Origin: Candidatus Lokiarchaeum ossiferum
GTDB taxonomy: Archaea > Asgardarchaeota > Lokiarchaeia > Sigyniarchaeales > Promethearchaeaceae
DNA length: 32,000 bases
Reading direction: 5' to 3'
Assembly (NCBI GenBank): GCA_025839675.1
Contig: CP104013.1
Coordinates: 30,001-62,000 of the forward strand
Both the position numbers and the translations under genes were made by a program. How positions within the stretch are numbered: position 1 is the first letter of the stretch; the number at the start of each line of letters is the position of its first letter. Below the pieces are notes generated by a model. The model searched no databases and had not been told where the DNA came from. It saw only the letters and a list, made by a program, of their open reading frames with translations. This document shows, piece by piece, positions 1 through 32,000 of this stretch.

Positions 1-44
1 CCTTTTTTTCAGTCTTAGCCCTTCCAAATATCAAGAATTTAGGG

Positions 45-1013
45 TTGGAAATAGTAGACGTTATTGTGGAATCTCCAAAATCTTCCCAATATAAATTTTT
101 AAAGGAATTTTGTCTTGAACACCCATATACAGCTTATGACGGGAGATCTTATGGAAGTACCAATGGGATGTTGATCCAATTTCGAATTCCCCAAGGAACT
201 AGTTCCTTTATTGAAGAAGTATTTCATCACTTCTCTTCTTGTGGGATTATTGAATCCTTTCAGTTATTCTCTTTTCCTGATAATTATATTTATACTACAA
301 CTCAAGTTAAATATTGGAACCATTCTGCTTTATCTTGGGATTTTAGCTGGAAATCATGGTTCAATTTGGAAAACTCGTTGTGGGATCAAGGAACTTTTGA
401 ACAAGAAAAAATAGCATCCCAACCTAAATTAAACCAGGGAGTCGTGGAGCCATCAGCATTAAAATGGTTGAAACAAAGTGATATCCACATTCTAATTGAA
501 CTTATGAAAAATTCTCGACGGAAACGGGTCGAATTCATGCAGAAGCTTGAAGAAAACAAGAATTTGAAGTTTACACGTCAGACTTTTAGTCGAAGGCTCA
601 AAAAACTCTCAGAAGAATGTGTGCAAGGGCATCGATTATTTTTTAAATCTCATGCTTTCGATCTTCACAATCCAACTTTATTGATAGGATATGCTTCTGA
701 GCGTTTTATTGAAAATCTCTATATTCATTTGCAGAAACACCCCATACCATTTACCTCGACATTTAAGCATAATAAAAAATCCTTCTTCTGGTATATTCAT
801 ATGCCCTCAACTCACCTATCAGATCTCTTATTTGAATTAAATCCTTATTTAGAAAACTTACAATTAAATGTAATTGATCATCCTCGAAGTCTGATATATT
901 ATTTCTATGCTAAAGCGTTTGATGAAAAAACAAAACAATGGAATAAATCACATGATTTCATGGTTGATGATGTTTTGACGTATATGGATGATTGGAAGAA
1001 AAAGAATAAATGA
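45..1013 (+). CDS. hypothetical protein with a central HTH/winged-helix-like segment flanked by two related alpha/beta modules (possible regulator); possibly 5'-partial
   Basis: 322-aa ORF. The frame has no stop back to base 3, so the true start may lie outside the window. The central segment LKWLKQSDIHILIELMKNSRRKRVEFMQKL...FTRQTFSRRLKKL looks HTH-like. The N-terminal ~105 aa and C-terminal ~115 aa look like diverged copies (EHPYTAY/KHPIPFT; IQFRIPQGTSSFIEEVF/WYIHMPSTHLSDLLFEL; KYWNHS..WDFS/KQWNKSHDF). Confidence 0.6.
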   Translation: MEIVDVIVESPKSSQYKFLKEFCLEHPYTAYDGRSYGSTNGMLIQFRIPQGTSSFIEEVFHHFSSCGIIESFQLFSFPDNYIYTTTQVKYWNHSALSWDFSWKSWFNLENSLWDQGTFEQEKIASQPKLNQGVVEPSALKWLKQSDIHILIELMKNSRRKRVEFMQKLEENKNLKFTRQTFSRRLKKLSEECVQGHRLFFKSHAFDLHNPTLLIGYASERFIENLYIHLQKHPIPFTSTFKHNKKSFFWYIHMPSTHLSDLLFELNPYLENLQLNVIDHPRSLIYYFYAKAFDEKTKQWNKSHDFMVDDVLTYMDDWKKKNK

Positions 1014-1147
1014 TTTTACCTTGATTTTGATGAATACACTCTTTCGTTTTAATATCTACGATAATTGAGAAAATTTGTTGAAAAGACTTTTTGAAATTAT
1101 TCTTAAAATTAAAAATTAAGTGTGAATTCTCATTTTTTCAGATACTG

Positions 1148-2779
1148 ATGGATCCAGATAAGAAACTCGAGCAAAAAAGATTAATGGGAATTCGTGGCAA
1201 ATTAATGCTTAATATTCTTTTTGCCAGCGTTATTCCGCTCCTTATTACAATTAGTTATATCATGCTATTTGGAAATATTGAAACTAGCACGCGTTATGAT
1301 ATTTTGTATTTATTTATCGGGATTACACTCGTGTCCATACCAATGGCATGGATCATCGGTCGAAGATATTCTGTTGATATCGTGAAACTTAAAGAAAACA
1401 TTATTCATGAAGAAGATTCAGATTATGTCCCTCACTCCATAGAAAGAAATGATGAAATTGGTGATTTATCTAATGAATTCCTTCGTCTTACTCACAATTT
1501 GCTCGAACAATCAACATTGATTGAAAAAATTGTAGATTCCAGCGCAGCCCCTCTTATTCAACTGAATTATGATTTTGAAATTGTTTTTGTTGGCGAAAGT
1601 TTCTTAAAATTGACTGGATATTCCATGGATTATTATTTAGGGAAAAAACCGACCATTTTATACGCCAACCTTGAAGATTCTAAACGGGTCTCAGAGGTGT
1701 TTTGGAAAGAAAAGCAAATTAAAAATATAAAATATGAACTTGCAAATAATTATTCAAAGAAAATCATTGTCGAAATGTCATCTATACCTTTAATTTCTGA
1801 AGATGGGCAAAATATGGGTTATTTGAATACATATTTCGATGTTACTCAACGAGAACGTGTTATGGACTTTGTGTCTGGGATGGCTTCAAATGTTACTGCC
1901 ATGGGGGGTAATATTGAAAACCAAACACAAAAAATTAATCTTCAAATGAAGGAATTGGCAGGGTCAACTGAGTCCGTCTCTGGTAGTATCAGTTCTCAAG
2001 TGAAATCCACCCGTGCCATTCAACAGTCGTTACAAAATCTCAAAACGATAAACCAGGATATTTTAATGCAAGCCAATTTACTTAAAGTTCAGTTAGGTCA
2101 AAGTGAACAAACTGCCGAAGTCAACTTCACTTTATCAAAATCAATTGTAGATCGCATTAACGGAATCTCCAATAGTGCGGAAAGTGTCAATGACATTATG
2201 CATAATTTGTCAGATAAAAGTCAAGAAATTAATAAAATAGTCGAAGTTATTAGTGGAATTGCAACTGAAACCAACTTGCTTGCACTAAATGCTGCCATTG
2301 AAGCGGCTCGTGCGGGAGATGCCGGGAAAGGATTTGCAGTGGTCGCAGATCAAGTACGAAAACTCGCTGAAGATTCGAAAAATGCTACCAATAGTATTTC
2401 AGATTTAATTGATTCCATTCAAAAAGAAATTCAAAACTCGGTAGTAGCCCAAAACACTACCGTTGAAGAAATTCAATCTAGCAAATCGGATTTCAATTCC
2501 AGCCAGGTAGAAATGGAAAAATTATTTAATATTGTGCAACTCGCTGATCAAAGTATTCGGAACGTTGTGAGTCAAATGGATTTTCAAGAAAGTGAGATTA
2601 AAGATATCAATGAAACTATTGAATTCATCAATTCTGAAGTTGAAATGGGTTCGATGGCCTTACAAGAAATAAATGACTCAAATGGAGATGTTTCAAGCAC
2701 AATTGATGCTTTAACAAATCAGACTCAACAATTAACCGGGGAACTACAACATTTACTCGCAGAAATAAATCATTTATAA
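1148..2779 (+). CDS. methyl-accepting chemotaxis protein (2 TM, HAMP-like, PAS-like, MCP signalling domain)
   Basis: The ORF is open from TTG 1091 and the first ATG is at 1148. Two N-terminal TM helices ([41 protein letters not shown]). HAMP-like [20 protein letters not shown]-like [28 protein letters not shown]. Canonical MCP hairpin-tip signature [37 protein letters not shown]. Confidence 0.9.
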
Positions 2780-2803
2780 TACTTCATGCTTATTTTGACA
2801 ATA

Positions 2804-2841
2804 AGAAATGAAACGATCCATTTCTTTTATAATGTTTTTTT
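2804..2841 (+). terminator. hairpin AGAAATG-N8-CATTTCT followed by a T7 run, downstream of the MCP gene
   Basis: Inverted repeat at 2804-2810 / 2819-2825, then T7 at 2835-2841. It lies in a convergent intergenic region. A second small inverted repeat, AGAGTT/AACTCT (2860-2865 / 2875-2880), sits just after the stop of the minus-strand radical SAM gene. Confidence 0.4.
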
Positions 2842-2887
2842 GTGTCAATGACCCAATTTAGAGTTCTCGAAAAAAACTCTTGATTAT

Positions 2888-5158
2888 TCACCCAAGCAAT
2901 TCATTTTGAATTATTTCTATCGATTTTATTGCATTAACTGCATCTTTTAGATCAAAATTCTGATTTGTCCAACAGAACTCTTCTCGAGACGATTGATCAA
3001 TTAAGAAACATTTTGTGCAAAGGTTAATTTGATTGCAAAATTTGCAATTTCTTCTTTCTTCAACCTTGGATTTTATAGTTTCCACTTTTTTTCTAAGAGA
3101 AACATAGTTATCATCAAGATTTCCGATTGAATTACCTCGCCAACACAGTCTTATAGAATTATCTTTAGATATAATTGCTTTATCGAAGGTATTACAATTG
3201 GCCTCTTCTTTTGACCAAGGACATAAATTTTGAAAATGGGGTAGTAACTTCCTTTCTAGCAGATAATTGATACCATTGTCACTATTTTTAATTTCTTTGA
3301 GAAACTGAATCATTTTTTTAAAATCTTCATTTGTAACATCAACAACAACAATATTTTTGAAATCAGTTTCATGATCTTGATATTTCTCGTGAAAATTTAC
3401 CATCTTCAAAATTCTAATTGGATTTTTTATACTTTTTCCATAAATTAATAGTCTACTTGAGTTAAGAACTGTAGATTTCTTTGTTTTTGTCCAAATATAA
3501 TGTTCATAATGGATTGTAGGTGGAAAATTATCATAAAAGGTTGAAATGTTATTTGTATAATTTGACTTGAAAGTATCTTCATTGGAATAAAGTTGGATAA
3601 AATTGCCATTAATAGCAATGTTTTCTTGCAACCACTTCACATGCATTTTCTTTAAGATATCAGAATCAATTATTATAGATTTGAAGAATGCCCCATAAGT
3701 TAGAGATCTTGAAAATAGTGATAATGTTTTAGCAATATTGAAATCTATTTCATGTGAAATTTTGAAGAGTTCAGCTTTTTTACTAAATTGTAATTTTTCA
3801 ATTTGAAATGGATGACTATTTTCAATGAATATGTGATTTTTTAACCCCTTATAAGAAATATTATATTCAAATTTCTTATGGTTATTGTAAATAGGGGTTC
3901 CTTTCATAATTCGGAATTTATTTAATTGATAAGAATTTATGTCTAAGTATTCAACAACATTGATTGTATTTTGTGCTTCCTCTAAAGTTTCACCTGGTAA
4001 ACCAACCATGATACTTACGAAAACATCTTTAAAACCAATTTTTTTTGCATAACGTGTCATTTTTTGTAATTGTTCAATGAATTGTATTTCACCTTTGAAA
4101 TCAGATTTAGAGTGAGATGGATTAACTTTTCCAATATTTCTTAAAATTTGTGGAGAAGAACTTTCCAATGAAAAACCTATTGAAGTAAATCCTGCATTTT
4201 TCATCAAATGAAGAAGATCTTCATTTATTTTGTCGCATCGAGTAATACAAGCAAGATTAATTTTGATGTTTTTTCTTATTATTTCCTCACAAATTTTTTC
4301 AGCTCTATTTGGAAATATCGTAAATGCATCGTCTAAAATACTTATTGGCTTTTTATGCTGAAAATGACTGAGGTAGTCTATTTCTTGAATAACCCGCTTA
4401 AGAGAATGGGTGAAAATGTTCTTCTTATATAACACTGCACAATTGCAGTATGTGCAATTTTGATTACATCCTCGAGCGGATAAAATCCCAACATTGCTAG
4501 CTTCTTGAGGGGGAATAATTTTTGATAAATAAGGTGATGGATATTTGTCAATGAAGTTATTAATTTTTTTATTTGATGATAAAACATCTTTATCTGGAGT
4601 AGATATTACCCTTCCTCCGATTTTAAAAGAAACTCCCTCAATATTACTTAGGTTTTTTTTGTTTAAAATAAAATTATACTTCTTTAATTCTGTTAAGATC
4701 TCTAAAGTTGTTTCTTCTCCTTCATTTCTAATACAAATATCAATTTCTGGGATTTTTTCAACAATTTCTGATGCTTGAATAGTCGCAGTTGGACCTCCAA
4801 AAATCGTAATTATTTCAGGAAGATCTTGTTTGAGCTTTTTACAAATTGCTACAGATTGTAAATAATTGGTGTCATAAATAGTAAATCCTACTATTTTTGG
4901 AGCCATTTTGGATATTATGTTAATACATTCAGATATGTTTAATTTTTTAGGCGATATCATCTGAGAAGCGGAGAAATTGTTTTCATTTAGATAGGCAATA
5001 ATATATGAAGCCCCTAGATGATAGGAAAAAGTGTTTCCTTGAAAAATTTGTCCCGATACAAAAATAAATAGAATATCCATCTTATTCTCCTGTTTTAAAA
5101 GCTGAAAAAACTTTATAGAACTAAATGGTTCATTTTTCTCAATATCTAAATTTACCAT
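2888..5158 (-). CDS. class B (B12-binding domain) radical SAM enzyme with a C-terminal SPASM/twitch-like Cys cluster
   Basis: N-terminal Rossmann-like B12-binding pattern (ILFIFVSG..., IVGFTIYDTNY, IITIFGGPTAT). Radical SAM CX3CX2C in SARGCNQNCTYCNC. C-terminal cysteines CPWSKEEANC ... RLCWRGNSIGN ... CKFCNQINLCTKC ... EEFC. An AGGAG lies 6 nt upstream of internal ATG 5080 (MDILFIF...), so the real start may be 5080 rather than 5158. Confidence 0.85.
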   Translation of the reverse strand: MVNLDIEKNEPFSSIKFFQLLKQENKMDILFIFVSGQIFQGNTFSYHLGASYIIAYLNENNFSASQMISPKKLNISECINIISKMAPKIVGFTIYDTNYLQSVAICKKLKQDLPEIITIFGGPTATIQASEIVEKIPEIDICIRNEGEETTLEILTELKKYNFILNKKNLSNIEGVSFKIGGRVISTPDKDVLSSNKKINNFIDKYPSPYLSKIIPPQEASNVGILSARGCNQNCTYCNCAVLYKKNIFTHSLKRVIQEIDYLSHFQHKKPISILDDAFTIFPNRAEKICEEIIRKNIKINLACITRCDKINEDLLHLMKNAGFTSIGFSLESSSPQILRNIGKVNPSHSKSDFKGEIQFIEQLQKMTRYAKKIGFKDVFVSIMVGLPGETLEEAQNTINVVEYLDINSYQLNKFRIMKGTPIYNNHKKFEYNISYKGLKNHIFIENSHPFQIEKLQFSKKAELFKISHEIDFNIAKTLSLFSRSLTYGAFFKSIIIDSDILKKMHVKWLQENIAINGNFIQLYSNEDTFKSNYTNNISTFYDNFPPTIHYEHYIWTKTKKSTVLNSSRLLIYGKSIKNPIRILKMVNFHEKYQDHETDFKNIVVVDVTNEDFKKMIQFLKEIKNSDNGINYLLERKLLPHFQNLCPWSKEEANCNTFDKAIISKDNSIRLCWRGNSIGNLDDNYVSLRKKVETIKSKVEERRNCKFCNQINLCTKCFLIDQSSREEFCWTNQNFDLKDAVNAIKSIEIIQNELLG

Positions 5159-5227
5159 GATTCTTCTTCTGGTACAATTGAAAATTTTCCTCTCATTTTA
5201 AATTGAAAAAAAAGAATCTTAGAAATT

Positions 5228-5461
5228 CTAACCAATACTAACAAAAATTATTAGTGGAGTTATTTTATTAAACGCTTCAGGATCAAATCCATGTTTTTCC
5301 AATAGGTTTTGAACGAAATTTCTCATTTTTTGTTTAATTGCTTCCTGATCTTTTTCAATTTTTGATAAACGATCAAATTCTCCAAGAATTGCTTCTGTGA
5401 TCTTTTCCCCATACTTTTCAGTAAGAAGTTCTTTTATTGATTGTCTTTCATAATTATCCAA
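5228..5461 (-). CDS. small hypothetical protein (77 aa): helical acidic/basic N-terminal part and a short hydrophobic C-terminus; candidate precursor peptide
   Basis: TTG start at 5461 with GGTGA 6 nt upstream (5468-5472 on the plus strand). An AT-rich TATA-like stretch lies around 5491-5511. The stop is 69 nt upstream of the radical SAM ORF on the same strand. The sequence ends ...GFDPEAFNKITPLIIFVSIG. Confidence 0.45.
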   Translation of the reverse strand: MDNYERQSIKELLTEKYGEKITEAILGEFDRLSKIEKDQEAIKQKMRNFVQNLLEKHGFDPEAFNKITPLIIFVSIG

Positions 5462-5594
5462 AAGTTGTCACCAGTCTTTTCTCGATTTTACAATTTATAA
5501 ATATTTATTTCAAAATCCTTCGAATAATATAATTAATTATATAGGTCAAAGAAGTGGTATTTTTTAATCTGATTTCAACCTTCAAGATATTGAG

Positions 5595-7610
5595 TTACTG
5601 GATAATTTTTGAGATCAGTCTTGAAAGACTTGGTTCGTTATCCAATTTAAGGAAAAAATTATATTTCTCAGCCTTTTCAAATTTATTCCAGATTTCATCA
5701 TTAATTTGGATTTGTTCTGCAAATTTATCAATTTTTTTTTGGGCAGAATACGAATGTCCTTTATAAACATAAAAAATATGGATTGATTGTATCTTCTTTA
5801 TAACAATCATGTAGTTTCCAAATTTTGCTCGATCTAACCCTTCATCAAAAATATTTTTACTAAAGGTATTGAATGCGGAGAGAAAACTTCCGAATATTCC
5901 ATCAGAAATATTCCAATCATTCGTAAAAGATTTACTCATTAAGGGTAGACCGGTTTCTTGGGAAATAAGCAAAAATATTGGGACTTCATTACGAGAATTG
6001 ACGATCTTATTTTTAGATTTCCACATCATACTATTCAATTGATCTCTAATTTTTGCTAATCTCATACGTTCATCAATGGATATTTGATTTATATCCAAAG
6101 ATTCCCACACATCCCATTCTTTTAATAATTCATCATGTTCCATAGAAATTTTTTGCGCTATCTGCTCAATTTTGTGTGTCTGGGCATATTTTTGCGCTTC
6201 TATTAATAAAATCCTTGCTTTTTTAAGATCTAAATCTATTAATGCCATTTTTGATTCAAGTAACAATGTTTCGGCAAATAATCTTATTGAACTCTGGGTC
6301 TTTGCTGCATTCTTCAAAGTGTCAACAATTGCTTCAAGTTCATTTTCTACTTCAATATCTTGAGTTATATTTAATTCTGTTAGAAGAAGATCACATAAGT
6401 GAAGAAGTGCCCTTTCGGTTAATTCCCAAGGAATTTTTTTTTTTTCTAAAACACTTTTAAGAATATCTTCAGCTTCGATTCGAGAACGACTTCTCAAACT
6501 TGTTTTTAAGATGAGGGCTTTATCAATTTGTTTAATGAGTTTAAATATTTCTAATTTACTATTTCTACTTTCTATATTCTGTAATTCTTTAAAATAAATC
6601 TCTGCTTGTTTTATATGCCCAACTTCGAGAGACAAAATCAATAAACTATCCACGACTCCAAATAATAGAAATTCTTGGCTTACTTTCAGTTTTTTTGAAT
6701 CATTTAAGGCATTTATCAAATATTTTTCGGCTTTTAAAGGTTCACCATTTTGATGATACGCGTTCCCTATTGAATTGTTGCACCGAATAATTCCAATCAA
6801 ATTTTTATTATTCTCAGCAATTTTTAGCCCTTGTTTAAAATTTTCAATTGCAGAAGACATATCCCCCTTTGCAAGATAAATTGAACCCATCAACACTTTT
6901 CCTTCTCTATCTCTGGAGTCCGGTTCATACTTGTCTACTTTTTCAAGAATAAATTTTAGGCTTGTATCTAAATCGCCTTTTAGATAGTAATAAGTTGCCT
7001 TGTTATGTAGAGATGTTCTATACTCCCTTTGTATTCTAACAGAATTCTCCCTTTCTCTTAATTCGTCCAGTATTTGAGATGCTTGATTGAAAAATGTAAT
7101 CGACGTTTTTTTTTCTTCTGAATCTTCTCCAAATTTTTGTAAAAAATACCATCCTTTGAAATTTAAGATTTTAGCCCTTCTCAATTCAAGATTTTTTGTT
7201 AAATAACTCGATTTTTCATCAAAAACTCTTTCACAATATACAATTGTCTCCCAACTTTTAGTAAGTTCTCGCAGTTCAAATAATATTTTGGCTTTCATGA
7301 TTAAATAATCAAGAAATATTAGTTCCTCACTATTACGGGGTATATTTTTTATATTTATCTCAATAAGTTCAAGAGATTCATGAAGTTCGCCAATCTTAAA
7401 TAAAAAAACACTTTTGAAATAATTGAGTAGGATAGTTTCTAAATTATTACACACCATCTCAGATCTTATTGCATTAATATACTCTAAACCTTCTGAATAG
7501 ATTCCTTTTGATAGGTAATTCTCCAGTTGACCAATTTTCATATCAAAAATTTTATCCTGAGTAATGGTTTGCTTTATCATATATTTTCGATCTTCTATTA
7601 TTGAACCCAA
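5595..7610 (-). CDS. TPR-repeat protein with a C-terminal longin/roadblock-like alpha/beta domain
   Basis: 671-aa ORF (TTG 7610; alternative ATG 7580). There are many 34-aa TPR-like units (e.g. ATYYYLKGDLDTSLKFILEKV, MGSIYLAKGDMSSAIENFKQGLKIAE, IGNAYHQNGEPLKAEKYLINAL). The C-terminal ~130 aa (VPIFLLISQETGLPLMSKSF...DGIFGSFLSAFNTFS...FGNYMIVIKK...IFYVYKG) has the same pattern as the small protein at 30844-31302. Confidence 0.8.
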   Translation of the reverse strand: MGSIIEDRKYMIKQTITQDKIFDMKIGQLENYLSKGIYSEGLEYINAIRSEMVCNNLETILLNYFKSVFLFKIGELHESLELIEINIKNIPRNSEELIFLDYLIMKAKILFELRELTKSWETIVYCERVFDEKSSYLTKNLELRRAKILNFKGWYFLQKFGEDSEEKKTSITFFNQASQILDELRERENSVRIQREYRTSLHNKATYYYLKGDLDTSLKFILEKVDKYEPDSRDREGKVLMGSIYLAKGDMSSAIENFKQGLKIAENNKNLIGIIRCNNSIGNAYHQNGEPLKAEKYLINALNDSKKLKVSQEFLLFGVVDSLLILSLEVGHIKQAEIYFKELQNIESRNSKLEIFKLIKQIDKALILKTSLRSRSRIEAEDILKSVLEKKKIPWELTERALLHLCDLLLTELNITQDIEVENELEAIVDTLKNAAKTQSSIRLFAETLLLESKMALIDLDLKKARILLIEAQKYAQTHKIEQIAQKISMEHDELLKEWDVWESLDINQISIDERMRLAKIRDQLNSMMWKSKNKIVNSRNEVPIFLLISQETGLPLMSKSFTNDWNISDGIFGSFLSAFNTFSKNIFDEGLDRAKFGNYMIVIKKIQSIHIFYVYKGHSYSAQKKIDKFAEQIQINDEIWNKFEKAEKYNFFLKLDNEPSLSRLISKIIQ

Positions 7611-7822
7611 TTCATTAACAATTTTTATTAACTAAGTTATGATTTCGTGTTATTTTTAATACAATTTTAAAATATTGAACTATTATTTTAAAGATATTCC
7701 TTATTTTATGGAAATTTTGCTTGTTAACTGCCAATTTCAATATTTTTCAAGTCAGCAGGTAGTAGAAAATTTACATGTATGTATAAGAGTAATTTAGATA
7801 GGTAAAATACCTTAATAGAATT

Positions 7823-7896
7823 TTTTGTCGAGTATTTTTTACAATATTTTACATGGTAAAAAATCTGTAAAAAATCGTAAAAAAACATCGACAAAA
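7823..7896. repeat. 74-bp imperfect palindrome containing phased GTAAAAAA(T) direct repeats
   Basis: Outer inverted repeat TTTTGTCGA (7823-7831) / TCGACAAAA (7888-7896). Three GTAAAAAA(T/A) copies at 7856, 7867 and 7877 (10-11 bp phasing). Inverted copies ATTTTTTAC (7834-7842) and ATTTTAC (7846-7852). It lies inside a ~490-bp AT-rich intergenic region upstream of the TPR gene. Confidence 0.6.
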
Positions 7897-8099
7897 TATG
7901 ATTCCTCTTTTGATTCTCTCTCTGTTGAGAAAATGCTTAAGTCCAAAATAAATAGGACAAATCATAATTAGATTGACATAATTTTCAATAAATCAGGTAA
8001 AAGAATAAAGAAAAAAAAACGCTTAACATAAAAATTCCAACTTCACATCATCTAAAAAAATATTCAGCAAAAAGGACATTAAATGTAAACTTCATATTA

Positions 8100-8384
8100 T
8101 TAGGAAAACTCAGCCATTATTATATCAATTTGTGTTTTTCCTTCTAGTAAAGCTATGTTTTGGGTTGATTTCTGCAAATCTTTAGGCAGAAATTTGATCA
8201 ATTTTTGTTGGATTTGATGTTGTGTCAAAGATTTAAGTTGATTTAATTCAGTTGTTAGTAACTCCACTTGATGGGCAATAATATTAATCGGAATGTGATT
8301 TCGTAAGCAAAATGAAATAAACGCTTGTATCATGGGTTGCTTATCTAAAGTACTTGCATTAGCTGCGATGAAAGTAGCAGTCAT
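8100..8384 (-). CDS. hypothetical protein (94 aa)
   Basis: ATG-initiated ORF on the same strand as its neighbours. No motif recognised. Confidence 0.4.
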   Translation of the reverse strand: MTATFIAANASTLDKQPMIQAFISFCLRNHIPINIIAHQVELLTTELNQLKSLTQHQIQQKLIKFLPKDLQKSTQNIALLEGKTQIDIIMAEFS

Positions 8385-8455
8385 GGTTGATCACTTTTGT
8401 CTAAGTTGGATCCCATTTGTAGGAGAAGGGGTCATTGATTTTTTGGAATGTTTTG

Positions 8456-8469
8456 AAAAAAAAAAAAAA
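8456..8469 (-). terminator. oligo-T (T14 on the minus strand) tract downstream of gene 8495-8989
   Basis: A14 run on the plus strand, 25 nt beyond the stop codon of the minus-strand gene. Archaeal terminators are typically oligo-T tracts. Confidence 0.45.
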
Positions 8470-8494
8470 TGGAAAAATGGTTGAAGTAGAATTT

Positions 8495-8989
8495 TTAAAG
8501 TGCATAACCGCAATGACCGCAGTAGCTTCCCTGGGGCATAACCGGTGATCCACACATAGGGCAAAATTTTTTGAGATCGTCGTCGAAGTTTTGTTCTTCT
8601 CTTGCTTGCATAGGAGTCATTGTGGGTGCAAAGTTTTGCTGGGTTGGGTGTTGGTTAATTCGAGGTGATTCAAGGGGTTTGGATACCACATGAATGGTGA
8701 CTGGCGCTGAAGCATCCATTGATTTCTGGGTAACTTTTTCTCCTCTTTCCATATTTGAAGGTTGCTGTAAAGAATTATTTATTGTTATTTTCGGTTTTCG
8801 ACTGAGCAAATGTCCAATTATAGCAATGAAAGGAGAAAAAAGACATACCATTGACCAGAAAAAGGGATTCATGTTCCGTCGATAACTATCCCGGATAATC
8901 CACATGATAACAAACATGTCTATTAACAAGGTCCATAAAATTATCGAAGGGTTGACTAAGATATCGGTGTGTTGCAAATATGGGTGCAT
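8495..8989 (-). CDS. membrane protein with a PLDc_N-like N-terminal TM module and a C-terminal zinc ribbon
   Basis: N-terminal TM pair with WIIRDSYRRNMNPFFWSMVCLFSPFIAIIGHLLSRKP (the pattern of the short PLD-N-terminal membrane domain). The C-terminus is CPMCGSPVMPQGSYCGHCGYAL (CxxC-N9-CxxC). Confidence 0.75.
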   Translation of the reverse strand: MHPYLQHTDILVNPSIILWTLLIDMFVIMWIIRDSYRRNMNPFFWSMVCLFSPFIAIIGHLLSRKPKITINNSLQQPSNMERGEKVTQKSMDASAPVTIHVVSKPLESPRINQHPTQQNFAPTMTPMQAREEQNFDDDLKKFCPMCGSPVMPQGSYCGHCGYAL

Positions 8990-9016
8990 AGTGTGGGTGA
9001 TCTCTTTTTGTATGGG

Positions 9017-9050
9017 TACCTAAATACCACTGAAGTGGAGGTTTATCATG
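9017..9050 (-). promoter_or_regulatory. degenerate third copy of the CATGATAAA-N17-TTTAGGTA upstream element
   Basis: On the plus strand, TACCTAAA (9017-9024) and TTTATCATG (9042-9050) are separated by exactly 17 nt. The same spacing is seen at 25092-25125 and 29137-29170. The element lies 28 nt upstream of ATG 8989. Confidence 0.45.
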
Positions 9051-9195
9051 TATTGACTCAGTGAATCAGCTCAGATAATCGCAGTGGATTATTCAGGTCT
9101 ATATAATCAGAGCTAAAATTGGTATATAAGTGGTTCTGAACCAATGGTGCCTAAAAGGAACTAAAATAAAAAAAGGGGAAATCGTTAGTAAAAGA

Positions 9196-9699
9196 TTAGG
9201 ATTGTGTAGTGACGTTCTCCTCAGTGATCGGAGCAATAATTTTTGCTTTCCCCTTCTTTGAGATGATTTTCGCTGTAATATTCCAAAGAATCCAAAAAAA
9301 AATGAATCCTCCTAACCCTCCTAATAAAATGTAAATAAAATTAAAGTAATAATCAGCCATACTTCCCGAAAAAAAAGCCACAGTACCGATCGCTACTGAT
9401 ATGAATAAGAACAATGATAGTATTTTTGCTGTATAAAAGCTACCCAGGAGGAATTTTGAAATTTCTTGGTTACAGGCTTCGCATAAGTCTCCCTTCTTAC
9501 ATTTTTTGCAGATTCTTTTTTCACAGCACAGACATTTCCTAGGTCCAGCCGTGGGAAGTATCCCTAAACCTTTCAAAAACATGAAAAAAGCGGGTCCTGG
9601 AATAAAAGATCCATTGGGTGTTGATCTCCCTGTATGTTGTTTGTAAGTGGCCAATTTACCGCAAGTGCATCTATAGCTATATATTGAGTTGTCCATCAT
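9196..9699 (-). CDS. Cys-rich (zinc-finger-like) N-terminal domain protein with two C-terminal TM helices
   Basis: CTCG ... CLCCEKRICKKCKKGDLCEAC cysteine cluster, followed by the hydrophobic helices ILSLFLFISVAIGTVAFF and ILLGGLGGFIFFWILWNI. Confidence 0.7.
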   Translation of the reverse strand: MMDNSIYSYRCTCGKLATYKQHTGRSTPNGSFIPGPAFFMFLKGLGILPTAGPRKCLCCEKRICKKCKKGDLCEACNQEISKFLLGSFYTAKILSLFLFISVAIGTVAFFSGSMADYYFNFIYILLGGLGGFIFFWILWNITAKIISKKGKAKIIAPITEENVTTQS

Positions 9700-9974
9700 T
9701 TATCCTTTCTTTTAGTATTGCTGATAAGAATCTTTCTATACAAAGAAAAAATCCTCACCATATAAATTGATCTTAGATGCTTGTTTAAAATTAGCACCAA
9801 CTGATTCACACTTTGTTTCTCAACAGATTTATATAATTCATCTTCTTTTATACTTCCATTCGATATGAAAATGGATTTAAATTGAATCGAAAATTTGAAA
9901 AGTTGAACATTGAAGAATGCTTTCTCATACAAAATAAGCAGTGTAAGTACTACGTATGATACTTTAAATTCCAT
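9696..9974 (-). CDS. doubtful small ORF (92 aa)
   Basis: The stop overlaps the start of 9196-9699 (ATGA). Composition is low-complexity. Only 35 nt separate its start from the divergent gene at 10010. Confidence 0.25.
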   Translation of the reverse strand: MEFKVSYVVLTLLILYEKAFFNVQLFKFSIQFKSIFISNGSIKEDELYKSVEKQSVNQLVLILNKHLRSIYMVRIFSLYRKILISNTKRKDK

Positions 9975-10009
9975 AAATCTGTTATTGTCTTCATCGAAGG
10001 TAGTTAACT

Positions 10010-10765
10010 ATGCCAGATCTTCCCTTTGATTCTAAAATTGCTGTCGATTCCGTGACTGAATCCGATTCTAAGGATATCTTTATTCTCGAAAATTATGCCA
10101 AACGAACGGAAGTGACTCAAAGGGGAGGAGGGGGCATTGTTTCCGTGGTAATAATAGCGATCATGCTGTTGGCCTATTCATTTTTTGTGAATGAATTTCC
10201 AATCTTACGCACTATTTTAATTGTTTTTTTCTTGCTTCTTCTTGTTTACCTCATTATTGCCCGATTTACAAACATTATATCTGAGAGTATGCATTTTATT
10301 TTGAGTAAACAACTTTTTTCCCCCTTTCATTATATAATTTTGAAATACCGTTATCACGTTATTTCCCATAAAACTTTACGTCAAAAAACTTTTGCGCCAT
10401 ATAATGAGGTAAATCAGTCTTTCTTCATCCTCCTTTTGAAATATCTTGCGAATAATCCTTCTTATCTGCATCAATTGGGACCAAAAGTCCAGCAGTTAAT
10501 AATTCGTTGTAAGGAAAAAAACTATGACTTAAGTGCCTTAAATGATGTTTTTGATTATTATACCTACACGACTGAGGAACTCCTTAACCAATATTTGAAT
10601 CATCATCCAGTTTCAGCCAATCGTCGAGAACGCATCATTTATGAAGCGGATATGACCGATCGTCATTTGTTAGAGCGTGAATTACCCGTTAGTGATCCGT
10701 TACTCAAAGAAATTTATGATCATGATCACATTGGGCTCACAAACGGCTTTGGGATATTGAAATAA
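10010..10765 (+). CDS. uncharacterised membrane protein, tandem family copy 1 (2 TM plus a conserved ~150-aa C-terminal domain)
   Basis: 251 aa. Shares with copies 2 and 3 the N-terminal S(D/E)SKD motif, two TM helices, (K)(Q/R)(L/F)F(S/T)PFHY.IL(K/E)(K/Y)(K/R)YH, QLGP..QQLI, and ERI(V/I)(F/Y)EADMTDR(H/Q).LEREL...DPLL.EI. Confidence 0.8.
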   Translation: MPDLPFDSKIAVDSVTESDSKDIFILENYAKRTEVTQRGGGGIVSVVIIAIMLLAYSFFVNEFPILRTILIVFFLLLLVYLIIARFTNIISESMHFILSKQLFSPFHYIILKYRYHVISHKTLRQKTFAPYNEVNQSFFILLLKYLANNPSYLHQLGPKVQQLIIRCKEKNYDLSALNDVFDYYTYTTEELLNQYLNHHPVSANRRERIIYEADMTDRHLLERELPVSDPLLKEIYDHDHIGLTNGFGILK

Positions 10766-11047
10766 CAAATTAAATCTTCGAGTTCAAGAACTTGAGAACA
10801 GCGGAAAAAAATTTTCAAAAAATATCTACTGTTCCCGTTTATTCTGAGTTAGTCAAAAAGATAGTGGAAAATTTTAAAAAACTTATTGATTAAGTAATAA
10901 TAGGTTGGATGAGAAATTTTTCCCAAATATCATATAGAAACGGATTTATCTGATAATTCCCCTTCAGATTCTAAGGATGCTGCATTTATCGAAGACACAG
11001 AAAATAAAACCTCTCGGGGAAGTAGGTTTGGTTGTTTTGGATGGATT

Positions 11048-11650
11048 GTGGCCTGGTCCTTGGTTTTTATTTTAATCCCAGAAATTCCTTTGTTATTCTA
11101 CGGTTCAATTGTGATTGTCGGGGGAAGCATTTTTTATTTGATATGCCGCCAAATGTATCGGCTTTACCGCAACACCCCCCAATTTATTTTGAAAAAACGG
11201 TTTTTTTCCCCCTTTCATTATTTCATTCTCGAAAAAAAATATCATATGTTTTCAAATCAAGTGGTCCGACAGAAAATGTTAGTCAAATATAATCAGGTTA
11301 ATCAATCTTTTTTCAAACTTTTTATTGAGTATTTATCCCAACATCCCGAATTTTTGCAACAACTGGGTCCTACTGCTCAAAAATTGATTCTTCGATGGAC
11401 AGAAGATCCTTTTGAGGTAAAGCATTTACTGGCGATCTATGATTATTATAATTTGCTAACGGATGAATTGATAAGTCGCTATCTTCAAGGAATACCTCTA
11501 AGTGCAGACCTTCGTGAACGCATTGTATTTGAAGCAGATATGACCGATCGACAGTACCTCGAACGAGAATTACCTTCCAAGGATCCATTGTTGCTTGAAA
11601 TCCAAAAACACGATGAAATAGAAACACCAGAATTTTCGATATTGAGATAG
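11048..11650 (+). CDS. uncharacterised membrane protein, tandem family copy 2; N-terminus displaced by a 1-nt frame shift (possible pseudogene or truncated start)
   Basis: The ORF track starts at GTG 11048, inside the first TM helix. The same frame is open from 10913 and encodes family-homologous residues (EIFPKYHIETDLSDNSPSDSKDAAFIEDTENK...FGWI) with no ATG/GTG/TTG. ATG 10909 is one base out of frame. Confidence 0.65.
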   Translation: MAWSLVFILIPEIPLLFYGSIVIVGGSIFYLICRQMYRLYRNTPQFILKKRFFSPFHYFILEKKYHMFSNQVVRQKMLVKYNQVNQSFFKLFIEYLSQHPEFLQQLGPTAQKLILRWTEDPFEVKHLLAIYDYYNLLTDELISRYLQGIPLSADLRERIVFEADMTDRQYLERELPSKDPLLLEIQKHDEIETPEFSILR

Positions 11651-11917
11651 AAATTCACAATTCACTACAATAAAAAAAGATTCTTTCTATGAAGATCATT
11701 GTTGTTATCCATTTTTTACTCAATACTTCTTCCAAAACGTACTGAGATTAGAATGCCACTTGAATATCTATCCCCAAACCTATAGTATACCATGAATAGA
11801 ATTGTTGAATATAAATTATTTGTCCAAAAATATTTAAGAGTTCAAATTTAAGAATCATACGAGGGATGGAAGATAAACCAACCACCAAAAGAAATTATTA
11901 AGGAAAATGCTGAGAAA

Positions 11918-12619
11918 ATGCTCTCTGAATCAAAAGATGAAATCACAATTGAAAATGAAAATGATCAAATTGTCTTTAAAAGAGATTATCGCATCTTAAA
12001 ATTGATTTTTGGCTGGGTAGTATTCCTAATTATTGTAATTTATCTTATATTGCGAAATTTTCATATTGTTTTGCTAATTGTTTATGGATCTGGATCAATT
12101 ATTCTGATTGCAGTGTATAAAAGGTTTCGTTCCATTCATGAAGATGCTTTCTTCATATTGAAAAAACGATTCTTTACCCCTTTTCATTATAGTATTTTGA
12201 AAAAGAAGTATCATGTATTCACTCATAAAACAGTTCAGCAAAAAGCTCTTGCTCGCTATAATCAATCAAATCAACCTTTTTTTACTGTTTTAATCGTATA
12301 TTTGGCAAATCACGCCAAATATTTGCAACAACTGGGTCCAACTGCACAGCAATTGATTGCTAAATGCAAAAAGATCAAGTATAATATGCAAAATTTATCC
12401 TCGGTTTATGATTACTATCACTACAGGACGGATGAATTGATCAGTTTGTATATCCAGGGCGTCCCTCTTAGTGCAAATCTTCGGGAACGCATAGTATTTG
12501 AAGCGGATATGACCGATCGACACTACCTTGAACGCGAATTGACTTCCAAGGATCCTTTACTTATTGAAATCCAGAAACACGATAAAATAGAAACACCAGA
12601 GTTTTCGATTTTGAGGTAA
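11918..12619 (+). CDS. uncharacterised membrane protein, tandem family copy 3
   Basis: 233 aa. The 3' ~140 nt is very similar at the nucleotide level to copy 2. The invariant 20-mer GAAGC(A/G)GATATGACCGATCG is present in all three copies (10643, 11531, 12500). Confidence 0.8.
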   Translation: MLSESKDEITIENENDQIVFKRDYRILKLIFGWVVFLIIVIYLILRNFHIVLLIVYGSGSIILIAVYKRFRSIHEDAFFILKKRFFTPFHYSILKKKYHVFTHKTVQQKALARYNQSNQPFFTVLIVYLANHAKYLQQLGPTAQQLIAKCKKIKYNMQNLSSVYDYYHYRTDELISLYIQGVPLSANLRERIVFEADMTDRHYLERELTSKDPLLIEIQKHDKIETPEFSILR

Positions 12620-12703
12620 TAATGGTGATGATAAAATGACTCCATTTTGGTTAATCAAATTCTATTAATATGGCGGAAAACGTATTTTTCACCTTTTTTT
12701 TGC

Positions 12704-12721
12704 TAAATAGTAATATTTAGA
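12704..12721. promoter_or_regulatory. isolated palindromic 18-mer CTAAATA-GTAA-TATTTAG (distal copy of the 13155-13246 repeat)
   Basis: Identical to the 18-mer at 13169-13186. It has 7-nt perfect inverted arms. Confidence 0.55.
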
Positions 12722-12887
12722 CTTCAAATCACTATCTAATTGCGTAAATCAAGCTAAAATTTTTATTTTTCGTGCTCCCCTCCGGGGAAATTTAGTTTAG
12801 CAAAACTAATCTGTGTTATCTATGTATTATTGCGATCATTATTAGATGGTAATGTCTTTCATATTCAGATCGTGATTGGAGAATAGT

Positions 12888-13112
12888 ATGGACTTGGAAT
12901 CATCTTCCGCGCAACATGCCGTTTACTTTGACCTCTCAGGAGATGAAATTTATATCAATTTTAAGGAACATTTGGATGAAAATCACGCCTTCAAACAGAT
13001 GATTCAGGTTCAAACTCAACAAAATAACCGGATCAATATTGATCTCATGGACAATAACAATCAAATCCAACTAAACACCTGCAACCTGAAAAAAATACTC
13101 AAACACTTTTAA
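12888..13112 (+). CDS. small hypothetical protein (74 aa)
   Basis: The ORF is open from TTG 12876. ATG 12888 is preceded by GGAG (12877-12880). No motif recognised. Confidence 0.4.
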   Translation: MDLESSSAQHAVYFDLSGDEIYINFKEHLDENHAFKQMIQVQTQQNNRINIDLMDNNNQIQLNTCNLKKILKHF

Positions 13113-13154
13113 AATATCTTCCAAGTTATTGGAGTTATTTCATTGGCTTCTTAA

Positions 13155-13246
13155 ATAGTAATATCTTACTAAATAGTAATATTTAGTTTTTATAGATAGT
13201 AATATTTTCAGAATAGTAATATTTATATATTTGAATAGTAATATTT
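13155..13246. repeat. array of five direct copies of ATAGTAATAT(T/C)T (operator- or iteron-like)
   Basis: Copies start at 13155, 13173, 13196, 13213 and 13235 (spacing 18, 23, 17, 22 bp). The array ends 7 nt before GTG 13253. Confidence 0.8.
13222..13229 (+). promoter_or_regulatory. TATA-box-like TTTATATA, positioned for a leaderless transcript of gene 13253-13807
   Basis: The box is centred ~27 bp upstream of GTG 13253, matching the usual archaeal TATA-to-TSS distance. It is flanked by repeat copies 4 and 5. Confidence 0.45.
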
Positions 13247-13252
13247 TAATTT

Positions 13253-13807
13253 GTGGCAGAAGAAGATCCAATCATTTTACCAGACCTACCGCAAGAGAAT
13301 AAAACTCGACATAGAGATCCCAAAGGGAATGAGTTACAAGTTTATGAATTTCTCCGTTCGATCGAAGGTCCAGCTTCCTTCCACGAGATTCAAACAGCAT
13401 TATCTATGACTCCCGGGGCACTTCAAGCCACGATCAAACGGAGTTTGGATAGAAAAGCCGATTATCAGATTTTTGAATCATCCATGATCTCCCCCAAAAC
13501 AAACCGAAAAATACGGATTTTTTCTTGGAATCCCGAGATTTTACCTGAACCTGAAGATGTTATTGATACGGGGATCTTTTCTGGAAAAATGATAGATACA
13601 CCAGACAAAACCGCCAAGATATTACCTTTAAGGATGGAAAACCCAACCGTAGAGATCTTGAATAACTTAGTTGATCTTGTGCCCGATTATGCCAATATCG
13701 GGGAATTATTTTCCCTGGCCATTACACAATACTTGCGATCAATACCCAACGATCTTATCTTGCAAGCGTTAAATAAAGACCTACCGGAGGATCAAGAAAA
13801 TGAGTAA
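13253..13807 (+). CDS. winged-helix-like DNA-binding protein (184 aa)
   Basis: GTG start. The segment ELQVYEFLRSIEGPASFHEIQTALSMTPGALQATIKRSLDRKADYQIFES resembles a wHTH. GC content is visibly higher than in neighbouring DNA. Confidence 0.7.
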   Translation: MAEEDPIILPDLPQENKTRHRDPKGNELQVYEFLRSIEGPASFHEIQTALSMTPGALQATIKRSLDRKADYQIFESSMISPKTNRKIRIFSWNPEILPEPEDVIDTGIFSGKMIDTPDKTAKILPLRMENPTVEILNNLVDLVPDYANIGELFSLAITQYLRSIPNDLILQALNKDLPEDQENE

Positions 13808-14213
13808 AGATGATTTTAACATTAACATTGATTTTGATGCCCTGACTGCTCCTTCGAAACCCGCTAAAAAAACTAAACCTCGGAAAAAGCGCTCTTCGAA
13901 CAAGGGAAAGAAACCCCCATCTCAATCCCGTCCGGTGGCAACCAAACCTCCGATTGATCCAAATATGACGGTTCAAATCAATTTGGATGGGGAAGCAATT
14001 CCTAAATCTCGTCCAAAACATCGAAAAGTGCGTTCGATTATCGATCCTGCCTATGTGAATGAAGTGAATTATAGTAGTAAACCAGGAAAAATTACGATTG
14101 AAATTTCGTATTCTCCAAAAGAAGGGCGTGATTACCGGCAAGGGGCGAACTATTCCAAATTTAGTAGTGAAGATGTGGCCATGGCACGACGCCTATTGGA
14201 ACGTTTTGGTTGA
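13800..14213 (+). CDS. basic Lys/Pro-rich hypothetical protein (137 aa)
   Basis: ATG 13800 overlaps the upstream gene by 8 nt. GGAGGAT (13786-13792) lies 7 nt upstream. The N-terminal half is PAKKTKPRKKRSSNKGKKPPSQSRP... (disordered, basic). Confidence 0.7.
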   Translation: MSKDDFNINIDFDALTAPSKPAKKTKPRKKRSSNKGKKPPSQSRPVATKPPIDPNMTVQINLDGEAIPKSRPKHRKVRSIIDPAYVNEVNYSSKPGKITIEISYSPKEGRDYRQGANYSKFSSEDVAMARRLLERFG

Positions 14214-14383
14214 TCACTTAACATTTCATAACCTTTTTAATCAAATGACGATATATTCCATTTTTAAATCAAGTCAAATTTATTTTTTTCTTCTTATCCT
14301 TCATGATTTATAATAAAAATGAGTTTTGCAATTACTCATAGCATAATTTATGGCTTTAAATAATCTCATAGCAAAATAAATAT

Positions 14384-15883
14384 GTGCTTTCCCAAAAAAA
14401 GATAGAAACTCGCATCAAACAAGTTGCAAATAGCTACCAGAAATTTTTATTCCAAACAGAATCTCCGAAATTGCTAAGGAGTTGTCAGTTTGTTTACCAT
14501 CTTATTAGAAATATTGCTCTGTTTCGAGCCAAAATAATTCGAAATATTGATATTCTGATTGAAAATGTTGAAGATTCTAATGATAAATATTTTTTAATCG
14601 TATTTCGGGATTTGATTTTATTTTATCGTCCTCGTATACTATTTGTTTTTCAGCGGAAAGTGAAAGAGAAAATTAAATTTCCAGACGGAACCAAAAAATC
14701 TCTTGGAGAAACGGAGTCGATTCTTTTATATTCGTCTAAAGAGAAGAATTCCCAAGTCTTGGATGGCTATATTAAGATCAAAACACACCATGCTTTTGAT
14801 AATCTATCCATTGTTAATAGAATGCATCAATACGCAAAACGAGCGGGATGTTCTTCTTATATGGAGTTGTTCCTAAAAAATTCCGATTTGAATCCAATCA
14901 AATTAAAAAATGCGTGTGAAGTAATAATAGAGCAAACCATGGAGACTTATCGGGTTCTTTTATCAAAATTACTCCAATTTTTCTACCGCAAAACTATCGA
15001 TGAAGCCAATTTGACAGATATTTGGAATATATTTGCTGAACAGTTCAAAATTTCAGATAATTTCGAGTTCAAATCTGTTGAAAAATTGCTTTTTGAATTA
15101 CCCATGGTCAAGTTCCTTTGTCCTAATCCAAAAATATCTTTTCAAGTAGATTACAATCATAAAAATTGTTTAACTGGAATCGTTAACGATAGGCATCAAT
15201 TAAAAATTAAAATACAAATGACTAAATCTAAGGAATCTGCGAGTTTAAATGGAATTTTTCATGAATATGGTCATGCAATTCATTTATTGAATGTAAATGG
15301 TGAAAATGATCCTCTTTTTCCACTTATAGCGGATTCAACGATTACAGAAACGATTGCTTTTTTATTTGAATCCCTTGTCTTGGAAGAAAAAATCAACTCA
15401 AAAATACCAATGAAAGAAGAAAATCGAAAGGAAATCCTTAAATTTTTTTTGTTATTTCGCTGGCTTTATCGATTAAGAAAATCCGCTCTTCATTACATTA
15501 CTAGATACGAAATTTTATCACATCCTGAAAATTTAAACTTCAATTCCTTGAAACAAATTCAAGTTAACGTAAAATCACTTTATAAGCAGTTTTTTTTGAT
15601 AGATCATCCTTGCTATGATTTCTTAGATAATATTAATGAGAATTTCTTTTTAGATGCTAATTATTTGAGGGCTCATATCATGTGTTTTAAAATCCGCTCT
15701 TCTCTTGTAAATAATTTCGGGGATGATTGGTGGGAAAAAGAAGAAACGGGTAAGTTTTTACAAGAAAAGTGGTTTCAATATGGATTTAGTCTCCCAATGA
15801 TCGATTTAATTCCCAATCTAAGCAGGGATATCTATTCTCCTTCTAAGATAATTACTGCATTCCAATCTGATTTTATTTGTTAA
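14384..15883 (+). CDS. divergent M3-like (oligoendopeptidase F / thimet-like) zinc metallopeptidase
   Basis: HEXXH in IFHEYGHAIH, followed ~25 aa later by TITETIAFLFESL. This matches the M3 arrangement HExGHxxH ... E(A/V)xSxxxE as I recall it. GTG start. Confidence 0.7.
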   Translation: MLSQKKIETRIKQVANSYQKFLFQTESPKLLRSCQFVYHLIRNIALFRAKIIRNIDILIENVEDSNDKYFLIVFRDLILFYRPRILFVFQRKVKEKIKFPDGTKKSLGETESILLYSSKEKNSQVLDGYIKIKTHHAFDNLSIVNRMHQYAKRAGCSSYMELFLKNSDLNPIKLKNACEVIIEQTMETYRVLLSKLLQFFYRKTIDEANLTDIWNIFAEQFKISDNFEFKSVEKLLFELPMVKFLCPNPKISFQVDYNHKNCLTGIVNDRHQLKIKIQMTKSKESASLNGIFHEYGHAIHLLNVNGENDPLFPLIADSTITETIAFLFESLVLEEKINSKIPMKEENRKEILKFFLLFRWLYRLRKSALHYITRYEILSHPENLNFNSLKQIQVNVKSLYKQFFLIDHPCYDFLDNINENFFLDANYLRAHIMCFKIRSSLVNNFGDDWWEKEETGKFLQEKWFQYGFSLPMIDLIPNLSRDIYSPSKIITAFQSDFIC

Positions 15884-15970
15884 ACCCAAATTTCCAAAAA
15901 ATAATCGTGGTTTTTAAATCCTCGTCATATCCAATATTACTGTTTGATCAGTTTGGAGGTGCAAAAAACA

Positions 15971-16012
15971 ATGTATGGTCCATGGGGTAAACCAATTCCA
16001 CCACGATATTAA
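15971..16012 (+). CDS. candidate 13-aa micro-ORF MYGPWGKPIPPRY
   Basis: GGAGGTG (15955-15961) lies 9 nt upstream of the ATG. The stop is TAA. A T9 run at 16034-16042 follows. Too short to call confidently. Confidence 0.2.
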   Translation: MYGPWGKPIPPRY

Positions 16013-16033
16013 CTTTAGCACTTATAATGCTTC

Positions 16034-16042
16034 TTTTTTTTT
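16034..16042 (+). terminator. oligo-T (T9) tract
   Basis: It follows the peptidase gene and the micro-ORF, and precedes the promoter region of the GTPase gene. Confidence 0.4.
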
Positions 16043-16173
16043 CTTAAAATTTTAATTGATTCTATTCTTCTTCTTGGAATTATTAATGTGAGAAGCTATT
16101 CAGACAGCAAATCATGGTAAATATTTATTAAAACGTAATCAAATATTTGTATAACAAGAAAAGGAAAATACAG

Positions 16174-17211
16174 ATGCTCCCCATTCACGAAAAATTAACA
16201 TGCCTCCTCTCAAATTTTTTTCAAGTCTCCAAACAAGCCTTAATTGCGGCGTATATTTTTGATCGGGATGGATTGCTGATTGCTAATCAAAGTCGGTTTG
16301 AACGGAATTCGCGAGAAGATTCGGAAATCTATGGGGCGATTGCCAGTGTCGTAGATCCAACTTTAAAACGAATCACCGCGGAATATCCGGGATCTTTTGG
16401 GACCGGAGGTTTTGAAACCGAGGATCACCACTTGATATTTACAGAAGCAGGACCAAAAGCAATTCTCCTATGCGTCTATGAATATCGGGTTATTATCAAT
16501 TATGAAATGCCCTATGTATTCTTGATTGCGGAGAAAATCGCAAAAATTCTTGAAGATCCAAAGGAAGATGTCGCACTCTCCGTGCCTAATCTCCATGTTG
16601 GAGAAAGCTTACCTCAGATAACACTTCCTCAATTAAACACACCCAATAAAGGTGGCGCTGCAGCTTTTGCAGATGAACAAAAACTCGTTTTCAAGTTGTG
16701 TGTTTTAGGAGATCCCGCTGTTGGAAAAACAAGTCTAATTCATCAATTCGTCACGAAGCGCTTTGAAACAGATTACAAACCTACATTAGGGATTTCCATT
16801 ACTAATCGTCGTTATAATTTGCAAGGTTTTGAGAATAAAGTTTTAGATTTTATGATATGGGATTTAGCAGGACAGAAATTTTTCCAACGGGTGCGGCAAT
16901 ATTATTATACAGGAGCCAATGCGGCGTTTATTATGTACGATATCTCTAGGCGCGAATCTTTTGAAGGGCGCATTAAATATTGGTATGATGATATCCGGAG
17001 AGCGATTCCCGATATTCCCATTGTTATCGTTGGCAATAAGCGAGATCTACTTGAGAAACGACAGGTAAAAGAAGAGGAAGGAGTAAATTTGGCAAAAGAA
17101 TTGAAATGTTCCTTCTTGGAAACCTCCGCAAAAAGTGGAGAAAATGTGAAGGATGCGTTTTCCTTGATGGGTATTGGGCTTTTTTTTAATTTTCGCTCCA
17201 TGGAAACATGA
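16174..17211 (+). CDS. Roadblock/LC7(MglB-like) domain fused to a Ras/Rab-like small GTPase
   Basis: The ORF is open from TTG 16147 and the first ATG is at 16174. The N-terminal ~130 aa fit the Roadblock pattern (ALIAAYIFDRDGLLIANQS...DSEIYGAIASVV...HHLIFTEAGPKAILLCV). After a Pro/Ala linker comes a complete G domain from ~16684: G1 GDPAVGKT, G2 PTLG, G3 WDLAGQ, G4 GNKRD, G5 ETSAK. There is no C-terminal CaaX. Confidence 0.9.
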   Translation: MLPIHEKLTCLLSNFFQVSKQALIAAYIFDRDGLLIANQSRFERNSREDSEIYGAIASVVDPTLKRITAEYPGSFGTGGFETEDHHLIFTEAGPKAILLCVYEYRVIINYEMPYVFLIAEKIAKILEDPKEDVALSVPNLHVGESLPQITLPQLNTPNKGGAAAFADEQKLVFKLCVLGDPAVGKTSLIHQFVTKRFETDYKPTLGISITNRRYNLQGFENKVLDFMIWDLAGQKFFQRVRQYYYTGANAAFIMYDISRRESFEGRIKYWYDDIRRAIPDIPIVIVGNKRDLLEKRQVKEEEGVNLAKELKCSFLETSAKSGENVKDAFSLMGIGLFFNFRSMET

Positions 17212-17450
17212 GACTCCTAAATCTTCATTGGATTTTTTAATCTGAGACAATTAAAAGGTTTTTTCTAAGAACTTTATTTCTTTTCCTTTAAAAATTCCTA
17301 TTTTTTCGATGAATTGGTTTTATAACGCAAGTGGTTATTCCCAAAATCACTTTTGCATTGAATGAAGGAAAAAAAAATTTAAAAACTGAGTATCATTTTG
17401 GTAAATAATTTCATTGTTCCCAAAAAAAATGAAAATACGTGAACTTAATT

Positions 17451-18503
17451 ATGAAGTTGATAAAACAAATAATCCTTCTTTATTTCATTGTTCTCATTAA
17501 TTCGAATGTAATTTATAATGATTTTTTGACCAATGATTCTGAACATATTCAGATTTTAAAAAATAATCCATTAATTCCTGGTTCTGCTCTCAATCAAACA
17601 ATTCAAAACGATTTTTTCCGTTTTTATTCAGAAGAAGTTGAAGACAACTTTACCATTGATGTCAGATATCCAGAAAAATATAAACAAGAATTAAATCAAT
17701 CATATCCCGTAATATATCTCTTGGATGCGAATTTTTTTATAAATATCACTCGTTTTTTTAATGAAGAAGAAGGTTTCGGATCGGTTGTATCTCGGTTGAC
17801 CAATTCTGGGCTGATTCCTGAAGTGATCTTGGTCGGAATCGGATATCCAAAAGTGAATTATCGAGAGCGAGATTTTTTGTATCCTGCTTTTGGTTGGGAG
17901 GAAAATTCGGGTGGTGGAATCAGATTTTCGAAATTTCTTGAAAATGAATTAATCCCGTATATAGATTCAAATTATCGAACAAACAATAGTTTTGGAAGAA
18001 CTCTGTATGGCCACTCATATGGGGGCTATTATTCTCTGTTTTCTCTTTTAAATTTTAATCATTGGGGTTCCGCAATTTTTACAAACTATATCGCTGCTAG
18101 TCCAGCAGGATATTGGGCACATCATTATCTACTCGATTTAGAAGAAGAACATCAGAGTCAGTTTTATGGGGGTTTACCATTGAAACTTTACATGACCGTG
18201 GGGTCTAAAGAAAATAAACTTTCGTTTGATGGATATAATCCTATTCGAGAACGTTTTTTAAATCGATCCTATAGTGGTTTTCAATTCACAACTGCAATCA
18301 TTCCCGATGCAGTTCATATGGCTACTGCACTTCCAAGTTTTGAAGAAGGATTAAAATGGATTTTTAGTACTCCTATTCCTGGGAAGGAAGGTTCCCAAGG
18401 TTTTCGAAGGATCGTGGTGGGTACCTCCATTGGAATAGGTCTTGCTATAATCGTTGGCATTTCCTTGGCTGTCTATATTTTAAAACAAAAACAAAAACAA
18501 TAA
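17451..18503 (+). CDS. secreted, C-terminally membrane-anchored alpha/beta-hydrolase (putative esterase / IroE-esterase D-like family)
   Basis: The ORF is open from GTG 17439, with an ATG at 17451. Signal-like N-terminus KLIKQIILLYFIVLINSNV. YPVIYLLDANFF, VILVGIGYP, and the nucleophile elbow GHSYGG. C-terminal TM helix IGIGLAIIVGISLAVYIL followed by KQKQKQ. Confidence 0.75.
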   Translation: MKLIKQIILLYFIVLINSNVIYNDFLTNDSEHIQILKNNPLIPGSALNQTIQNDFFRFYSEEVEDNFTIDVRYPEKYKQELNQSYPVIYLLDANFFINITRFFNEEEGFGSVVSRLTNSGLIPEVILVGIGYPKVNYRERDFLYPAFGWEENSGGGIRFSKFLENELIPYIDSNYRTNNSFGRTLYGHSYGGYYSLFSLLNFNHWGSAIFTNYIAASPAGYWAHHYLLDLEEEHQSQFYGGLPLKLYMTVGSKENKLSFDGYNPIRERFLNRSYSGFQFTTAIIPDAVHMATALPSFEEGLKWIFSTPIPGKEGSQGFRRIVVGTSIGIGLAIIVGISLAVYILKQKQKQ

Positions 18504-18717
18504 ATGATGCTATTTTAATTTGAACTGCGAAGTATTTTGTATTTTTTCTTTCTTCTATTTCTATTCCAATCTTTGATTTGCTGTGAAATTAAAAAAGATT
18601 TTGGATATTTGAATTCTTCTTGCAATATTACTATATAACCTTTTCAATAAAATAAGCTTACTAGCACTTATAAGAATTAAAGAACAAGTGACTTTAGTTA
18701 ATCAGAAGAGAATTATT

Positions 18718-21489
18718 ATGGATTATCGAGAGAAGCGAATCTATTTTGTGATGTCACCCCATATAAATTATTATCACTCCTTTCGTGGTGATTCCATTGG
18801 AACCGATGGTTTCGGATTGGATATCCAAATAATGGAAAATCTTGTCAAAATGGTCGAAGGTTGTGAAAATCAAGGATTGTGTCATGGAAAAATTCCTATT
18901 TCTTGGGATTATAGCGATTTGTTTTGGACAATTCAATTGCAAAAGAAATTTCAACCCGAAGTTTTAGATCAAGTAATTCGGCGGTGTAAAGATGGAAAGG
19001 ATGAGGTGATTTTGGGAACTTGGGGAAATAGTATTCTTCCCGGGCTGGACACTGAAGAATTAATTCAACAATCAAAATGGCTTCATAACAATCAAATGGG
19101 GATTGGGCTTGATCAACTTTTCCAAGGTCGTGTTGCTCCCTATATTCGAACCCAAGAAACTATGTTTACTCAAGGAATGATTGAAGTTCTATATCAACTG
19201 GGTGTGAAGGGGATTCTCAATTACTATACTGTGATTCCCTTTGATACTGCACGCCCCTTTCTTAATCCTCCTTTAGACTGGAATCAGCGGTATAATCCAC
19301 TCCATTTTCATTCCAATGTGTCGGATGCGCAGATGCTCATGATTCCAATGTATGGGTTTGGGGAGACTATGGATCATCTCTCGGTTGGCAAATGGCTAAA
19401 AAAAATTCGTAAGCACCAAAAATCGGGAGAAATACCCGGGCATGCCCTTGTGGTTCTCAACCATGATATGGATTCTTACACATGGAATGGAACTCACTTA
19501 CCGAAAATTTTGCAGTGGATGCCCAATATTGGCGGCATTTCTGAAATAATTCAAGCCGTTGATAAATTATCTTATGTTCAGTTTACCACTTTATTAGACA
19601 TTATCCCCCAATTAACACCTCAAGGCAATGTCACGCTCCATCAAGATGTGGCCGACGGGTGTTTTAACGGCTATTATAACTGGGCTCAAAAATTTGATAA
19701 CACGCGATATTGGACTATCGGTCAACAAGCGCGTTGGTTCAAATCCGCGACGGATACCTTGATTGCGGATAAAATTTGTCCCTCGACTCCCAAAACACAT
19801 TCCTTAATCCGATCTGAAGATGATAGGGAAGATAGTTATATCAAAAACAAAATTTTATTTGCTTCTACCACCAATTTTGGGATGTCAATGCCTTTTAATC
19901 ATCCCCATCGCCAAAAAACGGCACTTAAATATGGAATAAATGCTTTTAAAGCTGCAGAATTGGCGTTTATGAATGTTTTTCAATCCTTATTTCACACTAC
20001 GGATGGAATCCCTCTGAAAGAAGATCATCTTTTGATTTTGCCCATCACCCATCGTGGTGCGAGTCGTGAAGAACAAAAAATCTTTCCTCCGAAACTTCTC
20101 ATTGATTCTTCTTTTTCTCCCGAAATCAACTCATTTTTCGACCCCTTTATCGAGGATCCACTCAAAAATCTCTGGATTGAGAAATCGGAAGAAGAAACAC
20201 ATGTTCAATTTGTCCTCTCTACTCAACAATTAACACAGGAAGGGTTTTTCTTTGGAAACCAGCAACAATTTTCCACTTTAGTAGAATTAAAAGAATCTGA
20301 CTCAGAACTTCATGCGGAATCTTTGAAATTACAAAATGAATTTTTTAAACTGCAATTTGATCCATTAGGAAAAATTTCTTCTTTTTCATTTCAAGGGCAA
20401 GAATTTGCGGCTCCGCGTTTCCTCGATTCTTCTCTCTCCTTTGGAAAGAAAAATGCGGTGAAATCTTTTACCTCACAGCGAGACCAAATTTTAGTCTTGG
20501 AAGATGGTTCCAATGGATTTTGTGCTTCAGTTCAAATCACCTCCGAATTTCCTGTTGAGAAAAACAAGGTGGTTATTACCGAAAAAAATGTAACCGTATA
20601 TCATGGTTTACCTCAATTATTTGTCTCTGTGAGCATGAAAATTCCTGAAATCAATGGTAGTGCTAACAGTGATAGTAATGTTTACAGTGTAAAAGTTCCC
20701 TATGACGATCGGTGGCAAGAGATAATTCCTTGTGAGATTCGTCCGGGTTTTCTGGGACAGGAGAACTATTTGCGCATTTGGAAACATAATTTTTTGGGTA
20801 GAACAACGAGTTTTGATCTCGATCTGCAAGAAGTAGATTCTATAAATGGTGATGTGGATTGTTTTGTCGGAAATATCTCCGATGGGTGGATGGCTGTATC
20901 TAATCGAAAACAAGGGTTATTGGTTGGGTTCAATTCCCTAAAAGCGGCAAATTTTGCATTTTCACCCATTAAATGGAAGAAAAATGGGTTTGGGGATCTC
21001 CCCCACGCGGGACAACAGATCCGAATTAATCCCTTCGGGACATATTTTGGAAAAATGTTGCATCATTGGGGAACTGGAACTGGTCATGCCCAAAAAATCA
21101 TTCCCAGTTATTCTAGTACCTTTAAATCAACTGCGCCTACTTTTTCTGGAAAAAATATCCGTTTCGATTTGGTTATCAATCCGTATTTTGGAGATAAACC
21201 ACAAAAAGTTATTCAAGCTATGGCAAATCATTATTCACTTCCACCCTTGATTGTGGCTTGGAATGGGACAACTCAAAAAATCTCCCATAATTTTGGCCAA
21301 ATTCAAGCATATGTAAAAAACATAATCAAAGAATATGATATTACGTCTTTATTGGAGATGTCGTATCTGGAATGGGTGGAAAAGATCAATGAAAATCATA
21401 TTCCAGAAAATAAACGCCGAGACGATCTCAATCTAAGTGTAAAACATCTGATAACACTATTTATTGATGGAATTCGGAGTAAATTTTAA
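18718..21489 (+). CDS. large cytoplasmic protein with a GH57/GH38-clan-like N-terminal domain (putative carbohydrate-active enzyme)
   Basis: The ORF is open from GTG 18688, with an ATG at 18718. The N-terminus has RIYFVMSPHINYYHSFRGD, EVILGTWGNSILPGL, and APYIRTQETMFTQGMIEVLYQLGVKG. These resemble the conserved regions of GH57-type (beta/alpha)7 enzymes. The C-terminal ~500 aa are not recognised. The coding call is confident; the function is not. Confidence 0.6.
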   Translation: MDYREKRIYFVMSPHINYYHSFRGDSIGTDGFGLDIQIMENLVKMVEGCENQGLCHGKIPISWDYSDLFWTIQLQKKFQPEVLDQVIRRCKDGKDEVILGTWGNSILPGLDTEELIQQSKWLHNNQMGIGLDQLFQGRVAPYIRTQETMFTQGMIEVLYQLGVKGILNYYTVIPFDTARPFLNPPLDWNQRYNPLHFHSNVSDAQMLMIPMYGFGETMDHLSVGKWLKKIRKHQKSGEIPGHALVVLNHDMDSYTWNGTHLPKILQWMPNIGGISEIIQAVDKLSYVQFTTLLDIIPQLTPQGNVTLHQDVADGCFNGYYNWAQKFDNTRYWTIGQQARWFKSATDTLIADKICPSTPKTHSLIRSEDDREDSYIKNKILFASTTNFGMSMPFNHPHRQKTALKYGINAFKAAELAFMNVFQSLFHTTDGIPLKEDHLLILPITHRGASREEQKIFPPKLLIDSSFSPEINSFFDPFIEDPLKNLWIEKSEEETHVQFVLSTQQLTQEGFFFGNQQQFSTLVELKESDSELHAESLKLQNEFFKLQFDPLGKISSFSFQGQEFAAPRFLDSSLSFGKKNAVKSFTSQRDQILVLEDGSNGFCASVQITSEFPVEKNKVVITEKNVTVYHGLPQLFVSVSMKIPEINGSANSDSNVYSVKVPYDDRWQEIIPCEIRPGFLGQENYLRIWKHNFLGRTTSFDLDLQEVDSINGDVDCFVGNISDGWMAVSNRKQGLLVGFNSLKAANFAFSPIKWKKNGFGDLPHAGQQIRINPFGTYFGKMLHHWGTGTGHAQKIIPSYSSTFKSTAPTFSGKNIRFDLVINPYFGDKPQKVIQAMANHYSLPPLIVAWNGTTQKISHNFGQIQAYVKNIIKEYDITSLLEMSYLEWVEKINENHIPENKRRDDLNLSVKHLITLFIDGIRSKF

Positions 21490-21524
21490 TCTTTTTTTGC
21501 TAAACTGTTACAAGTGAGAATGAT

Positions 21525-22541
21525 ATGAAAGATTCAATGAAAGCTTTAATATTTCCCAAACCTTGGGAGGTAAAATGCATCGATGTAGATATTCCAAAAC
21601 CAAAAACTCATGAAGTTTTAACCGAAATGAGATCTGTAGGGATCTGTGGGAGTGATGTTGGAATTTTTGAAGGAAATCACTGGATTGTGGCCCATGGCCC
21701 AGGAGGACATGGCCATGAAACGGGTGCAATAGTCAGGGAAGTAGGTTCTGAAGTATCTGGAATACATGTGGGTGATCATGTGGCCCGGATGGGGGCGGGT
21801 TATGCGGAGTATTCAACTCATGTAAATGTAATTGGTCATGGGAAGGATGAACTTTCCGGAGCCTTACCCATCGTTCGAAATGATCTTTCCATGGATGAAA
21901 TTTCTTTTGCTGATGCGGTGGGGTGTGCCATCAATTGTTTTGAACGGGCTGAATTTGATAAGATCAATGACGATAACAAAAAAGCGATCGTTTTTGGGTT
22001 AGGTCCCATTGGACTTATTTTGACCAAAATTTTATTAAACCATGGCATTGAAGTCGCTGTTTCTGAACCTTTCGCCCATAAACGCCAGATTGCTCAAGAA
22101 TGGGGTGCAAAAACCTTTGATCCGCATGCATATTCACGTCCCCATCATGGAAATTATCATGTTATGGATGCTATTAAGGAAGAATTTGGGGAAGCTCATG
22201 GGGTATTTGAAATGGTGGGCAAAAAAGAAACATTATTGGATGCTATTAATCTGGTTTATTCCGGATTTCGGGTTATGGTCTTCGGAGCGCAAAAATTAAT
22301 GCAAATTCCCTATGTGGATTGTCGCAAAAAAGGGGTAGAACTCGTATACCCAGAAGCCATGGTTAATTCTAAAGCGAATAAAGATTATTGGGGTGAGGCC
22401 TTGGATTTAATTGCCTCTCACACCCTTGATTTGGATAAATTAATTACCAAACGCATTTCTCTGGAAGACGCCATCGAGGCTTTCCAATTTTACGATCGCC
22501 AGAAATGGATCAAAATTATTGTGGAACCTTTCAGGAATTAA
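21525..22541 (+). CDS. Zn-dependent medium-chain dehydrogenase/reductase (sorbitol/threonine dehydrogenase-like)
   Basis: GICGSDVGIFEG, GHETGAIVREVGSEVSGIHVGDHV, and the nucleotide-binding motif VFGLGPIGLI. Confidence 0.9.
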   Translation: MKDSMKALIFPKPWEVKCIDVDIPKPKTHEVLTEMRSVGICGSDVGIFEGNHWIVAHGPGGHGHETGAIVREVGSEVSGIHVGDHVARMGAGYAEYSTHVNVIGHGKDELSGALPIVRNDLSMDEISFADAVGCAINCFERAEFDKINDDNKKAIVFGLGPIGLILTKILLNHGIEVAVSEPFAHKRQIAQEWGAKTFDPHAYSRPHHGNYHVMDAIKEEFGEAHGVFEMVGKKETLLDAINLVYSGFRVMVFGAQKLMQIPYVDCRKKGVELVYPEAMVNSKANKDYWGEALDLIASHTLDLDKLITKRISLEDAIEAFQFYDRQKWIKIIVEPFRN

Positions 22542-22759
22542 GTTTTGCTTTGGTTTTTTTTTGTTCTTCATTGTAAACTTTCTTATCAAGTTCATGCGGA
22601 GTAATTATGAACTATCTATCACCATGATCCAAAATTAATTTCCAAATGGTTGACCAAATTGGAAATCGGGGATCAAGATTTAGATTGGTAAGTCTGTGGG
22701 GGCAAATTTATAAATATTATAGAGTTATATTTCATAAATCCTATTTACTAAATATCGAT

Positions 22760-24334
22760 ATGAAAATCGTAGAGATTGAAAATGTAAAATTAGTCGAATC
22801 TGAAATAGATTTTATAAAAATTATGAATATCAAGTTATCTAATACTATTGAAAGAAGTTTGAAACTGAAAGATGAAGAAGTTAGTTATGGTGAAGTGGAA
22901 GATTTTCACATCAAATCTCTATTTCTCTATGGGGATTTTGAAGCTATTCATGAAAGTATTCAGAGTTTAGAGTTTTTAAAAAAACTAATTGTTAAAAAAC
23001 ACAATAATCAATCAAGAGGAATCTCAAAAATAATTTTACCCAATTCAATTGGAAACCTCTCACATTTAGAAATTCTTGTTCTCTCTGAATATATAGAATT
23101 ATTTTTGCCTGAAACTTTTAAAAATTTAAAAAATTTGAAAGAAATCACCTTAGCTACAGTAAATTTGCAAAATACAGATATGCTTAATAATATTAATTCT
23201 CCGAAGTTGGAATATTTCAATTTAGTTTCAGAAAATCTAACTTCAATTGAAAAACAATTTTTTAATCAAAATATTTATTTGAAAACTCTTTACTTAGAGT
23301 GTATTTCTATTGAAAATCTTTCAGAAGCCTTAGGTGATCTAAAAGAATTAGAATCTTTGACCATAAAAAAGGGAATATTCTTGAGAAATATCCCTGATGG
23401 CTTGTGTGAATTAAATAAACTTGTAAACTTAAAAATTGAGCAAACAGGATTGATAAAAATCCCAGAAAATATAGGTTTATTACATAATTTAAAAAAATTA
23501 AGTATAAGTTGGAACAGATTAAAAGCACTCCCACCAAGCATTTGTAAACTTTTTAATTTAGTTGAGCTTAAAGTAGATCATAATAACATAACTAAGTTGC
23601 CTGATGAAATTGGGGCGATTTCTTGTTTGGAAGAATTATTCCTTAATAATAACAAATTGCAGGAAATTCCGTCATCATTTGGAAATTTGCGAAAATTGAA
23701 AATAGTTGATTTTTCAAATAATGAACTTAACAATTTTCCTGAAATAAAATGCAATTTTCAATTTACTACAAAAATCAATTTATATAGAAATAAACTTACG
23801 AAGCTTCATCCTAGCATTGGAAAAATGGTTGGATTACAGGAACTCAATTTAAACAGTAATTTTATCCAATATTTACCTGATTCTATTGGAGATTTCCTGA
23901 AATTGGAGAAGTTTACTATCAATACTAATAAATTAAGTCAATTGCCTGATTCTATGAAGAAACTTAAAAATATGATGATTTTTGAAATTTCTTCTAATAA
24001 ACTTCAAGAAATACCCGATATTTTCGGACTATGGACAAAATTGAAAAATCTTGATTTAAGCAGAAATCAGATTTCCTCATTACCTGCGTCAATTTCAAAA
24101 TTAGAAAAACTACAAGAATTTTTTGTAGGATTCAACAAAATTGAGAATTTTCCATATGAGATAGAAAATCTACTAAGGATTGAAACGTTGGATTTAAGTA
24201 ATAATCAAATAGCTAATCTTTCAAAAAAAGTCAAAATTCCTAAATCCCTCACGTTTCTAAATATGTCAAAAAATCCTAAGGTTTTCAAGATGGATGATTT
24301 TATTACAAAAGATAAATTGGAAACATTATTCTAA
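22760..24334 (+). CDS. leucine-rich repeat protein (roughly 18 repeats of ~23 aa, LxxLxLxxNxLxxLPxxIgxL type)
   Basis: The ORF is open from ATG 22646. ATG 22760 (MKIVEIENV) is the more plausible start. Repeats include LKKLSISWNRLKALPPSICKLFN, LVELKVDHNNITKLPDEIGAISC and LEELFLNNNKLQEIPSSFGNLRK. No Roc/COR or other catalytic domain is present. Confidence 0.9.
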   Translation: MKIVEIENVKLVESEIDFIKIMNIKLSNTIERSLKLKDEEVSYGEVEDFHIKSLFLYGDFEAIHESIQSLEFLKKLIVKKHNNQSRGISKIILPNSIGNLSHLEILVLSEYIELFLPETFKNLKNLKEITLATVNLQNTDMLNNINSPKLEYFNLVSENLTSIEKQFFNQNIYLKTLYLECISIENLSEALGDLKELESLTIKKGIFLRNIPDGLCELNKLVNLKIEQTGLIKIPENIGLLHNLKKLSISWNRLKALPPSICKLFNLVELKVDHNNITKLPDEIGAISCLEELFLNNNKLQEIPSSFGNLRKLKIVDFSNNELNNFPEIKCNFQFTTKINLYRNKLTKLHPSIGKMVGLQELNLNSNFIQYLPDSIGDFLKLEKFTINTNKLSQLPDSMKKLKNMMIFEISSNKLQEIPDIFGLWTKLKNLDLSRNQISSLPASISKLEKLQEFFVGFNKIENFPYEIENLLRIETLDLSNNQIANLSKKVKIPKSLTFLNMSKNPKVFKMDDFITKDKLETLF

Positions 24335-24339
24335 CTAAA

Positions 24340-24376
24340 AATTCATAATTTCTAAATGTAATCTGAATTATGAATT
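24340..24376 (+). terminator. 11-bp perfect hairpin AATTCATAATT-N15-AATTATGAATT just after the LRR gene stop
   Basis: Inverted repeat at 24340-24350 / 24366-24376, starting 6 nt after the stop codon. The terminator role is inferred. Confidence 0.35.
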
Positions 24377-24600
24377 AATTTCAATTTCCCATCGTAGAAG
24401 ATTTTTGATTCTGACCAACCAGAGAGTCTCACTGCAAAAAATGACATGATCCTACAATATTTTATAAAAATGATTATATTTTTGGTTATGTCCAAATAAG
24501 TTTGGTCTAACCGTTTAAAAATGAAAGAAAGTCAGCCTAAAAATTTGTTCTGTATTATAGGGATTCAAATAATGTTGTGTGAGAAAAATAAAAAAAAAGA

Positions 24601-25041
24601 TTAAACACGGGTATCGACTTTAATTCCGCATTTTTCACAGAAACAATTTCCATTGTTATGAATGGCTTCTTCCATGGCACTCGAAAATTCCTTTCCACAT
24701 TCAGAACAATATCGGTGGGCTACTGGGGCAGAAACGGGAGCTTGATTTAGTGGTATTAATGGTCGTTGAGAGTAGTCCCGGATGGGTTTTGCCACTAATT
24801 TTAATATTGCATAAGGGATCAAGAGAGATAATACAACGGAATAATAACTGATATAGATTGACAATTTAACTGCATAATAGGTTAAATATAATGCTCCTTT
24901 CACGACCCAATATGTCAATGTTAAAGCTAAGACAGTGATGGCTACGGCTAAGGCAAAAAAGATGATTTGATCCCGAAGGGACATGGCGGCAAATTGAGCA
25001 TGAGATAGTTGGCTCCAATTAATATAAGATTCTACGGACAT
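24601..25041 (-). CDS. membrane protein with a C-terminal zinc ribbon
   Basis: TM helices (IIFFALAVAITVLALTLTYWVV, LSIYISYYSVVLSLLIPYAIL). The C-terminus is CSECGKEF...CFCEKCG. The N-terminus is paralogous to 28794-29084 (AQFAAM / ANFAGM, then AITV(L/F)). Confidence 0.8.
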   Translation of the reverse strand: MSVESYINWSQLSHAQFAAMSLRDQIIFFALAVAITVLALTLTYWVVKGALYLTYYAVKLSIYISYYSVVLSLLIPYAILKLVAKPIRDYSQRPLIPLNQAPVSAPVAHRYCSECGKEFSSAMEEAIHNNGNCFCEKCGIKVDTRV

Positions 25042-25085
25042 TTTTTGTGGTCTCCAATTAAGGTTATCTAATTATATTATGGAAG

Positions 25086-25144
25086 GAGTGATACCTAAAC
25101 CCTTCAGAGGCCGAAATTTATCATGGGGGCCATTTATTGTCAAA
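25086..25144 (-). promoter_or_regulatory. conserved 59-nt upstream element, copy A (likely core promoter / operator or 5' leader)
   Basis: 56/59 identical to 29131-29189. It lies 44 nt upstream of ATG 25041. On the minus strand it reads ...AATGGCCCCCATGATAAATTTCGGCCTCTGAAGGGTTTAGGTATCACTC. Confidence 0.6.
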
Positions 25145-25382
25145 TTTTCTTCCCAAAAAAGGTATTTTACTCTTTTGAAAGTTTTCTTTGGGAATTGTAA
25201 TAAATTTGTAGAATAACAGATATATTTCATGTGTTATCATTTTAAGTCTGTTTTATGCACTTTTTCGAGGTTAAATTTAGTTATTCATAAAAAAACATAC
25301 CAAAAAATTCTAAGAATGATAACGCTTATAAACTCACATTTATACTATTGAAATACTTATCTACCTAAAAAACTGAGAAAAA

Positions 25383-26513
25383 ATGAAGTATTCACAATTT
25401 TATAAACATCTATTTGGAAATACTCTCTTATGGGTATTTAGTTTAGCTGGCTTTGTCCTGTTTAGCTATATTTTTCGCTTAGAAATGGATTATTTCCAAG
25501 CAGAGGGACATAACGGATTTATTATCTTTTTTCCATTAACTGCCTTCAGTGTCTATTATTTATATATGGTAAACACATTTACGCATAATATCAAAAATAG
25601 TCTATTAATCCCTACTGAGAGTAACATTCCTCATCAAATCTTGAAATTTGGTCTTATCTGGATCGATTTATACCTCTATCTCTTATTACAAATTGATCCT
25701 ATGGATAATGATTTAGTCTGGTACTTTTTGGGCTTGAATATGCTTTTCCTCTTTGTATATTTTCTTTCGATTAAAAAAACTCGAAGACCCGATCTTGATC
25801 AATATTATTTGATCCATCAAAAATCTGATCCCTATTTATCCCTGTTAATTATGGGAGGCTATATTCTATTTAATTTGATATCTTTGTGGTATAACTTCAC
25901 TAAAATTGTTTTAGTCACAATTTTCGCCTTCTTTATTGCGGCTAGAATAGTCCATTTCTTCGCTATCCAAGAACAAAAACAAAAAATTCTAATGGTTATC
26001 GGAATTGTAATTTTAACAAATATGATCTTTTGGTTATCTGCAAGCATTACCGTAATAGCTATGCTTATGGTAGACTATTTATCCCTTCCCTATTTATTCC
26101 AATATATTCCCACTGTTTTCTTTGGTGTTCATCTTTTGATTTTGTCGAATCTGAAAATTTATAATATGTGTCAACATTTAATAAGGATATCTCCAGAGGC
26201 AGAAATCGTGGATGATTCTGGGGAAATTCATCCAAAACAAACGACATCTCACATAGTTACTGAACAATTGGTGCAATATAGCGCACAAATTGATTTTTCA
26301 TGTCCTCAGTGTAGGTCTCCAATAAGTAAATCCATTATTCAACACTTGAAAGTAAACAATAAATTATTTTGTCCTCATTGTGGATCAAAAATAACTCAAA
26401 AGGATTTTTCGAGCAGATCTCCAGATGAAATCTATTTAGAACATCAAAAACTTCTATCATCCCTGACGAATCCATCAGACCAGAATTCTCGGCTAAAAAC
26501 TCAATTCAATTAA
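25383..26513 (+). CDS. polytopic membrane protein (about 9-10 TM) with a C-terminal zinc ribbon
   Basis: Hydrophobic helices run through the first ~260 aa. The C-terminus is CPQCRSPISK...FCPHCGSKI. Confidence 0.8.
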   Translation: MKYSQFYKHLFGNTLLWVFSLAGFVLFSYIFRLEMDYFQAEGHNGFIIFFPLTAFSVYYLYMVNTFTHNIKNSLLIPTESNIPHQILKFGLIWIDLYLYLLLQIDPMDNDLVWYFLGLNMLFLFVYFLSIKKTRRPDLDQYYLIHQKSDPYLSLLIMGGYILFNLISLWYNFTKIVLVTIFAFFIAARIVHFFAIQEQKQKILMVIGIVILTNMIFWLSASITVIAMLMVDYLSLPYLFQYIPTVFFGVHLLILSNLKIYNMCQHLIRISPEAEIVDDSGEIHPKQTTSHIVTEQLVQYSAQIDFSCPQCRSPISKSIIQHLKVNNKLFCPHCGSKITQKDFSSRSPDEIYLEHQKLLSSLTNPSDQNSRLKTQFN

Positions 26514-26517
26514 ATAG

Positions 26518-26790
26518 GTGATTAAAATCGGAAAATCTAGCGAAGAAAAAATAGGATTTGCTCGCAAACTCTTAAAGATGGGCGTTTCCTATCGTGATAT
26601 CCAAGCGAATTTAAAAATTAAATTCGGTTCTGGAATGTCTAATACTACTCTGCAAAACTTATTACCTGAGGTACAAAATGAAATGCAACGGGATGATCGA
26701 ATTCAGCAGTTGGAGACAGAATTAAATCTGTATAAGCAAATGTATTTTGAATTACTCGAAACTATAAAAAAAAAAATGCAACTCACGTAA
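26518..26790 (+). CDS. small HTH-like plus coiled-coil protein (90 aa)
   Basis: GTG start 4 nt after the upstream stop, suggesting co-transcription. LLKMGVSYRDIQANLKIKFGSGMSNTTLQNLL resembles a short HTH. The C-terminal heptad-like segment is IQQLETELNLYKQMYFELLETI. Confidence 0.5.
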   Translation: MIKIGKSSEEKIGFARKLLKMGVSYRDIQANLKIKFGSGMSNTTLQNLLPEVQNEMQRDDRIQQLETELNLYKQMYFELLETIKKKMQLT

Positions 26791-26829
26791 GAAATTACAA
26801 CGAAAAATTGTGTGTATAAAAAACTTTTT

Positions 26830-26952
26830 TCAATAAAACTTCTGATATTTTTTACCTTTTATGTATTTAGGGTTATTACCTCTAATTTTAGCCCATTTCA
26901 CCATAAAAATTTCAACAATTACTTCATTTGATAGTAATTTTTGATATTTCAT
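26830..26952 (-). CDS. candidate 40-aa Lys-rich micro-ORF downstream of the RecJ-like gene
   Basis: My own translation gives MKYQKLLSNEVIVEIFMVKWAKIRGNNPKYIKGKKYQKFY. It starts 24 nt after the RecJ-like stop on the same strand. No SD is seen. Confidence 0.15.
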   Translation of the reverse strand: MKYQKLLSNEVIVEIFMVKWAKIRGNNPKYIKGKKYQKFY

Positions 26953-26975
26953 GTTTATCTTTAATAAAAAAAAAT

Positions 26976-28640
26976 TTATAATTGTTGAAGTTCGGTTCGA
27001 ACAAAATCAAGAATTTTGTCACCATAAGATGCAATAAATTTGATCGAACCCGCTTGTTCGTGTCCTCCACCATCAACATTAGCGTGAGGAAGTGCTTTAT
27101 GCATATTTTCTAATAAGGTTGGTACTGGCAGAACTGGCTGGGATGCACGAATAATGATTCCATCACCAAAATATCCAATCGTGAAAACCGGTTTTGATTC
27201 ATTTTGTAATACGATATAATCATGAGCCATTCCCAAGACTTTTCCAGAAGTGGGATATTTTCCACGTTGGGTAAATTTTTCCAAATCAATTATCGTAAAA
27301 CATATTCCATTTATATCCTCACTTTGGATGTGAGGCTTCAGACTATCTAATTTTTCCGCGAAAAGTCTTTCAACTTCCGTGCCGATGGTGTTCAAAATTT
27401 CTGAATCCGTGAATATTTTGGTATACACCCCATCTCCAGATTCAAACTTGAAGTGGAAGGCTAAATAATCTAATACATAAGCCATTCTAAATAATTCTTC
27501 TCTTGATTTCTGAGAATTTTCAATTAATAAATCTACTTCGGGAATATCACAACGATCCCCAAGTCCAGCTACAGCAGGATAGATGGGTTGTTCATATTCT
27601 TCATCAATGAACCGAGCGAGTTCATAACAAAGCATTCCTCCACAGGTCTGGCTATCATATCCAAATAGATAAGGATTCAAATGAAAATCTACTAAATCGC
27701 ACACAGAACTCTTTCCCTTTTGGATTGAACCAGGATTATGATGATCAACTATGATGCATTCATACTTGAAACTTTTCAGCACTTGCAAGGCAAATACGTT
27801 CTCTGGGGTAGATCCCGTATCTAATAATAAAAGAAGGGGTGATTTATCCCCGAATTGTTGGGTGTACCGGGAAAATTTGCTAATATCTCGAAAAAGATCA
27901 ATTTGATCAAAGAAGGGGGTAATATTTGGGCTCCGATACAGACGATTTTTAGAAGGAAGTTCTCTTCGTTCCATAACGTTAAGAATTGCTTGTTCTACGG
28001 CTAATCCTGCGCATATTCCATCGGCATCGTTATGGTGGCGTATTACAATGGGTTGATCATCAATAATCGCATGACGAATCCGTTGGGCTATCTGTAAGAA
28101 AACCGGTTTCATCGCTTCATAACGGTCTGATTCAATGCTAAATGTCTCTCGGAGAGGTTCTGATTGACTATTAATAAGTGCATCGAAGTCCATAGTGGCG
28201 CGATTTAGTCCATCCAATTCAATTTCCAACTTATTTTTATGAATTCCTACTTTTCCTCGTATTTCATATACTTCATCAACTTGGATATCTTCTTCTTTTA
28301 ATGTTTCATTTTGAGGGGAAGAGGAAGATTGGGTTTTTTTTTTTCGGTTATCCTTAATTTGAATATTCCCAAAATCATAAGTGGTTGGTCCTGAAGTGTG
28401 GTTATTTTTCTCAATAAACAAGCTATCATGCCCGATGGCATCGATAGTTCCCGATCCATCAAAAACCGATAAGATGAGGGGCCCAGGCTTGACTTTTCGG
28501 AGAATTTTCACGGTTCCTTTGTAATAATCTCCAACCTGTAGATCCCGAATGGTTTTTTTGATGCTTCGATTCTGAGAATTATCAGTGGATTTGAGAATTT
28601 TTTTAAAATTTGGTTGTTTTTGGTATTGCTTTGGCTTCAT
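26976..28640 (-). CDS. DHH/DHHA1 phosphoesterase, archaeal RecJ/Cdc45(GAN)-like, with an N-terminal OB-fold-like domain
   Basis: DHH motifs HHNDADGICAG, LLLLDTGS and IIVDHHNPG. DHHA1 motif VDGGGHEQAGS. The N-terminal segment LQVGDYYKGTVKILRKVKPGPLILSVFDGSGTIDAIGH looks like an OB fold. It is followed by a low-complexity KKKTQSSSSPQNE linker. Confidence 0.8.
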   Translation of the reverse strand: MKPKQYQKQPNFKKILKSTDNSQNRSIKKTIRDLQVGDYYKGTVKILRKVKPGPLILSVFDGSGTIDAIGHDSLFIEKNNHTSGPTTYDFGNIQIKDNRKKKTQSSSSPQNETLKEEDIQVDEVYEIRGKVGIHKNKLEIELDGLNRATMDFDALINSQSEPLRETFSIESDRYEAMKPVFLQIAQRIRHAIIDDQPIVIRHHNDADGICAGLAVEQAILNVMERRELPSKNRLYRSPNITPFFDQIDLFRDISKFSRYTQQFGDKSPLLLLLDTGSTPENVFALQVLKSFKYECIIVDHHNPGSIQKGKSSVCDLVDFHLNPYLFGYDSQTCGGMLCYELARFIDEEYEQPIYPAVAGLGDRCDIPEVDLLIENSQKSREELFRMAYVLDYLAFHFKFESGDGVYTKIFTDSEILNTIGTEVERLFAEKLDSLKPHIQSEDINGICFTIIDLEKFTQRGKYPTSGKVLGMAHDYIVLQNESKPVFTIGYFGDGIIIRASQPVLPVPTLLENMHKALPHANVDGGGHEQAGSIKFIASYGDKILDFVRTELQQL

Positions 28641-28744
28641 TTTTTTATTTCAAAATATTAAATTAATGCTAAATTATGAATCTAATCATTCCATTCTTTT
28701 AGGTATAGAAGAGAGCTCCGTTAAGAGAACGGATTGTATTATAG

Positions 28745-28758
28745 AAAAAGAAAAAAAA
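28745..28758 (-). terminator. T-rich tract (T8-C-T5 on the minus strand) downstream of gene 28794-29084
   Basis: The plus strand reads AAAAAGAAAAAAAA, 36 nt beyond the stop. It is followed on the minus strand by the hairpin TCCGTT-N5-AACGGA. Confidence 0.4.
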
Positions 28759-28793
28759 GGGTGTGTGTGATTAAATGAATGATTTTAAGGGTT

Positions 28794-29084
28794 TTAAGCG
28801 GATTGTTCAACTTCCTTCTTTGGGGGCATGAAAGGTTGGGTTCCGAACAATTTTTGCATAGTTTTATCTAAATCGCGGATTAATTTTTCAACTAATTCGA
28901 TTACCATCATAACCATGTCCTTCGTGAAAGTAAAGGCCAATTGGATCATATTTGAAGCGAAGGTCAAGCACATTATGACTAAAAATACTGTGATTGCAAT
29001 GATTGCGAGTTGGTAAAGTATATGCATTCCGGCGAAGTTTGCCCAAAAGGTTTGGGCCATTGATTCAAAGCTGTTATAACTCAT
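28794..29084 (-). CDS. small membrane protein (96 aa), N-terminal paralog of 24601-25041 without the zinc ribbon
   Basis: TM helix LAIIAITVFLVIMCLTFA. It has the same upstream 59-nt element, and TTGGAG lies 9-10 nt before the ATG as in the paralog. Confidence 0.65.
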   Translation of the reverse strand: MSYNSFESMAQTFWANFAGMHILYQLAIIAITVFLVIMCLTFASNMIQLAFTFTKDMVMMVIELVEKLIRDLDKTMQKLFGTQPFMPPKKEVEQSA

Positions 29085-29130
29085 TTTTTTTTTGACTCCA
29101 AAGAGTAGTGTTATAATAATATTATAACTT

Positions 29131-29189
29131 GAGTGATACCTAAACTCTTCAGAGGCCGAAATTTATCATGGAGGCCATTTATTATCAAA
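29131..29189 (-). promoter_or_regulatory. conserved 59-nt upstream element, copy B
   Basis: 56/59 identical to 25086-25144 and located 46 nt upstream of ATG 29084. The flanking DNA on both sides is diverged. Confidence 0.6.
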
Positions 29190-29227
29190 AACAAAACAGA
29201 AAAAAAAAACTATAGAGAAAGATGGAT

Positions 29228-30277
29228 CTAAACCAGTTTATCATCGAAATATAACTTAAAATCACAAACTTCATCGCCCTTTAGTACAGATTTGACGATA
29301 TCGCACTTAATAACCGGTTTTTGTAATATTTCTTCCCACAATTGAGCAGCCCATCCGGCAGCTCTATAGCAAAAAATGGGATCGATATCCGGAAGACTGG
29401 CCGCTTCAGAGACGAGTCGACAAAAGCAATAATGTTTCCGTTTTTCATCGTGATTGGTTGCTTTATCATACCCTTCCCGATCTCGTGCGACTTTACTGAT
29501 ATGAACATAATTCTCCTTGATTTCAGGTTCGATTATAAACTGAAGTTCGGTTTTAAGATGGTTGATTATATCCCGAACATCATGATTTTCGAGATATTTT
29601 TCCTTAAACTGGTTTATCTCCTCGATTGGGCGATCAAGGGCGATATGCGATAAAATTTGAAATTGTTCTTCTTTGGAACTTTCTTGCTTCAAGCGCTCGA
29701 GAGTTTTCTTAACCCACTGAATTCGGTCATTGATTTTGGTAAAGGGGGTGATTTTATCTCCATCTAAATAGATTTTTTCTTGCTTTTCGTGACCTAAGTA
29801 TTTATTTAACGCCCGTTTATACAAGTAGTTCCACATGTGGATCGACCCTTGTACTTCAATTTTTACCGTCTTAGGATTATCAAAATCGTAGTCGTGAAAG
29901 ATTTCCACAGTGGACATACCAGGGGAAATCCCATTTTTATACATAAGTCCGTAAACTTTTTGGTAGGCTTCTCCAATTTTATCCGGTTTGCCAGAATGAG
30001 TGTTAGAAAGGAATTCATTTCTCCCTAAAATTCTGGAAGAAATCCCCGCTTTCTCCACTTTTTCCGAAACGGGAAATCCAATTTCGGCATCAAAACCCTC
30101 CACAGGAGTATCATAGTGAAAGATAAGGGTTAATGGACCAACAATTCTTCCATGGCATTCTTCTTTTAGAATTTTCACCTGAGGCTCTAAATCCGCTCGT
30201 TTTTTTATCGGTTTTCGAATGCTTGCAAATAATGTTTCTTCCCGAATAACATGGGAGATATTATATGAATTTTCCAT
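29228..30277 (-). CDS. GyrI-like (effector-binding) domain protein with a Cys-containing C-terminal domain
   Basis: The N-terminal ~150 aa fit the GyrI-like two-repeat pattern (LFASIRKPI...GPLTLIFHYDTP...AEIGFPV; FLSNTHSGKPDKIGEAYQKVY...VEIFHDYD...IEVQ). The C-terminus has HYCFCRLV...FCYRAAGW...CDIVKSVLKGDEVCDFKL. Confidence 0.65.
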   Translation of the reverse strand: MENSYNISHVIREETLFASIRKPIKKRADLEPQVKILKEECHGRIVGPLTLIFHYDTPVEGFDAEIGFPVSEKVEKAGISSRILGRNEFLSNTHSGKPDKIGEAYQKVYGLMYKNGISPGMSTVEIFHDYDFDNPKTVKIEVQGSIHMWNYLYKRALNKYLGHEKQEKIYLDGDKITPFTKINDRIQWVKKTLERLKQESSKEEQFQILSHIALDRPIEEINQFKEKYLENHDVRDIINHLKTELQFIIEPEIKENYVHISKVARDREGYDKATNHDEKRKHYCFCRLVSEAASLPDIDPIFCYRAAGWAAQLWEEILQKPVIKCDIVKSVLKGDEVCDFKLYFDDKLV

Positions 30278-30279
30278 TT

Positions 30280-30702
30280 TTAATCACCTTCAAGATTGAA
30301 CAAATACATTTTTTTATTTTTGGGCGATTGCACCTCAAATTGAGATAAACTGAGCTGGATCAATTGATAATTTGGATCTGTGGGAGATTTAAAATACCGA
30401 TCAAAAAACCAAATCGCTGGAATTATCTTTTCCTTTAGATTTTGATCCTCGCAAATTGATGCAATCCCTTGTCCTCGTATGGATCCTGCGCTTTCTTTTT
30501 CATATATATCACATGACATTTCAATATTATGGTTGCTTATGATTTGAGCGAGCTTTGCTGTACCCGTGAAAGTAACCAACCAAAATTTGTGATCAAATTG
30601 AACCAAAGCCATGGTCCTAACTCTTGGTCGATTATCATCAATTGTTGCAATATTTACATATTGAATATCTTTTAGATAGGTATAAACTTCTTGTAATTCC
30701 AT
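30280..30702 (-). CDS. pyridoxamine 5'-phosphate oxidase-like FMN-binding split-barrel protein
   Basis: YVNIATIDDNRPRVRTMALVQFDHKFWLVTFTGTAKLAQI is the typical PNPOx-like N-terminal pattern. The stop lies 2 nt before the start of 29228-30277, indicating an operon. Confidence 0.65.
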   Translation of the reverse strand: MELQEVYTYLKDIQYVNIATIDDNRPRVRTMALVQFDHKFWLVTFTGTAKLAQIISNHNIEMSCDIYEKESAGSIRGQGIASICEDQNLKEKIIPAIWFFDRYFKSPTDPNYQLIQLSLSQFEVQSPKNKKMYLFNLEGD

Positions 30703-30843
30703 ATTAATCTTCTCCTAAAGTATAGAAAATTATCTAATTCAAAATTCGAATTAAATATAATTAAAAAAGATTAGAGAATATTCTCATTTAAACGTTTTCA
30801 TTGATTTCGAAATTTATTAAAAGTTTTTCTGAACTTCACGTTA

Positions 30844-31302
30844 TTAAAAATATTTTTCCATTAGAAGGTCTTTGAAATAATCAAAAATAGAAAGATCCCC
30901 CACCCATGATCCAATAATTTGACCAAATTCAGTGTGAAACGTTTTTTGTATCTTTTGGAGCGTTTTCCGAACTGTTTTATCTCGGTTATTGATGTGAGTA
31001 CGCCCCACAAGAATAAATTCATTGGATTTTTCCAATTTTGGCATAATCATGATTTTGGAATCATGCATTTTTATCGCATTTAGGGAGTGGTTTGCTGTGA
31101 ATTCCATAGCTGTTATCATTCCAGAAAATAATGCGGGATCAACAGATTGCTTGTTAGGAAACGCGGGATTTTTTATATGGAGAAGCGGGGCTCCTGCATT
31201 ACTGATTATCCAGATTTCCATTAGTTTTGAAGTCATCCTATTCTCCGATCTTAATATAAAACGTAGCTTATTTAACTTTGTTTGGGTAAATAAAGATTCC
31301 AT
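30844..31302 (-). CDS. longin / AP-sigma-like (SNARE-like fold) small protein
   Basis: EIWIISNAGAPLLHIK...DPALFSGMITAMEFTANHS...SKIMIMPK...EFILVGRTH...LQKIQKTFHTEF. This is the same pattern as the C-terminus of 5595-7610. GGAG lies 6 nt before internal ATG 31236, so the start may be 31236. Confidence 0.65.
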   Translation of the reverse strand: MESLFTQTKLNKLRFILRSENRMTSKLMEIWIISNAGAPLLHIKNPAFPNKQSVDPALFSGMITAMEFTANHSLNAIKMHDSKIMIMPKLEKSNEFILVGRTHINNRDKTVRKTLQKIQKTFHTEFGQIIGSWVGDLSIFDYFKDLLMEKYF

Positions 31303-31331
31303 TTCATTAATAATTATTCTTCTCCAAGGCT

Positions 31332-32000
31332 CTATTTTATATCTTCAGTGCGTAATACCCCTAATCGGATTATTTCTGAATTTCTTAAAATCAGTTTCAA
31401 TTTGTCAGTAAATATTTCAATGATTTCTGATAATCGTTCTCGTTCACTCAGCGATTTTGTTAAATCAATCCCCACAGTAAAGTAAAACGAAAACTTTGCA
31501 CTTCCGACAGAAATATCAAATTTTGTTGTGTTAATCTGCAAACTTTCCGTAGTTTTCGCATAATTTCCCTGGAGACTTCCCTCTATATAGATCTTTTGGT
31601 ATATCTGAATTAAAGACTGATTGATTTTTTTTAACGCTTCGGGCGAAGCATAATAATTTCCTATTTCAAAATCATTAACAAATAAAATCCCGAAATTCAA
31701 TTGATTGTCCAGACAAAATGCTTTAATGGTGCGACACAAAGTTTCGTATAAATTGGGATTTCTTAATAACGGTTGAGCAAAACTGGAGATGATACTAAAG
31801 GGATTATAGATTGAAGTATGAAAAATACTTGGAGTGATATCCAAAGACTGGATTGTAGGCAAGGTACCTTGAATAAACTCTTGCTCATTTCGAATCAACC
31901 TTGATTTATCTTCGTATTTTGTATCATATTTGTGGAAAAAAAGGTAAATTTTTAAATTTGGATTGAACTGATAGGCAATTTCTAATGATTTTAAGAAATA
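31332..32000 (-). CDS. Gtr1/Rag-like small GTPase, 5'-partial (G4, G5 and the C-terminal roadblock-like domain are inside the window)
   Basis: The ORF track starts at TTG 31898, but the frame has no stop up to base 32000. My translation of 32000->31896 is YFLKSLEIAYQFNPNLKIYLFFHKYDTKYEDKSRL. It shows an HKxD-type G4 (FFHKYD), a FHTSIY G5-like motif ~35 aa later, and then a ~120-aa alpha/beta domain. Confidence 0.7.
   Translation of the reverse strand, partial: YFLKSLEIAYQFNPNLKIYLFFHKYDTKYEDKSRLIRNEQEFIQGTLPTIQSLDITPSIFHTSIYNPFSIISSFAQPLLRNPNLYETLCRTIKAFCLDNQLNFGILFVNDFEIGNYYASPEALKKINQSLIQIYQKIYIEGSLQGNYAKTTESLQINTTKFDISVGSAKFSFYFTVGIDLTKSLSERERLSEIIEIFTDKLKLILRNSEIIRLGVLRTEDIK

Follow-up and report, generated by a model that had tools for sequence, protein, structure and literature searches.

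Introduction

The C-methylation of hydrophobic ribosomal peptides by B12-dependent radical SAM enzymes is established for the PoyB group (PMC10288494), as it is for the clavusporins (PMC10849626). A further cobalamin-type radical SAM enzyme, ApyD, belongs to a RiPP cluster whose precursor, ApyA, carries its modification close to the C-terminus (bioRxiv 10.64898/2026.05.07.723658). B12-dependent radical SAM enzymes also act on large proteins, as exemplified by QCMT (PMC13469106). The SPASM domain, found in another set of radical SAM maturases, contains seven or eight cysteines (PMC10352776).

RiPP-type chemistry in archaea has barely been explored, and our literature search turned up no description of it for the Asgard group. 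In the window, that is, the whole stretch of 32,000 nucleotides analysed here, an initial annotation had pointed to a small ORF beside a B12-binding radical SAM enzyme, a combination that it considered unusual for an Asgard-like archaeon. Our data show that this gene pair is widespread in Asgard archaea and that, together with a gene for a TPR-repeat protein, it looks like an undescribed system in which a peptide of ribosomal origin is modified at its tail.

Results

Gene organisation of the locus

The Asgard origin of the window was confirmed, its source being closely related to Ca. Lokiarchaeum ossiferum. The small ORF is located directly 5' of the enzyme gene, both on the minus strand, and the TPR gene lies directly upstream of the small ORF in the window as well as in L. 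ossiferum (Table 1). Every enzyme homolog starts at the equivalent of M27 of the longest ORF, the L. ossiferum gene is annotated as 730 aa, and a GGAG element precedes this ATG; therefore, the enzyme gene most likely extends from the conserved start at position 5080, leaving a gap of 147 nt to the small ORF. The gap of 69 nt given in the initial annotation applies to the start of the long ORF (5158) and does not hold for the conserved one.

Both signals that had been assigned to the small ORF, namely an SD element of its own (GGTGA) and a TATA box (TTTATAAA), are present in the sequence and conserved in L. ossiferum. TTTATAAA would act as the promoter element of the small ORF. In addition, the T8 run between the two genes may serve as an archaeal oligo-T terminator or as an attenuator; at least five T in a row occur within 60 nt past the small-ORF stop in 20 of 21 archaeal loci.

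Table 1. Features of the locus, in window positions; residue numbers of the enzyme follow the 756-aa ORF.
Feature	Position	Strand	Remarks
TPR-repeat protein	5595..7610	-	Longest ORF, 671 aa; Pfam TPR_1/TPR_12/TPR_8, N-terminal repeats
TATA-box-like TTTATAAA	5494..5501	-	About 36 nt 5' of the small-ORF start codon; identical in L. ossiferum
SD-like GGTGA	5468..5472	-	6 nt 5' of the small-ORF TTG; kept in L. ossiferum
Small ORF	5228..5461	-	77 aa, TTG start; precursor-like protein; ORF call
Helical N-terminal region of small ORF	5312..5461	-	About residues 1-50, conserved; followed by a linker
Hydrophobic tail of small ORF, KITPLIIFVSIG	5231..5266	-	C-terminal end of the ORF
T8 run	5206..5213	-	15 nt past the small-ORF stop; between small ORF and enzyme gene
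Longest enzyme ORF	2888..5158	-	756 aa
GGAG SD-like element	5087..5090	-	6 nt 5' of the conserved enzyme ATG
Conserved enzyme ATG	5078..5080	-	M27 of the long ORF (MDILFIF)
B12-binding radical SAM enzyme	2888..5080	-	730 aa from the conserved start
B12-binding (Rossmann-like) domain	4697..5020	-	Residues 47-154; PF02310, 50.9 bits (cut-off 32.1)
Radical SAM core	3959..4480	-	Residues 227-400; PF04055, 77 bits (cut-off 29.5)
CX3CX2C motif	4445..4468	-	C231-NQN-C235-TY-C238; invariant cysteines
Family-specific alpha/beta middle domain	3284..3811	-	About residues 450-625; confidently modelled
Eight-cysteine SPASM-like C-terminal domain	2972..3223	-	C646-x8-C655-x16-C672 ... C705-x2-C708-x5-C714-x2-C717-x11-C729

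A class-B radical SAM enzyme outside the curated families

The Pfam models for the N-terminal B12-binding domain and the radical SAM core match the enzyme above their cut-offs, and the FGGP and D-x-C...EGEE motifs of the B12 domain, with residues G121, G122, D140, C142, E148 and E149, are invariant. A search with the AF2 model of the enzyme (pLDDT 81.5) returned CysS, TokK and TsrM as the best Foldseek matches (E of about 1e-14 to 1e-12, probability 1.00). The enzyme therefore has the class-B (cobalamin-type) radical SAM fold, in line with the core originally assigned to it. AprD4 is also among the hits, so that the fold alone is no proof of methyltransferase chemistry.

The search for homologs yielded 626 sequences, with full-length relatives at 36-47% identity. 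The family measures about 740 aa at full length and is present in many Asgard lineages as well as in Bacteroidota, Aminicenantes and other bacteria; compared with L. ossiferum, the gene shows a dN/dS of 0.24. The best NCBIfam match was ApyD (NF050148), with 106.7 bits against a cut-off of 750 (E=1.1e-30, residues 82-440). The scores of the other models, with cut-offs in brackets, were 106.8 for HpnJ (577.6), 103.7 for PhpK (600), 101.5 for BchE (481), 80.5 for KedN5 (700), 67.8 for rSAM_ocin_1 (281.85) and 58.1 for QCMT/MJ_0865 (360). Membership in the curated class-B subfamilies was rejected, as the enzyme falls far under every NCBIfam cut-off. The architecture as a whole, in which a B12 domain and a radical SAM core are followed by a novel middle domain and then by the eight cysteines of the C-terminal domain, matches no curated family.

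The non-peptide families HpnJ, PhpK and BchE score the enzyme as high as RiPP enzymes do. This would suit an enzyme whose substrate is something else, for example a lipid, an intermediate of a cofactor or a different protein, with the small protein as a non-substrate partner (chaperone, specificity or activating subunit, or regulator). The adjacency of the two genes would then point to an enzyme of two subunits. We regard such a partnership as unlikely in view of the variability of the small proteins described below.

The C-terminal half of the enzyme begins with the middle domain, which has no Pfam match and no PDB fold match better than E=0.05, and which is a candidate docking site for the small protein. 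It is followed by the cysteine cluster that had been termed SPASM-like at the outset. All eight cysteines are invariant in the 26 homologs, and the CX2CX5CX2C motif (C705-KF-C708-NQINL-C714-TK-C717 in the window) occurs in all 39 locus-encoded enzyme copies. The SPASM motif reads C-x(9-15)-G-x4-C ... CX2CX5CX3C ... C; the last spacing of the window motif is 2 instead of 3, and the predicted order of elements (Cys, beta-hairpin, Cys, helix, Cys cluster) fits.

No SPASM model was significant on the window protein itself. Specifically, the SPASM model of Pfam was found neither in the window fragment nor in 14 homologs, even at E<=10, and the NCBIfam models TIGR04085 and TIGR04148 (GG_samocin), which miss the window fragment, weakly matched three (best E=0.002) and two of the 14 homolog fragments, respectively. 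A Foldseek search with residues 446-756 returned no SPASM enzyme (best E 0.05, unrelated folds), and the PDB sequence profile revealed no SPASM relationship. In addition, about 200 residues separate the radical SAM core from the cysteine domain, which accordingly does not follow directly after the core. Homology to SPASM is suggested by the cysteine pattern and the predicted topology, with weak support at the sequence level.

A family of small proteins linked to the enzyme

The loci surveyed span Promethearchaeota, Hod- and Hermodarchaeota, Bacteroidales, Aminicenantes and Hebobacterum, and 33 of them, having enough upstream sequence, were informative. At 31 of these, a homologous ORF of 57-100 aa lies 5' of the enzyme on the same strand and 56-200 nt away, with one extra tandem copy at 377 nt; at the other two no family member was detected, L028 having none and L020 a positional ORF only. 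The family HMM (A2), which scores the window ORF at 54 bits, gave 42 matches among 4767 ORFs, each of them beside a homologous radical SAM gene and none elsewhere. An HMM built from other Asgard small ORFs only (c4-only, window ORF excluded) recovered the window ORF with E=2.8e-6 among 2370 ORFs, and the homology across domains is reflected in HMM E-values of 1e-6 to 1e-25. The reverse look-up, starting from small-ORF homologs in a collection of 5.8 billion proteins, agrees: wherever the contig was long enough, a B12/radical SAM gene of 733-741 aa was always next. Conservation and adjacency in relatives, on which the initial annotation had made its proposal depend, are thus found in Asgard archaea and in several bacterial phyla.

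The L. ossiferum orthologue of the small ORF is 91% identical. The N-terminal 18 and the C-terminal 11 residues are the same in both, and all seven amino-acid changes past the start codon fall at residues 19-66. These seven non-synonymous and two synonymous substitutions, which are very small counts, give a dN/dS of about 0.86; this value, the TTG start and the lack of a known family (no Pfam or NCBIfam model matches the ORF) might suggest a chance intergenic frame that is not a gene. However, the orthologue is intact, starts with ATG and is annotated, and long ORFs are unlikely to arise by chance in AT-rich sequence. The cross-domain homology and the perfect positional specificity effectively refute such an origin, to which we assign a negligible probability.

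The N-terminal region of the small proteins can be aligned across domains (alignment A2). The tails, in contrast, vary; they are hydrophobic, with many beta-branched and aromatic residues. The tail types (for example HWVT[VA]G, NYETIG[RS], SFVIVG and VFIP[SA]PP[DE]LNI) track the enzyme tree, with an Asgard consensus of aromatic-x-T/S-V/I-G. Tandem duplicates with differing tails are found beside one enzyme at L012, L021 and L031, and locus L030 encodes three enzymes and three peptides. Small ORF and enzyme therefore display near-obligate adjacency across two domains of life, together with co-diversification, and the leader-plus-core shape foreseen for the small protein is borne out by the family. 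Two hallmarks of RiPP pairs are seen here, namely a short ORF consistently beside the enzyme and the succession of a conserved leader-like and a variable core-like region. The earlier impression of a Nif11-type leader was not confirmed: the models for Nif11 (PF07862/TIGR03798), NHLP (TIGR03793) and other leaders had zero matches among the window ORF and 25 family members at E<=1. Small proteins of the Loki subgroup carry a twin CX3C and show weak Tim10-type matches.

The size of the small proteins and their apparently folded helical N-terminal domain imply that they could be stable partners of the enzyme, not cleaved precursors. The cysteine pairs and Tim10-type matches of the Loki subgroup point the same way, as does the near-ubiquity across Asgard lineages, which suggests a housekeeping role. 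Accessory subunits, however, are normally conserved over their whole length, whereas in this case the tails are highly variable and change along with the enzyme, and copies with different tails accompany a single enzyme. The difference in dN/dS between small ORF and enzyme weakens the substrate reading and was counted against it. Weighing the sequence data, we lean towards the small protein being the substrate of the adjacent enzyme.

Alternatively, the pair might yield a peptide-derived cofactor or small metabolite in the manner of PqqA/PqqE or MftA/MftC; the last few residues of the tail would then be cross-linked or otherwise processed by the enzyme and excised by unlinked housekeeping proteases. 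The eight-cysteine SPASM-like domain, the small precursor gene directly upstream, the fairly conserved Gly-ending motif of the Asgard tails and the broad, apparently vertical Asgard distribution are in keeping with this, and 9 Asgard loci have a conserved M3 oligopeptidase in the vicinity. Nonetheless, this peptidase is absent from the neighbourhood of the pair in the window and from the bacterial loci, and the tails differ strongly between bacteria and archaea and even within Asgard archaea (for example VFIPSPPDLNI versus HWVTVG), which argues against one universal cofactor. To our knowledge, the PQQ and mycofactocin enzymes lack a cobalamin domain. All together, we consider a peptide-derived cofactor quite improbable.

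The TPR protein and the gene neighbourhood

The TPR orthologue of L. ossiferum starts at an ATG equivalent to position 7580, which gives 661 aa, and dN/dS between the two genes is 0.16. The C-terminal domain of about 170 aa is conserved and matched no entry of PDB or Pfam. At 21 further Asgard loci a member of the same cluster (c1) lies directly downstream of the enzyme, while in Bacteroidota a different TPR protein of 711-787 aa, with only generic TPR-repeat similarity to the archaeal ones, adjoins the pair. A TPR protein of about 700 aa completes the conserved module as its third member in both Asgard archaea and Bacteroidota, and loci of Aminicenantes, Hebobacterum and Hodarchaeota retain the small ORF without an adjacent TPR gene.

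As the other conserved neighbour in both domains, the TPR protein could be the true substrate, or the enzyme could act on another cellular protein, as Mmp10 and QCMT do on methyl-coenzyme M reductase, with the small ORF unrelated and merely co-transcribed; Mmp10 is a weak structural match of the enzyme. This is very unlikely, however, as the small ORFs are homologous across domains whereas the TPR proteins are only generically similar, and the small ORF, being always immediately upstream, is linked to the enzyme more tightly than is the TPR gene, which is not adjacent at some loci.

Apart from the TPR protein, archaeal and bacterial neighbourhoods are unrelated. At archaeal and bacterial loci alike, the module lacks a conserved leader peptidase, exporter or RRE/PqqD-like domain; the missing protease and exporter would also accord with a non-substrate role of the small protein. 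On the other hand, the pathway genes that a lipid- or cofactor-modifying enzyme might be expected to have are not conserved around the pair across domains.

Discussion

The data presented above are most likely explained by a new RiPP-like precursor/maturase module. The substrate status of the small protein, the part of it that is modified, the chemistry, cofactor binding, what the TPR protein does and where the product ends up are inferences from the genomic data. The small protein would be expressed from its own promoter and ribosome-binding site, and the oligo-T tract past its stop would probably allow more transcript to be made of the small ORF than of the enzyme gene. The conserved helical region of about 50 residues would serve as a leader-like recognition element. 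It would bind the enzyme outside the catalytic part, perhaps at the middle domain, or the TPR protein, or both, and the hydrophobic tail KITPLIIFVSIG would enter the active site.

Here, a 5'-deoxyadenosyl radical generated at the CX3CX2C cluster would take a hydrogen off an unactivated carbon, and methylcobalamin, by analogy with class-B enzymes, would most likely give the methyl group. The expected outcome would be C-methylated residues of the Val/Ile/Thr type, possibly modified repeatedly. This C-methylation of the tail is a tentative proposal, drawn from related enzymes. The eight-cysteine domain may bind one or two auxiliary Fe-S clusters that take part in electron transfer, and the product may stay intracellular, because no protease or exporter is conserved.

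The archaeal and bacterial enzymes are 36-40% identical, and Lokiarchaeum and Bacteroidota agree in gene order; together, these findings document that the entire module was transferred between domains. More speculatively, the TPR protein, the small protein and the hybrid cobalamin/eight-cysteine enzyme might represent an undescribed class of ribosomal peptide or protein modification, spread over most Asgard lineages and several bacterial phyla. Its enzyme would unite, within a single polypeptide, the cofactor sets of class-B and SPASM enzymes and introduce a new modification of C-terminal tails. The TPR protein could read the modified tails as an intra- or intercellular peptide signal in the archaea most closely related to eukaryotes.

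With its two or three genes, the cassette is compact and includes a clear candidate for the substrate. It is present in the cultivated L. ossiferum as well as in numerous Asgard and Bacteroidota genomes from metagenomes. Through the enzyme, novel radical reactions or a new coupling of cobalamin with auxiliary Fe-S clusters could come to light, and the conserved TPR partner offers a handle on the cellular role of the product.

Comparison with known systems

The methyltransferases CysS, TokK and TsrM match the window enzyme over the B12 domain and the core (E from 4.5e-14 to 1e-12, about 450-500 aligned columns, 14-18% identity). Their substrates are non-ribosomal or small molecules, and they leave the C-terminal half (residues 446-756) without a structural match. 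HaaT, the TPR protein of cyclophane RiPP clusters (NF041717), resembles the case in the window in being a large TPR protein whose gene adjoins those for a small peptide and a radical SAM enzyme, and its similarity to the window TPR protein is negligible (E=0.017, 13.3 bits, cut-off 1125).

The SPASM maturases, which include PqqE, MftC, AlbA, SuiB, CteB and GG_samocin (TIGR04148), share with the window a small precursor gene immediately upstream. They also resemble it in the C-terminal pattern C...C...C, CX2CX5CX(2-3)C, C, whose seven or eight cysteines (PMC10352776) would suffice for two auxiliary clusters. Unlike the window enzyme, they have no cobalamin domain and carry SPASM directly after the core, not some 200 residues away, and in the window enzyme no RRE/PqqD-like domain was detected. 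As for ApyD, it aligns with the window enzyme over the B12 and core region only, and the P450 of the apy cluster (ApyO) has no counterpart at the window.

A similar layout is seen with the PoyB/PoyC group of proteusins, the clavusporin enzymes and rSAM_ocin_1 (TIGR03975). None of these enzymes is known to have the extra alpha/beta domain of about 180 aa and the eight-cysteine domain of the window enzyme. In contrast to their clusters, the locus has no further tailoring, protease or export genes, and its small ORF matches no leader model. Like the window enzyme, all three types place a B12 domain before the radical SAM core, and next to them is encoded a precursor that begins with a long leader-like portion and ends in a hydrophobic portion rich in Val/Ile/Thr; these enzymes methylate unactivated carbons (PMC10288494; PMC10849626).

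Conservation of the small ORF beside the radical SAM gene

A locus scan with one genome per species returned 43 loci of enzyme homologs (numbered with the prefix L). In 34 of them the match either spans the whole enzyme or most of it, or is truncated at the end of a contig. Nearly all of these 34 loci carry an ORF of 57–100 aa on the same strand, 56–200 nt upstream of the enzyme gene. Usable upstream sequence is available for 33 loci, and 31 of these have a detectable member of the small-ORF family, the exceptions being L028, with no member, and L020, with a positional ORF only; L017 is cut off and was left outside the 33. An HMM built on 13 Lokiarchaeial small ORFs (cluster c4), the window's own being excluded, was run on a database of 2370 ORFs: it detected the window's small ORF at E=2.8e-6 and the Bacteroidales members at about 1e-5, with no match away from an enzyme gene. 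Likewise, a 25-member HMM searched against 4767 ORFs (at least 30 aa, all loci) gave 42 matches, all 42 adjoining a homologous enzyme gene. The small-ORF homologs retrieved from a 5.8-billion-protein collection are all annotated as hypothetical and lack a Pfam domain. In the reverse look-up, a B12/radical SAM gene of 733–741 aa followed the small-ORF homolog on every sufficiently long contig. The adjacency that the initial annotation had suggested looking for in relatives is therefore present, the reverse look-up agreeing with the locus scan. In conclusion, comparative genomics strongly backs the pairing of the small ORF with the enzyme.

Tandem copies of the small ORF, two each, occur in L012, L021 and L031. 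In L030 (Aminicenantes WVZO01000533, 4900..16000), three tandem enzyme paralogs are interleaved with three small-ORF members, whose tails read GIVNGFFYPIVFPQ, GIVYGFIVP and GIVYGFIYP. This locus also encodes a 4'-phosphopantetheinyl transferase and three Cys-rich peptides whose N-terminus resembles a GG-type leader, and looks like a larger natural-product cluster.

In the protein search both proteins matched Candidatus Lokiarchaeum ossiferum best, the enzyme at 94% identity and the small ORF at 91%. Synteny between its locus (L044, CP163304.1) and the window is complete, running from the TPR protein through the 77-aa ORF and the enzyme to the convergent PAS/MCP gene. These matches place the window in an Asgard archaeon closely related to L. 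ossiferum. Between the two small ORFs, all seven amino-acid changes past the start codon fall within residues 19–66, the first 18 and the last 11 residues being unchanged. In the same comparison dN/dS is about 0.86 for the small ORF, a value based on nine substitutions only, whereas the enzyme has 0.24 and the TPR gene 0.16.

Gene layout and signals

The layout first described was recovered from the minus-strand sequence, which contains the small ORF, its GGTGA and TTTATAAA elements, and the enzyme with its C-terminal cysteines.

Features of the window; residue numbers of the enzyme domains refer to the 756-aa ORF
Feature	Position	Strand	Details
PAS + MCP-signal chemoreceptor-like protein	1091..2779	+	convergent with the enzyme gene
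Enzyme ORF	2888..5158	-	756 aa, longest ORF
B12-binding domain of enzyme	residues 47-154		Pfam, 50.9 bits
Radical_SAM core of enzyme	residues 227-400		Pfam, 77 bits
T8 run	5206..5213	-	after the small-ORF stop codon
Small ORF	5228..5461	-	77 aa, TTG start, C-terminal end KITPLIIFVSIG
GGTGA	6 nt ahead of small-ORF start	-	sequence
TTTATAAA	~36 nt upstream of small ORF	-	sequence
TPR-protein C-terminal domain	5595..6119 (175 residues)	-	strongly conserved alpha/beta, ~170 aa
Ras-family small GTPase domain (residues 183-340)	16147..17211	+	N-terminal extension of ~180 residues
Leucine-rich-repeat protein	22646..24334	+	562 aa

The longest enzyme ORF begins with a 26-codon N-terminal extension (5081..5158, minus strand), which is absent from all homologs and has an AF2 pLDDT below 50. 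Since Met27 (MDILFIF) is the start of 25 out of 25 aligned homologs, its ATG (5080) is preceded by GGAG and the L. ossiferum gene is annotated at 730 aa, the real enzyme gene is most likely 2888..5080 on the minus strand, starting at that ATG. The 69-nt gap initially reported thus holds for the longest ORF and becomes 147 nt from the conserved start. In addition, a run of at least 5 T lies within 60 nt past the small-ORF stop codon in 20 of 21 archaeal loci, a pattern that fits partial termination after the precursor gene and ahead of the enzyme gene. No riboswitches, other RNA elements or tRNAs were found in the window.

A class-B radical SAM enzyme with an eight-cysteine domain

The proposal that the enzyme is a B12-binding radical SAM protein was borne out by both Pfam domains and by a class-B fold match. 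Specifically, the radical SAM motif is C231-NQN-C235-TY-C238, and the AlphaFold model (pLDDT 81.5) retrieved with Foldseek the class-B enzymes CysS, TokK and TsrM and the related AprD4, with E-values from 4.5e-14 to 1.8e-10. The protein search gave 626 homologs, from Promethearchaeota (Lokiarchaeia), Thor-, Hod-, Odin- and Hermodarchaeota as well as from bacteria; past L. ossiferum, the relatives are full-length (about 735–755 aa) and 36–47% identical. A 26-member alignment shows no variation in the three radical SAM cysteines, in several B12-domain motifs (FGGP, D-x-C, EGEE) or in any of the eight C-terminal cysteines. None of the NCBIfam curated cut-offs was reached, the enzyme scoring (cut-off in brackets) 106.7 bits for ApyD (750), 106.8 for HpnJ (577.6), 103.7 for PhpK (600), 101.5 for BchE (481) and 67.8 for rSAM_ocin_1 (281.85). 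The enzyme is a class-B radical SAM protein outside every described subfamily.

The C-terminal half consists of a confidently modelled alpha/beta domain (residues ~450–625), followed by a 110-residue C-terminal part holding the eight cysteines: C646, C655, C672, C705-x2-C708-x5-C714-x2-C717 and C729. The predicted order over residues 640–730 is Cys, beta-hairpin, Cys, helix, CX2CX5CX2C, Cys. This predicted order resembles that of SPASM domains. Their stated hallmark is a set of seven or eight cysteines serving two auxiliary clusters (PMC10352776).

Direct searches for a SPASM domain were mostly negative. Pfam SPASM gave no match at E<=10 in the window's C-terminal fragment or in 14 homolog fragments; a PDB sequence-profile search with the C-terminal domain found no SPASM protein; Foldseek gave no SPASM confirmation with the full enzyme model, and nothing better than E=0.05 with a separate model of residues 446–756. 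When 1.84 billion representatives were searched exhaustively with a profile, the eight-Cys domain was found in 432 proteins, and among the best 150 of these almost all are of B12/radical SAM size (about 700–890 aa) or fragments. Pfam detected no SPASM in 10 divergent carriers from this search, analysed as a transitive test. Sequence-level support comes from NCBIfam matches only: TIGR04085 (SPASM) weakly matched 3 of the 14 homolog fragments (best E=0.002) and TIGR04148 (SPASM-containing peptide maturase) weakly matched 2, these being the two families most often matched by the fragments. The initial annotation of a SPASM-like cluster thus stands as to its roughly eight cysteines including CX2CX5CX2C; its HMM check failed with Pfam and gave weak NCBIfam matches in 3 of 14 homologs. 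Because most direct tests failed, we keep to the label "SPASM-like": the domain probably binds Fe-S clusters and is a candidate member of the SPASM family.

In one 624-aa carrier, P0275, the eight-Cys C-terminal domain lies behind a class-I SAM-dependent methyltransferase domain, which replaces the B12/radical SAM part.

Anatomy of the small protein

In the small-protein alignment, roughly the first 50 residues form a conserved N-terminal region, after which come a variable linker and a short hydrophobic tail. The N-terminal region has the pattern T/S-h-K/R-x-h-h-x-x-x-F/Y/L-G, followed by two more helical stretches. One Lokiarchaeial subgroup (L006, L007, L012, L016, L018, L034 and others) carries twin CX3C motifs in this region (ECIQECI ... 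CIxxCL), which suggest a helical hairpin stabilised by disulfides or by metal; no cysteine is present in the window's small ORF. Two members of this subgroup weakly match the Tim10/DDP zinc-finger family. Most of the Asgard tails terminate in aromatic-x-(T/S/I)-(V/I/A/L)-Gly (HWVTVG, YWATVG, NYETIGR, SFVIVG; FVSIG in the window). The bacterial tails differ from these but likewise contain a high share of Val, Ile, Leu, Thr, Pro and aromatic residues. When the loci are ordered by the enzyme tree, identical tail types group together, which indicates that peptide and enzyme co-diversify.

The early impression of a Nif11-type leader was not upheld, as no Nif11, NHLP or other leader model matched any of the 25 members. 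Pfam and NCBIfam gave only scattered single matches on these members, DUF4168 for instance at 24 bits, under the cut-off and in one member only, and a known leader family was rejected.

The TPR protein and other neighbours

Neighbour clustering placed a TPR protein of about 685 aa (cluster c1) directly after the enzyme in 21 other Asgard loci, while in the window and in L. ossiferum its orthologue (5595..7610 in the window) lies upstream of the small ORF instead. The trio of TPR protein, small ORF and enzyme stays together despite this rearrangement. In Bacteroidota, the pair has a TPR protein of 711–787 aa beside it, in most cases upstream; the genes around them are otherwise unrelated. The archaeal and bacterial TPR proteins were rejected as orthologs, since hhalign aligned one 47-column TPR-repeat stretch, a generic repeat similarity only. 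The pair occurs without an adjacent TPR gene in Aminicenantes, Hebobacterum and Hodarchaeota L004. Neither Pfam nor the PDB sequences gave a match for the C-terminal domain of the TPR protein (consensus ...PVLLLIIGEGGFPLFS...LISGFLSAFNSFSGELF...), which gives a longin/roadblock-like impression.

The order TPR, small ORF, enzyme is common to the Lokiarchaeum window and Bacteroidota L047, L049, L054 and L055, whereas the other Asgard loci have the order small ORF, enzyme, TPR. This shared order, together with an enzyme identity of 36–40% across domains, points to inter-domain transfer of the module, in either direction.

Upstream of the small ORF in L001–L021 lie two further small ORFs without family assignment, both absent from the window: c5 (~84 aa, C-terminus ...NAKYLxE...RNxAxY), syntenic in 11 loci, and c13 (~66 aa, ...KRWKQSFxYYxLHPEKFxFGLKDLK), syntenic in 6. 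In other Asgard loci, genes for Ras-family GTPases often lie nearby. Within the window, Pfam at E<=1e-4 matched none of the large ORFs 14384..15883 (499 aa), 18688..21489 (933 aa), 25383..26513 (376 aa) and 29228..30277 (349 aa).

Proposed function and comparison with known systems

The most economical reading of these data is that the small ORF encodes a precursor-like substrate protein and that the enzyme acts as its class-B radical SAM maturase, with the TPR protein possibly assisting the maturase or acting after it. Around the pair, neither a peptidase nor a transporter is conserved between the domains, an M3 oligopeptidase being syntenic in nine Asgard loci only. Because a protease and an exporter are lacking and the N-terminal domain looks folded, the module may yield a small protein that carries the modification, and not a peptide for secretion. 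On the same two observations, the small protein may alternatively be a subunit of the enzyme and not its substrate.

As to the chemistry, C-methylation of the hydrophobic tail is the leading guess, because of the analogy with the PoyB group (PMC10288494) and with the clavusporin enzymes (PMC10849626), and because of the fold similarity to iterative methyltransferases. With its eight-Cys domain, the enzyme might also carry out redox or cross-linking chemistry.

The small-ORF family and the enzyme subfamily are both missing from Pfam and NCBIfam, and we found no description of either in the literature searched. Lipid-modifying radical SAM enzymes (Grs, Gmm, Gms, Tes) were rejected as the identity of the enzyme, since the GMGT paper has separate B12 and SPASM proteins: the proteins described there have neither a B12/SPASM fusion nor a peptide partner, whereas the window enzyme is a fusion, with a SPASM-like domain, beside the small ORF. 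Unlike in canonical SPASM enzymes, about 200 residues separate its Cys domain from the core. RiPP-like radical SAM systems are themselves of a known kind; what sets this one apart is its hybrid enzyme architecture, its cross-domain distribution and its prevalence in Asgard archaea.

Follow-up and report, generated by a model that had tools for sequence, protein, structure and literature searches.

A Rag/Gtr1-family GTPase gene and a stand-alone longin gene of Candidatus Lokiarchaeum ossiferum are adjacent only in closely related lineages

The Rag GTPases of eukaryotes (RagA/B-RagC/D and yeast Gtr1-Gtr2) are obligate heterodimers that Ragulator/EGO tethers to the lysosome and that signal to TORC1, and their actual regulators include the GAP longins FLCN-FNIP, NPRL2-NPRL3 and SMCR8-C9orf72. 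Archaea are not known to have TOR. A Rag-like small GTPase from Lokiarchaeota, LokiRagM, has been crystallised with GDP (PDB 8ZLA) and with GTP (9M28) in entries released in 2025-2026; it is monomeric by PDB title only, and the more distant 8YL2 is homotetrameric, also by PDB title. Our literature search found no publication behind 8ZLA, 9M28, 8YL2 or the names LokiRagM and LokiRagO. It is still hard to assign regulators to the small GTPases of Asgard archaea. Genome layout rarely helps, because the GTPase genes of strain MK-D1 generally do not share operons with genes for roadblock, longin or TRAPPC3 proteins (Tran et al. 2024, PMC10933270), and a 2025 survey raises the explicit question of which Asgard longins have Rag/Gtr or Arf-related GTPases as clients (PMC12290439).

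The window analysed here is the whole 32,000-nucleotide stretch of the L. ossiferum genome, at the edge of which a sequence-only reading had placed a truncated Rag/Gtr1-like GTPase gene followed on the same strand by a longin-like gene, proposing the two as a candidate archaeal Rag-regulator module. Public records already carry annotations for both genes, and the ESPs reported as enriched in L. ossiferum include Gtr1/RagA GTPases and longins (PMC9834061). The coding features of the pair are as follows.

31332..32000, minus strand: C-terminal 222 codons and TAG stop of the 336-aa Rag/Gtr1-family GTPase NEF87_000054 (LokiRagM-type)
31923..31934, minus strand: G4 motif HKYD, residues 137-140 of full-length NEF87_000054, of the Rag type HKxD and not NKxD, by direct sequence reading
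31809..31817, minus strand: G5 motif TSI, residues 176-178 of NEF87_000054, by direct sequence reading
31335..31757, minus strand: GTPase C-terminal domain, residues ~196-336, with roadblock strand order in an AF2 model of moderate confidence
31332-31334, minus strand: TAG stop codon of NEF87_000054
30844..31236, minus strand: 130-aa stand-alone longin-domain protein NEF87_000053, stop included

The open reading frame listed at 31332-31898 (minus strand), which had been described as open to the window end, does continue in frame up to base 32000, reading YFLKSLEIAYQFNPNLKIYLFFHKYD...PSIFHTSIYNPFS..., and the residues quoted for it matched exactly. The 222-aa fragment was 100% identical to NEF87_000054 of L. 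ossiferum, and the window agreed with the public 35-kb contig L001 with 0 mismatches over 2850 bp, which allowed the N-terminal 114 aa beyond the window edge to be recovered from that contig. As anticipated, extension past base 32000 supplied the missing motifs: these 114 residues carry G1 (GLANAGKT) and G3 (DFGGQ), only G4 and G5 lying inside the window. GLANAGKT, DFGGQ, HKYD and TSI are all present in the full-length GTPase and were invariant in an alignment of 8 sequences (A7, GTPase homologues including LokiRagM), with H137, K138 and D140 of G4 and T176 and S177 of G5 the invariant residues of the latter two. The window fragment alone matched Pfam Gtr1_RagA (PF04670) at 28.1 bits, above the gathering cut-off of 22, and the same family was the best match of the full-length protein (91.5 bits, E 6.9e-26). 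In a PDB sequence search the full-length GTPase aligned with 8ZLA/9M28 at 294 bits over residues 19-335, followed by RagA, Gtr1 and RagC. The window-edge GTPase is a member of the Rag/Gtr1 family with the full set of G motifs G1-G5, in agreement with its original assignment.

The HKxD-type G4 and TSI-type G5 first noticed in the sequence were thus borne out by direct reading, and the C-terminal roadblock domain typical of the family is consistent with the AF2 model (overall pLDDT 64), in which the order from residue 196, helix-strand-strand-helix-strand-strand-strand-helix, is the roadblock order of Rag/Gtr C-terminal domains. Foldseek gave full-length alignments (~300 columns) of this model to 8ZLA, 8YL2, Gtr1, RagA and RagC, the top matches being the LokiRagM and LokiRagO entries and then full-length Gtr1, RagA and RagC. 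Like NEF87_000054, LokiRagM has a G domain and a C-terminal domain, shares 44% identity with it in alignment A7 and has its G1-G5 motifs in common with it, FFHK[YI]D and TSIY among them. It differs in that the PDB chain has 385 aa and not 336 aa, and that the closest relatives of the PDB sequence (L005, L006, P0129-P0153) bear a long acidic C-terminal tail which the window protein lacks; downstream of the Rag gene in these tailed clades lies a gene for 448-474 aa, and no longin. Eukaryotic Rag/Gtr proteins share the Gtr1_RagA match, the HKxD G4, the TSI G5, the roadblock-order C-terminal domain and a full-length structural alignment (Foldseek E 1e-16 to 1e-12), whereas structure-based identity was only ~17-23% and TM-scores ~0.45 on this moderate-quality GTPase model. 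From its family membership, the P-loop G domain would be expected to cycle between GTP and GDP states, with the roadblock-like C-terminal domain a probable docking surface. By analogy with the crystallised 44%-identical homologue, the GTPase is probably a monomer, unlike the obligate heterodimers of eukaryotes; since that closest characterised homologue is described as monomeric (8ZLA title), the eukaryotic heterodimer logic may not carry over.

For the downstream gene, the mechanically called frame at 30844-31302 (minus strand) encodes 152 aa from an ATG at 31302, which is not conserved, and translation from the start that is conserved, an internal ATG at 31236, gives 130 aa; the product is most likely 130 aa. 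Direct searches of Pfam, NCBIfam and PDB sequences with the 152-aa protein returned nothing, with no Pfam match at E ≤ 1. An AF2 model of NEF87_000053 built from an 88-sequence alignment (pLDDT 89.3, pTM 0.84) shows the elements E5-12, E17-22, H34-47, E54-56, E60-64, E74-81, H86-108 and H115-129, that is, the canonical longin topology strand-strand-helix-strand-strand-strand-helix-helix. Foldseek matched this model to Mon1-Ccz1, LAMTOR, TRAPPC1, AP sigma and MglB, the top match being 5ldd (Mon1-Ccz1-Ypt7), at modest values (E about 1e-4, TM 0.5-0.66). On the strength of the model, the downstream protein has a longin fold, and the description of it as longin-like stands. The HMM searches that had been proposed gave a split outcome: Gtr1_RagA scored above its cut-off, and the longin protein itself drew no Pfam match, although 29 of its 88 family members matched Fuz_longin_1 (PF19036; best E 1.8e-8) and 7 of the 88 Intu_longin_1. 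The family profile found MON1 longin domain 1 (E 1e-3) and Bet5 (E 1.5e-3) in the PDB, and UniRef names the small protein an FUZ/MON1/HPS1 first longin domain protein. Judged by sequence, the longin is related to MON1/FUZ longin domain 1 and TRAPP Bet5, not to the FLCN/NPRL2 GAP type.

NEF87_000053 shares the longin topology with the MON1/FUZ/HPS1 first longin domain (PF19036) and with TRAPP Bet5/TRAPPC1, and differs from MON1/FUZ/HPS1 in being a single stand-alone domain rather than a tri-longin, with no partner longin encoded nearby. It is a 130-aa single-domain member of a family found mostly in Promethearchaeota, of which 119 representatives were collected. Longin domains of the MON1/FUZ/Bet5 kind usually dimerise, and the dimer offers a small GTPase a binding platform that in most cases acts in a GEF-like way. 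From its family membership, the most likely activity of NEF87_000053 would be that of a GEF-like platform for some client GTPase. A FLCN/NPRL2-type GAP longin, the kind of partner implied by the eukaryotic parallel, was rejected by the motif test: the GAP longins and the Asgard GP-motif longins, for which the motif has been defined (PMC12290439), share the fold of NEF87_000053 but not its sequence at this position, where G15-A16-P17 stands in place of GP. Among the 88 family members, GP before strand 2 occurs in 1 and GxP in 40, and no arginine is universally conserved: at R79, the only arginine-finger candidate, 45 members have Arg and 16 have Lys. Pfam and PDB sequence searches of the longin family gave no matches to Folliculin, NPR2 or SMCR8.

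The GTPase and longin genes were adjacent only in three closely related lineages (L001/L002, L020/L021 and L022, with Rag identities of 100, 87 and 73%). In L001 and L020, the longest adjacent loci, collinearity extends to the flanking acyltransferase, PNPOx and 349-aa genes, and the acyltransferase and the start of PNPOx are visible beside the pair on the short contig L022. None of 10 more distant Rag-homologue loci (L003-L006, L024-L029; 43-51% identity) has an adjacent longin, and 8 longin-homologue loci (L013-L019, L023; 38-52% identity) show no Rag-like gene in the available flanks, some of which are <1 kb; the metagenome scan for longin homologues used an 8-sequence alignment. Positional homologues keep one gene without the other: L004 retains the upstream GH38 and 164-aa genes and the Rag gene without the longin, and L023 retains a JAMM-like gene (90% identical) and the longin without the Rag gene, a tblastn search of its 765-bp gap finding no Rag remnant. 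In the LokiRagM family, for which at least 112 proteins were collected, the conserved downstream gene differs from clade to clade. In L029 a gene for 148 aa precedes the Rag homologue; it was considered as a longin and rejected, as it is not a member of the longin family. Conservation of the pair across Asgard genomes, one of the tests on which the proposed module had been staked, thus failed beyond close relatives: because the genes are neighbours only there, a conserved Rag-regulator module is not supported. The MglA-MglB pair resembles this locus in having a small GTPase gene followed by a small gene of the roadblock/longin superfold, but MglB has roadblock and not longin topology and MglA lacks a C-terminal roadblock domain. 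The MglA-MglB pairing is widely conserved, whereas the Rag-longin adjacency is seen only at Rag identities of at least 73%.

The two genes are separated by a short intergenic region with the following features.

31237..31331, minus strand: 95-nt spacer from the Rag stop codon to the conserved longin start
31269-31279: block AAAGTTAAATA, conserved in all three close relatives
31253-31261: block TTTTATATT, with an invariant core TTTTAT, conserved in all three close relatives
31243-31246: Shine-Dalgarno-like GGAG, conserved in all three close relatives

We infer that these blocks would be promoter and ribosome-binding elements, and the AT-rich and GGAG blocks together suggest a separate promoter for the longin gene, which probably has its own. 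A sigma-70 promoter and intrinsic-terminator scan, which is uninformative for an archaeon, found no minus-strand site in the gene pair, and comparison of the region upstream of the L023 longin with the spacer gave no convincing conservation, a result neutral for the promoter reading.

These findings make it probable that the genes are independent neighbours, two separate Asgard 'eukaryotic signature' genes in tandem, the longin probably with its own promoter. Their adjacency would then reflect synteny at the genus level, the two genes belonging to families that are both heavily expanded, rather than a conserved co-functional module. An orthogroup table of L. ossiferum and P. syntrophicum mentions 'Gtr1' 21 times and 'longin' 50 times; as both families are large in the L. 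ossiferum genome, chance adjacency is plausible, and a rough estimate from these counts is ~0.4 expected chance Rag-longin adjacencies per genome. What speaks against independence is that the genes lie in tandem on the same strand, 95 nt apart, and have been kept so in three lineages down to 73% Rag identity.

The longin could alternatively serve in a different module, which we regard as possible but doubtful: it would pair with another longin into a heterodimer, as in Mon1-Ccz1 or the TRAPP core, and act on a non-Rag GTPase, with its L. ossiferum partners encoded elsewhere. Longin homologues at 38-48% identity have as their conserved same-strand neighbour a 151-156-aa protein at six loci (L013-L015, L017-L019), four of which (L013, L015, L017, L019) also have, on a divergent transcript, a longin-family paralogue of 182-195 aa (profile E 1e-9 to 1e-14). 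In L013 and L015 a Ras/Arf-like GTPase of 207 aa is encoded ~2 kb downstream. In sequence the longin is closest to MON1 longin domain 1 and Bet5, whose role is that of heterodimeric GEF cores. However, no homologue of the 152-aa or 195-aa partner was found in the 32-kb window or 10 kb beyond, and the metagenomic loci may be either orthologues or paralogues of the window longin gene.

Rather unlikely is a functional minimal Rag-regulator module, in which the longin would bind the GTPase encoded beside it and set that GTPase's nucleotide state as a GEF or GAP, or would replace the second Rag subunit through roadblock pairing. The same-strand tandem arrangement conserved in three lineages is consistent with it, as is the monomeric state of the crystallised homologue (PDB title), which would leave the roadblock domain free to pair. 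A same-family longin also lies 3.2 kb upstream of a LokiRagM-type gene on the same strand in L005, a distant MAG; this loose linkage, which by rough estimate would arise by chance in ~5% of cases over the loci examined, likewise speaks against independence. Rag-like GTPase-longin/roadblock fusions exist in Lokiarchaeia (PMC10933270; orthogroup 721 in the orthogroup table), which makes Rag-longin contacts biologically plausible, and longin and roadblock proteins are classically the ones that regulate GTPases of the Rag, Rab and MglA kinds (PMC3747258). Set against this reading are the adjacency missing at 10 of 10 distant Rag-homologue and 8 of 8 longin-homologue loci, the positional homologues L004 and L023, the different conserved downstream genes of other GTPase-family clades, the promoter-like blocks in the spacer, the chance expectation given above, and a longin that lacks the GP motif of Rag-GAP longins and whose Arg79 is present in just 45 of 88 family members. 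Any functional coupling of the pair is putative and not conserved; of the proposed Rag-regulator module, the gene identities hold and the conserved adjacency does not.

A more specific and still less probable version is that, in the Lokiarchaeum lineage, a monomeric Rag-like GTPase recruited the downstream stand-alone MON1-type longin as a dedicated partner, either for roadblock docking, mimicking a second Rag subunit or a Ragulator contact, or as an exchange factor; if true, this would be a two-gene prokaryotic prototype of Rag regulation that could be reconstituted from a cultured Asgard archaeon. It is very improbable that the GTPase is Arf-like or SR-beta-like rather than a Rag: the Arf (52.8 bits), SRPRB, Roc and Ras models pass their own Pfam thresholds for the full-length protein, many database names read 'ADP-ribosylation factor-like protein' and NCBI calls most MAG homologues Arf-like, but the Arf score falls ~39 bits below Gtr1_RagA, RagA, Gtr1 and RagC outrank every Arf/Arl chain in the PDB sequence search after the Asgard entries, the HKxD G4 and the extra roadblock-like C-terminal domain are Rag features not found in Arf or SR-beta, and Foldseek alignments to Arf/Arl extend over ~180 columns as opposed to ~300 to full-length Rag/Gtr chains.

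Had the Rag-longin pair been conserved, it would have offered one of the few clues to which regulators belong to which GTPases. The pair, considered here as probably independent neighbours, is present in a cultured organism and restricted to a single genus-level clade. It is therefore an inexpensive choice for pull-down work and does not testify to an ancestral module, and the differing downstream neighbours of the LokiRagM-family clades may be better leads for partners.

The minus-strand frame of the ORF at 31332-31898 was open as far as base 32000 and read YFLKSLEIAYQFNPNLKIYLFFHKYD...PSIFHTSIYNPFS...TEDIK (stop), as quoted in the sequence-only reading. This edge ORF matched the last 222 residues of NEF87_000054, a 336-aa protein of Candidatus Lokiarchaeum ossiferum, at 100% identity. 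A 152-aa ORF followed it on the same strand, and after this came a PNPOx-like gene and then a 349-aa gene. The 152-aa protein was encoded on L001, a 35-kb public contig with 0 mismatches to the window in a 2850-bp overlap, which runs on beyond window base 32000 and from which the G1 and G3 motifs were recovered. The edge-ORF observation is real, archaeal and fully recoverable; G+C content of the window was ~32%.

Beyond the window edge, minus strand: G1 GLANAGKT and G3 DFGGQ, invariant across eight homologues
31923-31934, minus strand: G4 HKYD, invariant across eight homologues
31809-31817, minus strand: G5 TSI, invariant across eight homologues
30844-31302, minus strand: second mechanically called ORF, 152 aa, after the Rag ORF

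Assignment of the edge ORF to the Rag/Gtr1 family was correct. The window fragment alone scored 28.1 bits against Pfam Gtr1_RagA, above the gathering threshold of 22, and the full-length protein reached 91.5 bits (E 6.9e-26), with Arf (52.8) as runner-up, followed by Roc, MMR_HSR1, SRPRB and Ras. PDB sequence searches agreed, placing two sequences named 'GTP-binding protein' on top, 8zla/9m28 (294 bits, residues 19-335) and 8yl2 (118 bits), then human RagA, yeast and S. pombe Gtr1 and RagC/Gtr2, with Arl/Arf chains below these. The HKxD-type G4 and TSI-type G5 noticed beforehand were present, and the expected C-terminal roadblock domain appeared in an AF2 model that was only moderate (5-sequence alignment, pLDDT 64): from residue 196 it ran helix-strand-strand-helix-strand-strand-strand-helix, the roadblock order known from Rag C-terminal domains. 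Foldseek with this model returned 8ZLA, 9M28 and 8YL2, then full-length Gtr1, RagA and RagC chains, over ~300 aligned columns. 8ZLA is titled 'monomeric Rag-like small GTPase from Asgard Lokiarchaeota (LokiRagM) in complex with GDP', 9M28 is LokiRagM with GTP, and 8YL2 is titled 'homo tetrameric RagA-like small GTPase (LokiRagO)'; these entries were released from 2025-09 to 2026-03, and we found no paper describing 8ZLA, 9M28 or 8YL2. LokiRagM is 44% identical to the window protein, and since a LokiRagM-type protein has already been crystallised, the kind is already known.

Homologues of the downstream protein are 130 aa long (137 in one) and start at an internal Met (MTSKLME...). In a relative with a 73%-identical Rag protein, the upstream ATG was missing and the upstream stretch contained frame-breaking indels and stop triplets; we therefore placed the longin coding start at window 31236, which gives a 95-nt spacer behind the Rag stop codon. 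The protein itself had no match in Pfam, NCBIfam or PDB sequence searches, and UniRef already names it 'FUZ/MON1/HPS1 first Longin domain-containing'. At E <= 1e-3, 119 relatives turned up among 1.84 billion representative proteins in a profile search, almost all of them 120-150 aa long. Among 88 aligned family members, 29 matched Pfam Fuz_longin_1 (best E 1.8e-8), the first longin domain of FUZ/MON1/HPS1, and 7 matched Intu_longin_1, with Sybindin, Longin, SRX, Profilin or Robl_LC7 matched by single members. Against PDB, the family profile aligned to MON1 longin domain 1 (E 1e-3) and Bet5. A confident AF2 model (88-member alignment, pLDDT 89.3, pTM 0.84) bore out the longin-like fold proposed from the sequence, with the canonical longin order strand-strand-helix-strand-strand-strand-helix-helix, and its Foldseek matches (E ~1e-4, TM 0.5-0.66) were Mon1-Ccz1-Ypt7, LAMTOR subunits, TRAPPC1, AP sigma subunits, an MK-D1 roadblock protein and MglB.

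The protein had further been likened to the FLCN/FNIP and Nprl2/3 longins, a comparison that we rejected on the GP motif. A 2025 survey (PMC12290439) defines GAP longins and a similar Asgard class by two features, a GP dipeptide preceding strand 2 and an arginine finger. The window longin has G-A-P at this position; GP occurred in 1/88 family members and GxP in 40/88, and R79, the sole semi-conserved arginine, was present in 45/88. The downstream protein is a longin of the MON1/TRAPP kind, not of the Rag-GAP kind.

The Rag and longin genes stand close together in tandem, a layout that favours functional coupling, which we nevertheless consider improbable. Their order was kept in three lineages, L. 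ossiferum (L001/L002), L020/L021 (Rag 87% identical) and L022 (Rag 73%). A JAMM-like 152-aa gene, an acyltransferase, PNPOx and the 349-aa gene were also collinear in the longest pair loci, L001 and L020, and the short L022 contig showed the acyltransferase and the beginning of PNPOx; conservation of the pair is therefore no more informative than general synteny. All three close relatives shared blocks in the 95-nt spacer, AAAGTTAAATA, TTTTAT, and GGAG immediately before the ATG, which would be the promoter and ribosome-binding site of the longin gene and, if so, argue against coupling. The 349-aa gene (29228-30277, minus strand), two genes downstream of longin, was collinear with the pair in L020 and L021; its Pfam matches were all sub-threshold, namely GyrI-like, DUF6144, ATC_hydrolase and, very weakly (E 0.15), V4R, a superfamily tied to TRAPPC3 in Asgard archaea.

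Conservation of the pair across Asgard genomes did not hold beyond these close lineages. When the longin-family profile was run against all ORFs within 4-6 kb each side, as far as each contig reached, no adjacent longin was found in ten Rag-homologue loci at 43-51% identity (L003-L006, L024-L029), and the available flanks (some short) of eight longin-homologue loci at 38-52% identity (L013-L019, L023) held no Rag-like gene. Both results argue against coupling, as do L004, which keeps Rag without longin, and L023, which keeps longin without Rag. L004, a positional homologue, retained Rag together with the upstream GH38 gene and a 164-aa gene (61% identical), and a convergent amidohydrolase gene came directly after Rag. 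At L023 583-2195, a JAMM/MPN-like gene of 152 aa shared 90% identity with the one upstream of the pair in L. ossiferum (L001 7122-7580); a 765-bp gap and longin (52%) followed. The acyltransferase and Rag genes were missing from this gap, so close relatives differ by an insertion or deletion of this block. L004 (1-5011; GH38 mannosidase, Rag 43% identical), from the same sequencing sample, lacks the intervening genes and longin, and may represent either another organism or a paralogous region.

A longin-family member was found near the Rag homologue in 1/10 distant loci, L005, where it lay 3.2 kb upstream on the same strand with three opposite-strand genes between:

L005 2288-2752, plus strand: P0015, longin of the window family, partly masked by N, from a distant MAG
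L005 5953-7266, plus strand: LokiRagM-type gene, downstream of P0015

Chance alone would seldom produce this linkage (~5% across the loci covered, by a rough estimate), and it speaks for coupling. It was the sole Rag-longin linkage seen outside the Lokiarchaeum clade; the intervening genes encode two M42 peptidases and one methyltransferase.

Coupling is also favoured by Rag-like GTPase-longin/roadblock fusions in Lokiarchaeia, as given in PMC10933270 and under orthogroup 721 of the PMC9834061 table, and, by analogy with LokiRagM, monomeric according to its PDB title, the roadblock domain might be available for pairing. PMC9834061 names Gtr1/RagA GTPases and longin domains among the enriched ESPs of L. 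ossiferum, with at least 21 'Gtr1' and at least 50 'longin' mentions in the orthogroup table. Both families are large in this organism. From these mentions and a gene count that we take to be roughly 5000, ~0.4 adjacent Rag-longin pairs are expected by chance, which weighs against coupling.

Another small GTPase in the same 32-kb window (354 aa, 16147-17211, plus strand), ~14 kb from the Rag-like gene, is a roadblock-GTPase fusion like those described for MK-D1: its C-terminal part is a Ras/Rab-type G domain (161 bits to Pfam Ras), and its N-terminal region weakly matches Roadblock/LC7 (20.2 bits, below the cut-off of 23). Elsewhere in the window are a PAS and MCP-signal chemoreceptor-like protein (562 aa; 1091-2779, plus strand) and a 562-aa leucine-rich-repeat protein (22646-24334, plus strand).

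Clades of the GTPase family differed in the downstream genes kept:

L027 4338-5762 and L028 7227-8651, Rag strand: 474-aa gene, Pfam IFT52_GIFT, 70% identical between loci
L005 7266-8684, L006 ~7301-8692 and L029 7312-8658, Rag strand: 448-472-aa gene, no Pfam match, 43-45% identical between loci

The LokiRagM-type genes of these five loci encode an acidic C-terminal tail, and the downstream gene of L005 overlaps the Rag stop codon. Homologues at L003, L024 and L025 had a DtxR/ZnuA/PEPCK context: these tail-less proteins (47-51% identity) adjoin a DtxR-type iron-dependent repressor, with a ZnuA/ABC-3 metal transporter operon in L003 and L024 and a PEPCK gene in L024 and L025. Rag-like/Arf-like homologues also turned up on contigs that had been assigned to bacterial MAGs (Candidatus Deferrimicrobium sp. 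and Desulfobacterales; L011, P0206), with two copies on L011 (5722-6930, plus strand; 9811-11007, minus strand); either mis-binning or horizontal transfer could account for them. Longin homologues at 38-48% identity had a same-strand 151-156-aa gene of no assigned function directly upstream in six loci (L013, L014, L015, L017, L018, L019; cluster e.g. L013 3668-5387), and four of the six (L013, L015, L017, L019) carried a divergently transcribed longin paralogue of 182-195 aa from the same family. The L013-type cluster may be a longin-longin (Mon1-Ccz1-like) module; L013 and L015 also have a 207-aa Ras/Arf-like GTPase ~2 kb downstream.

These results indicated that both gene identifications are correct and that the proposed Rag-regulator module, of which the gene identities and tandem layout stood, is a lineage-restricted juxtaposition, its pairing confined to one clade. 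Both genes are of already known kinds, being annotated, with a Rag homologue crystallised. Judging from family membership, the Rag protein would most likely switch between GTP and GDP states and carry a roadblock domain for docking, and the longin would most likely dimerise into a GTPase-binding, probably GEF-like, platform.
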